A stretch of DNA of 32,000 bases from contig NZ_CP089977.1 in assembly GCF_025643275.1 (NCBI RefSeq), positions 420,001 to 452,000 on the forward strand. The letters are read 5' to 3'. Origin of the DNA: Moraxella nasicaprae. GTDB lineage: Bacteria; Pseudomonadota; Gammaproteobacteria; Pseudomonadales; Moraxellaceae. The position numbers were made by a program, and so were the translations under genes. Of this stretch, positions 1 to 32,000 are shown piece after piece (the first letter of the stretch is position 1; the number at the start of each line of letters is the position of its first letter). The notes beneath the pieces are model-generated. The model ran no database searches and was not told where the DNA came from. It was given only the letters and a program-made list of their open reading frames with translations.

Positions 1-634
1 AGCCACGCCAAGTCATGCCCTCAATTTGTTGCACAACACCAGCCACACCATGCAACGCCATCGATGCCACAGCAAATAATAACACCGTGATGACATTGCC
101 CCAAATGACCAATGACAAAGCATTAACTTGACCGACTTTTTTAACCACTGCATTACCAACCGCCCAAGACAAAGCAGCCGCCAGCGTCAGTAGCAGACCC
201 ATCATGGGTAGCTTGCCTTGATACTGACCTACTCCAACCAACATCAAGCCCACGCCTGCCAAAATCATCGCCAGCAGATGATTTACTTTTAGCGACTCTT
301 GCCACAAAAAATAAGCAATCAATACCGTAAAAAATGCCTGACTCTGATGAGTCAAAGCAACAATCCCTGTTGGCATGCCCACCCAAATTGCCCAAAACAA
401 CAAAGTAAACTGCCCAAAACTGATTGTCACTCCATACAAAACCAGCCAATACCACGCCACCGCTGGGCGTTTGATGATAAAAACAGCTGGCACAAGCAAG
501 CAGACAAATCTTAATAAACCCAATACCATTGGGGAAAGCTCTTGAACGCCAAGCCTAATAAAATAAAAATTAACACCCCATAGCAGTATGACCATCACCG
601 CCAATAAAATATCTTTTTTATTCATCTGATTCAT
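1..634 (-). CDS. EamA/DMT-family transporter. Partial: the C-terminal part runs off the left edge.
   Basis: I translated the reverse complement by hand from the ATG at 634..632. It reads MNQMNKKDILLAVMVILLWGVNFYFIRLGVQELSPMVLGLLRFVCLLVPAVF... and stays open to position 1. It has multiple hydrophobic helices and the LLWGxNF start typical of EamA domains. It is not in the ORF track because it lacks a stop inside the window. Confidence 0.7.
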   Translation of the reverse strand, partial: MNQMNKKDILLAVMVILLWGVNFYFIRLGVQELSPMVLGLLRFVCLLVPAVFIIKRPAVAWYWLVLYGVTISFGQFTLLFWAIWVGMPTGIVALTHQSQAFFTVLIAYFLWQESLKVNHLLAMILAGVGLMLVGVGQYQGKLPMMGLLLTLAAALSWAVGNAVVKKVGQVNALSLVIWGNVITVLLFAVASMALHGVAGVVQQIEGMTWRG

Positions 635-834
635 GGTACGCTCAAACTTTCATTCATATTACATCAATTACCATCTCCATCAATCATTGATGGACTGCAC
701 AAAAAACATCTTTTGGCTCAACGCCATATCCATTTGTTGGGTAAAAAAATCATTCATCAACACATCAAAGCATGGCAATATCATGCCTTTTTGCCACCAA
801 ATAAAGGCATTGACACCAAAATCAATATTGAATA

Positions 835-1338
835 TCAAGAATAGTGCTGAATGGTCGTCAAAATATCCTGACGAATGATTTGACTGCTGGGCATTTTTTC
901 AGCATGAAATCTCATGATTGGAATGCCAGCACTGGCAAGAGCCTTGTCTTTTTTGTCATCTTGTTTTTGGCGAGCCGTACTCTCATGCGTCCAATCATCA
1001 AGCTCAATGGCGACCAACACGGTCTGCAAATCATCATCTACCACCACAAAATCCACACTTTGACGGCAAATACGATTGAACCAGAACTGTCTGTCCCTAC
1101 CTGTGCTATCATCAGGCTCAATGATGCGACTGAGCTGTACTTGGCTAAAAATATGATATTCTGGCAATGCTTGTTTAATTTTATGGAAAAATATCACTTC
1201 GCTGTCTGTCATCAAGGGCATCGGCTCAAATGGCCAAATAGGCAGCTCATCGCCACGCACCATCTGTCTTTTTGGGCTGGTCAGCCAAAAAACCAGCACC
1301 AGTAGCACCACCACGCCACCCACAATCCACCAAGTCAT
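835..1338 (-). CDS. Membrane-anchored DUF2726-like protein (restriction-endonuclease-like fold)
   Basis: There is an N-terminal TM segment (MTWWIVGGVVVLLVLVFWL). The body (SEVIFFHKIKQALPEYHIFSQVQLSRII...VDFVVVDDDLQTVLVAIELDDWTHE...KDKALASAGIPIMRF) matches my recollection of the DUF2726 D...E-L-D core. I prefer the ATG at 1338, which has GGAG upstream, over the TTG at 1362. Confidence 0.6.
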   Translation of the reverse strand: MTWWIVGGVVVLLVLVFWLTSPKRQMVRGDELPIWPFEPMPLMTDSEVIFFHKIKQALPEYHIFSQVQLSRIIEPDDSTGRDRQFWFNRICRQSVDFVVVDDDLQTVLVAIELDDWTHESTARQKQDDKKDKALASAGIPIMRFHAEKMPSSQIIRQDILTTIQHYS

Positions 1339-1350
1339 CAACCATCTCCA

Positions 1351-1394
1351 CCAAAAAACCAAAAAAGCACGAAATACCCATCGTTTTCGTGCTT
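1351..1394 (-). terminator. Rho-independent terminator after the LysM/SPOR gene
   Basis: A 10-bp perfect stem pairs aagcacgaaa (1365-1374) with tttcgtgctt (1385-1394). On the minus strand it is followed by TTTTTTGGTTTTTT. Confidence 0.6.
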
Positions 1395-1423
1395 ATCCTT
1401 ATCAATAAAAAAACAGTGTAAAT

Positions 1424-2737
1424 TTATTCAACCTTATGAATAAATGCACCATCTGAATTGACACGAGAGTCATTAGCAACTTTTGAACGCAGCGCTTTGG
1501 CAGCGTCAGCACTTTTTGCTCCGCCAATCAATACCCTAGTACCACGACTGGTGTTGCTAGTATTGACCGTGTAGCCAGCTGCACGATATTGCTTGACTAA
1601 TTTATCCACTTTGGCACGGTCAGGCGTGATGGCAACTTGCACTGTATAACGACCCGCCAAGTGTGGATTTTGATCCTTGCCAGACTTATTGGCTCTGACA
1701 TCTGATTTGATGTTTTGTTTTTTATCATCTGACTTTTTATCAGATTTTTTCTCTTCACCTTTTTTGGTTTCTACTTTTTTACTTTCAGCTTTTTTCGTTT
1801 CAGTTTTTTTTGCTTCTGCTTTTTTGGCATTTTGCTCTTGCTTGGTTTGATTTTTTGCCCAAGCTGCTTTATTGTCTTTTGTGCGAGATGCCTGTGAGCC
1901 AGATGGGATTTTGAGCGTCTGACCTTCACGAATGATGTCGCCTGTACTCATACCATTTGCCTGTGTCAAAGCCGCCACAGAAACGCCGTGTCGATTGGCA
2001 ATACCTAGCCAAGTCTCACCTGCTTGAACTTGATACTGACCTGATTTTCCAGCCTTTGAATCACGGGCATTGGTGTCAGATTTTTTGTTTTGAGCATTTT
2101 TGACCTCAGCACGCTTTGCCTCTTCCGCCTTTTTGGCTGCTTGGCGTCTTTCTTCGGCTCTTTTTTCTTCTAGGCGTTTAGCCTCATCGGCTTTTTTCTT
2201 ATCCGCTTCATTGGTATTGGTGGCTGATTTTTTGGACTCTTCTGGTTTTTTGGGTAGACTAGCCTCTGCTGCTTTTTTAGCAAGTTCAGCTTTTTTTGCC
2301 TCTTCTGCCAATCGTTTTGCCTCTTCTGCTTGGCGAGCTGCCTCCACCGCCTCAGGGCGAGTTTGTACTGTCGGTAAAGCAATCAGTTCGCTTTTTGCTG
2401 CTTTATCAGCGGGTAGCACCGACTCTGAACCATTTTCGGCATTTGCCTTATTTAGGGCATTTAGACGAGCCTTTTGCTGTTCAGCAAGCAGTTGTTCTGT
2501 CTGCTTTTGCATTTGGCGAGTGTGAGCCTCTCGCTCCTTTTGTTTTTGGGCAAGTAAACGCTCCTCTGTCGCCACATCGGCGGTCAAAGGCTGTACGGTT
2601 GGCTTAGCAATTTGCGGTGCCTGACCAGTCTTTACAACAGGCTCCTGTACTGGCTTATCATTTTTTGCCAAAGCAAAAAAAGTTACGCCACCACCCAGCA
2701 CCAACGCTGAACCTAATAATACTTGTTTTGAAATCAT
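1424..2737 (-). CDS. LysM plus SPOR domain cell-division/peptidoglycan-binding protein (DedD/FimV-like) with a long Lys/Glu/Ala-rich linker
   Basis: It has a signal-anchor (MISKQVLLGSALVLGGGVTFFALA), a LysM motif (YQVQAGETWLGIANRHGVSVAALTQANGMSTGDIIREGQTLKIP) and a C-terminal SPOR-like domain (RYTVQVAITPDRAKVDKLVKQYRAAGY...TRVLIGGAKSADAAKALRSKV). Its position after accD-folC mirrors enterobacterial dedD. The start is taken at the ATG at 2737. Confidence 0.75.
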   Translation of the reverse strand: MISKQVLLGSALVLGGGVTFFALAKNDKPVQEPVVKTGQAPQIAKPTVQPLTADVATEERLLAQKQKEREAHTRQMQKQTEQLLAEQQKARLNALNKANAENGSESVLPADKAAKSELIALPTVQTRPEAVEAARQAEEAKRLAEEAKKAELAKKAAEASLPKKPEESKKSATNTNEADKKKADEAKRLEEKRAEERRQAAKKAEEAKRAEVKNAQNKKSDTNARDSKAGKSGQYQVQAGETWLGIANRHGVSVAALTQANGMSTGDIIREGQTLKIPSGSQASRTKDNKAAWAKNQTKQEQNAKKAEAKKTETKKAESKKVETKKGEEKKSDKKSDDKKQNIKSDVRANKSGKDQNPHLAGRYTVQVAITPDRAKVDKLVKQYRAAGYTVNTSNTSRGTRVLIGGAKSADAAKALRSKVANDSRVNSDGAFIHKVE

Positions 2738-2989
2738 TCTCACACTCCGCATCAACCCTGCATTGGCAGTCGTTATGCAAATCAAACAACCAAAATTCTA
2801 TCAAAATGATGATATTTCGACCCATCAAGTACGCCAAAATCCACCATCAAATAAATCATTATACAAAATTTGTCAATCATATCATACCAAGAATTGAACT
2901 GGCTGTAATACCTAAACACATTTTTTTACAATATAATCGCAAATTATTCAAATTTTGTTCAATTCGTGGTAATTATTTAAGCAAATTTG

Positions 2990-4306
2990 TCAAAAACTTT
3001 TGCCTATCAAAGCAGTCAGACTCTCACCAATGGTATGAAATGACCCAAACGCCACAATCAAATCATCATCGCTACTTGCTTTAATCACCCCTTGTGTTGC
3101 CTGTGCTAGATTGTCATAGGTAATGATACATTCTGGCTCTATTTCTTTGTTTAAGTAATCAAGCAAACACGGCAAGCTCATCGCTCGCTGATGGTCAATG
3201 GCGGCAATGTGCCACATCGCCTGAGGCAATGCTTGCTCATCAATGGCTTGACGCACCTGCTTAATGACCGACGGCACATCTTTATCGCCCAGCATTGAAA
3301 ATAGGAAAAACAGATTGGCATTAGGTTTATTGGTTTGATATTCTTTCCAATATCTTGTTAGTTGTTCTAATAAAAAAATGATGCCAGCCTCATTATGCCC
3401 CACATCAAAAATCCATTGGCGATTTTCTAAGACCCTTTTGTCAAATCTTCCTGCCAACTGCACCTGTTGTAATCCTGTCTTGATGGCATTCACGGAGATA
3501 TTTAGCGAACTTGCCAGCACAGCACTCACGGCATTGGCGGCATTTTTTAAAGACAGATTCGGCTTAGGTAGTGATGCGGTGATGGCAGATAAGCCATAAG
3601 TCCAATTCTCTAAATTTTCTTGATAGTCATAATGCACGCCAAGCTGACAAACCTTGGCATCTAAGGATTTGGCTTGCTCATAAACACTTGCCGGCATTTG
3701 ATATTCCCCCAAAATCACGGGAATATCCGCTCTCATGATACCTGCTTTTTCTCGTCCAATATCATCAAGATTATCGCCCAACCAATCCACATGGTCAATG
3801 CCGATATTGGTAATGACCGCCAAATCAGGGTCAATGATGTTCACAACATCAAGTCGTCCACCCAACCCAATTTCTAGCACCCAAACATCACAATTTGCTT
3901 GTAAAAATAACCAAAAAGCCGCCAAAGTTGTCATTTCAAAGAATGACAGGCTCACTCCCTTGTTCAGCCTTGCCTGTTCTATCACTTCAAATGCTTTGAT
4001 AAGATTATCTTCACTTATCTCGACACCATCAATGCGTACTCGCTCAGTGAATGACACCAGATGTGGCGATTGATATAGGGCGGTTTTTAGCCCTGATGCT
4101 TGGCAAATTTGAGCAATGGTCGCTGTGGTAGAACCTTTACCATTAGTACCCGCTACTGTAAACACATAGGGGCATTTGCCCTGCCAAGCAGATTTTAACA
4201 GCCCAAGTTCATCAGCCACAGGCAACACTCTATCTAGCCCCATGTCAATGGCAGACACATGAATACTGCCCATATATTCTAGCCACTGGCTTAGATTTTT
4301 TTTCAT
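2990..4306 (-). CDS. folC: Bifunctional folylpolyglutamate synthase / dihydrofolate synthase
   Basis: It has the Mur-ligase P-loop VAGTNGKGST, plus EIGLGGRLD and ITNIGIDH motifs. It lies downstream of accD, in the conserved order. The start is taken at MKKNLSQWLEY (ATG at 4306). Confidence 0.9.
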   Translation of the reverse strand: MKKNLSQWLEYMGSIHVSAIDMGLDRVLPVADELGLLKSAWQGKCPYVFTVAGTNGKGSTTATIAQICQASGLKTALYQSPHLVSFTERVRIDGVEISEDNLIKAFEVIEQARLNKGVSLSFFEMTTLAAFWLFLQANCDVWVLEIGLGGRLDVVNIIDPDLAVITNIGIDHVDWLGDNLDDIGREKAGIMRADIPVILGEYQMPASVYEQAKSLDAKVCQLGVHYDYQENLENWTYGLSAITASLPKPNLSLKNAANAVSAVLASSLNISVNAIKTGLQQVQLAGRFDKRVLENRQWIFDVGHNEAGIIFLLEQLTRYWKEYQTNKPNANLFFLFSMLGDKDVPSVIKQVRQAIDEQALPQAMWHIAAIDHQRAMSLPCLLDYLNKEIEPECIITYDNLAQATQGVIKASSDDDLIVAFGSFHTIGESLTALIGKSF

Positions 4307-4387
4307 AGTCAATCCTAGCTTTCTACAACAACAAACACCCAAAACCAACGAATTGGCTTTGGGTGGGTTCATATTCCAATGTAATGT

Positions 4388-5281
4388 TTAAGCAGCGTTT
4401 GCTTTGGTTAATTTTGCCAAAATACGATGCGTGGTGTCAATCAGCTGATGACGATGCACCACCATATCCACCGTACCTTTTTCTAACAAAAATTCTGCTC
4501 GTTGAAATGGCTCATCAAGCACTTCACGCACCGTTTGCTCAATCACTCGCTTACCTGCAAAGCCAATCATCGCACGAGGTTCAGCAATGTGTACATCGCC
4601 CAGCATGGCAAGGCTTGCGGTCACACCACCATAGACAGGATTAGTGAGAATTACAACATAAGGCACACCTGCCAAACGAAGTCGTTCAATGGCTGCTGAG
4701 GTACGAGCCATCTGCATCAAAGACAGTAAGCCCTCCTGCATTCTAGCACCGCCAGAAGCAGCAAAACACACCAAAGGTTTACGCTCAGCAAGGGCTTTTT
4801 CGGCGGCCTGCACAAAACGGTCGCCCACCACCGAACCCATCGAACCGCCCATAAAGCGAAAATCAAAGGCACAAGCGATGATGTCTAAATTTTTCAGCTT
4901 ACCGCTCATCACCACCAAGCCCTCACTCTCACCCGTCTTTCTTTGGGCTTCCAGCATTCGCTCTGGGTATGGCTTGCTATCAACAAATTGTAGCGGGTTG
5001 CCAGCATTGAACTCTTGCCCCAGCTCTTTATCCACGCTATCCAAAAACCACTCCAAGCGTTTGCGAGCAGTCATGGGCAGGTGGTGGTCGCACTCTGGGC
5101 AAACATTTTGGTTCAAAATCAATGCCGTATTGGTTGTCATTGCATGACACTCAGGGCATTCGGTTGATGGTTCGGTGGCAACCGCTGATAAGGTTGGCAC
5201 GGTACTTTGCTTAATGCCTGGCACGCTACGATTTAGCCAAATGGTCGGCTCTGTGCTGGCAATGTCGGCTTGATTTGACAT
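4388..5281 (-). CDS. accD: Acetyl-CoA carboxylase carboxyltransferase beta subunit
   Basis: It has an N-terminal Cys4 zinc finger (CPECHA...CPECDHH) and the carboxyltransferase core (FMGGSMGSVVGDRF, ASGGARMQEG). The start is taken at MSNQADI. Confidence 0.9.
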   Translation of the reverse strand: MSNQADIASTEPTIWLNRSVPGIKQSTVPTLSAVATEPSTECPECHAMTTNTALILNQNVCPECDHHLPMTARKRLEWFLDSVDKELGQEFNAGNPLQFVDSKPYPERMLEAQRKTGESEGLVVMSGKLKNLDIIACAFDFRFMGGSMGSVVGDRFVQAAEKALAERKPLVCFAASGGARMQEGLLSLMQMARTSAAIERLRLAGVPYVVILTNPVYGGVTASLAMLGDVHIAEPRAMIGFAGKRVIEQTVREVLDEPFQRAEFLLEKGTVDMVVHRHQLIDTTHRILAKLTKANAA

Positions 5282-5376
5282 AAAGAATCCTATTTTGTGC
5301 AATTTTGCAATTTGACATAGTTTACACTTGTATTATTTATTTGGCAAATAAATTTTATGGCAAGTGTTTACATTTA

Positions 5377-6195
5377 TCATCGCTCATCAATCGCAGCTCG
5401 TAGCTCGTCCATTTTTGCCAAGATATTTGCTTTCGCCTGTTCGATTTTTGCCAAATCATCGCCCACATCAGCAAAGTGTCTGACAAGCTCACTCCCCACA
5501 ATCACCCCATCGGCAAACTTGGCAACCGCCTTTGCACTCTCGCCATCACGAATGCCAAACCCAACACAAATCGGCAAGTCGGTATCCGCCTTAATCGCTT
5601 GTACTTGGCGGGCGACTTCGTCAGTGTCCAGTGCCTTTGAGCCTGTAACGCCCTTAACCGACACATAATAAATAAAGCCCGAACCGTGTTTTAGCACCGC
5701 TTTTCTACGCTCGCTTTGGGTGGTGGGGGCAAGTAGGAAAATTTGGTTAATCTCTTTATCAGCGAGTTTGGCGGATACACTTTCATCAGTCTCATTGGGC
5801 GGTAAATCCACCAACAGTAAGCCGTCCACGCCATTTGCCTCACACAGATTTAAAAAATCATCATAGCCGATAATCTCAACTGGATTAAGATAGCCCATTA
5901 AAAGCACTGGCGTGGTGGTGTTCGTCTTACGAAACTGCCCCACCATTTGCACGGCTTGGCGTGTAGAAGTGCCATTTGTCAATGCTCGCTCGCCAGCCAA
6001 TGAAATGACAGAGCCGTCCGCCATTGGGTCGCTAAATGGCAAGCCAATCTCAATGATGTCCGCTCCGTGTGCCACCAAATCGTGCATCAAATCCACCGTA
6101 ATAGCAGGATTTGGGTCGCCTGCCATAATGTAGGGGATTAGGGCTTTTTTGTTTTGCTGTTTTAAAGTCGCAAAAGTTTCTTGAATTCGGGTCAT
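5377..6195 (-). CDS. trpA: Tryptophan synthase alpha chain
   Basis: The sequence MTRIQETFATLKQQNKKALIPYIMAGDP...IEIGLPFSDPMADG...GFIYYVSVKGVTG...VGFGI is classic TrpA. A GGAGAG RBS lies 8 nt upstream of the ATG at 6195. Confidence 0.92.
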   Translation of the reverse strand: MTRIQETFATLKQQNKKALIPYIMAGDPNPAITVDLMHDLVAHGADIIEIGLPFSDPMADGSVISLAGERALTNGTSTRQAVQMVGQFRKTNTTTPVLLMGYLNPVEIIGYDDFLNLCEANGVDGLLLVDLPPNETDESVSAKLADKEINQIFLLAPTTQSERRKAVLKHGSGFIYYVSVKGVTGSKALDTDEVARQVQAIKADTDLPICVGFGIRDGESAKAVAKFADGVIVGSELVRHFADVGDDLAKIEQAKANILAKMDELRAAIDER

Positions 6196-6219
6196 TTTAA
6201 GCACTCTCCAATCATTAAA

Positions 6220-6966
6220 TCATATTTTTATTGACATAATTTTTCTGTATAGCTCATCAAAGGCTTTAATATTTTCTGGGCTTTCTGAAAGGTTTCGCAT
6301 ATACGAGTCTACATCTTCATACTTGATACTCAAAAACTCATCAAAAAATGCCTTACCACGCCTTATGTTTGTGTTTTCAGGTACATAAATATTGCCTTTC
6401 ATCTTCTTATTGTTGAAGAAAAATAAAATCGGTTCAATTTTAGCGTTTGGGAACTCACGTACCAAATAGGCGTAAGTTTTGATGAATTTACGGTTAATAT
6501 CAACAAATTTTCCCGTGTTGTGGTCGTCATTATACTTTACTTCAAGGTAGTAAATAACGCCTGTTTGCTTGTTTTGAAAAAGAATATCAATATCGTGCTT
6601 GATTGTTGAAAGATTGGTATCATTATCGTTTGCAATGGCGTATAACAATTTGGGAAATTCTTCATCAAGATTTATGGTGTTGTACTGGCAAGAACTTATG
6701 AAATTGTTGATTCTTGTGTCATTTTGGGTAGATAACTGAAAACTATTGCTTTTCTTACTGCTATAATCTTCCAAAATGGTATAACGCCCATCATTCTGGA
6801 TTAAATTTTTCAAGAAAAAAATAGCAAAACAATCAAGATTGATGTTAAATTTTTTCATTATATCAAAAAAGCCATAATCTTGATTTTTATTTTTCTGAAT
6901 GTATAATTTTCTTTTATTTAAACAACAGCTTAAAGAAAAATTAAATGCTTTATCTATATCTTGCAT
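6220..6966 (-). CDS. Hypothetical protein, probable type II restriction-endonuclease-like PD-(D/E)XK nuclease
   Basis: This is a 248-aa ORF in a very AT-rich island. A candidate catalytic core is HDIDILFQNKQTGVIYYLEVKYNDDHNTGK, which fits D-x13-E-V-K. It lies downstream of a methyltransferase remnant. I recognise no closer family. Confidence 0.45.
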   Translation of the reverse strand: MQDIDKAFNFSLSCCLNKRKLYIQKNKNQDYGFFDIMKKFNINLDCFAIFFLKNLIQNDGRYTILEDYSSKKSNSFQLSTQNDTRINNFISSCQYNTINLDEEFPKLLYAIANDNDTNLSTIKHDIDILFQNKQTGVIYYLEVKYNDDHNTGKFVDINRKFIKTYAYLVREFPNAKIEPILFFFNNKKMKGNIYVPENTNIRRGKAFFDEFLSIKYEDVDSYMRNLSESPENIKAFDELYRKIMSIKI

Positions 6967-6976
6967 AGATTACTCC

Positions 6977-7702
6977 TTATCCAAATATTAAATTATCTAT
7001 ATCTTTTGTTTTAATTGTACTATCATATAGCATTTGAATTTCATCATAATTGATAAACCTAAACCTTTCTTTATTATTTTTGTGAATTTCCAAATTTATT
7101 GTTTTTTCAAATTTTTTTCGATGTTTTTCTGGAGCAATGATAAAAAATTCTGAGCGAAAATTCTGTAACTGCAAGCAACGATTAAAAGCCCCATTTAATG
7201 TTCCAATACTATCCACCACTTCAAATATTTTTTGAGGAAATACCAGCCCTTTTTTGTTTAACCAAATAACATCAATTCTTGTTGCCTCCTCCAAAATGTT
7301 GTCATATGAAAATTTTGGCAGAGTTTGTAATGATGTTAAATCCTTTAGTTTAAGATTGTCCCGATAAAATGATGAAGGATCAGCTGTGTAAGTATGGTAA
7401 CCATTGAAATTACCTAACTCAATACATAGACCTTCAATAAAAGAATGCAATCTTATATCTTCTTGAAGTTTAGGCTTTTGCTCCACAATGTAGTCTTGCA
7501 AAGCATAAATACCCACACCTATTTTTTTAAACAATTTACGCTCACCAACTTCACGATATAAGACACCTCGAATGCCAGCTTGCCATTGAATGGAACTTTT
7601 GATACTGGGATAATACTTTTCAATATTATTGTAGATAATATCAAGTGTTGCAACACCCCCATTATCTTCCATTATCCTGAGAATTGCCTGAATTTTTGTC
7701 AT
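6977..7702 (-). CDS. Hypothetical protein with an N-terminal winged-helix (Mrr_N/HARE-HTH-like) domain and a C-terminal PD-(D/E)XK-like domain
   Basis: The N-terminus (MTKIQAILRIMEDNGGVATLDIIYNNIEKYY...WQAGIRGVLYREVGERKLFKKIGVGIYAL) has the pattern of restriction-enzyme wHTH sensor domains. The C-terminus (HSFIEGLCIELGNFNGY...RIDVIWLNKKGLVFPQKIFEVVDS) resembles D...E-V-x-S nuclease cores. Its ATG lies 19 nt after the point where the methylase remnant frame ends. Confidence 0.45.
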   Translation of the reverse strand: MTKIQAILRIMEDNGGVATLDIIYNNIEKYYPSIKSSIQWQAGIRGVLYREVGERKLFKKIGVGIYALQDYIVEQKPKLQEDIRLHSFIEGLCIELGNFNGYHTYTADPSSFYRDNLKLKDLTSLQTLPKFSYDNILEEATRIDVIWLNKKGLVFPQKIFEVVDSIGTLNGAFNRCLQLQNFRSEFFIIAPEKHRKKFEKTINLEIHKNNKERFRFINYDEIQMLYDSTIKTKDIDNLIFG

Positions 7703-7721
7703 AGGTAACTTGCCACAAATT

Positions 7722-8023
7722 TCACATTAAAAATAAAGAACCAATAACCCAAATTGAACCTGTTGGCCTTAAAACCCTTTTGCATTCTGTTAGCCATTCT
7801 TCACAAAAAGAGTCATACTGTTTAAAATCATTAAACTTGTCCCATTCATCTTCTACGCCTGAAAATTTTTCGCCATTAGTGCGTAGTAATTCCCACTCCG
7901 TTTGCATAAAATACGGTGGGTCAGCAAAGATTAAATCAATGCTATTACTGGGTATTTTTTTAAATTTTCTATACAATCCCCTTTTAGGATTGTATTAAGA
8001 AATTGATTTATATTGTCTTTCAT
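7722..8023 (-). pseudogene. 5' remnant of a beta-class (CcrM/M.HinfI-like) DNA methyltransferase, both frameshifted and truncated
   Basis: The track ORF (7722..7976) reads ...IPSNSIDLIFADPPYFMQTE...DEWDKFNDF..YDSFCEEWL.ECKRVLRPTGSIWVIGS and then stops after about 84 aa. Hand translation from the ATG at 8023 in the neighbouring frame gives MKDNINQFLNTILKGDCIENLKK. That joins the DPPY frame only if the A7 run (T7 on the plus strand, 7955-7961) were A8. No catalytic or AdoMet-binding C-terminal two-thirds is present. Confidence 0.75.
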
Positions 8024-8313
8024 AATTCTTGCTCATCTTTAATGATAAACTTTTTCAAAGTTTCATCAAAATAAATCCGCTCATCAAAAATATCGTATTT
8101 TTCCCAGTCAATATATTGATGTTCGGGTTTGGTTCTTAAATCTTGCAAATAAGCCACCTCCGCAAGACAATCATCAATATCCTCTTGCGTTAATGGCTCT
8201 TTGGCATAATGAGAAAACCGCCCAAATAAAGTATCATTTTCTACCACTTTTTGAATGGTGTCATTATTATTTGCAATGCCATACAAATCTTCAATGGAAT
8301 TAAATTTTTCCAT
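8020..8313 (-). CDS. Small, strongly acidic hypothetical protein (97 aa)
   Basis: The ORF is rich in D and E (EDIDDCLAEVAYLQDL, DWEKYDIFDERIYFDE). Its ATG shares one base with the trpB stop (TAATG at 8315-8311). Its TGA overlaps the methylase-remnant ATG (ATGA at 8023-8020). Confidence 0.6.
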   Translation of the reverse strand: MEKFNSIEDLYGIANNNDTIQKVVENDTLFGRFSHYAKEPLTQEDIDDCLAEVAYLQDLRTKPEHQYIDWEKYDIFDERIYFDETLKKFIIKDEQEL

Positions 8314-9515
8314 TATAATTCAATCCCATCCACTTTCATCACCGTATGCAAATCTTTATCGCCACGCCCTGATAAATTGATGACAATGGATTTGTCCTGC
8401 CCCAATGTCTTGGCAAGTTTCAATCCATAAGCCACAGCGTGCGAGCTTTCTAGGGCTGGGATAATGCCCTCCGTCTTGGTCAAAATACGAAACGCCGCCA
8501 ATGCCTCATCATCGTTAATCACGCCATATTCCACACGCCCCATATCCTTTAAAAAGCTGTGTTCAGGCCCAACCCCAGGGTAGTCAAGCCCCGCAGAAAT
8601 GCTATGCGTTTCAATAACTTGCCCTTCATCGTCTGCCATCAGATAGGTGCGATTGCCGTGCAGGACACCCACACGCCCTGCATTTAGGGGGGCTGAATGC
8701 TTGCCTGTCTCAATCCCATATCCGCCAGCTTCTACGCCATAGAGCTTGACGGTTTCGTCATTTAAAAACTCATAAAACAGCCCCATTGCATTTGAGCCAC
8801 CGCCCACGCACGCCACACAGGCATCGGGCAATTTGTCTTCAAATTGCAAATGTTGCAGACGAGCCTCACGCCCAATAATCGCCTGAAAATCACGCACAAG
8901 TAGCGGATAAGGGTGTGGACCTGCCACCGTGCCGATGACATAATAGGTGCTATCCACATTGGTAACCCAGTCTCGCATCGCTTCGTTCATTGCGTCTTTC
9001 AATGTCCGAGAACCGCTCGTAACAGGCACAACAGTCGCCCCAAGTAGTCTCATACGATAGACATTCATCTTTTGGCGTTCCACATCGTCCGCCCCCATAT
9101 AGACCACGCATTCTAAGCCCAATCTAGCAGCGATGGTTGCCGTTGCCACGCCGTGCTGACCTGCCCCTGTTTCGGCGATAATGCGTTTTTTGCCGACAAG
9201 TTTCGCCAAAAGTGCCTGCCCAATGGTATTATTGACCTTATGAGCCCCTGTGTGGTTTAAATCCTCTCGTTTTAGATAAATCTTAGCCCCACCAGTTTCT
9301 GCTGTTAAGCGTTTGGCAAAATACAGCGGTGTGGGACGGCCGACATAGTTTATCAAATCGTCATTATATTCTTTCCAAAATTCAGGGTTATTTTTAACGC
9401 TTAAATAAATGCGTTCTAATTCTTCAAGTGCCGTCATCAAAGTTTCAGAAACAAATCGTCCGCCGTGAATGCCAAAATGACCTGTGGGGTTTGGGTATTG
9501 GGTAAAGTCTGTCAT
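8313..9515 (-). CDS. trpB: Tryptophan synthase beta chain
   Basis: The sequence [15 protein letters not shown]...[16 protein letters not shown] (PLP lysine)...GGGSNAMG...[11 protein letters not shown] is unambiguous TrpB. Confidence 0.95.
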
Positions 9516-9550
9516 ATAAATTGCCTTTTTAATTGAATTTGTTTAAAAAC

Positions 9551-9754
9551 TCATTGATTTTTTTCAAAATAACTTTGTGCCTGAGAACTTAATTCATCTA
9601 GCGTTAAATCTTCAAATAATTTTTCTTGCCATTTGGTATAATCAAAACTTTCACGGCGAATTAAAGCAATAAATCGCTCTGCCTGAACTTCACCTAATGC
9701 TTTAATTAGGCTTTGCATACCTGTTAGGCGAATTTCACTATCACTAATCATCAT
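9551..9754 (-). CDS. Putative antitoxin partner of the upstream PIN-domain protein
   Basis: This is a 67-aa ORF overlapping the PIN gene stop by ATGA (9754-9751). The ERFIALIRRESFDYTKWQ motif matches small partners that I recall being encoded after this PIN subfamily. Confidence 0.55.
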   Translation of the reverse strand: MMISDSEIRLTGMQSLIKALGEVQAERFIALIRRESFDYTKWQEKLFEDLTLDELSSQAQSYFEKNQ

Positions 9755-10182
9755 TTAATTTCCTGTATAAAATCAATTGGGTTTAATGCAATAATATCAT
9801 TATTTGCTTGCATTTTATTCAACAATTTATTATCAGTTGATAAAAAGTATTCTGCTTGTGCATTGACAGCACAGGCAATATGCAAAGCATCTTTAATTTT
9901 GATATTTTGCTCCATTAAGATTTTGGCATAAGTTTTTATTTCTTGATTTTCACCAATCAAAACAGTGGCTAATTTTTGCCATTTTTCTATGGCAAATCTA
10001 CGCTCAAAAAATGGGTTTTGGCTATTTTCATAAGCCAAAATATAAGACCAAACCAAATCCAATTCACCATTTTTTATTAACTCTTGAATATGTAATTTGC
10101 TTTCGGTTTCTAATCGCACTCTGATATTATCTTGATTGTCAAAAGGGCGATTAAACATACAGTTATCCAAATAGACAAGCAT
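9751..10182 (-). CDS. PIN-domain ribonuclease toxin (VapC-like)
   Basis: The sequence MLVYLDNCMFNRPFDNQ...SYILAYEN...DALHIACAV...FLSTDNKL places the four acidic PIN residues at the expected spacing (D6, E~52, D~98, D~116). Confidence 0.7.
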   Translation of the reverse strand: MLVYLDNCMFNRPFDNQDNIRVRLETESKLHIQELIKNGELDLVWSYILAYENSQNPFFERRFAIEKWQKLATVLIGENQEIKTYAKILMEQNIKIKDALHIACAVNAQAEYFLSTDNKLLNKMQANNDIIALNPIDFIQEIK

Positions 10183-10184
10183 AA

Positions 10185-10937
10185 TTACATATCCTTAACC
10201 ACCGTCAATCCTGCAAAAGTTTGGGCGACAGGCATGACTTCTAGGCGGTTGATGTTAATATGGGGTGGCAAGTTAATAACATAATGCACCATATCGGCAA
10301 TGTCTTCGGGGCGAATATAGTCCACCTTTTCATAGGTTTTATTAACTTTTTCATCATCGCCTTTAAAACGGACATTGCTAAATTCTGTACCGCCACAAAG
10401 ACCGGGTTCTATATTGGTAACTCTGACCTTTTTACCAATCAAATCGGCTCGCAAATTTAAACTAAACTGCTTAACAAATGCCTTTGTCGCCCCATAGACA
10501 TTCGCCCCAAAATAGGGATAATTCCCTGCCGTTGAGCCAATGTTAATAATTAAGCCATTGTTATTTTTTACCATATAAGGCAAAATCAGATTGGTGATAT
10601 TCACAAGTCCTAAAATATTGGTATTTATCATTTGTTCCCAATCATTCATATCCGCTTTGTCGGCACTTTCTAACCCCAATGCCAATCCTGCATTATTGAT
10701 AAGGACATCAATATTGGTCAAAATACCATTATCCAAACCGTCAATGGCGGATTGTGTGGCGGTCAAATCAGAAATATCAAAACATAAGGGAATAAACTTC
10801 TCGCCCAATTCTGCTTGAATGTCGCTAAGTTTATCGCCTCGTCTACCTGTGCCAATGACAGTATGATTTTCGCCAATTAAGCGTTTGGCGATTGCCAAAC
10901 CAAAACCTGATGTTACGCCTGTGATAAGAATGTTCAT
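10185..10937 (-). CDS. Short-chain dehydrogenase/reductase (YdfG-like NADP-dependent)
   Basis: It has the TGVTSGFG Rossmann motif, NNAG, and the catalytic Y-x3-K in YGATKAF. The start is taken at MNILITG (ATG at 10937). Confidence 0.85.
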   Translation of the reverse strand: MNILITGVTSGFGLAIAKRLIGENHTVIGTGRRGDKLSDIQAELGEKFIPLCFDISDLTATQSAIDGLDNGILTNIDVLINNAGLALGLESADKADMNDWEQMINTNILGLVNITNLILPYMVKNNNGLIINIGSTAGNYPYFGANVYGATKAFVKQFSLNLRADLIGKKVRVTNIEPGLCGGTEFSNVRFKGDDEKVNKTYEKVDYIRPEDIADMVHYVINLPPHININRLEVMPVAQTFAGLTVVKDM

Positions 10938-10958
10938 AAGTTTTACCCCAAAAGTCAA

Positions 10959-11741
10959 TCAAAAAATAAATTTATAAACCAAAGTTGCCATCATAAGACC
11001 AACCGTCACAACCAAAACTTTTTTGATGATTGCTCCATCACTTTTAATAGCATGCAAGCTCCCAAAATGATTACCCAACAAATTAGCAATAATCATTGGA
11101 ATACCAATGGCAAAAGCCATTTTCCCTGCGATTGCAAATGCAACAAATGCTCCGATGTTTGATGAGAAATTAAAAATCTTTGAGGTGGCTGACGCTTGTA
11201 ATAATGATAAGGAGTTGATTAGATATAAAGCAATAATAAAAATACTACCAGTTCCTGGACCAAAAAATCCATCATAAAATCCAACCAATAAACAAGTGAC
11301 AAAAACCGCCAAAACAGATTTTTTTATTTCTCCTTGATGGTCTTTTACAATTTTACCCTTAAACAAGGTGGCCATCAATCCGATGGGCAAAAAGGCGAAA
11401 ATAATATATTCAATCACATGGCTTGGAAACATCAATATGGCTTTTGCACCAATAAAAGCTCCTATCAATGCAGCAACAATCCCAATGGGTACAATCTTCC
11501 AGATGATGGATTTTGCCTTGATAAAATTCTTAATGGCTGCCACCGTACCGATGGTACTGACCAGTTTTTCTTGACCAAGTGCCAGCTGAGGAGGTAAGCC
11601 CACCAACATAAATACAGGCACCAAAATCAGCCCAGCACCACCAGCAACGGCATCAATATAACCCGCCACAAACGAAGCAATGACCAATAAAAACAAACCA
11701 ATATAAAAATACTGTGCAATAATACTGCCGTCAATAAACAT
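10959..11741 (-). CDS. TSUP-family (TauE/SafE) anion exporter membrane protein
   Basis: This is a polytopic hydrophobic protein. It contains DAVAGGAGLILVP and FFGPGTGS, the two halves typical of TSUP transporters. The start is taken at MFIDGSII. Confidence 0.75.
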   Translation of the reverse strand: MFIDGSIIAQYFYIGLFLLVIASFVAGYIDAVAGGAGLILVPVFMLVGLPPQLALGQEKLVSTIGTVAAIKNFIKAKSIIWKIVPIGIVAALIGAFIGAKAILMFPSHVIEYIIFAFLPIGLMATLFKGKIVKDHQGEIKKSVLAVFVTCLLVGFYDGFFGPGTGSIFIIALYLINSLSLLQASATSKIFNFSSNIGAFVAFAIAGKMAFAIGIPMIIANLLGNHFGSLHAIKSDGAIIKKVLVVTVGLMMATLVYKFIF

Positions 11742-11970
11742 TGTCTTATATCCATATAGCAAAATTGAGCGAAAATAAATTGTGAAAAAACAGTTTATTA
11801 TCGCCAACGCCAACGGACAGTATTAAAAGATGAGATATGAAAAAGAATGCCATCATTGCGATGGGCAATAAGAAAGGAACAAGCCGAATAAAGTGCTGCT
11901 AACAAAGCGATGACTCCCAGTCTTGTTATGACCATGCAACAGCTGTGCATTTGGTCATTGATTGACACCC

Positions 11971-12000
11971 ATTGTAGGCTGAAACCGACGGTCTTGTCAA
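11971..12000 (-). promoter_or_regulatory. Candidate sigma70 promoter overlapping the trpF stop codon
   Basis: On the minus strand there is TTGACA (12000-11995), an 18-nt spacer, then TACAAT (11976-11971). It precedes a roughly 230-nt leader before the TSUP gene. Confidence 0.35.
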
Positions 12001-12662
12001 TGGTTTTTTATACCCTGAATAAATCCTGCCATTTTTTCCTGACATTTCACCCCCTTTTCCTTTTCAATCCCACCACTGACATCAACACCACTAATCTTTG
12101 CCATTAACTGTGCATTATTTACAATATCGCCAATATTTTCAGGGGTTAAGCCTCCTGCCAGATAAATGGGCAAAGGCGAATTGTCAGGGATTTTTGCCCA
12201 GTCAAAGGAATGCCCTGTCCCACCATAAGCCGTCTCGCTAAAAGTATCCAAAATCACGCCACTTGCCCCATACGCTTGCAATTCATTGATTTTGTTTAAA
12301 ATATCATTGGCGGTGTCGTCATTTTTGACACGAATTGCCTTGATGTAGCGTTTATTTACTGCCTTTGCTAAGGCTTGGCACTCGCTGGGCGTTTCATCGC
12401 CGTGAAATTGGATAATATCAAAATGGACTTCTTTTGCCAAGTCCAAAAGTTCGTCCTGTCCCATATTGACCACAAGGGCGACAATGGTGGTAAAGGCTGG
12501 CACAGATTTGACCAGCTCGCCAGCAAGTTGCATCGTTACCGCTCGTGGGCTTTTTGGATAAAACACAAGTCCAATAGCGTTCACGCCCAAATCACAAGCG
12601 GTGTTGATGTCGTGGGCGGTGGTTAATCCACAGAATTTAACGGCAAGAGATTGACTCATCAT
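11997..12662 (-). CDS. trpF: Phosphoribosylanthranilate isomerase
   Basis: The sequence VKFCGLT...AIGLVFYPKSPR...QFHGDE...LAGGLTPENI is classic TrpF. The start is taken at MMSQS (12662), 12 nt after the upstream stop. Confidence 0.9.
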   Translation of the reverse strand: MMSQSLAVKFCGLTTAHDINTACDLGVNAIGLVFYPKSPRAVTMQLAGELVKSVPAFTTIVALVVNMGQDELLDLAKEVHFDIIQFHGDETPSECQALAKAVNKRYIKAIRVKNDDTANDILNKINELQAYGASGVILDTFSETAYGGTGHSFDWAKIPDNSPLPIYLAGGLTPENIGDIVNNAQLMAKISGVDVSGGIEKEKGVKCQEKMAGFIQGIKNH

Positions 12663-12673
12663 AGATACTCGCT

Positions 12674-13303
12674 TTATTGGTCTAAAATTGGCATCTGACA
12701 CACGCCAGCACCCTGCTGATGCACCTCTATCTGTACATCAGACAATGCAAATAAACGCTCAACTTGTTCTGCTGCGTTATCCGCTGCCATCGTCAAAATA
12801 TTACCTGCACAAGCCTTACTTAGCACCTCTTGCTTGGCATCTTGTTGCACTTTGGTAAATAGTTGATGGTCATGCGACATCATGCCAAACAACCCAGTTT
12901 GCCAATCATAGATTTGTATGTCGTCCAAAAATACTTCAAACACCTGTGGCGGTGGTAGCTTGACCATAATTTTGGGCGATGTGCCTGTCTGTTTGGCGTG
13001 GTGTACACCGACATCATCGGCAGTGATTTTTGTCAAGTCCACACCCGCCAAGACTCGCCCTTTGATGACAAATAGTCCTTTTTGTTCATCTTGCCACAAT
13101 TTTTGCCAACTGCCCTGTTTTTGAGCAGTAACAATACTATCCACCGAATACGCCACTGTCTGCAAGCGAGATAATGATTGGATTTGGCTAACGGTTGCAG
13201 CTTGGGTGATGGTATTGGTATCATGATTCATTGTTGTCTTATAATAGTACACGCCCAAAACAACAATCGCAATCAACACAAAAAGTTTTAGCAAATTTTT
13301 CAT
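12674..13303 (-). CDS. DUF4230-like membrane-anchored protein
   Basis: It has an N-terminal TM segment (LLKLFVLIAIVVLGVYYY). The pattern GRVLAGVDLTKI...VKLPPPQVFEV matches my recollection of DUF4230. Confidence 0.55.
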   Translation of the reverse strand: MKNLLKLFVLIAIVVLGVYYYKTTMNHDTNTITQAATVSQIQSLSRLQTVAYSVDSIVTAQKQGSWQKLWQDEQKGLFVIKGRVLAGVDLTKITADDVGVHHAKQTGTSPKIMVKLPPPQVFEVFLDDIQIYDWQTGLFGMMSHDHQLFTKVQQDAKQEVLSKACAGNILTMAADNAAEQVERLFALSDVQIEVHQQGAGVCQMPILDQ

Positions 13304-13464
13304 CGATGACCTGTTTTATACATCACAATGTCTTTGGCGGTATAAAATACCACAAAAACACAGGTAAATGTGCTAAATTATGAAAAAATTCATTGTACAT
13401 TATGTCAAATTTACCGTAAGATATGACGATAACTCATTATCTACTCAAATAAAAAAGGTTCGTT

Positions 13465-15186
13465 ATGAAAGCCAGTCAGTTTTTATTTTCAACACTCAAA
13501 GAAACGCCAAGCGATGCGGACATCGTATCTAGTCAGTTGATGGTGCGTGCAGGTCTGATTCGCAAACTTGCCTCAGGACTGTATGTGTGGATGCCAATGG
13601 GGCTTAGAGTGTTACGCAAGGTCGAAAATATCGTACGAGAAGAGATGGATAAAATCGGCTCACAAGAACTGCTCATGACCGTCACTCAACCTGGCGAACT
13701 ATGGCACGAATCTGGTCGCTGGGATAATTATGGAGCGGAGCTGCTGCGTTTTAAAGACCGTCATAGCCGTGATTTTGTCCTTGGGCCAACACACGAAGAA
13801 GTCATTACCGACATCGCTCGCAACGAACTAAAAAGCTACAAACAGCTGCCTGTAACTTTTTATCAAATCCAAACCAAATTCCGTGATGAGATTCGCCCAC
13901 GCTTTGGCGTGATGCGTGCCAGAGAATTCACCATGAAAGATGCGTATTCTTTTCATATTGATACAGACTCTTTGGCAGTCACTTATCAAGACATGTATGA
14001 TGCTTACAGCCGTATTTTTAGCCGTCTTGGACTAAACTTCCGTGCTGTACAAGCGGATACTGGCTCGATTGGCGGTTTTGCCTCACACGAATTTCATGTC
14101 TTGGCTGATAGCGGTGAAGATGATATTGCTTTTTCAAGCGATTCAGACTTTGCTGCCAATGTGGAGCTTGCCGAAGCCATCACTACTGGCACTCGCCCTG
14201 CCCCGAGTCAAGCTCGCACCAATGTATCAACACCTAATATGCCAACTTGCGAACAAGTAGCACAACATCTAAACATCGACCTAAGCCAGACTGTCAAAAC
14301 TTTGATTGTCAAAGGGGCTTATAGCGAAGAAACACCAGAAATGCCAAAACTTGTGGCATTGGTACTTCGTGGTGATCATGAGCTAAACGAAATCAAGGCT
14401 GAAAAAATTGTAGCCATCGCCAAGCCGTTTACCATGGCAAGTGAAGAAGAAATCAAAGAAGCAGGTTTAATCAAAGGCTACATCAGTGTTGATTTGGATG
14501 TGCCTGTCTATGTTGATCGTGCCGCAGCCATCTTAGCAGATTTTGTGTGCGGAGCAAACATTGAAAATGAACACACCACAGGCATGAACTGGGAGCGAGA
14601 TGCTACCATCACCGAAGTGGTGGATATTCGTAATGTTGTCGATGGCGACCCATCGCCAGATGGTCAGGGTGTTATTTCCATTAAGCGTGGTATCGAAGTT
14701 GGGCATATTTTCCAACTTGGCGACAAATACTCTGATGCACTGGGCTGCAAAGTATTGGGTAAAGAAGGCAAGCCTGTGACTTTGATGATGGGTTGCTATG
14801 GTATCGGTGTTAGCCGTATCATCGCCGCCGCCATCGAGCAAAATCATGATGACAATGGCATCATCTGGGCAGAACCAGAAAATCCTGCTGACAGTATTGC
14901 ACCATTTTATGTTGCTATTGTGCCAATGCGTTCCAAAGATGGTCAAGCCGAACAAAAGGCTGATGAACTCTACCAAACCCTAAAAGCACGCAACATCAAT
15001 GTACTGCTTGACGATAGAGACGAAAGACCAGGTGTTAAATTTGCCGACCTTGAACTGATTGGCGTGCCTCATCGCATCGTGGTATCAGAAAGAAATCTTG
15101 CTGAGGGCAAATATGAATATGTCCACCGTGCCACAGGCGAGAAACAAATGCTAAGCCTTAATGAACTACTGGCAAAATTTGCCTAA
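13465..15186 (+). CDS. proS: Proline--tRNA ligase (bacterial type with editing insertion)
   Basis: The sequence [40 protein letters not shown]...[25 protein letters not shown]...GCYGIGVSR matches ProRS, and the 573-aa length fits. Confidence 0.95.
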
Positions 15187-15191
15187 ATCAC

Positions 15192-15228
15192 AAAAGCCCA
15201 AGTTGATGACTTGGGCTTTTCTTTGTTT
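15192..15228. terminator. Bidirectional rho-independent terminator between the convergent proS and NMO genes
   Basis: The stem pairs agcccaagt (15195-15203) with acttgggct (15209-15217) around a 5-nt loop. An A-run lies on the 5' side and TTTTCTTTGTTT on the 3' side. Confidence 0.75.
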
Positions 15229-15244
15229 GATTGTATTTTTTGGT

Positions 15245-16192
15245 TTACCCCATCAACTCATCAATCAATTCTTTCACTGTTTTAATGCGGTCAATCGCTG
15301 AAATGCCATTACCCACCGACACATAGCCGTTTTCAAAATCGCCTTCTAACATACCCAAACGCATTCCCGTGCCAGCATTCATCACTTTGGCGATTTCAGA
15401 GCGAGTTGCCCCATTTTCACTCATTTCAAAGCATTTTTTGGCAAGTTCGGTTGGCAAGGAGCGGTAATAATACGGCTCGGTGCGGAACAAGAGTAAATCA
15501 TTGGCGGTTGCATTGACAATCCATTCTTTGACTTTTTGATGGCTACGGCATTCGGTTGTGGCGATAAATGCCGTGCCAATCCACACCCCTTCCGCCCCAA
15601 GCGTTAAGGCAGCCTGCACCGCTTTTTTATCGGCAATGCCACCAGCCAGCATTATCGGCAAATCCACTTTACCCACAAATTCTGAAAGCACATTAAAACT
15701 GCCCACTTCTTTCATCGGCAAAGTACCGCCCTCATCAAATCCCGTCAGCACCAAAATATCTGCACCGAGTTCTTGGGCTTTTAGTGCGTCCGCCAAATTA
15801 GGATTAGGCAAACGGCAGATGATTTTAATGCCCGCCTGTTTGAGTTTGGCGTAAATTTCAGTGTCAAGCCAGCCATTATCCAGTACCACAGGCACACGCT
15901 CTTCAATGAATAAATCCACCATTAAGGGAATCAGCGAAAAATCATAAGACAACATAAACGGCACACCAAACGGTTTATCGGTCAAGGCTTTAACCTTGCG
16001 GATTTCGTTACGCATACGCTCTAAAACTTCTTCGTTGGAAGTGGGGTTGGTCGTCTGCCCTGCGTGTGGGGCTAAAAAACCAAGCCCACCAGCCTCAGCA
16101 ACGCTTGCCACCAGATGTGCATCGGTCAGCCAACTCATTGGCGCTTGGACGATGGGGTGTTTGATGTTTAAGATTTGGGTAATGCGGTTCAT
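15245..16192 (-). CDS. Nitronate monooxygenase / FMN-dependent NMO-family oxidoreductase
   Basis: The sequence KHPIVQAPMSWLTD...AGGLGFLA...LAGGIADKKAV...GAEGVWIGTAF has the NMO/2-nitropropane dioxygenase TIM-barrel signatures. Confidence 0.8.
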   Translation of the reverse strand: MNRITQILNIKHPIVQAPMSWLTDAHLVASVAEAGGLGFLAPHAGQTTNPTSNEEVLERMRNEIRKVKALTDKPFGVPFMLSYDFSLIPLMVDLFIEERVPVVLDNGWLDTEIYAKLKQAGIKIICRLPNPNLADALKAQELGADILVLTGFDEGGTLPMKEVGSFNVLSEFVGKVDLPIMLAGGIADKKAVQAALTLGAEGVWIGTAFIATTECRSHQKVKEWIVNATANDLLLFRTEPYYYRSLPTELAKKCFEMSENGATRSEIAKVMNAGTGMRLGMLEGDFENGYVSVGNGISAIDRIKTVKELIDELMG

Positions 16193-16301
16193 TGGATTTT
16201 CCTGTTTGAATGAAAAGAATTAGGCGTATTTTAACGGTTTTGGATTTGGGAGGGAATGAGTAAAAATGGGAAGGTGGTTTTCGGATTTGGAAATATGTCA
16301 T

Positions 16302-16330
16302 TTGAAAAAGCTGTCAAAAAAATCTATAAT
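16302..16330 (+). promoter_or_regulatory. Candidate sigma70 promoter of the helicase/DprA-like cassette
   Basis: There is TTGAAA (16302-16307), a 17-nt spacer, then TATAAT (16325-16330). An AAGGAA RBS lies at 16347-16352, ahead of the ATG at 16362. Confidence 0.5.
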
Positions 16331-16361
16331 ATCCAAAATCTCAATCAAGGAATAACACATT

Positions 16362-18440
16362 ATGCACTTTAATCCAAGTCGCGCTCTTGAATTATTAAGA
16401 CAAGGTTCAAGTAATCCAAATGCTAAATTTCGTGATGGACAAGAGGAGGCTATTACTCATCTTGTTACCAGCACACAAAGACTGCTGGTAGTGCAAAAAA
16501 CAGGCTGGGGTAAAAGTTTTGTTTATTTTATTGCCACACAATTATTACGAGAATCAGGTGCTGGCATTACGCTACTTATCTCGCCATTATTAGCGTTAAT
16601 GCGTAACCAAATTGCGGCAGCAAAAAGAATGGGCTTAAAGGCGGTAAGTATCAATTCGGAAAATACCGATGATTGGAAGCAAATAGAACAAGAGATTATT
16701 TTAGGACAAGTGGATATCGTTCTAATCTCACCTGAACGATTGGCAAATCAGAACTTTATCAATAATGTTTTGAGTCAAATTGCTGGAAATATTGGTTTAT
16801 TGGTTATTGATGAAGCACACTGTATTTCAGATTGGGGACACGATTTTCGTCCAGATTATCGTTTAATTGAACGAATTATTAAAAATTTACCACCCAATCT
16901 GCGTGTTTTGGCAACTACAGCAACCGCCAATCAGCGTGTAATGGATGACCTTATTGCCATTCTAGGACCCAATATTGCGGTTTCAAGAGGAGATTTAAAT
17001 CGCCCATCATTAACCTTACAAACGATTAAATTGCCCAGCCAAATTGAACGTTTGGCGTGGCTGGCTGAACAACTGTCTCATTTGCAAGGTAGCGGTATTA
17101 TTTATACTTTAACAGTGAGAGATGCCAATCAAGTTGCTGATTGGCTTAAATTGCAAGGTTTTGATGTGGAAGCCTATACAGGCGAAAGTGGTGATAAAAG
17201 GATTGAATTAGAAGATAAACTACTTAATAATCAAGTCAAAGCATTGGTTGCCACAACTGCTTTGGGAATGGGATATGATAAGCCTGATTTGGGATTTGTC
17301 ATTCATTATCAAATGCCAAATTCTGTTGTTGCTTATTATCAACAAGTTGGACGAGCTGGGCGAGCATTATCGAACGCTTATGGCGTTTTATTGAGCGGTA
17401 TAGAAGATGATGAAATCAGTGCGTTTTTTATTGACAGTGCTTTCCCAAAACCAAATGAAGTGAATCAAATTTTAAATGCATTAAAACAATCGCCAAATGG
17501 ATTATCATCAAATGAATTGCAAGACAACATCAATTTAAGTCAAGGCAGAATCAGCAAAGCATTAAAAGTCTTATCATTAGAATCGCCAGCACCTTTGGTT
17601 AAGCAAGACACAAAATGGCAATTAACTTCCGCTACATTATCTACTGATTTTTGGCAAAGGGTTAATCGCCTCACAGAATTAAGAAAAAATGAACATCAGC
17701 AAATGAAAAATTATGTTGATTTACCATTTGGTCAGCATATGGCATTTTTAGTTAATGCACTTGATGGTGATACACAACAAATTATGCCACCCCAATTACC
17801 ACCATTACCAACTTTAATTCACCCAACTTTCGTTCAACAAGCCAGTGAATTTTTGCACAGAAGTAATGTGATTATTGAACCAAGAAAGAAATGGGCAACA
17901 GGTGGTTCAACACAATTTTCGCAAAAAGGTAATATCAATCCAAATTTTCAAGCAGAGGAAGGACGTGCATTATCCATTTGGGGCGATGCTGGCTGGGGCA
18001 AATTGGTCAAACAAGGAAAGTATCAAGATAATCATTTTGCAGATGAATTGGTGAATGCCTGTTGTGAAATGATTGAGCGTTGGCAACCCAATCCAAAACC
18101 AACTTGGGTAACTTGCGTGCCGTCTTTGCGACACCCTGATTTGGTGCCTGATTTTGCTAGGCGGTTGGCAATGAAATTGGGGTTGCCATTTATGCCAATT
18201 ATCCAAAAAATCAAAGAAACTGAGCCACAAAAAATGATGCAAAATAGCCATATGCAAGCCCATAATTTAGATGGCGTATTTCAGTTGAGTGATAATCCAT
18301 TGTCAGAACCCGTTTTATTGATTGATGATATGGTGGATTCTCGTTGGACTTTAACCATATGTAGCTATCTTTTAAAATTTAATGGTAGTGGTGCAGTCTT
18401 TCCACTTGTACTTTCTCAAACCAGCAATCAAGGTGAATAA
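16362..18440 (+). CDS. RecQ-family superfamily-2 helicase fused to a C-terminal ComF/phosphoribosyltransferase-like domain (PsyrT/RqlH-like putative toxin)
   Basis: It has Walker A QKTGWGKS, the RecQ-type DEAH box VIDEAHCISDWGHDFRPDY, TATA, ATTALGMGYDKPD and motif VI YYQQVGRAGR. The C-terminal roughly 115 aa (WVTCVPSLRHPDLVPDFARRLA...PVLLIDDMVDSRWTL) have a PRTase/ComF-like layout. Confidence 0.85.
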   Translation: MHFNPSRALELLRQGSSNPNAKFRDGQEEAITHLVTSTQRLLVVQKTGWGKSFVYFIATQLLRESGAGITLLISPLLALMRNQIAAAKRMGLKAVSINSENTDDWKQIEQEIILGQVDIVLISPERLANQNFINNVLSQIAGNIGLLVIDEAHCISDWGHDFRPDYRLIERIIKNLPPNLRVLATTATANQRVMDDLIAILGPNIAVSRGDLNRPSLTLQTIKLPSQIERLAWLAEQLSHLQGSGIIYTLTVRDANQVADWLKLQGFDVEAYTGESGDKRIELEDKLLNNQVKALVATTALGMGYDKPDLGFVIHYQMPNSVVAYYQQVGRAGRALSNAYGVLLSGIEDDEISAFFIDSAFPKPNEVNQILNALKQSPNGLSSNELQDNINLSQGRISKALKVLSLESPAPLVKQDTKWQLTSATLSTDFWQRVNRLTELRKNEHQQMKNYVDLPFGQHMAFLVNALDGDTQQIMPPQLPPLPTLIHPTFVQQASEFLHRSNVIIEPRKKWATGGSTQFSQKGNINPNFQAEEGRALSIWGDAGWGKLVKQGKYQDNHFADELVNACCEMIERWQPNPKPTWVTCVPSLRHPDLVPDFARRLAMKLGLPFMPIIQKIKETEPQKMMQNSHMQAHNLDGVFQLSDNPLSEPVLLIDDMVDSRWTLTICSYLLKFNGSGAVFPLVLSQTSNQGE

Positions 18441-18443
18441 GAA

Positions 18444-19682
18444 ATGTTTATTTCAGATAATACCAAAGCCATTTTACTTTTAACTGCACCATTATTATTG
18501 GGAAAAAGTCAAAATAATATTAAATTATTAAGCAATAAAGAATATCATCAGTTAGCTGTTTATTTAAAAAATCATCATAAACAGCCTGCGGATTTACTGG
18601 GTAACGAATTAAGTGATATTTTAGCTGATTATGGAAAATTAGAATATGAGCGAATCCAGCAATTATTACAAAGAGGTTTTTTATTAAGCCAAACTCTTGA
18701 TTATTGGTATTCTCGCAATATTTGGGTCATCAGTCGTGCAGATAAAACTTACCCAAGTCGTTTAAAAATTCGTTTAGGAGAACAAGCACCACCAATATTA
18801 TATGGTTGTGGCGATGTTAATTTACTCAATTTTGGCGGGATAGCAATTGTAGGCTCTCGCAATATTGACGATGAATTGATTGCTTATACACAAAATATTG
18901 CTCATCTAGCTGCACAATCTGGCAAAATGGTCGTTTCTGGTGGAGCAAAAGGAGTAGATTTAGCAGCAATACAAGAGGCTTTACAGGTTGGTGGGGTTGT
19001 TTGTGGTGTGTTGGCAGATAGTTTGGAGAAAATGGCTTTGAATGCAGTAAATCGCTCTGCATTACAAGAAAATCGTTTAGTGCTTATTTCTGCGTGCGAC
19101 CCCAAATCTCGTTTTATGGTTGGCAATGCAATGCAACGCAATAAATATATTTATGCACTTTCGGACATTGGCTTGGTTGTTAATTCTGATTTAAATAAAG
19201 GGGGAACTTGGGCTGGTGCTGTTGAGCAATTAGACAAATACAAGCACATTCCGATTTATGTCCGTTCAACTGGTACTGAAAATGCAGGATTAAATGCCTT
19301 GGTAAATAAAGGAGCATTATGGTGGGATAATCCAAGAGATACACAATCATTTTTAGATATTTTTAACGGCAAATTTGTATCAAATATGAATACACCAAAA
19401 CCACAAACAAATTCATCCCCTAATGATAAATCAATTACACATCCGAATCTTGATTTATCTCCAGAAAAAGAGTTATTTTTATTGGTTAAAAAACTGATTG
19501 AGCAAAATTTGCAAGAACCTAAAAAAGAAAAAGAGCTGGCTGAATTATTGGCAGTTTCCAGTTCTCAAATCCGAATATGGCTTGAACGCTTAATTAAAGA
19601 AGATGTGGTTGTTAAACAAAATAAGCCTATACGATATGCCCTGCGTTCAAAATCTGAGAATTTGGAATTATTTCCTTCTTAA
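18444..19682 (+). CDS. DprA/Smf-fold (SLOG) protein with a C-terminal winged helix (PsyrA/RqlI-like putative antitoxin)
   Basis: The sequence YPSRLKIRLGEQAPPILYGCGD...IAIVGSRN...VVSGGAKGVDLAA...GNAMQRNKYIYALSD...GGTWAGAVE is the DprA Rossmann core. The C-terminus (KELAELLAVSSSQIRIWLERLIKEDVV) looks like a wHTH. It starts 3 nt after the helicase stop and has an AAGGTGA RBS. Confidence 0.85.
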   Translation: MFISDNTKAILLLTAPLLLGKSQNNIKLLSNKEYHQLAVYLKNHHKQPADLLGNELSDILADYGKLEYERIQQLLQRGFLLSQTLDYWYSRNIWVISRADKTYPSRLKIRLGEQAPPILYGCGDVNLLNFGGIAIVGSRNIDDELIAYTQNIAHLAAQSGKMVVSGGAKGVDLAAIQEALQVGGVVCGVLADSLEKMALNAVNRSALQENRLVLISACDPKSRFMVGNAMQRNKYIYALSDIGLVVNSDLNKGGTWAGAVEQLDKYKHIPIYVRSTGTENAGLNALVNKGALWWDNPRDTQSFLDIFNGKFVSNMNTPKPQTNSSPNDKSITHPNLDLSPEKELFLLVKKLIEQNLQEPKKEKELAELLAVSSSQIRIWLERLIKEDVVVKQNKPIRYALRSKSENLELFPS

Positions 19683-19696
19683 TGGGAAAAACAAAA

Positions 19697-20587
19697 ATGA
19701 ACCTCAACACCCTCCGTCTTTTCGTTGCCGTTATCCAGCACGGCAGTTTGTCCAAAGCCTCCGAACGACTCAATGTGCCGATTGCGACCATTAGCCGTCA
19801 AATTGCCGATTTGGAAAAAGAGCTTAATATTCAACTCTTTGACCGCCAAAAATCAGGCGTTAAACCCACAATGGCAGGGCAACGCCTGTATGAACAGGTG
19901 CATTTGTCCATTGAACAGCTTGCCAATGCCAAAGAAGTACTCTTTGAAGAGCAAGGCAATTTAAAGGGTAAATTACGCCTGTCGGCAAGCCCTGCCTGCG
20001 AGCCTGTTTTGGCGTGGATAGCTGATTTTCAGGCAGCCTACCCACAGGTACAGGTGCATTGCACGCTGACCGACCGTCTTTTGGATTTGTCGGCAGACGG
20101 CATTGATGTGGCGTTTCGGATTGGGCAGTTACACGGCGAACAATTTATCGCCAAAAAAGTGGGGCAAATCGGCAGCAAATGGGTGGCACACCCTGATTTA
20201 TTGACACGATTGGGTACACCCAACACCATCAAGGATTTGAAAAATTTCCCCATTGCCGCTTGGGCAAAAAATGAAGCAAGCGTCATCACGCTAGGGGTTG
20301 GCAGACAAGCGGTGGAAATTCCCTATCTTTTTGCCAGCAATGACAGCTATGCCATTGAATATATGGCAAAACAGGGCAAAGCAGTGGCTCTGCTTGCCGA
20401 CAGCACGGTGGATAGACTCGTGGCAGAAAATGGCTTGGTGGAGGTCTTAGGCGAGACAGAAAACCCCAAATTTGATTTGACGATGATTTATGCCGCCCAT
20501 CGTTATCCGTCTAGCATTGTACGGGCGTTTGTGGGGTTTGTGCTTGATAGGGTAAATAATGAGACTTTGGACGATTCAGCCATTTGA
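19697..20587 (+). CDS. LysR-family transcriptional regulator
   Basis: The sequence MNLNTLRLFVAVIQHGSLSKASERLNVPIATISRQIADLEKELNIQLFDR has the LysR HTH signature. I prefer the start at 19697 over the ATG at 19682, which overlaps the upstream stop. Confidence 0.85.
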   Translation: MNLNTLRLFVAVIQHGSLSKASERLNVPIATISRQIADLEKELNIQLFDRQKSGVKPTMAGQRLYEQVHLSIEQLANAKEVLFEEQGNLKGKLRLSASPACEPVLAWIADFQAAYPQVQVHCTLTDRLLDLSADGIDVAFRIGQLHGEQFIAKKVGQIGSKWVAHPDLLTRLGTPNTIKDLKNFPIAAWAKNEASVITLGVGRQAVEIPYLFASNDSYAIEYMAKQGKAVALLADSTVDRLVAENGLVEVLGETENPKFDLTMIYAAHRYPSSIVRAFVGFVLDRVNNETLDDSAI

Positions 20588-21164
20588 CTGGTATGAAACA
20601 CTGATGAGTGATGGCGTGATTTATGCCAAAGGTGAGCTGATTGATTGGTTAAATGAAGACAATTTTAAAACTGCCTATCATTGGCTGATGGGGCAAATGA
20701 CACATAAGATCGGCAAACCGCCAATGCCTGATGTTTATCCGATTTGGGCGTGGTATCAATGGCAAAACGCCAAGAAGAACAAGCCTGATTTAAGATTTGG
20801 TGGCATTGGCATCAAAGGTCAAAAAAGCGTTTTATTGGAAATTGAAAAAAGCGATGATGAAGTCTTATTAAGCGATTTTGATTTATGGCATTGTGTATTA
20901 AATGAATGGCATATTGCCGATAACGAACAAGAAAGCGATTGGTTTGATGATTGTCTAAGGCAAGCGGGGATTGATTTTTGCGATAAACATCTTTATCCGC
21001 CCAATATTCGCCAGATTATGCAAAACAGCTGGCAAAAAATCTTTGATATGGATTATTGTGCAGAATACAGCACCAATTCATTTTCACAAAAAAGCATTCA
21101 AGCGACTTTTTGGCAATTGTCCATTGATGAGATTAAAAGCGTGCGGACTTTTATCGCCAAATAA
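20559..21164 (+). CDS. DUF3841-like hypothetical protein
   Basis: This is a 201-aa ORF starting MRLWTIQPFDWYETL, an N-terminus I associate with DUF3841. It overlaps the end of the LysR gene by 29 nt. Confidence 0.5.
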   Translation: MRLWTIQPFDWYETLMSDGVIYAKGELIDWLNEDNFKTAYHWLMGQMTHKIGKPPMPDVYPIWAWYQWQNAKKNKPDLRFGGIGIKGQKSVLLEIEKSDDEVLLSDFDLWHCVLNEWHIADNEQESDWFDDCLRQAGIDFCDKHLYPPNIRQIMQNSWQKIFDMDYCAEYSTNSFSQKSIQATFWQLSIDEIKSVRTFIAK

Positions 21165-21199
21165 AACACCGCTTAAACCTAACGCCAAACGGTGTTTTT
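21163..21199. terminator. Hairpin terminator between the convergent DUF3841 and MDR oxidoreductase genes
   Basis: The stem pairs aaaacaccg (21163-21171) with cggtgtttt (21190-21198). The flanks are A-rich on one side and T-rich on the other. The loop is 18 nt. Confidence 0.55.
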
Positions 21200-21212
21200 G
21201 CCACACCCAAAA

Positions 21213-22238
21213 TTAGCCCATCTCAATCACAATCTTACCCTTTGCTCGTCCGCTTTCGCTGTATTCTAAGGCTTTTTGGGTATCATCAAAGGCAAAAACT
21301 TGGTCAATGATTGGGCGTAATTTACCCGCTTCTGCCCAAGTTTTGATGATATTTAACTGCTTGCTAGACGGTTTCATAAACAAAAATTCATAACTTGTCC
21401 CATAATTTTGGGCGGTTTTGTGGATTTTGGCACTGATTAAGCCCATTATCAATTGTTTGACCCAAGAAAGCCCCATTTCTTTGGCAAAATCTTTGGTTGG
21501 TATTCCTGCCACACTGATGACTTTTCCGCCTTGTTTTAAAATTTTAAAGGATTTTAACAAAGTTTCACCACCCACCGTATCTAGCACAAAATCAAAATTC
21601 TTTAATTTTTGTTCAAAATTTTCTTGTTTATAATCAATCACTTCATCAGCACCCAGTGATTTGACAATGCCTAAGCCCTTACCACTGGCGGTGGTGGCAA
21701 CATACAAGCCCAAAATTTTGGCAATCTGTATGGAAACACTGCCCAAGCCCCCTGCCCCTGCGTGAATGAGAACTTTATCGCCTGATTTGATGCCCATTTT
21801 GTCAAAGGCTTGAATGGCAGTCAAAGCGACAAGCGGTAGGCTTGCCGATTGGTTAAAGTCTAAATTGGCAGGTTTTTTGGCAAGATTGTGTTGATTGATG
21901 GCGATAAACTGTGCAAAACTGCCAATCCGCAAAGTATCCGTACGGACAAACACTTCATCGCCAATGGCAAAATTTTTAACATTTTTGCCAACTGCTACCA
22001 CCACACCAGCAAAATCATTGCCTAAAATCAGGGGCAGAGAAAAAGGCAAAACCAGCTTTAAATCGCCATTTCTAATTTTAAAATCAAGCGGATTGACGCT
22101 GGCACTGACTACCTTGACCAAAACATCATCATCGCCAATTTTTGGGGCGGGAATACTGGTTTTTTGTACAGGGTATTTGCCATATTTTTGGACGGTCATT
22201 GCAGTCATTTGGGTGGGCTTAGCCATTGATATTCTCAT
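21213..22238 (-). CDS. Zinc-type/MDR-family NADPH:quinone oxidoreductase-like dehydrogenase
   Basis: It has the GDEVF motif and the Rossmann motif HAGAGGLGSVSIQIAK, and ends in GRAKGKIVIEM, typical of the quinone-oxidoreductase subfamily. The start is uncertain; ATGs at 22238, 22226 and 22208 are all possible. Confidence 0.8.
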   Translation of the reverse strand: MRISMAKPTQMTAMTVQKYGKYPVQKTSIPAPKIGDDDVLVKVVSASVNPLDFKIRNGDLKLVLPFSLPLILGNDFAGVVVAVGKNVKNFAIGDEVFVRTDTLRIGSFAQFIAINQHNLAKKPANLDFNQSASLPLVALTAIQAFDKMGIKSGDKVLIHAGAGGLGSVSIQIAKILGLYVATTASGKGLGIVKSLGADEVIDYKQENFEQKLKNFDFVLDTVGGETLLKSFKILKQGGKVISVAGIPTKDFAKEMGLSWVKQLIMGLISAKIHKTAQNYGTSYEFLFMKPSSKQLNIIKTWAEAGKLRPIIDQVFAFDDTQKALEYSESGRAKGKIVIEMG

Positions 22239-22322
22239 AGGTTTAAAAATTTAAACATATTATAATGGGGAAGATGAGATGGGTCAAGACTTACTTATCA
22301 TCATGACTACCCATCACTCAAC

Positions 22323-22353
22323 AAAAAACACCGCTTTACTAAACGGTGTTTTT
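22323..22353 (-). terminator. Rho-independent terminator after ohr
   Basis: The stem pairs aaaaacaccg (22324-22333) with cggtgttttt (22344-22353) around a 10-nt loop. A T-run follows on the minus strand. Confidence 0.65.
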
Positions 22354-22374
22354 ACTTTTAATCATTTAAAAAAA

Positions 22375-22806
22375 TCACAAATCAAAAGTCTCAACCACAT
22401 TGACATGCAAACGCACCTCAACATTGCCACGAGTGGCATTAGAATATGGGCAGACTTCGTGAGCTTTTGTAATCAGCTTTTTGGCATCATCAACGCTAAT
22501 GCCCTCAACGGTAATGGTGATGTCCAAATCTAGGCTAAACGCACCGTCCGCCTTTTGACCGATACCGACCGCAACGGTGGTGGATGATTTTTTGGGTTTG
22601 ATGTTTAGGCTTGGGGCAACATGGTTCATCGCACTGTCAAAACAGGCGGCATAGCCCATTGCAAATAGTTGTTCAGGGTTGGTGCCAACTTTACCGCTTT
22701 CATTTTGAAAACCAACCAAATCAAAGCCGATAGAGCCGTCATCAACTTGGGTGCGACCGTCTCGTCCGCCTGTGGCGGTGGCTGAGGTGTGATAAAAAAT
22801 TTTCAT
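22375..22806 (-). CDS. ohr: Organic hydroperoxide resistance protein (OsmC/Ohr family)
   Basis: The sequence TATGGRDG...GTNPEQLFAMGYAACF...AHEVCPYSNATRGN carries both conserved Cys contexts of Ohr. Confidence 0.88.
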   Translation of the reverse strand: MKIFYHTSATATGGRDGRTQVDDGSIGFDLVGFQNESGKVGTNPEQLFAMGYAACFDSAMNHVAPSLNIKPKKSSTTVAVGIGQKADGAFSLDLDITITVEGISVDDAKKLITKAHEVCPYSNATRGNVEVRLHVNVVETFDL

Positions 22807-22846
22807 AACATATTCCTTACAAAGGTTTGGTTAAATTGATAAATTT

Positions 22847-22894
22847 ATTATAGCCTAAAATTAAATTGTGTGCAATGATTTTTTGATAAAATTT
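22847..22894 (-). promoter_or_regulatory. ohr promoter with embedded operator-like inverted repeat (copy 1 of a duplicated module)
   Basis: On the minus strand there is TTGCAC (22877-22872), a 17-nt spacer, then TATAAT (22854-22849). The AT-rich repeat AATTAAATTGT and the palindrome-like ATTGTGTGCAAT (22867-22878) overlap the -35 and spacer. Confidence 0.55.
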
Positions 22895-22898
22895 TTGC

Positions 22899-23348
22899 TT
22901 ACATTCTTTTTGACAAATAAAGCGGTTCGCCCAATTTTTCCAGTAAAGACAACTCTTGTTCTAGCCGAGCCAAATATTCTTCTTCGTCCGCCAAAATCTC
23001 TTCAATCAAGTTGCGAGTGGTGGCATCGCCTAGCTCATCTACTTCTTTGATGAGCTTATTTAGACCTGTGCGAGCGTCTTTTTGTAGTTCATAATCGTTT
23101 TGCAAGGCTTCACGCAAATTCTTGCCGATGTTGGGCTGGCTAACCGTAAAGTTAATCACACCGCCCAAGTCCAAAAGACGATTTTACAGATTTTCAATGG
23201 TTTCTGGCTCATCAGCGATTTTGTCGGTCATTTCGCTTGCAAGTAGGTTTGCTCCTTCACTTTGGATAACCGCAATGTGGCTTTTGTGCTGAATGAGGAC
23301 TTTCCAATAAACAGAAAGCAAGTTGATGATAGTATGGATTTGGTTCAT
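22899..23348 (-). pseudogene. Bacterioferritin-family (ferritin-like) gene interrupted by an in-frame TAA
   Basis: I translated by hand from the ATG at 23348, which has an AGGAGA RBS. This gives MNQIHTIINLLSVYWKVLIQHKSH...ADEPETIENL, then TAA at 23186-23184. It then continues in the same frame as NRLLDLGGVINF...NIGKNLREAL...EEILADEEEYLARLEQELSLLEKLG, which aligns by eye to Bfr helices B-E. The total is 150 codons. Confidence 0.6.
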
Positions 23349-23375
23349 TTCTAAGTCTCCTATTTGGGAATGATG

Positions 23376-23422
23376 TTATTATAGTTTAAAATTAAATTGT
23401 ACACAATAGTTTTTTGTAAAAT
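23376..23422 (-). promoter_or_regulatory. Promoter/operator module of the ferritin-like gene (copy 2 of the ohr promoter module)
   Basis: On the minus strand there is TTGTGT (23406-23401), a 17-nt spacer, then TATAAT (23383-23378). Of 48 aligned columns, 40 are identical to 22847-22894. It contains TAAAATTAAATTGTA (23387-23401) and ATTGTACACAAT (23396-23407). Confidence 0.5.
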
Positions 23423-23440
23423 ATATCTGGAAAGATGGTT

Positions 23441-23499
23441 TTTAAAAATAAAAACATCAATTTTTTCAATCAATGCTTGTCATCAGTTCATGTTTTTAT
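23441..23499 (-). terminator. Possible weak terminator hairpin after the epimerase-like gene
   Basis: A 10-bp perfect but AT-rich inverted repeat pairs ataaaaacat (23448-23457) with atgtttttat (23490-23499). The loop is 32 nt and only a short T-run follows. Confidence 0.25.
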
Positions 23500-23510
23500 C
23501 ATCAAATCAT

Positions 23511-24338
23511 CTACTTCATTATCTTTGAGACAATCCACGCATAGCCCGCCTGATGCGTTGGGAAATCTAGCCAATCTGGATTGATGTTGCTGATGATTCT
23601 TTTGCCTGATGGCAAACTTTCAATGACATTTGGCTTAGGATAATGCAATAAATCCGCCAAATACCGCATCACAACAGATGCCTCCACAGGGTCAAAATCC
23701 GTCGCCAGATACAATGATTTTGGGGTATTTTGTGTCAAAATGCACGCCAAAACCTGTATCAAATCAGTGTCCATGATGCGATTGGTGTATTGATGACTTG
23801 GCACGCCATCTTGATGAGCAGTGGCAGCCTGTCTAAGCATTCTAAGGCGAGTCTTACCATAAATGCCTGATGCTCGCACAATGACCGCTTTATCGCCAAA
23901 GCCATCTTTTAGCACCTCTTCGGCATCAAGCAATACTTGGGCGGTGGCACTGCTGGCAATCGCTGGGGTATGCTCATCAATCATCTCTCCTTGATTTTCG
24001 CCATAAACTGCCGTCGATGATAAAAACAGCACCTGCTGCAACCGATTGATGAGAGTTGGATTATCCTTTGCCAACATCGCCAATCGCTGACAGATTGCCA
24101 AATAGCTCTCTTGATAACCTGCCACGCTTCGTTCGCTGGGCGTGATGATGATGGCAATGTGCGTCACCATAGCCAAATCATCAATGTTTAGCTGACGAGC
24201 ATCTTTTTGTAAAAACTGCACACGCTGCTGATAGAATTTTGGCGAACGAGCCACACCAATGACCTTATGACTGACCGCCAATTTTTCTGCCAATGGCTGA
24301 CCGATTGCCCCTTGCCCGATAATCATCATCGTATTCAT
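23511..24338 (-). CDS. NAD(P)-binding epimerase/dehydratase-like SDR-superfamily protein
   Basis: It has the N-terminal Rossmann motif MMIIGQGAIGQPLAEKL and a length of 275 aa. ASGIYGK resembles the YxxxK region of extended SDRs. The substrate is unknown. Confidence 0.6.
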   Translation of the reverse strand: MNTMMIIGQGAIGQPLAEKLAVSHKVIGVARSPKFYQQRVQFLQKDARQLNIDDLAMVTHIAIIITPSERSVAGYQESYLAICQRLAMLAKDNPTLINRLQQVLFLSSTAVYGENQGEMIDEHTPAIASSATAQVLLDAEEVLKDGFGDKAVIVRASGIYGKTRLRMLRQAATAHQDGVPSHQYTNRIMDTDLIQVLACILTQNTPKSLYLATDFDPVEASVVMRYLADLLHYPKPNVIESLPSGKRIISNINPDWLDFPTHQAGYAWIVSKIMK

Positions 24339-24347
24339 GTGCTACTC

Positions 24348-26105
24348 CTAAAAATACCGTTGTAAAGAAATGACGCTTTGGTGCTGATAATCACGATTGA
24401 CTTTTTCTAGCTTGGTACTCCATCGTATCGCATGGCGATTGGATAAATCATATTGCAAACCAGCATAAATGCTAGGCTGTATATAATACGTTCGTTGATA
24501 CTGCGTGGTGTCGTGATGATAATACCATGGAACTGACAGCTCAATTTGCCCACGCAATTTGTCATTGGCATGATGAATACAGCCAATACTGCCGTCCACA
24601 CCCACACGATAGCCTTGATTAAGCCGACCCAGTTGCACTCTACCTCCGCCCAGTACATAGCAAATCGTGTCAGCAATCTGACCCGTACCACGCTCTGCAT
24701 GTCCTATTGCCCATGATTTACCACGCTGCATGCCTGCCGCCAGCACCAAATGACGAGGGTTGTCAGGGCTTGATGCGTCAGTCTCTCTTAAAACCCCAAG
24801 TGACATACCGCTGGCATAGGCAGCTTGACCATTTTGGGCGTTATTTTTGGCGGTATTGACTGGATTTAGGCTACGGCTGGCAAAAAGTGTTGCTTCGTTG
24901 AGCATCAGTTTTTCATCGTCCGCATGAGCCTTGATGGATAATAATTGTACATCATGAAACTGCCTGACGCCCTTAGGATTATCCAGCACATCTTGATAAG
25001 CGGCATTGATGGATAATTCGGCAATCGTTTGCTTATCAAGCTGACCCACACCAAGCCCAACACGATGCACGCTGGTGGCGGTTGCTGGATTGTTGCGACT
25101 TGGCGTGATATAAGCTGGCTGCTTGTGAGCATGATTGAGTTTGGCTTGGCGAACGGTAGCATTTGATGGCAAGAACTGCTCACTTTGCACCAATCCTTGT
25201 TCGCTTAGCACTTTGGCAATCTGAGAGGGAATGACGATTTTGCCTACTTTTTTTGCCAACTGCTCAGTGGGACGCACCACATCAATGAGCCGTACAATCT
25301 CAGTAGCACAATTATCATGGGTAAAAAAATACGGTCTTTGCATGTCTTTGACCTCCCAAATGTGCCTGATGATTTGGCGGACTTCTTGGGGGTTGAGATT
25401 TAGACGATATTGCCATAAGTCTCGGTTATCCACAACCAAATAATCATCTCGTTTTTTGGTAAAAGGCAGAATCTCCATCACGCCTGCATATCGACCAAAG
25501 ATTGATTTGACCGCCGCCACAGCCGCCTTATCATCAGGATTGCCCAAGACCGTATAATTGATGGCGGTTGCCAGATTTTCATCACGACTTTGGGTATCGG
25601 CACGAATGAGTACATGAGCAAACGCTGACGCCAGATTATTGGCATGCTCCTCAGCAAACACCAATGACAAGCTATCAGCATTCATCTGCTTTTCCCAAGC
25701 ACTAAAATCAGCACATTGCTGCTCATCAAAATCAATCTTTTGACCATGCTGTGCCAGCCATTCTTGTAACAACGCCGTGCGAGCAACAAAACGACACATC
25801 GCATCAGTATCGTGTTTTTCGATTGCCGTCAGCATTGCCATCAATTCATCTTGGGGATTGTAATGCCCTGATTTTGACAAAAAGAACTTAGGATTGATAA
25901 GTTTGCTGGGCGTATTCTGTTGTGCTTTATCAGTAAAAAATAGCAGTCGCCGCCAAGCAGTCTGATTGGCAAACGCCTCAACCGTCTCAACTGACAAACC
26001 AAACGGCAAGACATCAACCTGCTCATTCATGGTATTTGCCAGCACATCTTTGGGGGTCAGTAGCATTAGGGTCATCAATACTGATGAGAGAAATTTTTTG
26101 GTCAT
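24348..26105 (-). CDS. DUF4105 / Lnb N-terminal periplasmic-domain protein with a beta-rich C-terminal half
   Basis: It has a signal peptide (MTKKFLSSVLMTLMLLTPKDVLA). WRRLLFF...SLVFAEEH...FAHVLIR...PYFFTHDNCATEIVRLID matches my recollection of DUF4105. The C-terminus has alternating aromatic/Gly-rich segments and ends in ...LQRYF, which looks like an OM-barrel terminus. Confidence 0.6.
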   Translation of the reverse strand: MTKKFLSSVLMTLMLLTPKDVLANTMNEQVDVLPFGLSVETVEAFANQTAWRRLLFFTDKAQQNTPSKLINPKFFLSKSGHYNPQDELMAMLTAIEKHDTDAMCRFVARTALLQEWLAQHGQKIDFDEQQCADFSAWEKQMNADSLSLVFAEEHANNLASAFAHVLIRADTQSRDENLATAINYTVLGNPDDKAAVAAVKSIFGRYAGVMEILPFTKKRDDYLVVDNRDLWQYRLNLNPQEVRQIIRHIWEVKDMQRPYFFTHDNCATEIVRLIDVVRPTEQLAKKVGKIVIPSQIAKVLSEQGLVQSEQFLPSNATVRQAKLNHAHKQPAYITPSRNNPATATSVHRVGLGVGQLDKQTIAELSINAAYQDVLDNPKGVRQFHDVQLLSIKAHADDEKLMLNEATLFASRSLNPVNTAKNNAQNGQAAYASGMSLGVLRETDASSPDNPRHLVLAAGMQRGKSWAIGHAERGTGQIADTICYVLGGGRVQLGRLNQGYRVGVDGSIGCIHHANDKLRGQIELSVPWYYHHDTTQYQRTYYIQPSIYAGLQYDLSNRHAIRWSTKLEKVNRDYQHQSVISLQRYF

Positions 26106-26260
26106 CTTATACAAATTTAAGTACACTATTACCCCATTGTAGCACAAAATTCATCACAAAATAGCCGTCATCTTTTGGCAAATCATGCTACAATATTTGG
26201 TAAAAGGCAAAACAAGCCACCACTTCAACCAAAAAACCAAATACCAATCCGACACGATTT

Positions 26261-26851
26261 ATGAATCCATCTGTTTTTATCCATGATGGCGTACTAAACA
26301 TCGCCGAACAAATCCCATCGCCCAACTTCAACGCTCGCCCTGAGGGTAAAAATGGCACGATTAGTGGCATTGTTATCCACAACATCAGCCTACCGCCTGC
26401 CCAATTTTCCCAAAAAAATAAAGATGGCATTCATCATGTCAAAGCCTTTTTTCAAAATCAGCTCAACCCAGATGACCACCCTTATTTTCAAACCATCGCC
26501 ACCATGCAGGTCTCAGCCCATTTGTTCATCGAGCGAGATGGTGTGGTTACTCAATTTGTCAATTTTAACAATCGGGCTTGGCACGCTGGGACATCTACTT
26601 TCTTGGGACGCAAAAATTGCAATGATTTTACCATTGGTATCGAGCTAGAAGGAAGTGACGATACGCTATACACCGAAATTCAATACCAAACACTTGCCCA
26701 AATCATTGTCGCCATTCATCGTGCCTATCCTGCCACAAGACGACAGCTGATGGGACATAGCGACATTGCCCCAACACGAAAAACCGACCCTGGCAAACAT
26801 TTTGATTGGCAAAAAATCCGCCAACTGGTGCAAGATTTACTCAACCAATAA
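26261..26851 (+). CDS. ampD: 1,6-anhydro-N-acetylmuramyl-L-alanine amidase
   Basis: The sequence SPNFNARP...IVIHNISLPP...SAHLFIERDGVVTQFV...AWHAG...NDFTIGIELEG...GHSDIAPTRKTDPG matches AmpD (amidase_2). Confidence 0.9.
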   Translation: MNPSVFIHDGVLNIAEQIPSPNFNARPEGKNGTISGIVIHNISLPPAQFSQKNKDGIHHVKAFFQNQLNPDDHPYFQTIATMQVSAHLFIERDGVVTQFVNFNNRAWHAGTSTFLGRKNCNDFTIGIELEGSDDTLYTEIQYQTLAQIIVAIHRAYPATRRQLMGHSDIAPTRKTDPGKHFDWQKIRQLVQDLLNQ

Positions 26852-26955
26852 ACCACCCAATGGATTTTGTTGTCATAATTTGGTAACAAATTTTTGGGCA
26901 ATTATCCATAAAACCAAGTACAATATCTCTTTTTTGATTTAAGATTTAAATTATT

Positions 26956-28503
26956 ATGGCAAAATCTCGGCTTTTTCGTTCCACCATGACCGTCAGCTCA
27001 ATGACCATGCTCTCTCGTATTTTAGGATTGGTGCGAGACATGGTGCAGATGAGTGTCTTTGGTGCTGGCACTTTGATGGACGCTTTTGTGGTCGCTTTTA
27101 AAATTCCTAATTTTTTACGCCGTTTATTTGCCGAAGGAGCATTTAGCCAAGCCTTTGTTCCCATCTTAACCGAATATAAAGAAAAAAAGACTTTCAACGA
27201 AGTTCAACTGCTCATCAGTCAGGTGTCAGGTGTATTATCGTTGGCATTGCTGGCTTTGACAGTAGTGGTCATCGCCATTGCCCCTTGGGTGATGCGTCTA
27301 TTTTCCCCTGGGTTTATGAATGACCCTGCCCAATTTGCCGCCGCTACTGACTTACTTCGCATCACTTTTCCATATTTATTTTTTATTTCGATGACGGCAT
27401 TTTTTGGTAGCATTTTGCAAAGTTATGGACGCTTTGCCGCTCCTGCCTTTGCACCAGTTTTGCTCAATGTCTGTATGATTGTGGCGTCATTGGTGATTGC
27501 ACCGCTGCTGGATAAGCCAATCATGGCGTTGGGCTATGCGGTGGCGGTGGCAGGTCTATTACAGCTACTCATCCAACTGCCCCAACTTTGGCAACAAAAG
27601 CTCTTGGTTGCACCAAAATTCGACTTTCACCACGAGGGTGTTCGCCGTATTCTAGCCATGATGTTGCCTGCGATTTTTGGTGTGTCGGTCACTCAGCTAA
27701 ATCTATTGCTTAGCACGATTTTTGCCTCTTTTATGGTCAAAGGCTCTATGTCGTGGATGTACTCTGCTGAACGCCTTAGCGAACTGCCCTTAGGGTTGAT
27801 TGGCGTGGCGATTGGCACGGTGATTTTGCCCAGCTTATCGTCTAGTCGTGCCAAATCCGATGATGAAACCTTCAAAAAAACCATGGACTGGGCGGCTCGT
27901 CTGATTATTTTGGTGGGATTGCCAGCCAGTCTTGCCATGTTTGCGTTGTCTGATGTGTTGATGGACGCTTTATTTGTGCGTGGCAAATTTAGCCATCAAG
28001 ATGCCTTGATGAGCGGTCTTGCCCTAAAATCTTTATCTGGGGGAATCTTGGGTTTCATGCTCATCAAGATTTTTGCCCCTGCATTCTTTGCCAATCAAGA
28101 CACCAAAACCCCTGTCAAAGTCGGCATCATCTCTGTTGTTTGCAACATGATTTTTAGCGTGGTATTTGTTGGTATATTCTATCTTGCCAAGCTCCCTTTA
28201 CACGGTGGTCTGGCTTTGGCAACCACGATGGCAAGTTTTGTCAATGCTGGTCTGCTCTACTATATTCTGCAAAAGCGAGCGATTTTTAGCTTTGGCAGTC
28301 ATTGGAAAAAAATGTTCGCCCAATTCATCATTGCCAGCACAGCGATGATGATTGCTCTATATATTGCCATACCTTACTATCCTCTTGATGGTAGTCTTTG
28401 GCTAAAAATTGCCATCTTGCTGGGCATTTGTATTCTAGGAGCGTCCATCTACGGTTTGGCACTGCTGGCGACAGGATTTCGTCCAAGACAGCTTCGCCAC
28501 TAA
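26956..28503 (+). CDS. murJ: Lipid II flippase MurJ (MviN)
   Basis: The sequence SSMTMLSRILGLVRDMV...FGAG..DAFVVAFKIPNFLRRLFAEGAFSQAFVPIL is the canonical MurJ N-terminus. The protein is a 515-aa polytopic membrane protein. Confidence 0.92.
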   Translation: MAKSRLFRSTMTVSSMTMLSRILGLVRDMVQMSVFGAGTLMDAFVVAFKIPNFLRRLFAEGAFSQAFVPILTEYKEKKTFNEVQLLISQVSGVLSLALLALTVVVIAIAPWVMRLFSPGFMNDPAQFAAATDLLRITFPYLFFISMTAFFGSILQSYGRFAAPAFAPVLLNVCMIVASLVIAPLLDKPIMALGYAVAVAGLLQLLIQLPQLWQQKLLVAPKFDFHHEGVRRILAMMLPAIFGVSVTQLNLLLSTIFASFMVKGSMSWMYSAERLSELPLGLIGVAIGTVILPSLSSSRAKSDDETFKKTMDWAARLIILVGLPASLAMFALSDVLMDALFVRGKFSHQDALMSGLALKSLSGGILGFMLIKIFAPAFFANQDTKTPVKVGIISVVCNMIFSVVFVGIFYLAKLPLHGGLALATTMASFVNAGLLYYILQKRAIFSFGSHWKKMFAQFIIASTAMMIALYIAIPYYPLDGSLWLKIAILLGICILGASIYGLALLATGFRPRQLRH

Positions 28504-28647
28504 GCAACACTGGCATCATCGCTCTACATAAAGCATACAAAACATTGGGGTGTCATGCTTGCAATTTTTGCAAAATTCCCCCAATATGCTATAAAGTATC
28601 CAGATAAATTTAATGATTGATGAAAAAGTGAAATAGGAGTTTTAATC

Positions 28648-29169
28648 ATGAACATCAACAAACCAGTTGTAAATCACATTGACCCAACACTAAATCTAGA
28701 ACAAATTCGCCACGAATGCCAAAACCTTGCCAAACAACGAGCCAAAATCTCGGCAGGTGCTGCGGTTATTCCCGTGCCATTTTTAGATGTGGCGGTTGAT
28801 GTTGTGATGCTGTCTAAACTATTACCACAGATTACCCAGCGATTTGGTTTGTCTGATGAGCAAACCGAAAGCCAACGAGAAGAAAACATCAAAGAACGCA
28901 TTATTGCGATGGGTAGCCTTGTGGTAACTCGTGGTGTCGTCAATAAAACCATTCAAGGCTTTGGCGGTCGTTTCATTGGTAAGCAAGTCTCAAAATACAT
29001 TCCGATGGGTGGCTCTATGGTGGCAGCAACTTTGGGTTATATGATTTTTAAGAAAATCGCTTTTGACCACATTGACGAGTGCTACAACATCGCCAAAGAA
29101 GCCCAAAAGAACGCCTTGCATCAAGCGGTACAAGAGTCATTTGGTCGAGAACCAAACTCAACGCTATGA
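28648..29169 (+). CDS. Hypothetical protein, possibly DUF697-like membrane-associated
   Basis: This 173-aa ORF has a good RBS (AGGAG). The segment AGAAVIPVPFLDVAVDVVMLSKLLPQITQRFG resembles the DUF697 core as I recall it. The assignment is weak. Confidence 0.4.
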   Translation: MNINKPVVNHIDPTLNLEQIRHECQNLAKQRAKISAGAAVIPVPFLDVAVDVVMLSKLLPQITQRFGLSDEQTESQREENIKERIIAMGSLVVTRGVVNKTIQGFGGRFIGKQVSKYIPMGGSMVAATLGYMIFKKIAFDHIDECYNIAKEAQKNALHQAVQESFGREPNSTL

Positions 29170-29203
29170 TTGTTTAGCCAGTTAGTTATCCCTACAAGCT
29201 AAC

Positions 29204-29263
29204 CCCTCATCACTGATGATGTCTGATAAATAATTATCACTATCAGTTATGAGGGATTTTTTA
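29204..29263 (+). terminator. Interrupted-stem terminator after the 173-aa ORF
   Basis: The pairs are ccctca/tgaggg (29204-29209 with 29250-29255) and actgat/atcagt (29212-29217 with 29242-29247). ATTTTTTAT follows. Confidence 0.45.
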
Positions 29264-29441
29264 TATTTTGGCACACATTTTTTCTATTTTGGCATAATAA
29301 AATGATGGGTTTTGTTTGAGAAAATTTGTCAAACAAGCTAAAATATAGACACTTTTGGCAAAGCGATGATGCGTTGCCCAAAAAAATAAGCCCAAGCGTT
29401 TTATCACTATTATAAACCAGCCATTTAGCCAAGGTATTATC

Positions 29442-29765
29442 ATGACTTTTGTTGTAACCGACAACTGCATTTTATGCAAATACACCGACTGTGTCGAAGT
29501 CTGCCCAGTAGATTGCTTCTACGAAGGCCCAAATTTTTTGGTCATCAATCCTGACGAGTGCATCGACTGTGCGTTATGCGAACCTGAATGTCCTGCTAAT
29601 GCTATTTTTAGCGAAGATGAGATTCCAGCAGGTCAAGAAGAATTCATCAAAATCAATGAAGAATTGTCACAAACTTGGGCAAACATCACCGAGAAAAAAG
29701 ACGCCATGCCAGACCACGCAAAATGGGACGGTGTTAGCGGTAAAATCCAGTATCTGGAACGCTAA
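29442..29765 (+). CDS. fdxA: 7Fe ferredoxin (Azotobacter FdxA type)
   Basis: The sequence [51 protein letters not shown] has the exact Cys pattern of [3Fe-4S][4Fe-4S] ferredoxin I. Confidence 0.92.
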
Positions 29766-29781
29766 TCTGATGATGATTTTA

Positions 29782-29814
29782 AGCATCAAAACACTGGTTT
29801 TGGTGCTTTTTTTA
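29782..29814 (+). terminator. Rho-independent terminator after fdxA
   Basis: The stem pairs agcatcaaaac (29782-29792) with gttttggtgct (29797-29807), with one G-U pair and a 4-nt loop. A T-run follows. Confidence 0.7.
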
Positions 29815-29828
29815 TGAACAATACATCA

Positions 29829-29866
29829 AAAAAAACGGTCATCAAAAATTGACGACCGTTTTTTGG
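29829..29866. terminator. Bidirectional terminator, serving the symporter gene on the minus strand
   Basis: The stem pairs aaaacggtcatcaa with ttgacgaccgtttt (29832-29862) with one mismatch. An A-run lies on the left and a T-run on the right. Confidence 0.7.
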
Positions 29867-29877
29867 GTTAAGAATGA

Positions 29878-31380
29878 TTACCAAACATCTGAACGCACTT
29901 TTTGTTTCATTTTTGGATAATTATCAATCTTAAATTCAGGCTTGGCAATGCCTGCTTTTAGCTGACTTTGATAATCTTTGACCAAAGTAAACGCATAGCC
30001 TGACATCAGCAAGATGGCAAATAAGTTAATAAACGCCATTGTCGCCATCGTCAAATCGCCCATGTTCCACACCACATCAACTTTGGCAATCGCCCCAAAA
30101 TAGACGAACGCCAGCACAATCATTCTAAAAATGGTCAAAAGAGCTGTATTTTCTTTTAAAAATTGAATGTTTGATTCGGCATAGGCGTAGTTGCCAATGA
30201 TGGTTGAGAAAGCAAACATGAACAGCACCACCGCCAAGAAATACTGACCCCACTGTCCCACATGGCTGGCAAGTGCCGCTTGGGTTAGCTGAATGCCTGA
30301 TAGATTGGCGGCATTTTCTGGCAGTTGAGCCAGCAGAATGATAAACGCAGTGAATGAACAAACGATGATGGTATCCACAAATACCCCAAGCATCTGAATC
30401 AAACCTTGTTCAACTGGGTGCTTGACATTGGCAGCAGCAGCGGCATTCGGTGCTGAGCCTTGACCTGCTTCGTTTGAATACAGACCACGCTTGATGCCCT
30501 GCATCATCGCTATTGATACCATCGAACCAAACAGACCACCGCCTGCCGCTTCAAAAGTGAATGCTTTTTGGAAAATTAGAGCAAGCACCGCAGGCACTTG
30601 GGCAATATTCATCACAATGATGACACCTGCAACCACTAGATAAATCAGTGCCATCACAGGTACAATCACCTCAGCAATCTTTGCCACACGGCGAATGCCA
30701 CCAAAGATAATCGGAGCAGTTAGCACCACCAAAATCGCCCCAACCACATGCTTATAAATAATCCAATCTTCATGACAAGCATCGCCATCAATGGTACAGC
30801 CAACAGCCGACTGCACCGCTTGCGTGATGGTGTTCGCCTGAATCGATTGATACACAAAGCCAAAGCACACAATCAATGACAAAGCAAAAAGCAGACCCAG
30901 CCATTTTTGTCCCAGACCCTGCTCGATATAATAAGCAGGACCACCACGAAACTGTCCTGTTTGAGTATCTTTAACCTTGAACAACTGTGCCAGAGTGGAC
31001 TCAACCAATGCTGATGACATACCAATCAACGCAATCAGCCACATCCAAAATACCGCACCAGCACCACCGACACCAATGGCAATCGCGACACCTGCGACAT
31101 TACCCACACCAACACGACTAGCCAAGCCAGTCACGAATGCCTGAAAGCCAGAAATGCCCTCGCTACTGTCTTGATTTTTACGGCTACCCAGCATTGTCTT
31201 GACGCTATGCCCAAATAGGCGAAATTGAACCAAGCCAGATGCCAAAGTAAAAAACAGTCCAGCACCAATCAGCACCCAAATCAAAATATCCCACATTGGG
31301 GCGTTAAATGCGTCCACCGCACAGCTTAACGCTTGCTCAAAGTCAGGCTTAGCAACGCAACTTAATGGATTTTCATACAT
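29878..31380 (-). CDS. Alanine/glycine:cation symporter (AGCS family)
   Basis: The sequence ISGFQAFVTGLASRVGVGNVAGVAIAIGVGGAGAVFWMW...GIKRGLYSNEAGQGSAP carries the AGCS signatures. The start is taken at MYENPLS (ATG at 31380). Confidence 0.88.
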   Translation of the reverse strand: MYENPLSCVAKPDFEQALSCAVDAFNAPMWDILIWVLIGAGLFFTLASGLVQFRLFGHSVKTMLGSRKNQDSSEGISGFQAFVTGLASRVGVGNVAGVAIAIGVGGAGAVFWMWLIALIGMSSALVESTLAQLFKVKDTQTGQFRGGPAYYIEQGLGQKWLGLLFALSLIVCFGFVYQSIQANTITQAVQSAVGCTIDGDACHEDWIIYKHVVGAILVVLTAPIIFGGIRRVAKIAEVIVPVMALIYLVVAGVIIVMNIAQVPAVLALIFQKAFTFEAAGGGLFGSMVSIAMMQGIKRGLYSNEAGQGSAPNAAAAANVKHPVEQGLIQMLGVFVDTIIVCSFTAFIILLAQLPENAANLSGIQLTQAALASHVGQWGQYFLAVVLFMFAFSTIIGNYAYAESNIQFLKENTALLTIFRMIVLAFVYFGAIAKVDVVWNMGDLTMATMAFINLFAILLMSGYAFTLVKDYQSQLKAGIAKPEFKIDNYPKMKQKVRSDVW

Positions 31381-31550
31381 ACAATGTCTTCCAAAACAAT
31401 GTTTTTCCAAAAGCAGAAGGTTTAAAAAAAGTATGTCAGACCAAATTTAATCGCCCAACCCCAATCATCAATCGAAGGTTTGACATGATGACGGTTTGAT
31501 ATTAGTCAGCATGAGCGATGTTGTTTGCTGTATATTTTTTAAACCTTAGC

Positions 31551-31588
31551 CCAAAAAGTAAGGAATGATAGACAAAGCCATCATTCCC
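31551..31588 (-). terminator. Terminator after the uracil/xanthine permease gene
   Basis: The stem pairs ggaatgat (31562-31569) with atcattcc (31580-31587) around a 10-nt loop. On the minus strand it is followed by TTACTTTTTGG. Confidence 0.5.
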
Positions 31589-31714
31589 TTGTTATTAACA
31601 AAATGCTTACAGGCTGTATTATAAGTCATTTTTTGGTAACAATCACGCAATTTATATCAATACAAGCCAGCTTATCATCAAAACCTGATGATAAAGTGAT
31701 TTTTTTGATGAAAA

Positions 31715-32000
31715 TCAATGAGCCTGTGTGTCAATATCGCCATTTGATTTTTCGCCAAGGCTTAAAAACCAATGCAAGAAAATTGCCGCAAAAGTTGCCG
31801 TACCAATACCACCCAAGTTAAAACTACCAATCATCAAACCAAAGTCGCCTGTACCCAAAATAATGGTAATGGCAGCAACCATGAGATTTTTATTGCTGGC
31901 AAAATTCACTTTATTATCAATCCAGATTTTCGCCCCAGCAATGGTAATCAAACCAAAGACCACAATCGATGCCCCTGTTAGCACAGGACTTGGAATGGTC
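31715..32000 (-). CDS. NCS2-family uracil/xanthine permease. Partial: only the C-terminal end is inside the window.
   Basis: The sequence ...GASIVVFGLITIAGAKIWIDNKVNFASNKNLMVAAITIILGTGDF...GGIGTATFAAI aligns by eye to the last TM helices of UraA-type permeases. The frame stays open to the right edge. Confidence 0.7.
   Translation of the reverse strand, partial: TIPSPVLTGASIVVFGLITIAGAKIWIDNKVNFASNKNLMVAAITIILGTGDFGLMIGSFNLGGIGTATFAAIFLHWFLSLGEKSNGDIDTQAH

What the first reader, a model, noticed from the sequence alone, without database searches (positions are those of the whole stretch)
6205..8313. A 2.1 kb very AT-rich accessory island lies inside the trpB-trpA junction
trpB and trpA are normally adjacent and translationally coupled. 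Here they are separated by four co-oriented ORFs whose composition is strikingly AT-richer than either trp gene. In order, these are the 97-aa acidic ORF, the methyltransferase stub, the 241-aa wHTH-nuclease-like ORF and the 248-aa endonuclease-like ORF.

The packing is extremely tight:
- TAATG overlap between the trpB stop and the orf97 start.
- ATGA overlap between the orf97 stop and the methylase ATG.
- 19-nt and 10-nt gaps between the next genes.
- Only 24 nt before trpA, a gap that still carries the trpA GGAGAG RBS.

I see no terminator inside the island. trpA expression presumably depends on read-through of the island, and the island genes ride on trp-operon transcription. Hosting a restriction-type cassette within an amino-acid biosynthesis operon is an unusual arrangement. 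It could also stabilise the island, because deleting it risks damaging trpB or trpA.
Basis: partly seen in the sequence, partly recalled or inferred. Interest (0 to 1): 0.75.

Follow-up and report, generated by a model that had tools for sequence, protein, structure and literature searches.

The report
Wrecked restriction cassette inside tryptophan operon
The AT-rich stretch between trpB and trpA of this Moraxella is real. It is one filling of a slot that holds different defence or accessory genes in almost every Moraxella species, and here it holds a HinfI-type restriction-modification cassette whose middle was replaced by a small, widely travelling nuclease gene.

Summary
**Observation confirmed.** Window 6205-8312 has GC 0.307, against 0.48 for trpB and trpA. 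It carries four co-oriented, tightly packed ORFs and no terminator-like site.

**What it is: three layers.**
1. orf97 is a Moraxella-only relative of an antitoxin-like gene.
2. A HinfI-type (GANTC) Type II restriction-modification cassette lies next. It is intact at this same site in other Moraxella assemblies.
3. A 951-bp module (6784-7734) carries orf241. The module removed methylase codons ~98-361 and the start of the endonuclease gene.

The methylase stub is a pseudogene: truncated, and also frameshifted in an A7 run.

**The site.** In 18 of 20 Moraxellaceae species representatives the trpB-trpA gap holds 0.2-2.6 kb of AT-rich DNA. All credible cargo genes are co-oriented with trp. Cargo includes PD-T4-4, PIN toxin-antitoxin pairs, HNH, and NADAR/Macro. 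Island DNA is 96-100% identical between species whose trp flanks are only 66-88% identical, so cassettes are swapped at this slot.

**orf241.** It is a winged-helix + NmeDI_C nuclease. Its relatives usually sit at the methylase/endonuclease junction of m6A restriction cassettes, beside a truncated methylase. My best reading, at moderate confidence, is a stand-alone modification-dependent (Type IV-like) nuclease, analogous to the Neisseria dam-replacing gene.

**Verdict.** This is a new variant of known kinds.

The parts
8313..9515 (-). trpB (tryptophan synthase beta). Left homology arm of the slot; its stop codon overlaps the orf97 start (TAATG).
   Evidence: PF00291 E 2e-43. 81-97% aa identity to TrpB of 20 Moraxellaceae loci. 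Sequence read.
8020..8313 (-). orf97: acidic 97-aa protein (pI 4.3). A Moraxella-restricted relative or remnant of the antitoxin-like partner of a PIN gene that occupies the same trpB-proximal position in other species.
   Evidence: No Pfam, NCBIfam, PADLOC or PHROG hit. Only 9 homologues among 5.8 billion proteins, all Moraxella-like. 98% identical in M. oblonga, where NADAR+Macro follow it. The L124 version aligns to the L004 antitoxin-like protein at E 5e-9; the window protein aligns to the L003 one only over the KEPLTxEDIDD motif, E 0.001. pI.
7722..8023 (-). Pseudogene of a beta-class N6-adenine DNA methyltransferase (M.HinfI/CcrM type). Only codons 1-~97 remain, including DPPY. It ends in LFLM-stop and is frameshifted at A7 (7961-7955).
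   Evidence: PF01555 positions 1-54 of 221. NCBIfam CcrM positions 14-91 of 350 at 107.6 bits, against a cutoff of 830. 98% DNA identity to the 5' part of the intact 361-aa gene of L041, down to 7735. A7 against A8.
6784..7734 (-). 951-bp replacement module. It consists of 32 nt (the last 13 nt of the stub frame, ...LFLM-stop, plus the 19-nt gap), orf241, a 10-nt gap, and a new 5' end (61 codons) for the endonuclease gene. It replaces 1022 bp of the intact cassette (L041 510-1531).
   Evidence: blastn against the intact allele L041: homology ends at 7735 and resumes at 6783. The same segment is 97-100% identical in a diverged cassette at another chromosomal site (L044), whose flanking M 5' is 57-83% and R 3' is 72-93% identical. 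GC 0.289.
6977..7702 (-). orf241: N-terminal winged-helix (HARE-HTH-like) domain plus a C-terminal NmeDI_C nuclease-fold domain. The only island gene that looks intact and conserved; predicted stand-alone nuclease.
   Evidence: PF27126 NmeDI_C on the identical protein and 120 homologues. PADLOC REase_II PDLC03534 (351-position model) E 9e-6 on residues 132-233. AF2 model pLDDT 77 with wH at 1-68 and an alpha/beta core at 82-240. Invariant H86, E90, E95, D144, E161, D164, H194, K197. 523 family clusters.
6220..6966 (-). orf248: chimeric HinfI-family endonuclease gene. Codons ~62-248 are the old R gene with the D125/E142/K144 core kept. Codons 1-61 come from the module and lack the conserved N-terminal motif. 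Probably inactive or changed in function.
   Evidence: NCBIfam restrict_HinfI E 3e-89 but only profile positions 49-264 of 264. The alignment with 13 family members shows loss of about 11 nearly invariant N-terminal residues. 95% DNA identity to L041 R from 6783 onward. 100% identical to an NCBI M. nasicaprae protein.
6196..6219 (-). 24-nt spacer with the trpA ribosome-binding site GGAGAG (6209-6204). Right edge of the slot.
   Evidence: Sequence. The same spacer follows the intact R gene in L041.
5377..6195 (-). trpA (tryptophan synthase alpha). Right homology arm, followed by accD and folC.
   Evidence: PF00290 E 1e-84. Synteny trpA-accD-folC in 22 loci.

Best explanation
**The slot.** The trpB-trpA spacer of Moraxella is an exchangeable cargo slot inside the trpF..trpB-trpA-accD-folC gene string.
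- Cargo is always co-oriented, lacks terminators, and is often chained to trpB by overlapping stop and start codons. It is therefore most likely transcribed by read-through from upstream (inferred).
- Whole cassettes are swapped between species by homologous recombination in the conserved trpB and trpA arms. The swap itself is shown by sequence identity. The route, probably natural transformation, is inferred.

**The cargo in this strain is a three-layer palimpsest.**
1. orf97 is a remnant or relative of an antitoxin-like gene.
2. A HinfI-type (GANTC) Type II restriction-modification cassette follows. It is intact at this site in other Moraxella.
3. A 951-bp module carrying orf241 replaced methylase codons ~98-361 and endonuclease codons 1-~85 in a single stretch. 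This killed the methylase and, probably, disarmed the endonuclease.

The stub then decayed further through an A8-to-A7 frameshift.

**orf241.** It is a self-contained winged-helix + PD-(D/E)XK-type nuclease gene. It moves as an ORF-sized unit among bacteria of several phyla and lands mostly at the methylase/endonuclease junction of m6A-type cassettes.
- Most likely function (inferred, about 0.4): a stand-alone modification-dependent (Type IV-like) restriction nuclease that cannot coexist with the resident adenine methylase.
- On that reading, only replacements that destroy the methylase survive, as with the Neisseria dam-replacing gene drg.
For: **Slot.**
- 20 species representatives keep SDR-trpB-[gap]-trpA-accD-folC. 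The gap is 66-68 bp in two Psychrobacter and 217-2643 bp elsewhere, with GC 0.26-0.40 against 0.44-0.54 in the trp genes.
- Cargo identified: PD-T4-4 A+B (E 6e-135 and 6e-35), PIN toxin-antitoxin pairs, PIN_8, HNH, NADAR, Macro.
- All about 30 credible cargo genes are on the trp strand.

**Exchange.**
- Window against L033: island 96-100% identical, trpB 73-88%, trpA 66-80%.
- Window against L124: island parts 88-100%, flanks 55-90%.
- Window against M. oblonga: trpB+orf97 92%, trpA-accD 77%.

**Intact ancestor.** L041, L123 and L124 carry orf97-M(361 aa)-R(263-272 aa)-trpA.

**Replacement.**
- Breakpoints at 7735/7734 and 6784/6783.
- The module is 97-100% identical inside a diverged cassette elsewhere, in L044.

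**Decay.** A7 against A8; loss of the R N-terminal motif.

**orf241 family.**
- 25 of 56 upstream neighbours are m6A methylases, and none is demonstrably full length. A further 9 are TdeIII/HinfI-family endonucleases. 19 of 55 downstream neighbours are AlwI-family endonucleases.
- Context types are interleaved on the family tree.
- Homology between copies in unrelated contexts stops at the ORF ends.
- The same winged-helix domain is fused to HNH_2, HNH and NOV_C nucleases in other proteins.
- Foldseek places the winged helix near that of DpnI, probability 0.9.

**Literature.**
- Winged-helix-nuclease fusions are m6A-dependent Type IV enzymes, and adjacent methylases were noted as frameshifted, including in Moraxella ovis (PMC11037411).
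- drg replaces dam in Neisseria and cuts GmeATC (PMC4269198, PMC516771).
Against: - No transcript data, so read-through is inferred. AT-rich DNA carries several promoter-like hexamer pairs on the gene strand, for example at 8339-8312.
- No biochemical data on orf241. The family's classical K of the (D/E)XK motif is not obvious.
- Foldseek hits are weak: best E 2e-3, and the DpnI match covers only 53-67 residues.
- HARE-HTH domains have been argued to read cytosine rather than adenine marks (PMC11037411).
- In about 19 metagenomic loci an apparently intact AlwI-family endonuclease follows the orf241 homologue with no intact methylase nearby. If methylation comes from elsewhere there, the homologue cannot be Gm6ATC-dependent.
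- A few distant relatives (L107, L117, L118) lie next to possibly functional beta-class methylases.
- orf248 stays open in four independent sequences, with about 7 synonymous and 10 non-synonymous changes against L033. It may not be dead.
- L033, L041 and L123/124 are automatic assemblies of public reads, so chimeric joins cannot be fully excluded.
Confidence: 0.7

Rival explanations
1. orf241 is a homing-type selfish nuclease. It cuts intact restriction-modification cassettes near the methylase/endonuclease junction and is copied in by repair. It deletes the methylase body and the endonuclease start together, which is the only viable way to break such an addictive gene pair.
For: - An ORF-sized unit occurs in unrelated contexts, with homology stopping at the ORF ends.
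- Context types are interleaved on the tree.
- The module is 97-100% identical inside two HinfI cassettes that are otherwise 57-93% identical. Identity drops within 0-130 bp of the module, like short co-conversion tracts, and the right edge is the same (6783/6784) in both comparisons.
- Both the methylase 3' part and the endonuclease 5' part are removed in the HinfI-type cases.
- The family is absent from phage and plasmid collections, so it must move by recombination.
Against: - Stub end points differ widely among the Dam-type cases: about 57, 64, 67, 100, 106-109, 136-137 and 165 aa. That does not fit one cleavage and insertion site.
- Copies also sit between housekeeping genes, such as nadA and a GH32 gene.
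- The same winged-helix domain shuffled onto HNH and NOV_C nucleases is the pattern of reader-plus-nuclease defence enzymes.
- Only one pair of cassettes informs the co-conversion argument.
Confidence: 0.2
2. The island still encodes a working restriction function. orf241 and/or the chimeric orf248 cut unmodified foreign DNA, and the host is protected by a GANTC (or other) methylase elsewhere in the genome.
For: - orf248 keeps the invariant D125/E142/K144 core and is open in four independent sequences.
- There is weak evidence of purifying selection: 7 synonymous and 10 non-synonymous changes, where neutral expectation is about 1:4.6.
- GANTC is depleted in the window: 47 observed against 83 +/- 9 expected.
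- The NmeDI_C domain comes from a genuine Type II enzyme (PMC2095814).
- Some distant orf241 relatives lie next to beta-class methylases.
Against: - The only methylase in the island is dead, and no other methylase lies in the 32-kb window.
- orf248 has lost about 11 nearly invariant N-terminal residues.
- GANTC depletion is not specific. GTNAC is as low, and GGNCC and CCNGG are ten-fold lower.
- Most orf241 relatives have no intact methylase within 3.5 kb.
Confidence: 0.12
3. The whole island is inert, decaying DNA. It is a dead cassette plus a dead hitch-hiker, kept only because deletions that also hit trpB or trpA are selected against.
For: - The methylase is truncated and frameshifted.
- L044 carries a further frameshift at the methylase 5' end.
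- The endonuclease N-terminus has been replaced.
- NADAR genes at the same slot are visibly fragmented in L003 and L009.
Against: - orf241 is full length with every family-invariant residue. It is 98% identical across three contexts, with dN/dS about 0.2-0.3 on small counts.
- In AT-rich DNA (GC3 0.24), 241- and 248-codon open frames would not persist long without selection.
- The high turnover at the slot shows that cargo is readily removed or replaced.
Confidence: 0.12

Closest known systems
Neisseria dam-replacing gene drg (NmeBII/Drg; PMC4269198, PMC516771)
   Same: A low-GC nuclease gene sits where an adenine methylase gene should be. The methylase function is lost. The nuclease is stand-alone, and in Neisseria it cuts GmeATC. 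The host is a naturally competent Gram-negative.
   Different: drg replaces an orphan dam at the leuS/dam locus; it is not placed inside a restriction-modification cassette. From my own knowledge, Drg is DpnI-like (nuclease first, then winged helix), whereas orf241 is winged helix first, then an NmeDI_C nuclease. Methyl-dependence of orf241 is untested.
Winged-helix fusion endonucleases characterised as m6A-dependent Type IV restriction systems (Helbrecht et al. 2024, PMC11037411)
   Same: A small stand-alone protein made of a winged helix plus a nuclease. The same reader domain is combined with different nuclease folds. There is usually no intact methylase next door, and the paper notes adjacent methylases inactivated by frameshift, including one in Moraxella ovis.
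   Different: [quoted passage not shown] A wH-NmeDI_C architecture is not among them. The present family's embedding at the M/R junction of three cassette types (25 of 56 upstream neighbours are truncated methylases) is not described there. Sequence relatedness of the winged-helix domains was not tested.
HinfI restriction-modification system (GANTC; NCBIfam NF045831 for R, CcrM/M.HinfI beta-class methylase)
   Same: Gene order M then R on one strand with abutting genes. orf248 matches the R family at E 3e-89. The stub matches the first ~90 residues of the methylase, including DPPY. Intact relatives occupy the same trp slot in other Moraxella.
   Different: Here the methylase lacks its target-recognition and SAM-binding parts and is frameshifted. 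The endonuclease has a foreign N-terminus. A third gene sits between them.
R.NmeDI of Neisseria meningitidis (PMC2095814)
   Same: The C-terminal nuclease domain is shared (PF27126; PADLOC model of 351 positions matched at 230-331).
   Different: R.NmeDI is 351 aa, has a different N-terminal part, overlaps its cognate methylase gene, and is a Type II enzyme cutting on both sides of RCCGGY. orf241 is 241 aa, has a winged-helix N-terminus, and has no working methylase partner.
Mobile restriction-modification units and chromosomal defence hotspots (Furuta et al. 2010, PMC2853133). Inserted genes between trpB and trpA reported for Burkholderia and Flavobacterium (PMC2395257, citing Xie et al. 2003).
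   Same: Variable defence cargo lies between conserved core genes. The related unit in L044 is flanked by a 146-bp direct repeat, the 'insertion with long target duplication' signature. Non-trp genes between trpB and trpA have been seen before.
   Different: The hotspot lies inside a biosynthetic operon between the genes of two subunits of one enzyme. All cargo is co-oriented and there is no integrase, tRNA or repeat at its edges. It is variable across a whole genus rather than being a sporadic single insert.
DpnI/DpnII alternative cassettes of Streptococcus pneumoniae (from my own knowledge, not checked here)
   Same: A methyl-dependent nuclease cassette and a methylase-plus-endonuclease cassette are alternative alleles of one chromosomal site, exchanged by transformation through flanking homology.
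   Different: In the pneumococcus the exchange happens in flanks outside the cassettes and leaves no remnants. Here the crossover points lie inside the methylase and endonuclease genes and leave stubs.

Membership tests
HinfI family Type II restriction endonuclease (NF045831 / PF09520) | Whole-protein match above the curated cutoff | tested here: met
   298.8 bits against a cutoff of 175, E 3e-89. PADLOC REase_II PDLC03491 E 5e-111.
HinfI family Type II restriction endonuclease (NF045831 / PF09520) | Full-length architecture, including the conserved N-terminal motif HFxPxxYRxFGGxLQSMNIQFGNF | tested here: not met
   Only profile positions 49-264 of 264 align. About 11 nearly invariant N-terminal residues are lost in alignment A4. 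The first 61 codons come from the replacement module.
HinfI family Type II restriction endonuclease (NF045831 / PF09520) | Catalytic D...ExK core retained | tested here: met
   D125, E142 and K144 are in invariant columns of A4.
HinfI family Type II restriction endonuclease (NF045831 / PF09520) | Adjacent functional cognate methylase; GANTC cleavage | tested here: not met
   The adjacent methylase is truncated and frameshifted. Cleavage specificity cannot be tested with these tools.
Beta-class N6-adenine DNA methyltransferase (PF01555; CcrM/M.HinfI type) | Catalytic motif IV (DPPY) | tested here: met
   IDLIFADPPYF is present in the second frame.
Beta-class N6-adenine DNA methyltransferase (PF01555; CcrM/M.HinfI type) | SAM-binding motif I (DPFxGxGTT), target-recognition region and C-terminal RAMA domain, in a single open frame | tested here: not met
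   Pfam positions 1-54 of 221 only. CcrM model positions 14-91 of 350 at 107.6 bits against a cutoff of 830. Homology to intact M ends after IWVIGS at residue ~97. A7 frameshift.
NmeDI-type Type II restriction endonuclease | NmeDI_C nuclease domain | tested here: met
   PF27126 is precomputed on the identical protein (L025) and on all 120 listed homologues. PADLOC PDLC03534 E 9e-6. My local Pfam copy lacks this model.
NmeDI-type Type II restriction endonuclease | Full R.NmeDI architecture (351 aa) with an overlapping cognate methylase gene | tested here: not met
   241 aa. Only model positions 230-331 of 351 are matched. The N-terminus is a winged helix. There is no intact methylase. Architecture of R.NmeDI from PMC2095814.
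   AF2 model has wH at 1-68 and an alpha/beta core at 82-240. PF05066 HARE-HTH is found on some homologues. The same N-terminal 76 residues (E about 1e-21) are fused to HNH_2, HNH and NOV_C.
Modification-dependent (Type IV) winged-helix fusion endonucleases | Stand-alone: no functional methylase partner next to the gene | tested here: met
   Of 25 methylase genes directly upstream, none is demonstrably full length. L107 lacks about 40 C-terminal residues and L117 is cut by the contig end. Most loci have no other methylase within 3.5 kb. Exceptions: L107, L118 and L083 have another beta-class methylase or fragment nearby.
Modification-dependent (Type IV) winged-helix fusion endonucleases | Winged helix of the DpnI/HhiV4I m6A-reading kind | tested here: inconclusive
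Modification-dependent (Type IV) winged-helix fusion endonucleases | Cleavage or toxicity that depends on DNA methylation | not testable with these tools
   Needs expression in methylase-plus and methylase-minus hosts, or in vitro assays.
Free-standing homing endonuclease gene | Self-contained ORF found in otherwise unrelated or empty allelic contexts | tested here: met
   Homology stops within about 5 nt of the ATG and about 30 nt of the stop between copies in different contexts. Empty alleles are L041 and L124.
Free-standing homing endonuclease gene | One defined insertion or cleavage site in the target gene | tested here: inconclusive
   The right junction is the same in two HinfI cassettes, but stub end points vary from about 57 to 165 aa in the Dam-type cases.
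Chromosomal integration / defence hotspot | Conserved flanking core genes with variable, defence-enriched cargo across related genomes | tested here: met
   20 loci; cargo includes PD-T4-4, PIN toxin-antitoxin pairs, PIN_8, HNH, a restriction cassette and NADAR/Macro.
Chromosomal integration / defence hotspot | Mobility machinery or att-like repeats at the edges (integrase, transposase, tRNA) | tested here: not met
   No repeat pair brackets the island. No RNA family hit. No integrase or transposase among the cargo proteins scanned. The junction sequences are not conserved beyond trpB and the trpA ribosome-binding site.

The most novel reading that the evidence does not exclude
The orf241 family is a so far undescribed kind of selfish gene that parasitises restriction-modification systems. 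On this reading it is an ORF-sized winged-helix nuclease gene that targets the methylase/endonuclease junction of adenine-methylating Type II cassettes in several bacterial phyla. It replaces the methylase body, and where needed the endonuclease start, in one step. It then uses the leftover methylase promoter and 5' stub for its own expression. This would convert a 'methylate and cut unmethylated DNA' locus into a 'cut methylated DNA' locus.

The operon-internal trpB-trpA slot of Moraxella would then be a natural arena in which such take-overs can be followed allele by allele: intact cassette in L041/L124, taken-over cassette in the window, L033 and L025.
Probability: 0.2. Interest if true: 0.85.

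Novelty: new variant of a known kind. Interest (0 to 1): 0.62.

Why it matters
**An unusual hotspot.** A defence and accessory-gene hotspot can sit inside a biosynthetic operon, between the genes for the two subunits of tryptophan synthase. All cargo there is forced into the operon's orientation and there is no dedicated mobility machinery. That is an unusual answer to where new defence genes can land without harm, and to how they get expressed.

**Before and after alleles.** The site offers matched alleles of a restriction-modification cassette: intact, and taken over by a nuclease gene. This makes a general question testable: how does a cell replace an addictive methylase/endonuclease pair? 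Removing the methylase and the endonuclease start in one stretch is a concrete proposal.

**A candidate new family.** The orf241 family has 523 clusters, spans several phyla, and is mostly embedded next to truncated adenine methylases. It is a candidate new family of modification-dependent restriction enzymes.

Tried and rejected
- **PDB sequence searches.** Searches with orf241, orf248 and the family profile found nothing useful.
- **Pfam limits.** My Pfam copy gave no hit for orf241 or orf248. It lacks PF27126, and its PF09520 model is narrower. Identification rests on NCBIfam, PADLOC and precomputed Pfam.
- **Phage or plasmid origin rejected.** No PHROG hit. No relative in IMG/VR or INPHARED. 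Only a 28% hit, on a Halobacterium megaplasmid, in PLSDB.
- **IS, integron or integrative element rejected.** No bracketing direct or inverted repeats. No integrase or transposase. No tRNA or Rfam family.
- **RNA element.** A leader, attenuator or riboswitch inside the island was looked for and not found.
- **GANTC depletion as proof of live HinfI restriction.** It is real but not specific, because other N-centred palindromes are as depleted or far more so.
- **dN/dS.** Values for pairs with indels (orf248 against L044/L042; trpB and trpA against L033) are invalid and were ignored. The valid pairs have very few substitutions.
- **Donor of the 61-codon endonuclease 5' segment.** Searched for among all fetched loci and not found.
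- **Promoter-like sites.** Not significantly enriched (28 against 21 +/- 3.9), so they settle nothing.
- **Literature.** The Xie et al. 2003 trp-operon review is not held, so the Burkholderia and Flavobacterium precedent is cited second-hand from PMC2395257.

Full report
**1.

All genes of the region lie on the minus strand:
- trpB 8313-9515
- orf97 8020-8313
- a methylase fragment 7722-8023
- orf241 6977-7702
- orf248 6220-6966
- trpA 5377-6195

Composition:
- The island (6205-8312) has GC 0.307. trpB has 0.482, trpA 0.483, and the window as a whole 0.416.
- Third-position GC is 0.24-0.33 in the island genes and 0.47-0.49 in the trp genes.

A simple scan finds no terminator-like site on the gene strand inside the island. 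Rfam finds no RNA family in 4000-13500.

Three corrections are needed:
- The methylase ATG at 8023 opens only a 30-codon frame. The DPPY part lies in another frame because a poly-A run is A7 here (7961-7955) and A8 in a close relative.
- trpA starts at the ATG at 6195, not at the GTG at 6204.
- In the nearest outgroup the two trp genes are 66-68 nt apart, so overlap coupling is not the ancestral state in this family.

**2. Whose genome, and what the genes are**

orf248 is 100% identical to a protein that NCBI names 'HinfI family type II restriction enzyme [Moraxella nasicaprae]', on a 2.1-Mb contig.
- **orf248.** NCBIfam places it in the HinfI family (E 3e-89), but only profile positions 49-264 of 264 align.
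- **The stub.** It matches the first ~90 residues of CcrM/M.HinfI-type beta-class adenine methylases, including DPPY, and scores far below the family cutoff.
- **orf241.** It has no hit in my Pfam copy. The identical protein and all 120 listed homologues carry the precomputed domain PF27126 NmeDI_C, and PADLOC gives a weak Type II endonuclease hit on residues 132-233.
- **orf97.** It has no family hit. It has only nine homologues among 5.8 billion proteins, all Moraxella-like.

**3. The junction is a genus-wide cargo slot**

A scan of one genome per species with TrpA returned 24 loci. Of these, 20 Moraxellaceae loci span the junction. They keep the order SDR-trpB-[gap]-trpA-accD-folC.
- The gap is 66-68 bp in two Psychrobacter, 217 bp in one Moraxella MAG, and 392-2643 bp in the other 17.
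- Gap GC is 0.26-0.40, against 0.44-0.54 in the flanking genes.

The content differs from species to species:
- NADAR + Macro in M. oblonga, preceded by a 98%-identical orf97.
- An antitoxin-like gene plus a PIN gene in M. lacunata, M. caprae and sp. Pampa.
- An HNH nuclease in M. bovis and M. bovoculi.
- The PD-T4-4 A+B defence system in M. oculi (E 6e-135 and 6e-35).
- A 477-aa PIN_8 protein in Moraxella sp. TY6.
- Membrane and unknown proteins elsewhere.

Every credible cargo gene is on the trp strand. The opposite-strand ORFs are short shadows of these genes. The cargo starts within 0-30 nt of the trpB stop and ends 15-30 nt before trpA. Nothing is conserved at the edges except trpB itself and a purine-rich ribosome-binding site. 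No repeats bracket the island, and no integrase or transposase was seen.

Non-trp genes between trpB and trpA have been reported for Burkholderia and Flavobacterium (PMC2395257). I found no paper describing the Moraxella slot.

**4. Cassettes are exchanged between species at this slot**

- **Window against L033**, a 15-kb assembly of another Moraxella: trpB is 73-88% and trpA 66-80% identical per 100 bp. From about 8257 to 6159 identity is 96-100%.
- **Window against L123/L124**, a third lineage: the same pattern, with island parts 88-100% and flanks 55-90%.
- **Window against M. oblonga**: trpB+orf97 are 92% identical, but trpA-accD only 77%.

The simplest reading is allelic replacement through the conserved trp arms. 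That the route is natural transformation is my inference.

**5. The cargo here is a disabled HinfI-type cassette**

L041, and with complete context L123/L124, carry orf97-M(361 aa)-R(263-272 aa)-trpA at this very site.
- The window is 98% identical to L041 from 8242 to 7735, and 95% identical from 6783 to 6170. The middle is unrelated.
- So 1022 bp of the intact cassette were replaced by 951 bp (7734-6784). The lost part covers methylase codons ~98-361 and endonuclease codons 1-~85.
- The left break follows the conserved TGSIWVIGS motif. The right break precedes DGRYxILEDY.

The new 5' end of orf248 (61 codons, GC 0.219) is only faintly like the family N-terminus. It lacks about 11 nearly invariant residues of the motif HFxPxxYRxFGGxLQSMNIQFGNF, while the D125/E142/K144 core downstream is kept.

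The methylase cannot work, because its target-recognition and SAM-binding parts are gone. It has since picked up the A7 frameshift; L033 still has A8, and L044 has another frameshift at the 5' end.

GANTC is depleted in the window (47 sites against 83 +/- 9 in shuffles). GTNAC is equally depleted, and GGNCC and CCNGG are ten times rarer than expected. This says little about present activity.

**6. orf97 belongs to an older layer**

- The L124 copy, read through one stop, aligns over 79 residues with the 85-aa antitoxin-like partner of the PIN gene of M. lacunata (E 5e-9).
- The window protein keeps only the central KEPLTxEDIDD motif (E 0.001).
- It precedes unrelated cargo in M. oblonga. It is absent from copies of the cassette at other chromosomal sites, L042 and L044.

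**7. The 951-bp module moves between cassettes**

The same stub-orf241-orf248 unit sits at another chromosomal site in L042-L044. There it is flanked by a 146-bp direct repeat made of the end of a lipoprotein gene and its terminator hairpin. This is the 'long target duplication' signature of mobile restriction-modification units (PMC2853133).
- Compared with the window, the segment 7862-6783 is 97-100% identical.
- The methylase 5' part is 57-83% identical, and the endonuclease 3' part is 72-93% identical.
- The module has therefore been copied into two diverged HinfI cassettes, with the same right edge at 6783/6784.

**8. The orf241 family**

*Size and spread.* There are 551 homologues, the nearest outside Moraxella being 65% identical, from Treponema, Prevotellaceae and gut or rumen metagenomes. 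An exhaustive profile search finds 523 clusters.

*Neighbours.* I took 80 metagenomic loci plus loci fetched by exact protein and reduced them to 56 non-redundant upstream and 55 downstream neighbours.
- Upstream:
  - 16 Dam-type methylase genes, all lacking DPPY, with end points from about 57 to 165 aa.
  - 9 beta-class methylase genes of 77-320 aa.
  - 9 TdeIII/HinfI-family endonucleases, some with internal deletions.
- Downstream:
  - 19 AlwI-family endonucleases of 523-541 aa.
  - 2 Dam-type genes lacking their N-terminus.
- Some copies are solitary, for example between nadA and a GH32 gene.

*Mobility.* Context types are interleaved on a neighbour-joining tree. The window's copy groups with Dam/AlwI-context copies rather than with the main beta-methylase clade (no bootstrap). 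Between copies in unrelated contexts, DNA homology stops within a few nucleotides of the ORF ends. The family is absent from IMG/VR, INPHARED and, in effect, PLSDB.

**9. What orf241 probably does**

- **Structure.** The AF2 model (pLDDT 77) has a winged helix at 1-68 and an alpha/beta core at 82-240. Invariant residues H86, E90, E95, D144, E161, D164, H194 and K197 fit a nuclease of the restriction-endonuclease fold.
- **Domain shuffling.**
  - The first 76 residues recur almost unchanged (E about 1e-21) fused to HNH_2, HNH or NOV_C nuclease domains.
  - The nuclease part recurs at the C-terminus of 350-418-aa NmeDI-like proteins.
- **Precedent.** A reader domain shuffled among nuclease folds, in stand-alone genes without a working methylase, is the pattern of modification-dependent Type IV enzymes.
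  - Helbrecht et al. showed Dam-dependent toxicity for wH-HNH and other winged-helix fusions. They also noted frameshifted methylases next to such genes, including in Moraxella ovis (PMC11037411).
  - The Neisseria dam-replacing gene is the closest precedent: a low-GC, GmeATC-specific nuclease gene in place of dam (PMC4269198, PMC516771).

I therefore favour a methyl-dependent nuclease that cannot coexist with the resident adenine methylase. Removing the methylase body and the endonuclease start together avoids both lethal conflicts.

This is inference, and weak points remain:
- The structural match to the DpnI winged helix is short.
- HARE-HTH domains may read cytosine marks.
- About 19 composites keep an apparently intact AlwI-family endonuclease with no methylase nearby, which I cannot explain.
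- A few distant relatives sit near possibly live methylases.

**10. Rivals**

- **Homing-type selfish nuclease.** It fits the ORF-sized unit, the sharp identity drop at the module edges and the shared right junction. It does not fit the variable stub ends.
- **Live restriction function with methylation supplied from elsewhere.** It fits the open orf248 frame and a hint of purifying selection. It does not fit the lost N-terminal motif.
- **Pure decay.** It does not fit the perfect conservation of orf241.

**11. Verdict**

The answer is that the island is one allele of a hypervariable, operon-internal cargo slot, and that its 'restriction cassette' is a wreck taken over by a travelling nuclease gene.

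Each component has precedents: mobile restriction-modification units, defence hotspots, methylase-replacing nucleases and winged-helix Type IV enzymes. The combination is a new variant rather than a new category. What is new in the combination is a slot between the two tryptophan synthase genes, and a nuclease family embedded in truncated methylase genes of three cassette types.

Noticed in passing
window 9551-10182 (minus strand): A second AT-rich insert (GC 0.304) lies between the SDR gene and trpB. It holds a 67-aa ORF overlapping a 143-aa PIN-domain ORF, a likely toxin-antitoxin pair. Homologues sit at the same place in L013, and fragmented PIN pieces in L033. Many other species have about 700 bp of different content there, and L123/L124 have nothing.
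   Followed up: partly
window 10959-11813; L123 and L124 2000-2900: The trpF-SDR spacer is also variable: a TauE exporter gene here, TauD+TauE in L124, nothing in L123, and a 121-aa ORF in L033. The whole trpF..trpA string appears to tolerate inserts at every junction.
   Followed up: no
window, whole 32 kb: GGNCC and CCNGG occur about ten times less often than dinucleotide composition predicts (7 and 8 sites against about 70 expected). This is far stronger than the GANTC depletion (o/e 0.58) and suggests strong past or present restriction pressure on those sites.
   Followed up: no
L044 2742-2887 and 4989-5120: The copy of the stub-orf241-orf248 unit at a different chromosomal site is bracketed by a 146-bp direct repeat (98-99% identical). 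The repeat consists of the 3' end of a lipoprotein gene plus its terminator hairpin, the 'insertion with long target duplication' signature described for mobile restriction-modification units.
   Followed up: partly
L026, L032, L046, L050, L058 and about 14 further metagenomic loci: A recurrent composite: a Dam-type methylase stub without DPPY, an orf241 homologue, and an apparently intact 523-541-aa AlwI-family endonuclease, with no intact methylase within 3.5 kb. An endonuclease without its methylase should be lethal. The arrangement is unexplained.
   Followed up: partly
proteins P0302, P0321, P0335, P0338, P0342, P0348, P0353, P0330, P0362: The winged-helix domain of orf241 (residues 1-76, starting MTKVEAI...) is found nearly unchanged on proteins whose C-terminal half is an HNH_2, HNH or NOV_C nuclease instead of NmeDI_C. 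One reader domain is shuffled among nuclease folds.
   Followed up: partly
window 7955-7961; L033 about 4980: The methylase stub is frameshifted at a homopolymeric A run (A7 here and in L025, A8 in L033, AAAAAGAA in the intact allele L041). This is the kind of tract that slips easily. It has no consequence here, because the gene is already truncated.
   Followed up: yes
L002, L003, L009, L013, L016, L018 (trpB-trpA gaps): NADAR-domain genes, sometimes with a Macro-domain gene, are the most recurrent cargo of the slot, including in one Psychrobacter (L016). They are visibly fragmented in L003 and L009. These are enzymes that reverse ADP-ribosylation, which suggests a counter-toxin role.
   Followed up: no
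window 16200-19700: Another lower-GC stretch (0.32-0.40) encodes a 692-aa DEAD/ResIII helicase followed by a 412-aa DprA/SLOG-like protein. This may be another accessory or defence-type gene pair.
   Followed up: no
L124 4840-5000: Upstream of the orf97 homologue, the same reading frame continues, through one stop codon, into a sequence that resembles the N-terminus of the antitoxin-like gene of other species. This shows how orf97 arose from that gene.
   Followed up: yes

Follow-up and report, generated by a model that had tools for sequence, protein, structure and literature searches.

The window analyzed here is a 32,000-nucleotide stretch of Moraxella nasicaprae DNA (contig NZ_CP089977.1, positions 420,001 to 452,000), and the locus of interest is a low-GC island between trpB and trpA (Table 1). 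By the homologies described below, the island is shown to be a HinfI-type (GANTC-class) restriction-modification (R-M) operon organized with the methylase gene (M) followed by the restriction gene (R), as in the intact HinfI-type alleles L050 and L046; its GANTC specificity is predicted from family membership. The GC content is 48% in trpB and 29 to 32% in the island (32% in orf97), the trpB and trpA homologues of locus L049 carry PALP and Trp_syntA domains, respectively, and synonymous divergence (dS) between the window and L049 is 0.01 to 0.10 across the island and ∼1.2 for trpA/trpB. A promoter and terminator scan of the locus gave no signal above chance, and there is no terminator-like site within positions 6000 to 8600. 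An earlier note on this DNA, made from the letters alone, described two co-oriented reading frames 10 nt apart with no live methylase, ATPase, or specificity subunit nearby, in a layout unlike a standard type I, II, or III system, and this description is accurate: none of the three (an intact methylase, an ATPase, or a specificity subunit) adjoins orf241 or orf248, and no further DNA methylase is found among the scanned ORFs, which comprise the island and ten of the larger window ORFs.

Table 1. Genes, gene remnants, and domains of the island between trpB and trpA (positions are those of the window)
Feature	Coordinates	Strand	Remarks
trpB (tryptophan synthase beta)	8313..9515	-	400-aa ORF; upstream host flank of the low-GC island
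orf97 (acidic 97-aa protein, function unassigned)	8020..8313	-	Low GC; conserved in Moraxella spp.
Methylase remnant (∼96 codons, CcrM/M.HinfI-like, N6-adenine)	7735..8023	-	DPPY motif present; ends after 'IWVIGS'
A7 tract with 1-nt deletion, frameshifting the methylase remnant	7955..7961	-	A8 in L049, AAAAAGAA in intact L050
Foreign 951-bp cassette	6784..7734	-	blastn against intact allele L050; GC 29%
orf241 (241 aa), winged helix plus restriction-endonuclease-like domain	6977..7702	-	Pfam NmeDI_C
orf241 winged helix (residues 1-67)	about 7502..7702	-
orf241 C-terminal domain (residues about 82-218)	about 7049..7459	-
orf248, or R' (248 aa), HinfI-family type II restriction endonuclease	6220..6966	-	NF045831
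orf248 codons 1-61	6784..6966	-	Cassette derived
orf248 codons 62-248	6220..6783	-	Native
trpA (tryptophan synthase alpha)	5377..6204	-	Downstream host flank; begins 15 nt past the orf248 stop

The first gene of the island, orf97, has no match in Pfam, NCBIfam, PADLOC, or PHROGs, and family members with at least 90% identity are present in M. lacunata, M. ovis, and M. oblonga. It had been proposed as part of a module with its neighbors, but it is conserved separately in Moraxella and a homologous M-R unit in [Pasteurella] mairii has no adjoining orf97; by this distribution it is a separate gene, outside the R-M unit proper.

Upstream of orf241 is an 84-codon ORF that corresponds to the stump of the cognate CcrM/M.HinfI-like methylase, matching positions 1 to 54 of 221 in PF01555 (E = 2e-16), positions 14 to 91 of 350 in the NCBIfam CcrM model, and PADLOC MTase_II, and identity to L050, where M is intact at 361 aa, is 98% over the 5' part of that gene. 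Read from the native ATG it stops after 30 codons, and the window and L049 differ in this segment by 10.5 nonsynonymous and 0.5 synonymous changes; by these comparisons the stump in the window is frameshifted and evolving neutrally. Dam-like stumps next to orf241 at other loci have dN/dS values of 0.07 to 0.13. That they are functional mini-proteins was considered and rejected, as their lengths range from 65 to 165 aa, they are equally close to intact methylases and to one another, and in the one clean post-acquisition comparison the stump is neutral and frameshifted. A split gene, with the missing half of M downstream of R, was likewise rejected, the ORFs after R varying among loci.

The anatomy of the locus is best seen against L050, where a related Moraxella has an intact orf97–M–R allele at the corresponding trpB/trpA position. 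By blastn, window positions 8242 to 7735 correspond to L050 positions 1 to 509 (98%) and 6783 to 6170 to L050 positions 1532 to 2145 (95%), with no match for the window segment between them (6784 to 7734). It is this comparison that shows replacement of the M/R junction: a 951-bp cassette has overwritten the middle of the R-M operon and substitutes for 1,022 bp of the intact allele, roughly M codons 97 to 361 and R codons 1 to 85, such that M loses three-quarters of its length and R its opening ∼85 codons. The cassette is composed of a 32-nt leader, orf241, a 10-nt spacer with a ribosome-binding site, and 61 new codons in frame with R, and its 5' junction is identical among the window, L049, and L140.

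The product of orf248 was previously thought to have no recognizable domain beyond a nuclease core and was left unassigned, but it scores 298.8 bits against the NCBIfam equivalog NF045831 (cut-off, 175; E = 3e-89) and also matches PADLOC REase_II (PDLC03491; E = 5e-111). These alignments cover only profile positions 49 to 264 of 264 and 47 to 262 of 262, respectively, and the intact relatives, 262 to 272 aa long, align over only 87% of orf248. The native N terminus of R (∼50 aa) is gone and a cassette-derived one stands in its place; of its 61 codons, ∼33 are unrelated to HinfI and the remainder are a diverged HinfI segment. By alignment, then, orf248 is a HinfI-family type II restriction endonuclease with a replaced N terminus, the remodeled R (R') of a classical HinfI-type R-M system whose own M is the truncated methylase upstream. 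It keeps the PD-(D/E)XK core (DIDILF...YYLEVK), and the D...EVK motif recognized earlier is present, although with a spacing of 14 residues and not 13. The locus resembles HinfI R-M (R.HinfI/M.HinfI, GANTC; NF045831, PF09520) in this core, in a score well above the equivalog cut-off, in the CcrM/M.HinfI class of the stump, and in the order of M then R, but differs in that its M is ∼96 frameshifted codons and its R has a cassette-derived N terminus. The pair is not a compact, novel two-nuclease module: orf248 is a remodeled HinfI-type R, and orf241, by the comparison with L050, is cassette borne.

Since acquisition of the cassette, orf248 has undergone 10 nonsynonymous and 7 synonymous changes (p = 0.02), and the cassette-only N-terminal peptide of R' has dN/dS values of 0.08 to 0.69 in 13/13 computable pairs, by which measure the cassette-encoded N terminus is under purifying selection. 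The 47 GANTC sites in the window imply lethality for an active HinfI-type enzyme that lacks M. Some HinfI-family proteins in the databases are shorter (184 to 240 aa); they were considered as further cassette alleles and rejected, the R of P0147 being frameshifted with an intact M next to it and P0199 belonging to an ordinary M-R pair. At another HinfI-type locus, L136, R is split in two, a different route of decay.

The orf241 protein also had been left without a family, but it has 551 close homologues, and all 120 of these among the matches listed carry PF27126 (NmeDI_C); the Pfam assignment comes by way of the annotation of homologues and not from a profile score of orf241 itself. The gene calls of the L049 and L140 copies are labeled NmeDI_C, and searches at greater distance give 402 clusters at 50% identity; the orf241 family is ∼60% identical across Spirochaetes, Bacteroidota, Firmicutes, and Proteobacteria. 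Residues 132 to 233 of orf241 also align with positions 230 to 331 of a PADLOC REase_II model (E = 8.6e-6) whose 351 positions equal the length of R.NmeDI. The N-terminal winged helix (wH) suggested previously is borne out by the AlphaFold2 (AF2) secondary structure of residues 1 to 67 (helix-strand-helix-helix-helix-wing) and by forkhead-type wH profiles (E of about 0.01), and HARE-HTH (PF05066) is annotated on two homologues. The proposed likenesses to Mrr-type and Uma2-type proteins are not upheld, there being no Mrr_N, Mrr_cat, or Uma2 match in Pfam, NCBIfam, or PADLOC. There is similarly no profile match to Pfam DRP or DpnI at E values up to 1, and Foldseek finds a weak local wH likeness to DpnI (probability, 0.54 to 0.60); the wH is forkhead/HARE-like and not demonstrably DpnI-like.

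The acidic residues singled out earlier in the C-terminal domain prove to be conserved, with H86, E90, D108, D144 (IDVIW), and E161-V-V-D-S retained in the family, D144 being invariant and E161 nearly so. The third catalytic position is glutamate in the wider family (FEVEHS) and valine in the orf241 subfamily (FEVVDS), with D164 adjoining; the canonical third residue is thus missing from the subfamily, and the orf241 nuclease could be inactive. The AF2 model of this domain (pLDDT, 85.7) has the alpha-beta-beta-beta-alpha-beta order expected for PD-(D/E)XK, and its top Foldseek matches are Can2, NucS, Nt.BspD6I, and Mus81/FANCM (best E, 0.08, nonsignificant), with a weak structural likeness to Nt.BspD6I (TM of about 0.35 to 0.40). 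The full-length model (pLDDT, 67) gives only weak wH matches, and a sequence search of PDB chains with orf241 and orf248 returned nothing usable for the nuclease domains. There is no match to orf241 in PHROGs and no relative among 2.9 million viral contigs in IMG/VR, which argues that the gene is not phage borne. The recognition helix and wing of the wH are near-invariant over five contexts: HinfI type, Dam/AlwI type, N6_N4/AlwI type, TdeIII type, and non-R-M.

These contexts emerge from a survey of 37 orf241 loci (34 distinct sites), all but 3 of them from the genome scan. At about 24 of the 34 distinct loci orf241 sits at an M/R junction, the recognizable methylases being mostly N6-adenine, and at least one flanking gene is shortened at all such loci except L034. 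The upstream neighbors across the 37 loci include 13 Dam-like fragments of 65 to 165 aa (compared with 282 to 289 aa in intact proteins), two N6_N4 methylases, and several HinfI/TdeIII-family R fragments or whole genes. Downstream, RE_AlwI is present in 14/36, and all 14 of these genes are open (521 to 534 aa); RE_AlwI is N-terminally truncated at L023 and L026, and the Dam-like gene is 5' truncated at L035. A truncated methylase lies beside orf241 in the window and at about 17 other loci, and at L023 the adjoining methylase is apparently full length, with an atypical motif IV (DPAY). The identifiable methylases all belong to the D12 or N6_N4 amino-methyltransferase classes, and no C5-cytosine methylase family is among those listed at orf241 loci. 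About a third of the loci lack R', and orf241 is also found alone; its sites outside R-M operons include one flanked by nadA and a GH32 gene and another flanked by the genes for the large and small ribonucleotide reductase subunits.

Intact relatives of these operons are plentiful. Among the 80 closest RE_AlwI loci from a metagenome scan with the R alignment, 78 are without orf241; 71 of these have a complete Dam-like M, and M is shortened or missing at a contig end in the remaining 7. The RE_AlwI N terminus is a conserved segment of ∼65 aa in intact alleles and ∼38 unrelated residues in every cassette allele. At every AlwI-type locus R' begins within −20 to +5 nt of the orf241 stop, compared with 10 nt after it in the window, and pairwise identities of orf241 and R' correlate (r = 0.87). 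Three intact members of the Dam-like family, looked up as guides to the preinsertion operon, are orphan or prophage methylases and uninformative. Gene neighborhoods in at least four phyla show a cassette of the same kind where M meets R, in either order, within several other R-M families. The co-occurrence that the earlier note raised holds in one direction, with orf241 homologues lying beside RE_AlwI and, at several loci, HinfI/TdeIII-family genes, but not in the other, as HinfI-family genes elsewhere normally adjoin an intact M and lack orf241.

Two independent allele comparisons bear on how the cassette spreads. Between L018 and L019, orf241 is 100% identical at the DNA level and identity falls to 70 to 80% on both sides, with dS of 0.014 in orf241 and 0.8 to 1.0 in the flanks; between the window and L140, dS is 0.035 in orf241 and 0.36 and 0.81 in the flanks. 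In addition, the L016 R has 95% identity to an intact-allele R and only 80 to 85% to the other cassette-allele R genes. Near-identical cassettes within diverged flanks point to spread of the cassette from one diverged allele to another, with homologous recombination taking place in the flanking R-M sequences.

Our first choice among the explanations, held tentatively and by analogy with DpnI/DpnII or Neisseria drg, is that a modification-sensing nuclease cassette swaps an R-M allele for a methylase-free one. The orf241 protein would be a stand-alone modification-sensing (type IV or IIM-like) endonuclease, with the winged helix reading a DNA feature and the PD-(D/E)XK-like NmeDI_C domain cutting; modification-dependent activity, raised already as a candidate in the earlier note, is the leading hypothesis for it. 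Because such an enzyme conflicts with a resident adenine methylase, it would persist only where M is destroyed. Arrival of the cassette would destroy M and disarm R in one step, and the outcome would be an alternative, methylase-free allele of the R-M locus in which R' is kept, probably with a role beside orf241, either as a partner subunit or as a dominant-negative subunit that blunts post-segregational killing.

A type IV-like orf241 is consistent with its lone occurrence, the near-invariant wH surface, and the lack of C5 methylases among those listed. Experiments have established wH-endonuclease fusions as m6A-dependent type IV enzymes, and methylases adjoining them have been found inactivated (PMC11037411). 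For HARE-HTH, the argument has been made that the marks read are on cytosine and not on adenine (PMC11037411). The fusion enzymes (FcyTI, HhiV4I, Ahi29725I, and others) resemble orf241 in joining a wH to a restriction-type nuclease, usually with no partner methylase, but the combination of an N-terminal forkhead-like wH with NmeDI_C is not among them (PMC11037411). R.NmeDI, a type II enzyme that recognizes RCCGGY and cuts on both sides, has a homologous C-terminal nuclease domain, but it differs in its length (351 aa) and N-terminal part, in having a cognate C5 methylase, and in cleaving DNA that is unmodified (PMC2095814).

The closest parallels are at the level of the locus. DpnI and DpnII of Streptococcus pneumoniae are alternative cassettes at one locus (Lacks et al. 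1986, as reviewed in PMC2993543), and as there, the alleles described here are mutually exclusive at one chromosomal site, one a classical R-M system and the other a methylase-free nuclease, with exchange by homologous recombination through common flanks in a naturally transformable host. They differ in that the homology arms here are remnants of the R-M genes, so that any copy of the same R-M family, whatever its genomic position, is open to the cassette; in addition, the old R is retained in remodeled form, and orf241 is unrelated in sequence to DpnI, with methyl dependence only putative. The Neisseria dam-replacing gene drg (NmeBII; Pfam DRP family; PMC516771, PMC4269198) is similarly a low-GC endonuclease gene in place of an adenine methylase gene in a competent Gram-negative host, and its presence is polymorphic among strains, but drg is DpnI-like and replaces an orphan dam, whereas orf241 takes the place of M in complete R-M operons and shortens R as well.

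Some observations sit poorly with this first choice. L023 keeps an apparently full-length methylase (motif DPAY) beside orf241, and a pure type IV model leaves the retention of R', its translational coupling, and its constraint unexplained. Moreover, any remaining activity of R' on unmethylated sites would oblige the host to methylate them, in conflict with a reader of the same mark. The missing third catalytic residue, the nonsignificant Foldseek matches, the forkhead/HARE-like character of the wH, and the 47 GANTC sites with no further methylase among the scanned ORFs also count against it. A bolder version, which we regard as rather unlikely, makes the cassette a dedicated converter of R-M operons: it would use the R-M genes as portable homology arms, delete M, and rebuild R with a cassette-encoded N-terminal peptide, and the rebuilt R' would either neutralize residual wild-type R, permitting escape from post-segregational killing, or become the cutting partner of orf241. 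The result would be a methylase-free system of opposite or altered specificity.

A quite different account, that orf241 is a free-standing homing-type endonuclease gene, is doubtful in our estimation but has several points in its favor. Such an enzyme would cut intact M-R alleles within the region that the cassette deletes, and repair from the cassette copy would convert the allele and its flanks, making orf241 a selfish parasite of mobile R-M operons. Presence/absence polymorphism at identical sites fits, as do co-conversion-like identity gradients centered on orf241 in two independent systems (although these are equally expected from transformation followed by selection), a cassette consisting of scarcely more than one promoter-less ORF in the orientation of the host operon, and strong conservation of orf241 across phyla. 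The sites beside nadA and between the ribonucleotide reductase genes also fit; the latter is a classic homing-gene site in phages, with the phage T4 mobE between nrdA and nrdB being a free-standing homing endonuclease gene. However, orf241 lies outside the classical homing families, and its predicted DNA-reading surface is near-invariant over five contexts that have no common target sequence, whereas divergence would be expected between unrelated target loci. In addition, ∼1 kb is replaced, as opposed to insertion at a site, destruction of M while R survives should kill the recipient, and the viral contigs hold no relative.

It is improbable that orf241 and R' together make up a new restriction unit of two proteins with its origin in a type II system, in which the cassette-encoded N terminus docks R' to orf241, the wH provides recognition or control, and the nuclease-like domain pairs with the R' cleavage domain (as with the BspD6I small subunit and nickase) or R' acts as a dominant-negative subunit. 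The tight spacing of the orf241 stop and R' start, both in AlwI-type loci and in the window, the purifying selection on the cassette-only peptide, the correlated identities of the two proteins, the 14/14 open RE_AlwI genes, the lack of a canonical third catalytic residue, and the weak likeness to Nt.BspD6I are in favor of such a unit. But about a third of the loci have no R' at all, R' is badly truncated in L023 and L026, two structurally unrelated R families (HinfI, type IIP, and AlwI, type IIS) would both need adapting, and much of the selection signal in the R' body is older than the conversion.

Less probable again is a decaying R-M system with orf241 as a functionless passenger, or orf241 as an ordinary type II enzyme with its methylase elsewhere in the genome. 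The neutral, frameshifted M stump agrees with decay, other HinfI-type loci decay otherwise (as in L136), and NmeDI_C occurs in the bona fide type II enzyme R.NmeDI (PMC2095814), but orf241 is intact, keeps ∼60% identity and invariant motifs from phylum to phylum, shows recent spread in two systems to alleles that are diverged, and has an apparently full-length methylase directly beside it at only one recognizably R-M-type locus (L023). The suggestion of a small undescribed defense or addiction module of orf97, orf241, and orf248 is very improbable and largely refuted by the intact allele L050 and HinfI-type loci without orf241: the three genes do share one low-GC island without terminators, but their co-occurrence is limited to this Moraxella lineage, orf97 is conserved independently and is missing from other copies of the R-M unit, and orf248 is the R gene of a known system.

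If the preferred reading, a modification-sensing cassette that replaces R-M alleles, holds, it would add a widespread, multiphylum case to the very few alternative restriction alleles on record (DpnI/DpnII and drg), and R-M operons, despite their usual reputation for being addictive and difficult to dislodge, would be repeatedly overwritten by a small nuclease cassette. Were the cassette a dedicated converter, this would be an undescribed route by which defense loci are overwritten and repurposed across phyla. The uncharacterized wH–NmeDI_C family is a candidate reader of DNA adenine modification, and these loci may provide a natural experiment in R-M loss without cell death, through simultaneous loss of M and remodeling of R. 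There is also a warning for annotation: genes labeled "HinfI family" or "AlwI family" beside orf241 homologues are N-terminally rebuilt and methylase-free, and should not be counted as active type II systems.

The gap between trpB and trpA holds a low-GC island on the minus strand (29 to 32% GC, against 48% in its flanks) of four open reading frames (ORFs), whose coordinates are tabulated below. A terminator scan returned no terminator-like sites in the island and a promoter scan only chance-level matches, and the island is probably co-transcribed as part of the trp operon. The first gene, orf97, codes for an acidic 97-aa protein (32% GC) with relatives of at least 90% identity in M. lacunata, M. 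ovis, and M. oblonga, has no family match in four profile libraries, and has a stop codon overlapping the start of the methylase gene M (ATGA). Upstream of trpB, a pair of overlapping ORFs, one with a PIN domain, looks like a toxin-antitoxin pair; the PIN gene is broken into two ORFs in L049, the corresponding locus of a relative.

Coordinates of features in the window and in loci of other genomes (L-numbers)
Feature	Coordinates	Strand	Remarks
trpB	8313-9515	-	one border of island
orf97	8020-8313	-	first in island order
84-codon ORF with DPPY motif	7722-7976	-	second in island order
orf241	6977-7702	-	third in island order
orf248	6220-6966	-	10 nt after orf241; ends 15 nt before trpA
trpA	5377-6204	-	other border of island
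PIN-domain pair	9551-10182	-	67-aa ORF overlapping 143-aa PIN-domain ORF (E = 6e-4)
Helicase and DprA/SLOG-like pair	16362-19682	+	692-aa DEAD/ResIII helicase; 412-aa protein 4 nt later; 36-39% GC
DUF3841 protein	20559-21164		near helicase pair
Small ORF at orf241 stop	L023 5729-5992
Small ORF at orf241 stop	L026 1448-1711
Small ORF at orf241 stop	L027 5723-5902
Small ORF at orf241 stop	L031 5768-5989
N6_N4 methylase	L023 4057-5001		full length; adjoins orf241 homologue
Solitary orf241 homologue	L004-L006 6001-6726		between nadA and GH32 gene
Solitary orf241 homologue	L041 ~5001-5726		Xylanibacter caecicola; locus assigned by ORF sizes
HinfI-type operon	L136/L137 2731-4594		M intact (359 aa); R split into 61-aa and 197-aa ORFs

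The pair of nuclease-like genes described in the earlier note is real but was misassigned; the locus is a HinfI-type restriction-modification (R-M) operon overwritten by a mobile winged-helix (wH) nuclease cassette. Contrary to the view that orf248 has no recognizable domain besides its EVK core, it is a known enzyme in altered form, scoring 298.8 bits (cutoff, 175) against the NCBIfam equivalog "HinfI family type II restriction enzyme" and E = 5e-111 against a PADLOC type II REase model; both alignments start only at profile position 47 to 49. Its database relatives form two groups, three 248-aa proteins that align end to end and many 262- to 272-aa proteins with 82 to 88% identity that cover only 87% of orf248. 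The 84-codon ORF preceding orf241 corresponds to the first quarter of a methylase of the CcrM/M.HinfI class (PF01555 positions 1 to 54 of 221), frameshifted in the window by the loss of one A from an A8 tract (7955-7961), and this stump together with the HinfI-family restriction gene (R) identifies a HinfI-type operon with a dead M.

The cassette boundaries are evident from L050, an intact allele with the order orf97, M (361 aa), R (272 aa), and the start of trpA. Window positions 8242-7735 are 98% identical to L050 1-509 and positions 6783-6170 are 95% identical to L050 1532-2145, and the 1,022 bp of L050 between these arms are swapped for 951 unrelated bp (window 6784-7734) consisting of a 32-nt leader, orf241, a GGAG-bearing spacer, and 61 codons that now open orf248. 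About 33 of these codons are unrelated to HinfI and the remainder form a strongly diverged HinfI-like stretch, so the donor was probably another HinfI-type operon already bearing the cassette. The 5' junction is the same in three cassette alleles (the window, L049, and L140). HinfI itself is ordinary; the novelty is the cassette phenomenon. Another route of HinfI-type decay is seen in L136/L137, where R is split in an operon lying inside a housekeeping operon (cdsA ... dxr).

AlwI-type cassette alleles have the same anatomy as the window, indicating that the mobile unit comprises a leader, orf241, and a new start and N-terminus for R. A metagenome scan with an RE_AlwI alignment returned 80 loci, only two of which carry orf241; among the other 78, a full-length Dam-like M precedes R in 71, and M is short or absent at a contig end in 7. 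Intact R proteins begin with a highly conserved segment of about 65 residues (MARIDSKVIFVTTSPRTPAKMIPE...SARDRINRAPKALGF), which in every cassette allele is swapped for about 38 unrelated residues (e.g., MKEHLEIFCSFWLQLEPYDERVEFAENF...) that start between -20 and +5 nt from the orf241 stop.

The genomic contexts of orf241 were surveyed at 37 loci representing 34 distinct sites, and with 3 exceptions these came from a one-genome-per-species scan. Upstream lie N-terminal fragments (65 to 165 aa) of one Dam-like methylase subfamily with intact members of 282 to 289 aa (13 loci), N6_N4 methylases, one of them truncated (two loci), or HinfI/TdeIII-family R genes or fragments (several loci); downstream are RE_AlwI enzymes (14 of 36), N-truncated RE_AlwI (two loci), or, in an operon ordered R then M, a 5'-truncated Dam-like gene (one locus), and as one Dam/AlwI family accounts for most of the R-M contexts, these counts are not phylogenetically independent. 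The full-length N6_N4 methylase of L023 has DPAY at motif IV in place of the usual DPPY/F, which may be an inactivating change. About one-third of the loci are non-R-M contexts, such as nadA | GH32 and a gap between ribonucleotide-reductase genes (large and small subunits; placed in L041 on the basis of ORF sizes), and the solitary homologues at these two kinds of site have spacers of just 29 to 100 nt and no R-M remnants. A second type of cassette 3' end, found at four loci including one in Psychrobacter coccoides, has a homologous small ORF (59 to 87 aa) at the orf241 stop, for which there is no family match. No relative of orf241 was found in viral contigs.

There are 551 close homologues of orf241, all of about 240 aa, and Pfam PF27126 (NmeDI_C) is present in all of the best 120 of these. 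orf241 is about 60 to 65% identical to proteins of Treponema, Bacteroidota, Kapaibacteria, Acidaminococcaceae, Hyphomicrobiales, Lentisphaeria, and Psychrobacter. Listed with orf241 in its 90%-identity protein cluster are the 248-aa HinfI-type proteins, to which it is unrelated, and fragments of HinfI from Haemophilus influenzae and Moraxella nasovis, probably a clustering artifact of fused or overlapping gene calls. An exhaustive search gave 402 clusters at 50% identity, including proteins sharing only the N-terminal domain and longer ones sharing only the C-terminal domain, as does the 351-aa type II enzyme R.NmeDI (PMC2095814). Residues 1 to 67 form a forkhead-like winged helix, and the elements of the C-terminal domain model (pLDDT, 85.7) follow the alpha-beta-beta-beta-alpha-beta order typical of restriction endonucleases, with D144 predicted to start the second strand and E161 to lie within the third; the best Foldseek matches are the PD-(D/E)XK nucleases Can2, NucS, Nt.BspD6I, and Mus81, all weak and none significant. 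The wider family has the motif FEVEHS, arranged D...ExE as in BamHI, and the orf241 subfamily has an atypical FEV(V/I)DS throughout, so that catalytic competence is plausible, not assured.

Both the cassette and the whole island have moved repeatedly and recently by homologous recombination into diverged alleles. In L018 and L019, two loci of separate Spirochaete genomes whose outer flanks are unrelated, orf241 is 100% identical (dS, 0.014), and identity falls gradually to 70 to 80% through the M stump and R (flank dS, 0.81 and 1.03). A comparison of the window with L140 gives the same picture: dS is low in orf241 (0.035) and in the cassette-derived codons of orf248 (0.07) but higher in the M stump (0.36) and the native remainder of orf248 (0.81). 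The L016 R gene shares 95% identity with R of an intact allele and only 80 to 85% with R of other cassette alleles. For the window and L049, dS is 0.01 to 0.10 across the island and about 1.2 for trpA and trpB, showing that different Moraxella species have exchanged the island at this one position. With such recent transfer into diverged alleles, low flank dN/dS mostly mirrors earlier history as working genes.

The anatomy of the cassette, its recurrence, its recombinational spread, and the loss of M are established by these comparisons. As to mechanism, our preferred but tentative reading is that orf241 would act alone as a modification-sensing nuclease and that the result would be an alternative allele at the R-M locus. 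For nucleases fused to a wH, m6A-dependent type IV activity has been proven, and methylases located beside them are found inactivated (PMC11037411), and the outcome is likened to the alternative DpnI/DpnII alleles of one R-M locus (PMC2993543) and to drg allele replacement (PMC516771, PMC4269198). Every identifiable partner methylase falls in the D12 or N6_N4 class of amino-methyltransferases, and most are N6-adenine enzymes. As a speculative point, the known targets of the partner R-M families (GATC, GANTC, GGATC, and GAGTC) share a 5'-G-m6A step. In all genomic contexts the wH surface predicted to read DNA is nearly invariant, as would be expected more readily of a single shared DNA feature than of many distinct homing sites. 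A homing-type selfish nuclease is a less likely alternative.

Counts of nonsynonymous and synonymous changes since acquisition (window versus L049) are 10.5 and 0.5 in the M stump, 10 and 7 in orf248 (constraint, P = 0.02), and 5 and 4 in orf241. The N-terminal peptide of the remodeled R (R'), found only in cassette alleles, has a dN/dS of 0.08 to 0.69 in 13 of 13 computable pairs (dS, 0.3 to 2.8), a noisy estimate from only 31 codons. These figures suggest that R' is translated and retained, contrary to what would be expected if R were simply dead. It is rather doubtful that orf241 and R' form a new two-protein unit or that R' is dominant negative, and passive decay, or orf241 as an ordinary type II enzyme, is improbable. 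The three-gene module of the earlier note is very improbable.

No DNA methylase other than the M stump was found in a Pfam scan of the island and ten of the larger ORFs of the window, where GANTC occurs 47 times against about 115 expected. GATC is strongly depleted across positions 1-32000 (5 sites, against about 114 expected from block shuffles), as is GGATC/GATCC (2 against about 48), and the GATC depletion points to a long history of GATC-specific restriction acting on the Moraxella lineage. Elsewhere in the window, the low-GC helicase and DprA/SLOG-like pair could be a defense or DNA-processing module. The overwriting of R-M operons by this cassette merits experimental follow-up.

Follow-up and report, generated by a model that had tools for sequence, protein, structure and literature searches.

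The window analysed here, a stretch of 32,000 nucleotides of Moraxella nasicaprae, contains a two-gene cassette, psyrT (rqlH) and psyrA (rqlI), that occupies precisely the gap (~16294-19683) between a divergent nitronate monooxygenase-like (NMO) gene and lysR. The locus is composed of the following features:

15245-16293, minus strand: left arm, formed by the NMO gene (15245-16192; Pfam NMO, 4e-60) and ~100 bp of conserved intergenic sequence
16294-16361, plus strand: 5' region borne by the cassette, with the promoter and an AAGGA ribosome-binding site
16302-16330: promoter, with TTGAAA at 16302-16307, a 17-nt spacer and TATAAT at 16325-16330
16362-18440, plus strand: psyrT (rqlH), 692 aa, predicted RecQ-like helicase-PRTase toxin
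18444-19682, plus strand: psyrA (rqlI), 412 aa, predicted DprA-like antitoxin
19684-21164, plus strand: right arm, formed by the lysR ribosome-binding site, lysR (19697-20587) and a DUF3841 gene (20559-21164); Pfam HTH_1, LysR_substrate and DUF3841

A previous sequence-only reading of this DNA had described two tightly coupled genes, with a TTGAAA-17-TATAAT promoter of their own, in DNA that is AT-richer than both flanks, and the three statements hold. Both ORFs lie on the same strand with a spacing of 3 nt, and psyrT and psyrA would be transcribed together, starting at a sigma-70 promoter that belongs to the cassette. This promoter, which lies 32 nt 5' of the psyrT ATG, is the top-scoring site across 15-21.5 kb (11/12 in the scan); promoter-like sites in the region are not in excess of chance (21 observed against 17.9 expected). 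TTGAAA, TATAAT and the 17-nt spacing are unchanged in five of five psyrTA copies, one of them with unrelated flanks. We rejected the idea that the promoter is a piece of a common lysR/NMO regulatory region, since the stretch homologous to other loci stops at ~16293, short of the -35 box. Regarding base composition, GC content is 0.379 in psyrT and 0.344 in psyrA, against 0.473 in the NMO gene, 0.486 in lysR and 0.458 in proS; the cassette has 0.34-0.38 and the genes on either side of it 0.47-0.49.

PsyrT comprises a RecQ-like SF2 helicase (residues ~1-350), a winged-helix/linker region (~350-505) and a ComF/PRTase-like end (~505-692). The helicase core, already regarded as complete, presents all the motifs named for it, GWGKS (48-52), DEAH (150-153), CISDWGHDFRPDY (154-166) and QQVGRAGR (327-334), its Walker A, DEAH and arginine-finger motifs being intact, and is matched by Pfam DEAD (1.3e-25) and Helicase_C (2.2e-15). 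The protein passes the recQ_fam model (243 bits against a cut-off of 219.8) and matches RecQ structures at 2e-51; with the recQ equivalog TIGR01389 it scores 264.5 bits, below the cut-off of 640.2, and only the core (21-363) is matched. The HRDC end was said to be lacking and, in agreement, HRDC, RQC and RecQ zinc-binding domains are absent from the Pfam matches at E <= 0.1. There are also no cysteines between residues 335 and 506, as occurs in 71 of 91 close homologues. With respect to the C-terminus, proposed to be ComF/PRTase-like, sequence scores were too weak alone (Pfam Pribosyltran, E 0.076; a 15-sequence profile that matched in the PDB PRPP synthetases only, E 0.03, on the PRPP loop), so structure prediction and Foldseek were used. 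The AlphaFold model of this domain has a pLDDT of 68 (79-96 in the core), and its ~47 top Foldseek matches are all type-I PRTases (E 1e-3 to 5e-2, TM 0.3-0.5), including PurF, XPRT/HGPRT, ComF and ShosT (8zvb, 8zvc and 8zvd). These matches support a predicted PRTase-like domain, with scores that are weak by sequence and modest by fold. The PRPP loop VLLIDDMVDSRWT (residues 651-663) is invariant among homologues, and Walker A K51, DEAH 150-153 and the DDMVDS of the PRPP loop (655-660) fall in invariant alignment columns. Walker A, DEAH and the PRPP loop correspond to K49, D148 and DIVD663 of Escherichia coli F11 RqlH, where mutation alters toxicity (PMC4670107).

The full DprA layout attributed to the second gene, a helical N-terminus, a Rossmann/SLOG core and a C-terminal winged helix, was recovered in the AlphaFold model of PsyrA, which shows N-terminal helices (5-90), an alpha/beta core (93-308), a disordered linker (310-337) and a helix-helix-helix-strand-strand winged helix (340-400, pLDDT 84-91). 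Pfam assigns DNA_processg_A (2.7e-35) plus SLOG cluster4, and Foldseek retrieves DprA (3uqz, 1e-11) and ShosA (8zva, 4e-11). The anticipation that this is no genuine competence dprA is supported: PsyrA obtains 89.6 bits with the dprA equivalog TIGR00732, under the cut-off of 191.15, and 60.5 with PRK10736, whose cut-off is 495.

Dedicated PADLOC models match both proteins end to end, PsyrT (PDLC03928) with E 7.7e-284 and 941 bits over residues 3-690 of 692 (profile 3-687 of 689), and PsyrA (PDLC03927) with E 1.5e-133 and 444 bits over residues 1-401 of 412 (profile 1-397 of 398). The sequence-only reading had assigned the pair to the PsyrTA (RqlHI) module, and these full-length matches confirm it, together with a gene order, coupling and domains that fit the published descriptions (PMC4670107; Millman 2022 preprint). 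Known members are the RqlH-RqlI pair of E. coli F11 and PsyrTA of Pseudomonas syringae. Both systems are made up of two corresponding genes that are tightly coupled and in identical order, a RecQ-like helicase that carries a predicted ComF/PRTase end and an intact PRPP loop, and a DprA/SLOG partner with a C-terminal HTH; RqlH and RqlI of E. coli F11 have 690 and 400 aa, against 692 and 412 aa in M. nasicaprae. An E. coli pair annotated likewise shares 63% (PsyrT) and 44% (PsyrA) identity. Apart from the identity level and a PsyrA linker that falls ~50 aa short of the one in this E. coli pair, nothing distinguishes the cassette from PsyrTA/RqlHI. PsyrT has more than 8000 homologues; across Beta- and Gammaproteobacteria the identity is 66-67%. 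Of the complete E. coli genomes, 31% carry a homologous pair; therefore PsyrTA is an already known system. The M. nasicaprae cassette is an ordinary, intact copy of it, detected automatically by standard tools such as PADLOC.

The locus is accessory. In relatives, the same site is either empty or taken up by a different defence system, which bears out the accessory, horizontally acquired status that the sequence-only reading had offered as a test. The lysR-NMO gap is empty in two loci (L012, 104 bp; L014, 200 bp) and holds Avs2 in L001, L005 and L008, PDC-M12 in L002, a type III R-M system in L003, a 703-aa NERD protein in L011 and PDC-S01 in L015, so that two empty sites and six cassette types, psyrTA included, are found in this slot. 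The NMO protein is 85-98% identical in Moraxella, Mannheimia, Bibersteinia, Alysiella, Lonepinella and Neisseria weixii, and for both flanking genes this range holds across Moraxella, Mannheimia, Alysiella and N. weixii. At the left junction, 12 loci have matches that reach the intergenic region, and in these the nucleotide homology stops at 16281-16296; at the right junction, homology with other loci begins 0-14 nt 5' of the lysR ATG (~19684-19696). This start codon was set at 19697 because empty sites and other loci show it conserved, and a lysR start at 19682, overlapping the psyrA stop, was rejected. Each cassette supplants the native lysR promoter region and stops at the lysR ribosome-binding site. 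No terminator-like site between psyrA and lysR appeared in the scan, and transcription from the cassette promoter probably continues into the right-arm genes. Moraxella sp. ZY210820 (95.4% nucleotide identity) and Mannheimia pernigra (87.8%) carry this NMO-psyrTA-lysR unit too, with differing surroundings. The M. bovis copy of psyrTA has decayed by a frameshift that removes Walker A, with the locus kept.

We also searched for signs of mobility. The window has neither tRNAs nor Rfam matches, and around the cassette the search for terminal repeats or att-like sites gave only short repeats, compatible with chance. An 18-nt direct repeat of 83% identity (16285-16302 at the left junction and 19660-19677 at the psyrA end) was rejected as evidence of transposition or site-specific integration, because it is compatible with chance and absent from other cassettes. 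Among the loci compared, a transposase remnant occurs in L005 only, dedicated mobility genes being otherwise lacking. A phage-borne origin was also rejected: phage records give helicase-core matches only (<=37% identity) and never a full-length PsyrT. Carriage of psyrT on plasmids is rare, with 12 records at >=80% coverage.

In this sense, the slot resembles defence hotspots flanked by core genes and the minimal mobile elements of neisseriae, the latter a concept reportedly due to Saunders and Snyder in 2002 (cited in PMC1538595), in that one pair of conserved genes encloses different whole-gene cassettes according to strain or species, and in that no integrase, tRNA or terminal repeats are found at the site. 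It differs from them in two aspects. Its arms are 85-98% identical over three families and in differing neighbourhoods, which indicates that the slot travels with its arms, and its cassettes replace the promoter region of an arm gene, lysR. The genera that carry the slot are naturally transformable. Most plausibly, whole cassettes would be exchanged between the NMO and lysR arms by homologous recombination, a route suggested by the sharp shared junctions and the absent terminal repeats. A more tentative proposal, which we would put forward as a possibility rather than as the expected outcome, is that the slot constitutes a portable exchange site, whose arms have spread, at 85-98% identity, in Moraxellaceae, Pasteurellaceae and Neisseriaceae of the animal respiratory tract, with coupling to lysR and with base-precise swaps that run from just past the ~100-bp conserved regulatory stretch up to the lysR ribosome-binding site. 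Since cassettes replace the native lysR promoter region, lysR, and by way of it perhaps the NMO gene, would need read-through from the cassette promoter. If this is true, the read-through would couple the retention and expression of the resident defence system to a housekeeping regulator or, alternatively, the cassette would come under LysR control.

Taken as a whole, we consider it very probable that the pair is an intact PsyrTA toxin-antitoxin/abortive-infection cassette, horizontally acquired into a defence-cassette exchange site. We infer the mechanism of the M. nasicaprae copy, including its trigger and the reaction chemistry of the PRTase domain, from the work on E. coli RqlHI and on ShosTA; its toxicity, neutralisation and phage protection would be those of homologues, the E. 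coli ones being 44-63% identical and the others more distant. PsyrT would be a 3'-5' RecQ-like DNA motor joined to a PRPP-binding PRTase-like domain, the latter being the toxic part, and PsyrA would hold this PRPP-dependent, genotoxic PRTase in check. Once unrestrained, the PRTase domain would provoke DNA damage and SOS induction and make the cells filament and lose viability, probably by disturbing purine/nucleotide metabolism as in ShosT. Infection may lift the restraint through a host shut-off that depletes PsyrA or, alternatively, PsyrA and the helicase may become engaged by phage ssDNA and replication intermediates. Arrest or death of the infected cell would then precede phage release. 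In E. coli F11 RqlHI, the HTH domain of RqlI is not needed, and RqlH's PRTase domain is required for genotoxicity and insufficient alone (PMC4670107).

Two related systems frame this proposal. The RqlH of Mycobacterium smegmatis, founding and biochemically characterised, shares with PsyrT the RecQ-like ATPase core, the linker, the lack of HRDC, a ComF/PRTase-like C-terminus and a similar length (691 aa in total), and it is a 3'-5' helicase whose unwinding does not need the ComF-like end (PMC3378886). However, it has a tetracysteine zinc-binding domain at aa 435-499 and no partner gene, whereas PsyrT neither has cysteines there nor is solitary. ShosTA also joins a toxin that contains a PRTase to an antitoxin resembling DprA, with toxin-antitoxin behaviour and phage defence, and PsyrA matches the PADLOC ShosA models at 8.2e-24. 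The N-terminal part of ShosT is a pyrophosphatase-like fold without helicase (PMC12961424), whereas the N-terminal two-thirds of PsyrT are a RecQ-like helicase. The sequence-only reading had taken the mechanism as unsettled. This needs some qualification, as mechanistic and structural papers now exist for the sister system, where ShosT binds PRPP and disturbs purine metabolism, ShosA binds ssDNA and RecA, and the trigger is the shut-off mediated by T7 Gp0.7 (PMC11961720, PMC12961424); for PsyrTA, our literature search found no equivalent newer paper. The analogy with ShosTA may fail at neutralisation, because neutralisation by ShosA does not involve its binding to ShosT (type IV; PMC12961424) whereas RqlI of E. 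coli F11 interacts physically with RqlH (PMC4670107).

A different view would be that the pair is mainly a selfish addiction module, which by post-segregational killing stabilises itself and the NMO-lysR unit, phage defence being incidental at most. We regard this as unlikely, although it agrees with the toxin-antitoxin behaviour in E. coli (PMC4670107), with a psyrA deletion being untransformable (Millman 2022 preprint) and with a survey of native-host E. coli where PsyrTA conferred no protection that could be detected against any phage of the test set, its expression in K-12 causing a growth defect only (10.1101/2024.12.20.629700). Also, simple loss of the cassette would disturb lysR expression, because the cassette replaces the native lysR promoter region. 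Nevertheless, PsyrTA was reported as a toxin-antitoxin pair that gives phage protection on heterologous expression (Millman 2022 preprint), and in other species the slot is occupied by Avs2, R-M and PADLOC candidate defence systems, which argues for selection for defence at this site. The M. bovis copy is frameshifted and the locus is retained, therefore addiction is not absolute.

It is far-fetched, in our opinion, that the pair constitutes a housekeeping module of DNA repair or recombination, in which an RqlH-type helicase and a DprA-like RecA loader would serve a competent bacterium and not its immunity. Both proteins are below the recQ and dprA equivalog cut-offs, even if NCBI labels them 'RecQ family helicase' and 'DprA', and the same site lacks the locus in related species and carries unrelated defence genes instead. 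The base composition of psyrTA is foreign, and the PRTase domain is genotoxic when the partner is absent. These observations outweigh those that would suit such a module, namely that M. smegmatis, which lacks RecQ, has in RqlH a bona fide 3'-5' helicase, that rqlH is partnerless in most Gram-positive bacteria that carry it, and that ShosA and DprA bind RecA and ssDNA.

As an intact PsyrTA copy, the cassette alone adds little, being already known; what is new is its setting, a slot between conserved genes. The slot is compact and sharp-ended, belongs to veterinary respiratory bacteria and has at least six defence cargos, and new systems may be sought in it, the unassigned 703-aa NERD protein and the PDC candidates among them. 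The slot is relevant, too, to the prospects of phage therapy and to the flow of genes between Moraxella and Mannheimia. Furthermore, the cassette could provide natural material to address the role of the PRTase, the trigger and the contribution of the helicase in PsyrTA, as near-identical units carry an intact psyrT in M. nasicaprae and Mannheimia pernigra and a frameshifted one in M. bovis.

We found that a nitronate-monooxygenase-like (NMO) gene and a LysR-type regulator gene (lysR) of Moraxella nasicaprae enclose the two genes psyrT (rqlH) and psyrA (rqlI), arranged as follows.

15245-16192, minus strand: NMO-like gene, left neighbour of the cassette
16302..16330, plus strand: promoter TTGAAA-17-TATAAT, matching at 11/12 positions, 32 nt 5' of the psyrT ATG
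16362..18440, plus strand: psyrT, ORF of 692 aa
18444..19682, plus strand: psyrA, ORF of 412 aa, starting 3 nt after psyrT
ATG at 19697, plus strand: lysR, right neighbour of the cassette

The sequence-only reading had described two tightly coupled genes with a 3-nt gap and a promoter of their own, lying in DNA AT-richer than both flanks, and all of this was recovered: GC content is 0.379 in psyrT and 0.344 in psyrA, against 0.458 in proS, 0.473 in the NMO-like gene and 0.486 in lysR. All helicase motifs that it had quoted were located in PsyrT (residues 48-52, 150-166 and 327-334); residues 651-663 form the PRPP loop VLLIDDMVDSRWT. An AAGGA ribosome-binding site lies ahead of the psyrT ATG. 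In a promoter scan, TTGAAA-17-TATAAT was the top-scoring site of the 15-21.5 kb region; since promoter-like sites there show no excess over shuffled sequence (21 vs 17.9), the consensus match alone is weak evidence. Both boxes and the 17-nt spacing are unchanged in five independent psyrTA copies, one of which has unrelated flanks.

The pair is a standard member of the known and automatically detectable PsyrTA (RqlHI) system, as had been proposed. The dedicated PADLOC profiles match end to end, both for PsyrT (7.7e-284, residues 3-690 of 692) and for PsyrA (1.5e-133, residues 1-401 of 412). The expected RecQ-type SF2 core without HRDC is present in PsyrT, in which Pfam finds DEAD and Helicase_C and no HRDC, RQC or zinc-binding domain; with the NCBI models it scores above the RecQ-family subfamily cut-off (243 bits vs 219.8) and far below that of the recQ equivalog (264.5 bits vs 640). 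The proposed ComF/phosphoribosyltransferase (PRTase)-like end is weak by sequence (Pfam E 0.076), and a search of the PDB with the family profile returned only PRPP synthetases (E 0.03), aligned precisely on the PRPP loop. In the AlphaFold model of residues 481-692 the alpha/beta core is confident (pLDDT 79-96; 68 overall), and its approximately 47 top PDB matches in Foldseek are all type-I phosphoribosyltransferases, among them PurF, XPRT/HGPRT/APRT, PyrR, Helicobacter pylori ComF and ShosT, with modest scores (E 1e-3 to 5e-2, TM 0.3-0.5). PsyrA has the DprA layout, with Pfam matches to DNA_processg_A (2.7e-35) and SLOG cluster 4, and falls below the dprA equivalog cut-off (89.6 bits vs 191), in agreement with the view that it is not a genuine competence dprA. 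In its AlphaFold model (pLDDT 70), N-terminal helices are followed by a Rossmann-like core, then by a disordered linker (310-337) and a confidently predicted C-terminal winged helix (340-400); the closest structures are DprA (3uqz, 3maj and 4ljk, ~1e-11) and ShosA (8zva, 4e-11), followed by LOG/SLOG proteins. The earlier domain reading was therefore correct throughout.

The cassette itself adds little novelty, PsyrTA being already known, and the added value of this locus is its genomic setting. A protein search of genomes with NMO gave 16 loci in Moraxella, Mannheimia, Bibersteinia, Alysiella, Lonepinella and Neisseria weixii, with 85-98% protein identity, a level much higher than vertical descent across three families (Moraxellaceae, Pasteurellaceae and Neisseriaceae) would leave. 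At 10/16 loci lysR is the divergent upstream neighbour of the NMO gene, and the gap between them varies in content.

Mannheimia cairinae (L012): empty gap, 104 bp
Bibersteinia trehalosi (L014): empty gap, 200 bp
Mannheimia glucosida (L001), M. haemolytica (L005) and Moraxella boevrei (L008): Avs2, ~1380 aa (PDLC02162, E = 0)
Moraxella lacunata NCTC10359 (L002): PDC-M12 A+B
Moraxella oblonga (L003): type III R-M (Mod + Res)
Moraxella caprae (L011): 703-aa protein with a NERD domain, 7695-9806 of that locus
Moraxella lacunata CCUG 4441 (L015): PDC-S01 ATPase
Neisseria weixii (L013): gap of ~8.5 kb

Seven loci have an identified cassette; in all of them the cargo is encoded on the same strand as lysR, stops where lysR begins and has a low GC content (0.26-0.38). 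The lysR-NMO gap is a defence-cassette hotspot, a compact slot that three bacterial families share, that carries at least six alternative defence cargos and whose junctions are identical between species; its arms (15245-16293 and 19684-21199 in the window) sit in differing neighbourhoods. The 703-aa cargo of M. caprae, for which Pfam gave no match and PADLOC only a C-terminal NERD domain (2.7e-22), is a candidate single-gene defence protein, as yet uncharacterised. Also, beside the NMO gene or a few kb from it, we observed a type IIG R-M (L006), an AriA/PD-T4-4-like ATPase (L010), and a type I R-M S subunit, a ThsA/LmuA-like protein and AbiD (L016).

Alignments and BLAST show that the NMO-side homology stops at ~16293 (…GGATTTGGAAA) and that the lysR-side homology restarts 0-14 nt 5' of the lysR ATG, at its ribosome-binding site. 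These shared sharp junctions delimit the psyrTA cassette to ~16294-19683, almost exactly the coordinates of the sequence-only reading, and, because flank homology ends before it, the promoter is part of the cassette rather than of the shared flank. In the empty sites the two junctions are ~90-100 bp apart, and this stretch, which has a -10-like box and carries the native lysR promoter, is replaced in every cassette locus. A scan for terminator-like sites between psyrA and lysR gave none, so transcription from the cassette promoter probably continues into lysR and the DUF3841 gene that overlaps it. Two copies of an 18-nt direct repeat share 83% identity (16285-16302, ATTTGGAAATATGTCATT; 19660-19677, ATTTGGAATTATTTCCTT), the first lying across the left junction and the second just ahead of the psyrA stop; as nothing similar was found in the other cassettes, it is probably due to chance.

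The unit NMO-psyrT-psyrA-lysR(-DUF3841) recurs with 95.4% identity in Moraxella sp. ZY210820 (window 15250-21198) and with 87.8% identity in Mannheimia pernigra (window 15251-20282), with wholly different outer neighbours in both. In Ursidibacter arcticus the match is limited to the psyrTA genes (75.6%) and the flanks differ, so the cassette also moves alone. In Moraxella bovis (L022, 7831-9911) the copy is decaying: an A6 run just 5' of the Walker A codons (window ~16495-16500) has lost 1 nt, which splits psyrT and detaches the first ~56 aa, GWGKS included; lysR is split as well (64 + 231 aa), and the NMO gene is absent. Several M. bovis genomes have the shortened PsyrT product in their annotation. 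Neither a tRNA nor an integrase was found around the cassette, and none of the terminal repeats there was convincing. The genera with the NMO-lysR slot are naturally transformable. The pattern agrees with a replacement of cassettes through homologous recombination within the arms, as in the minimal mobile elements of Neisseria (Saunders & Snyder 2002, cited through PMC1538595). Where the shared unit ends, the DUF3841 and OsmC genes are separated by a gene for a zinc-type alcohol dehydrogenase (21213-22238); as the two are directly adjacent in M. lacunata (L002), this gene represents a further small insertion/deletion.

An identical PsyrT is annotated in M. nasicaprae, and the family exceeds 8000 matches, with Ralstonia, Paraburkholderia and Acidovorax at 66-67% identity. 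A homologous pair occurs in 1678/5426 complete E. coli genomes; one such pair (PsyrT 63%, PsyrA 44% identical) lies in a conjugative element adjoining an ABC-three-component system. Conservation is markedly stronger in the toxin than in the antitoxin. Full-length PsyrT was not found among the phage genomes of the searched collection, and psyrT is rare on plasmids. Mycobacterium smegmatis RqlH carries a tetracysteine zinc-binding domain at 435-499, whereas the window PsyrT has no cysteine in residues 335-506 (window 17364-17880), nor do 71/91 close homologues in the corresponding region; hence this module is apparently zinc-free in the proteobacterial PsyrA-paired clade. The PsyrA linker is ~50 aa shorter than in one E. 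coli copy. These differences leave PsyrTA membership untouched. Some PsyrT homologues of ~993-995 aa (P0066, P0082 and P0089) have additional Pfam hits (PF26109, PF13280 and PF26107) within the one polypeptide and may represent a fused architecture.

Mycobacterial RqlH (M. smegmatis) is a 3'-5' helicase, and its unwinding does not need the ComF-like end (PMC3378886). E. coli F11 RqlH alone provokes SOS induction, filamentation and viability loss; toxicity depends on the PRTase domain, including its PRPP pocket, and is abolished by D663A, the PRTase domain alone is insufficient, helicase-dead K49A and D148A remain harmful, and RqlI co-expression relieves toxicity, its HTH domain being dispensable (PMC4670107). 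A physical RqlI-RqlH interaction is also described in that source. The residues studied correspond to K51, D150 and D655/D656 of the window PsyrT, which, like the remaining PRPP loop and all domains, are intact and conserved. PsyrTA is listed as one of the TA pairs conferring phage protection, and a deletion of its antitoxin was unobtainable (Millman 2022 preprint). E. coli PsyrTA gave no protection in one native-host study (10.1101/2024.12.20.629700), which would favour a mainly addictive role; we regard such a role as improbable. Our literature search found no paper specific to the PsyrTA mechanism. ShosTA, a sister system, pairs a PRTase toxin that binds PRPP and perturbs purine metabolism with a DprA-like antitoxin that binds both ssDNA and RecA; the system's proposed trigger is T7 Gp0.7 host shut-off or phage ssDNA (PMC11961720, PMC12961424). 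For a defensive PsyrTA, by analogy, PsyrA would keep PsyrT restrained in the uninfected cell; infection might remove or occupy PsyrA, or engage the helicase on phage DNA, and a PRPP-dependent activity would then damage nucleotide supply or DNA, aborting the infection.

Two other low-GC stretches were observed in the window. The stretch at 6220-8313 (GC 0.29-0.33) separates trpB (8313-9515) from trpA (5377-6204), also holds two further ORFs, one of 241 aa with a weak REase match and one of 97 aa, and looks like a decayed R-M cassette inserted within the trpBA pair. The second, at 9.5-11.5 kb, contains a PIN-like ORF that may be a toxin remnant.

6220-6966: type II restriction enzyme ORF (PDLC03491, 5e-111)
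7722-7976: methyltransferase fragment, 84 aa, carrying a DPPY motif
9751-10182: 143-aa ORF, weak PIN-domain match (E 5.6e-4, below the Pfam cut-off)
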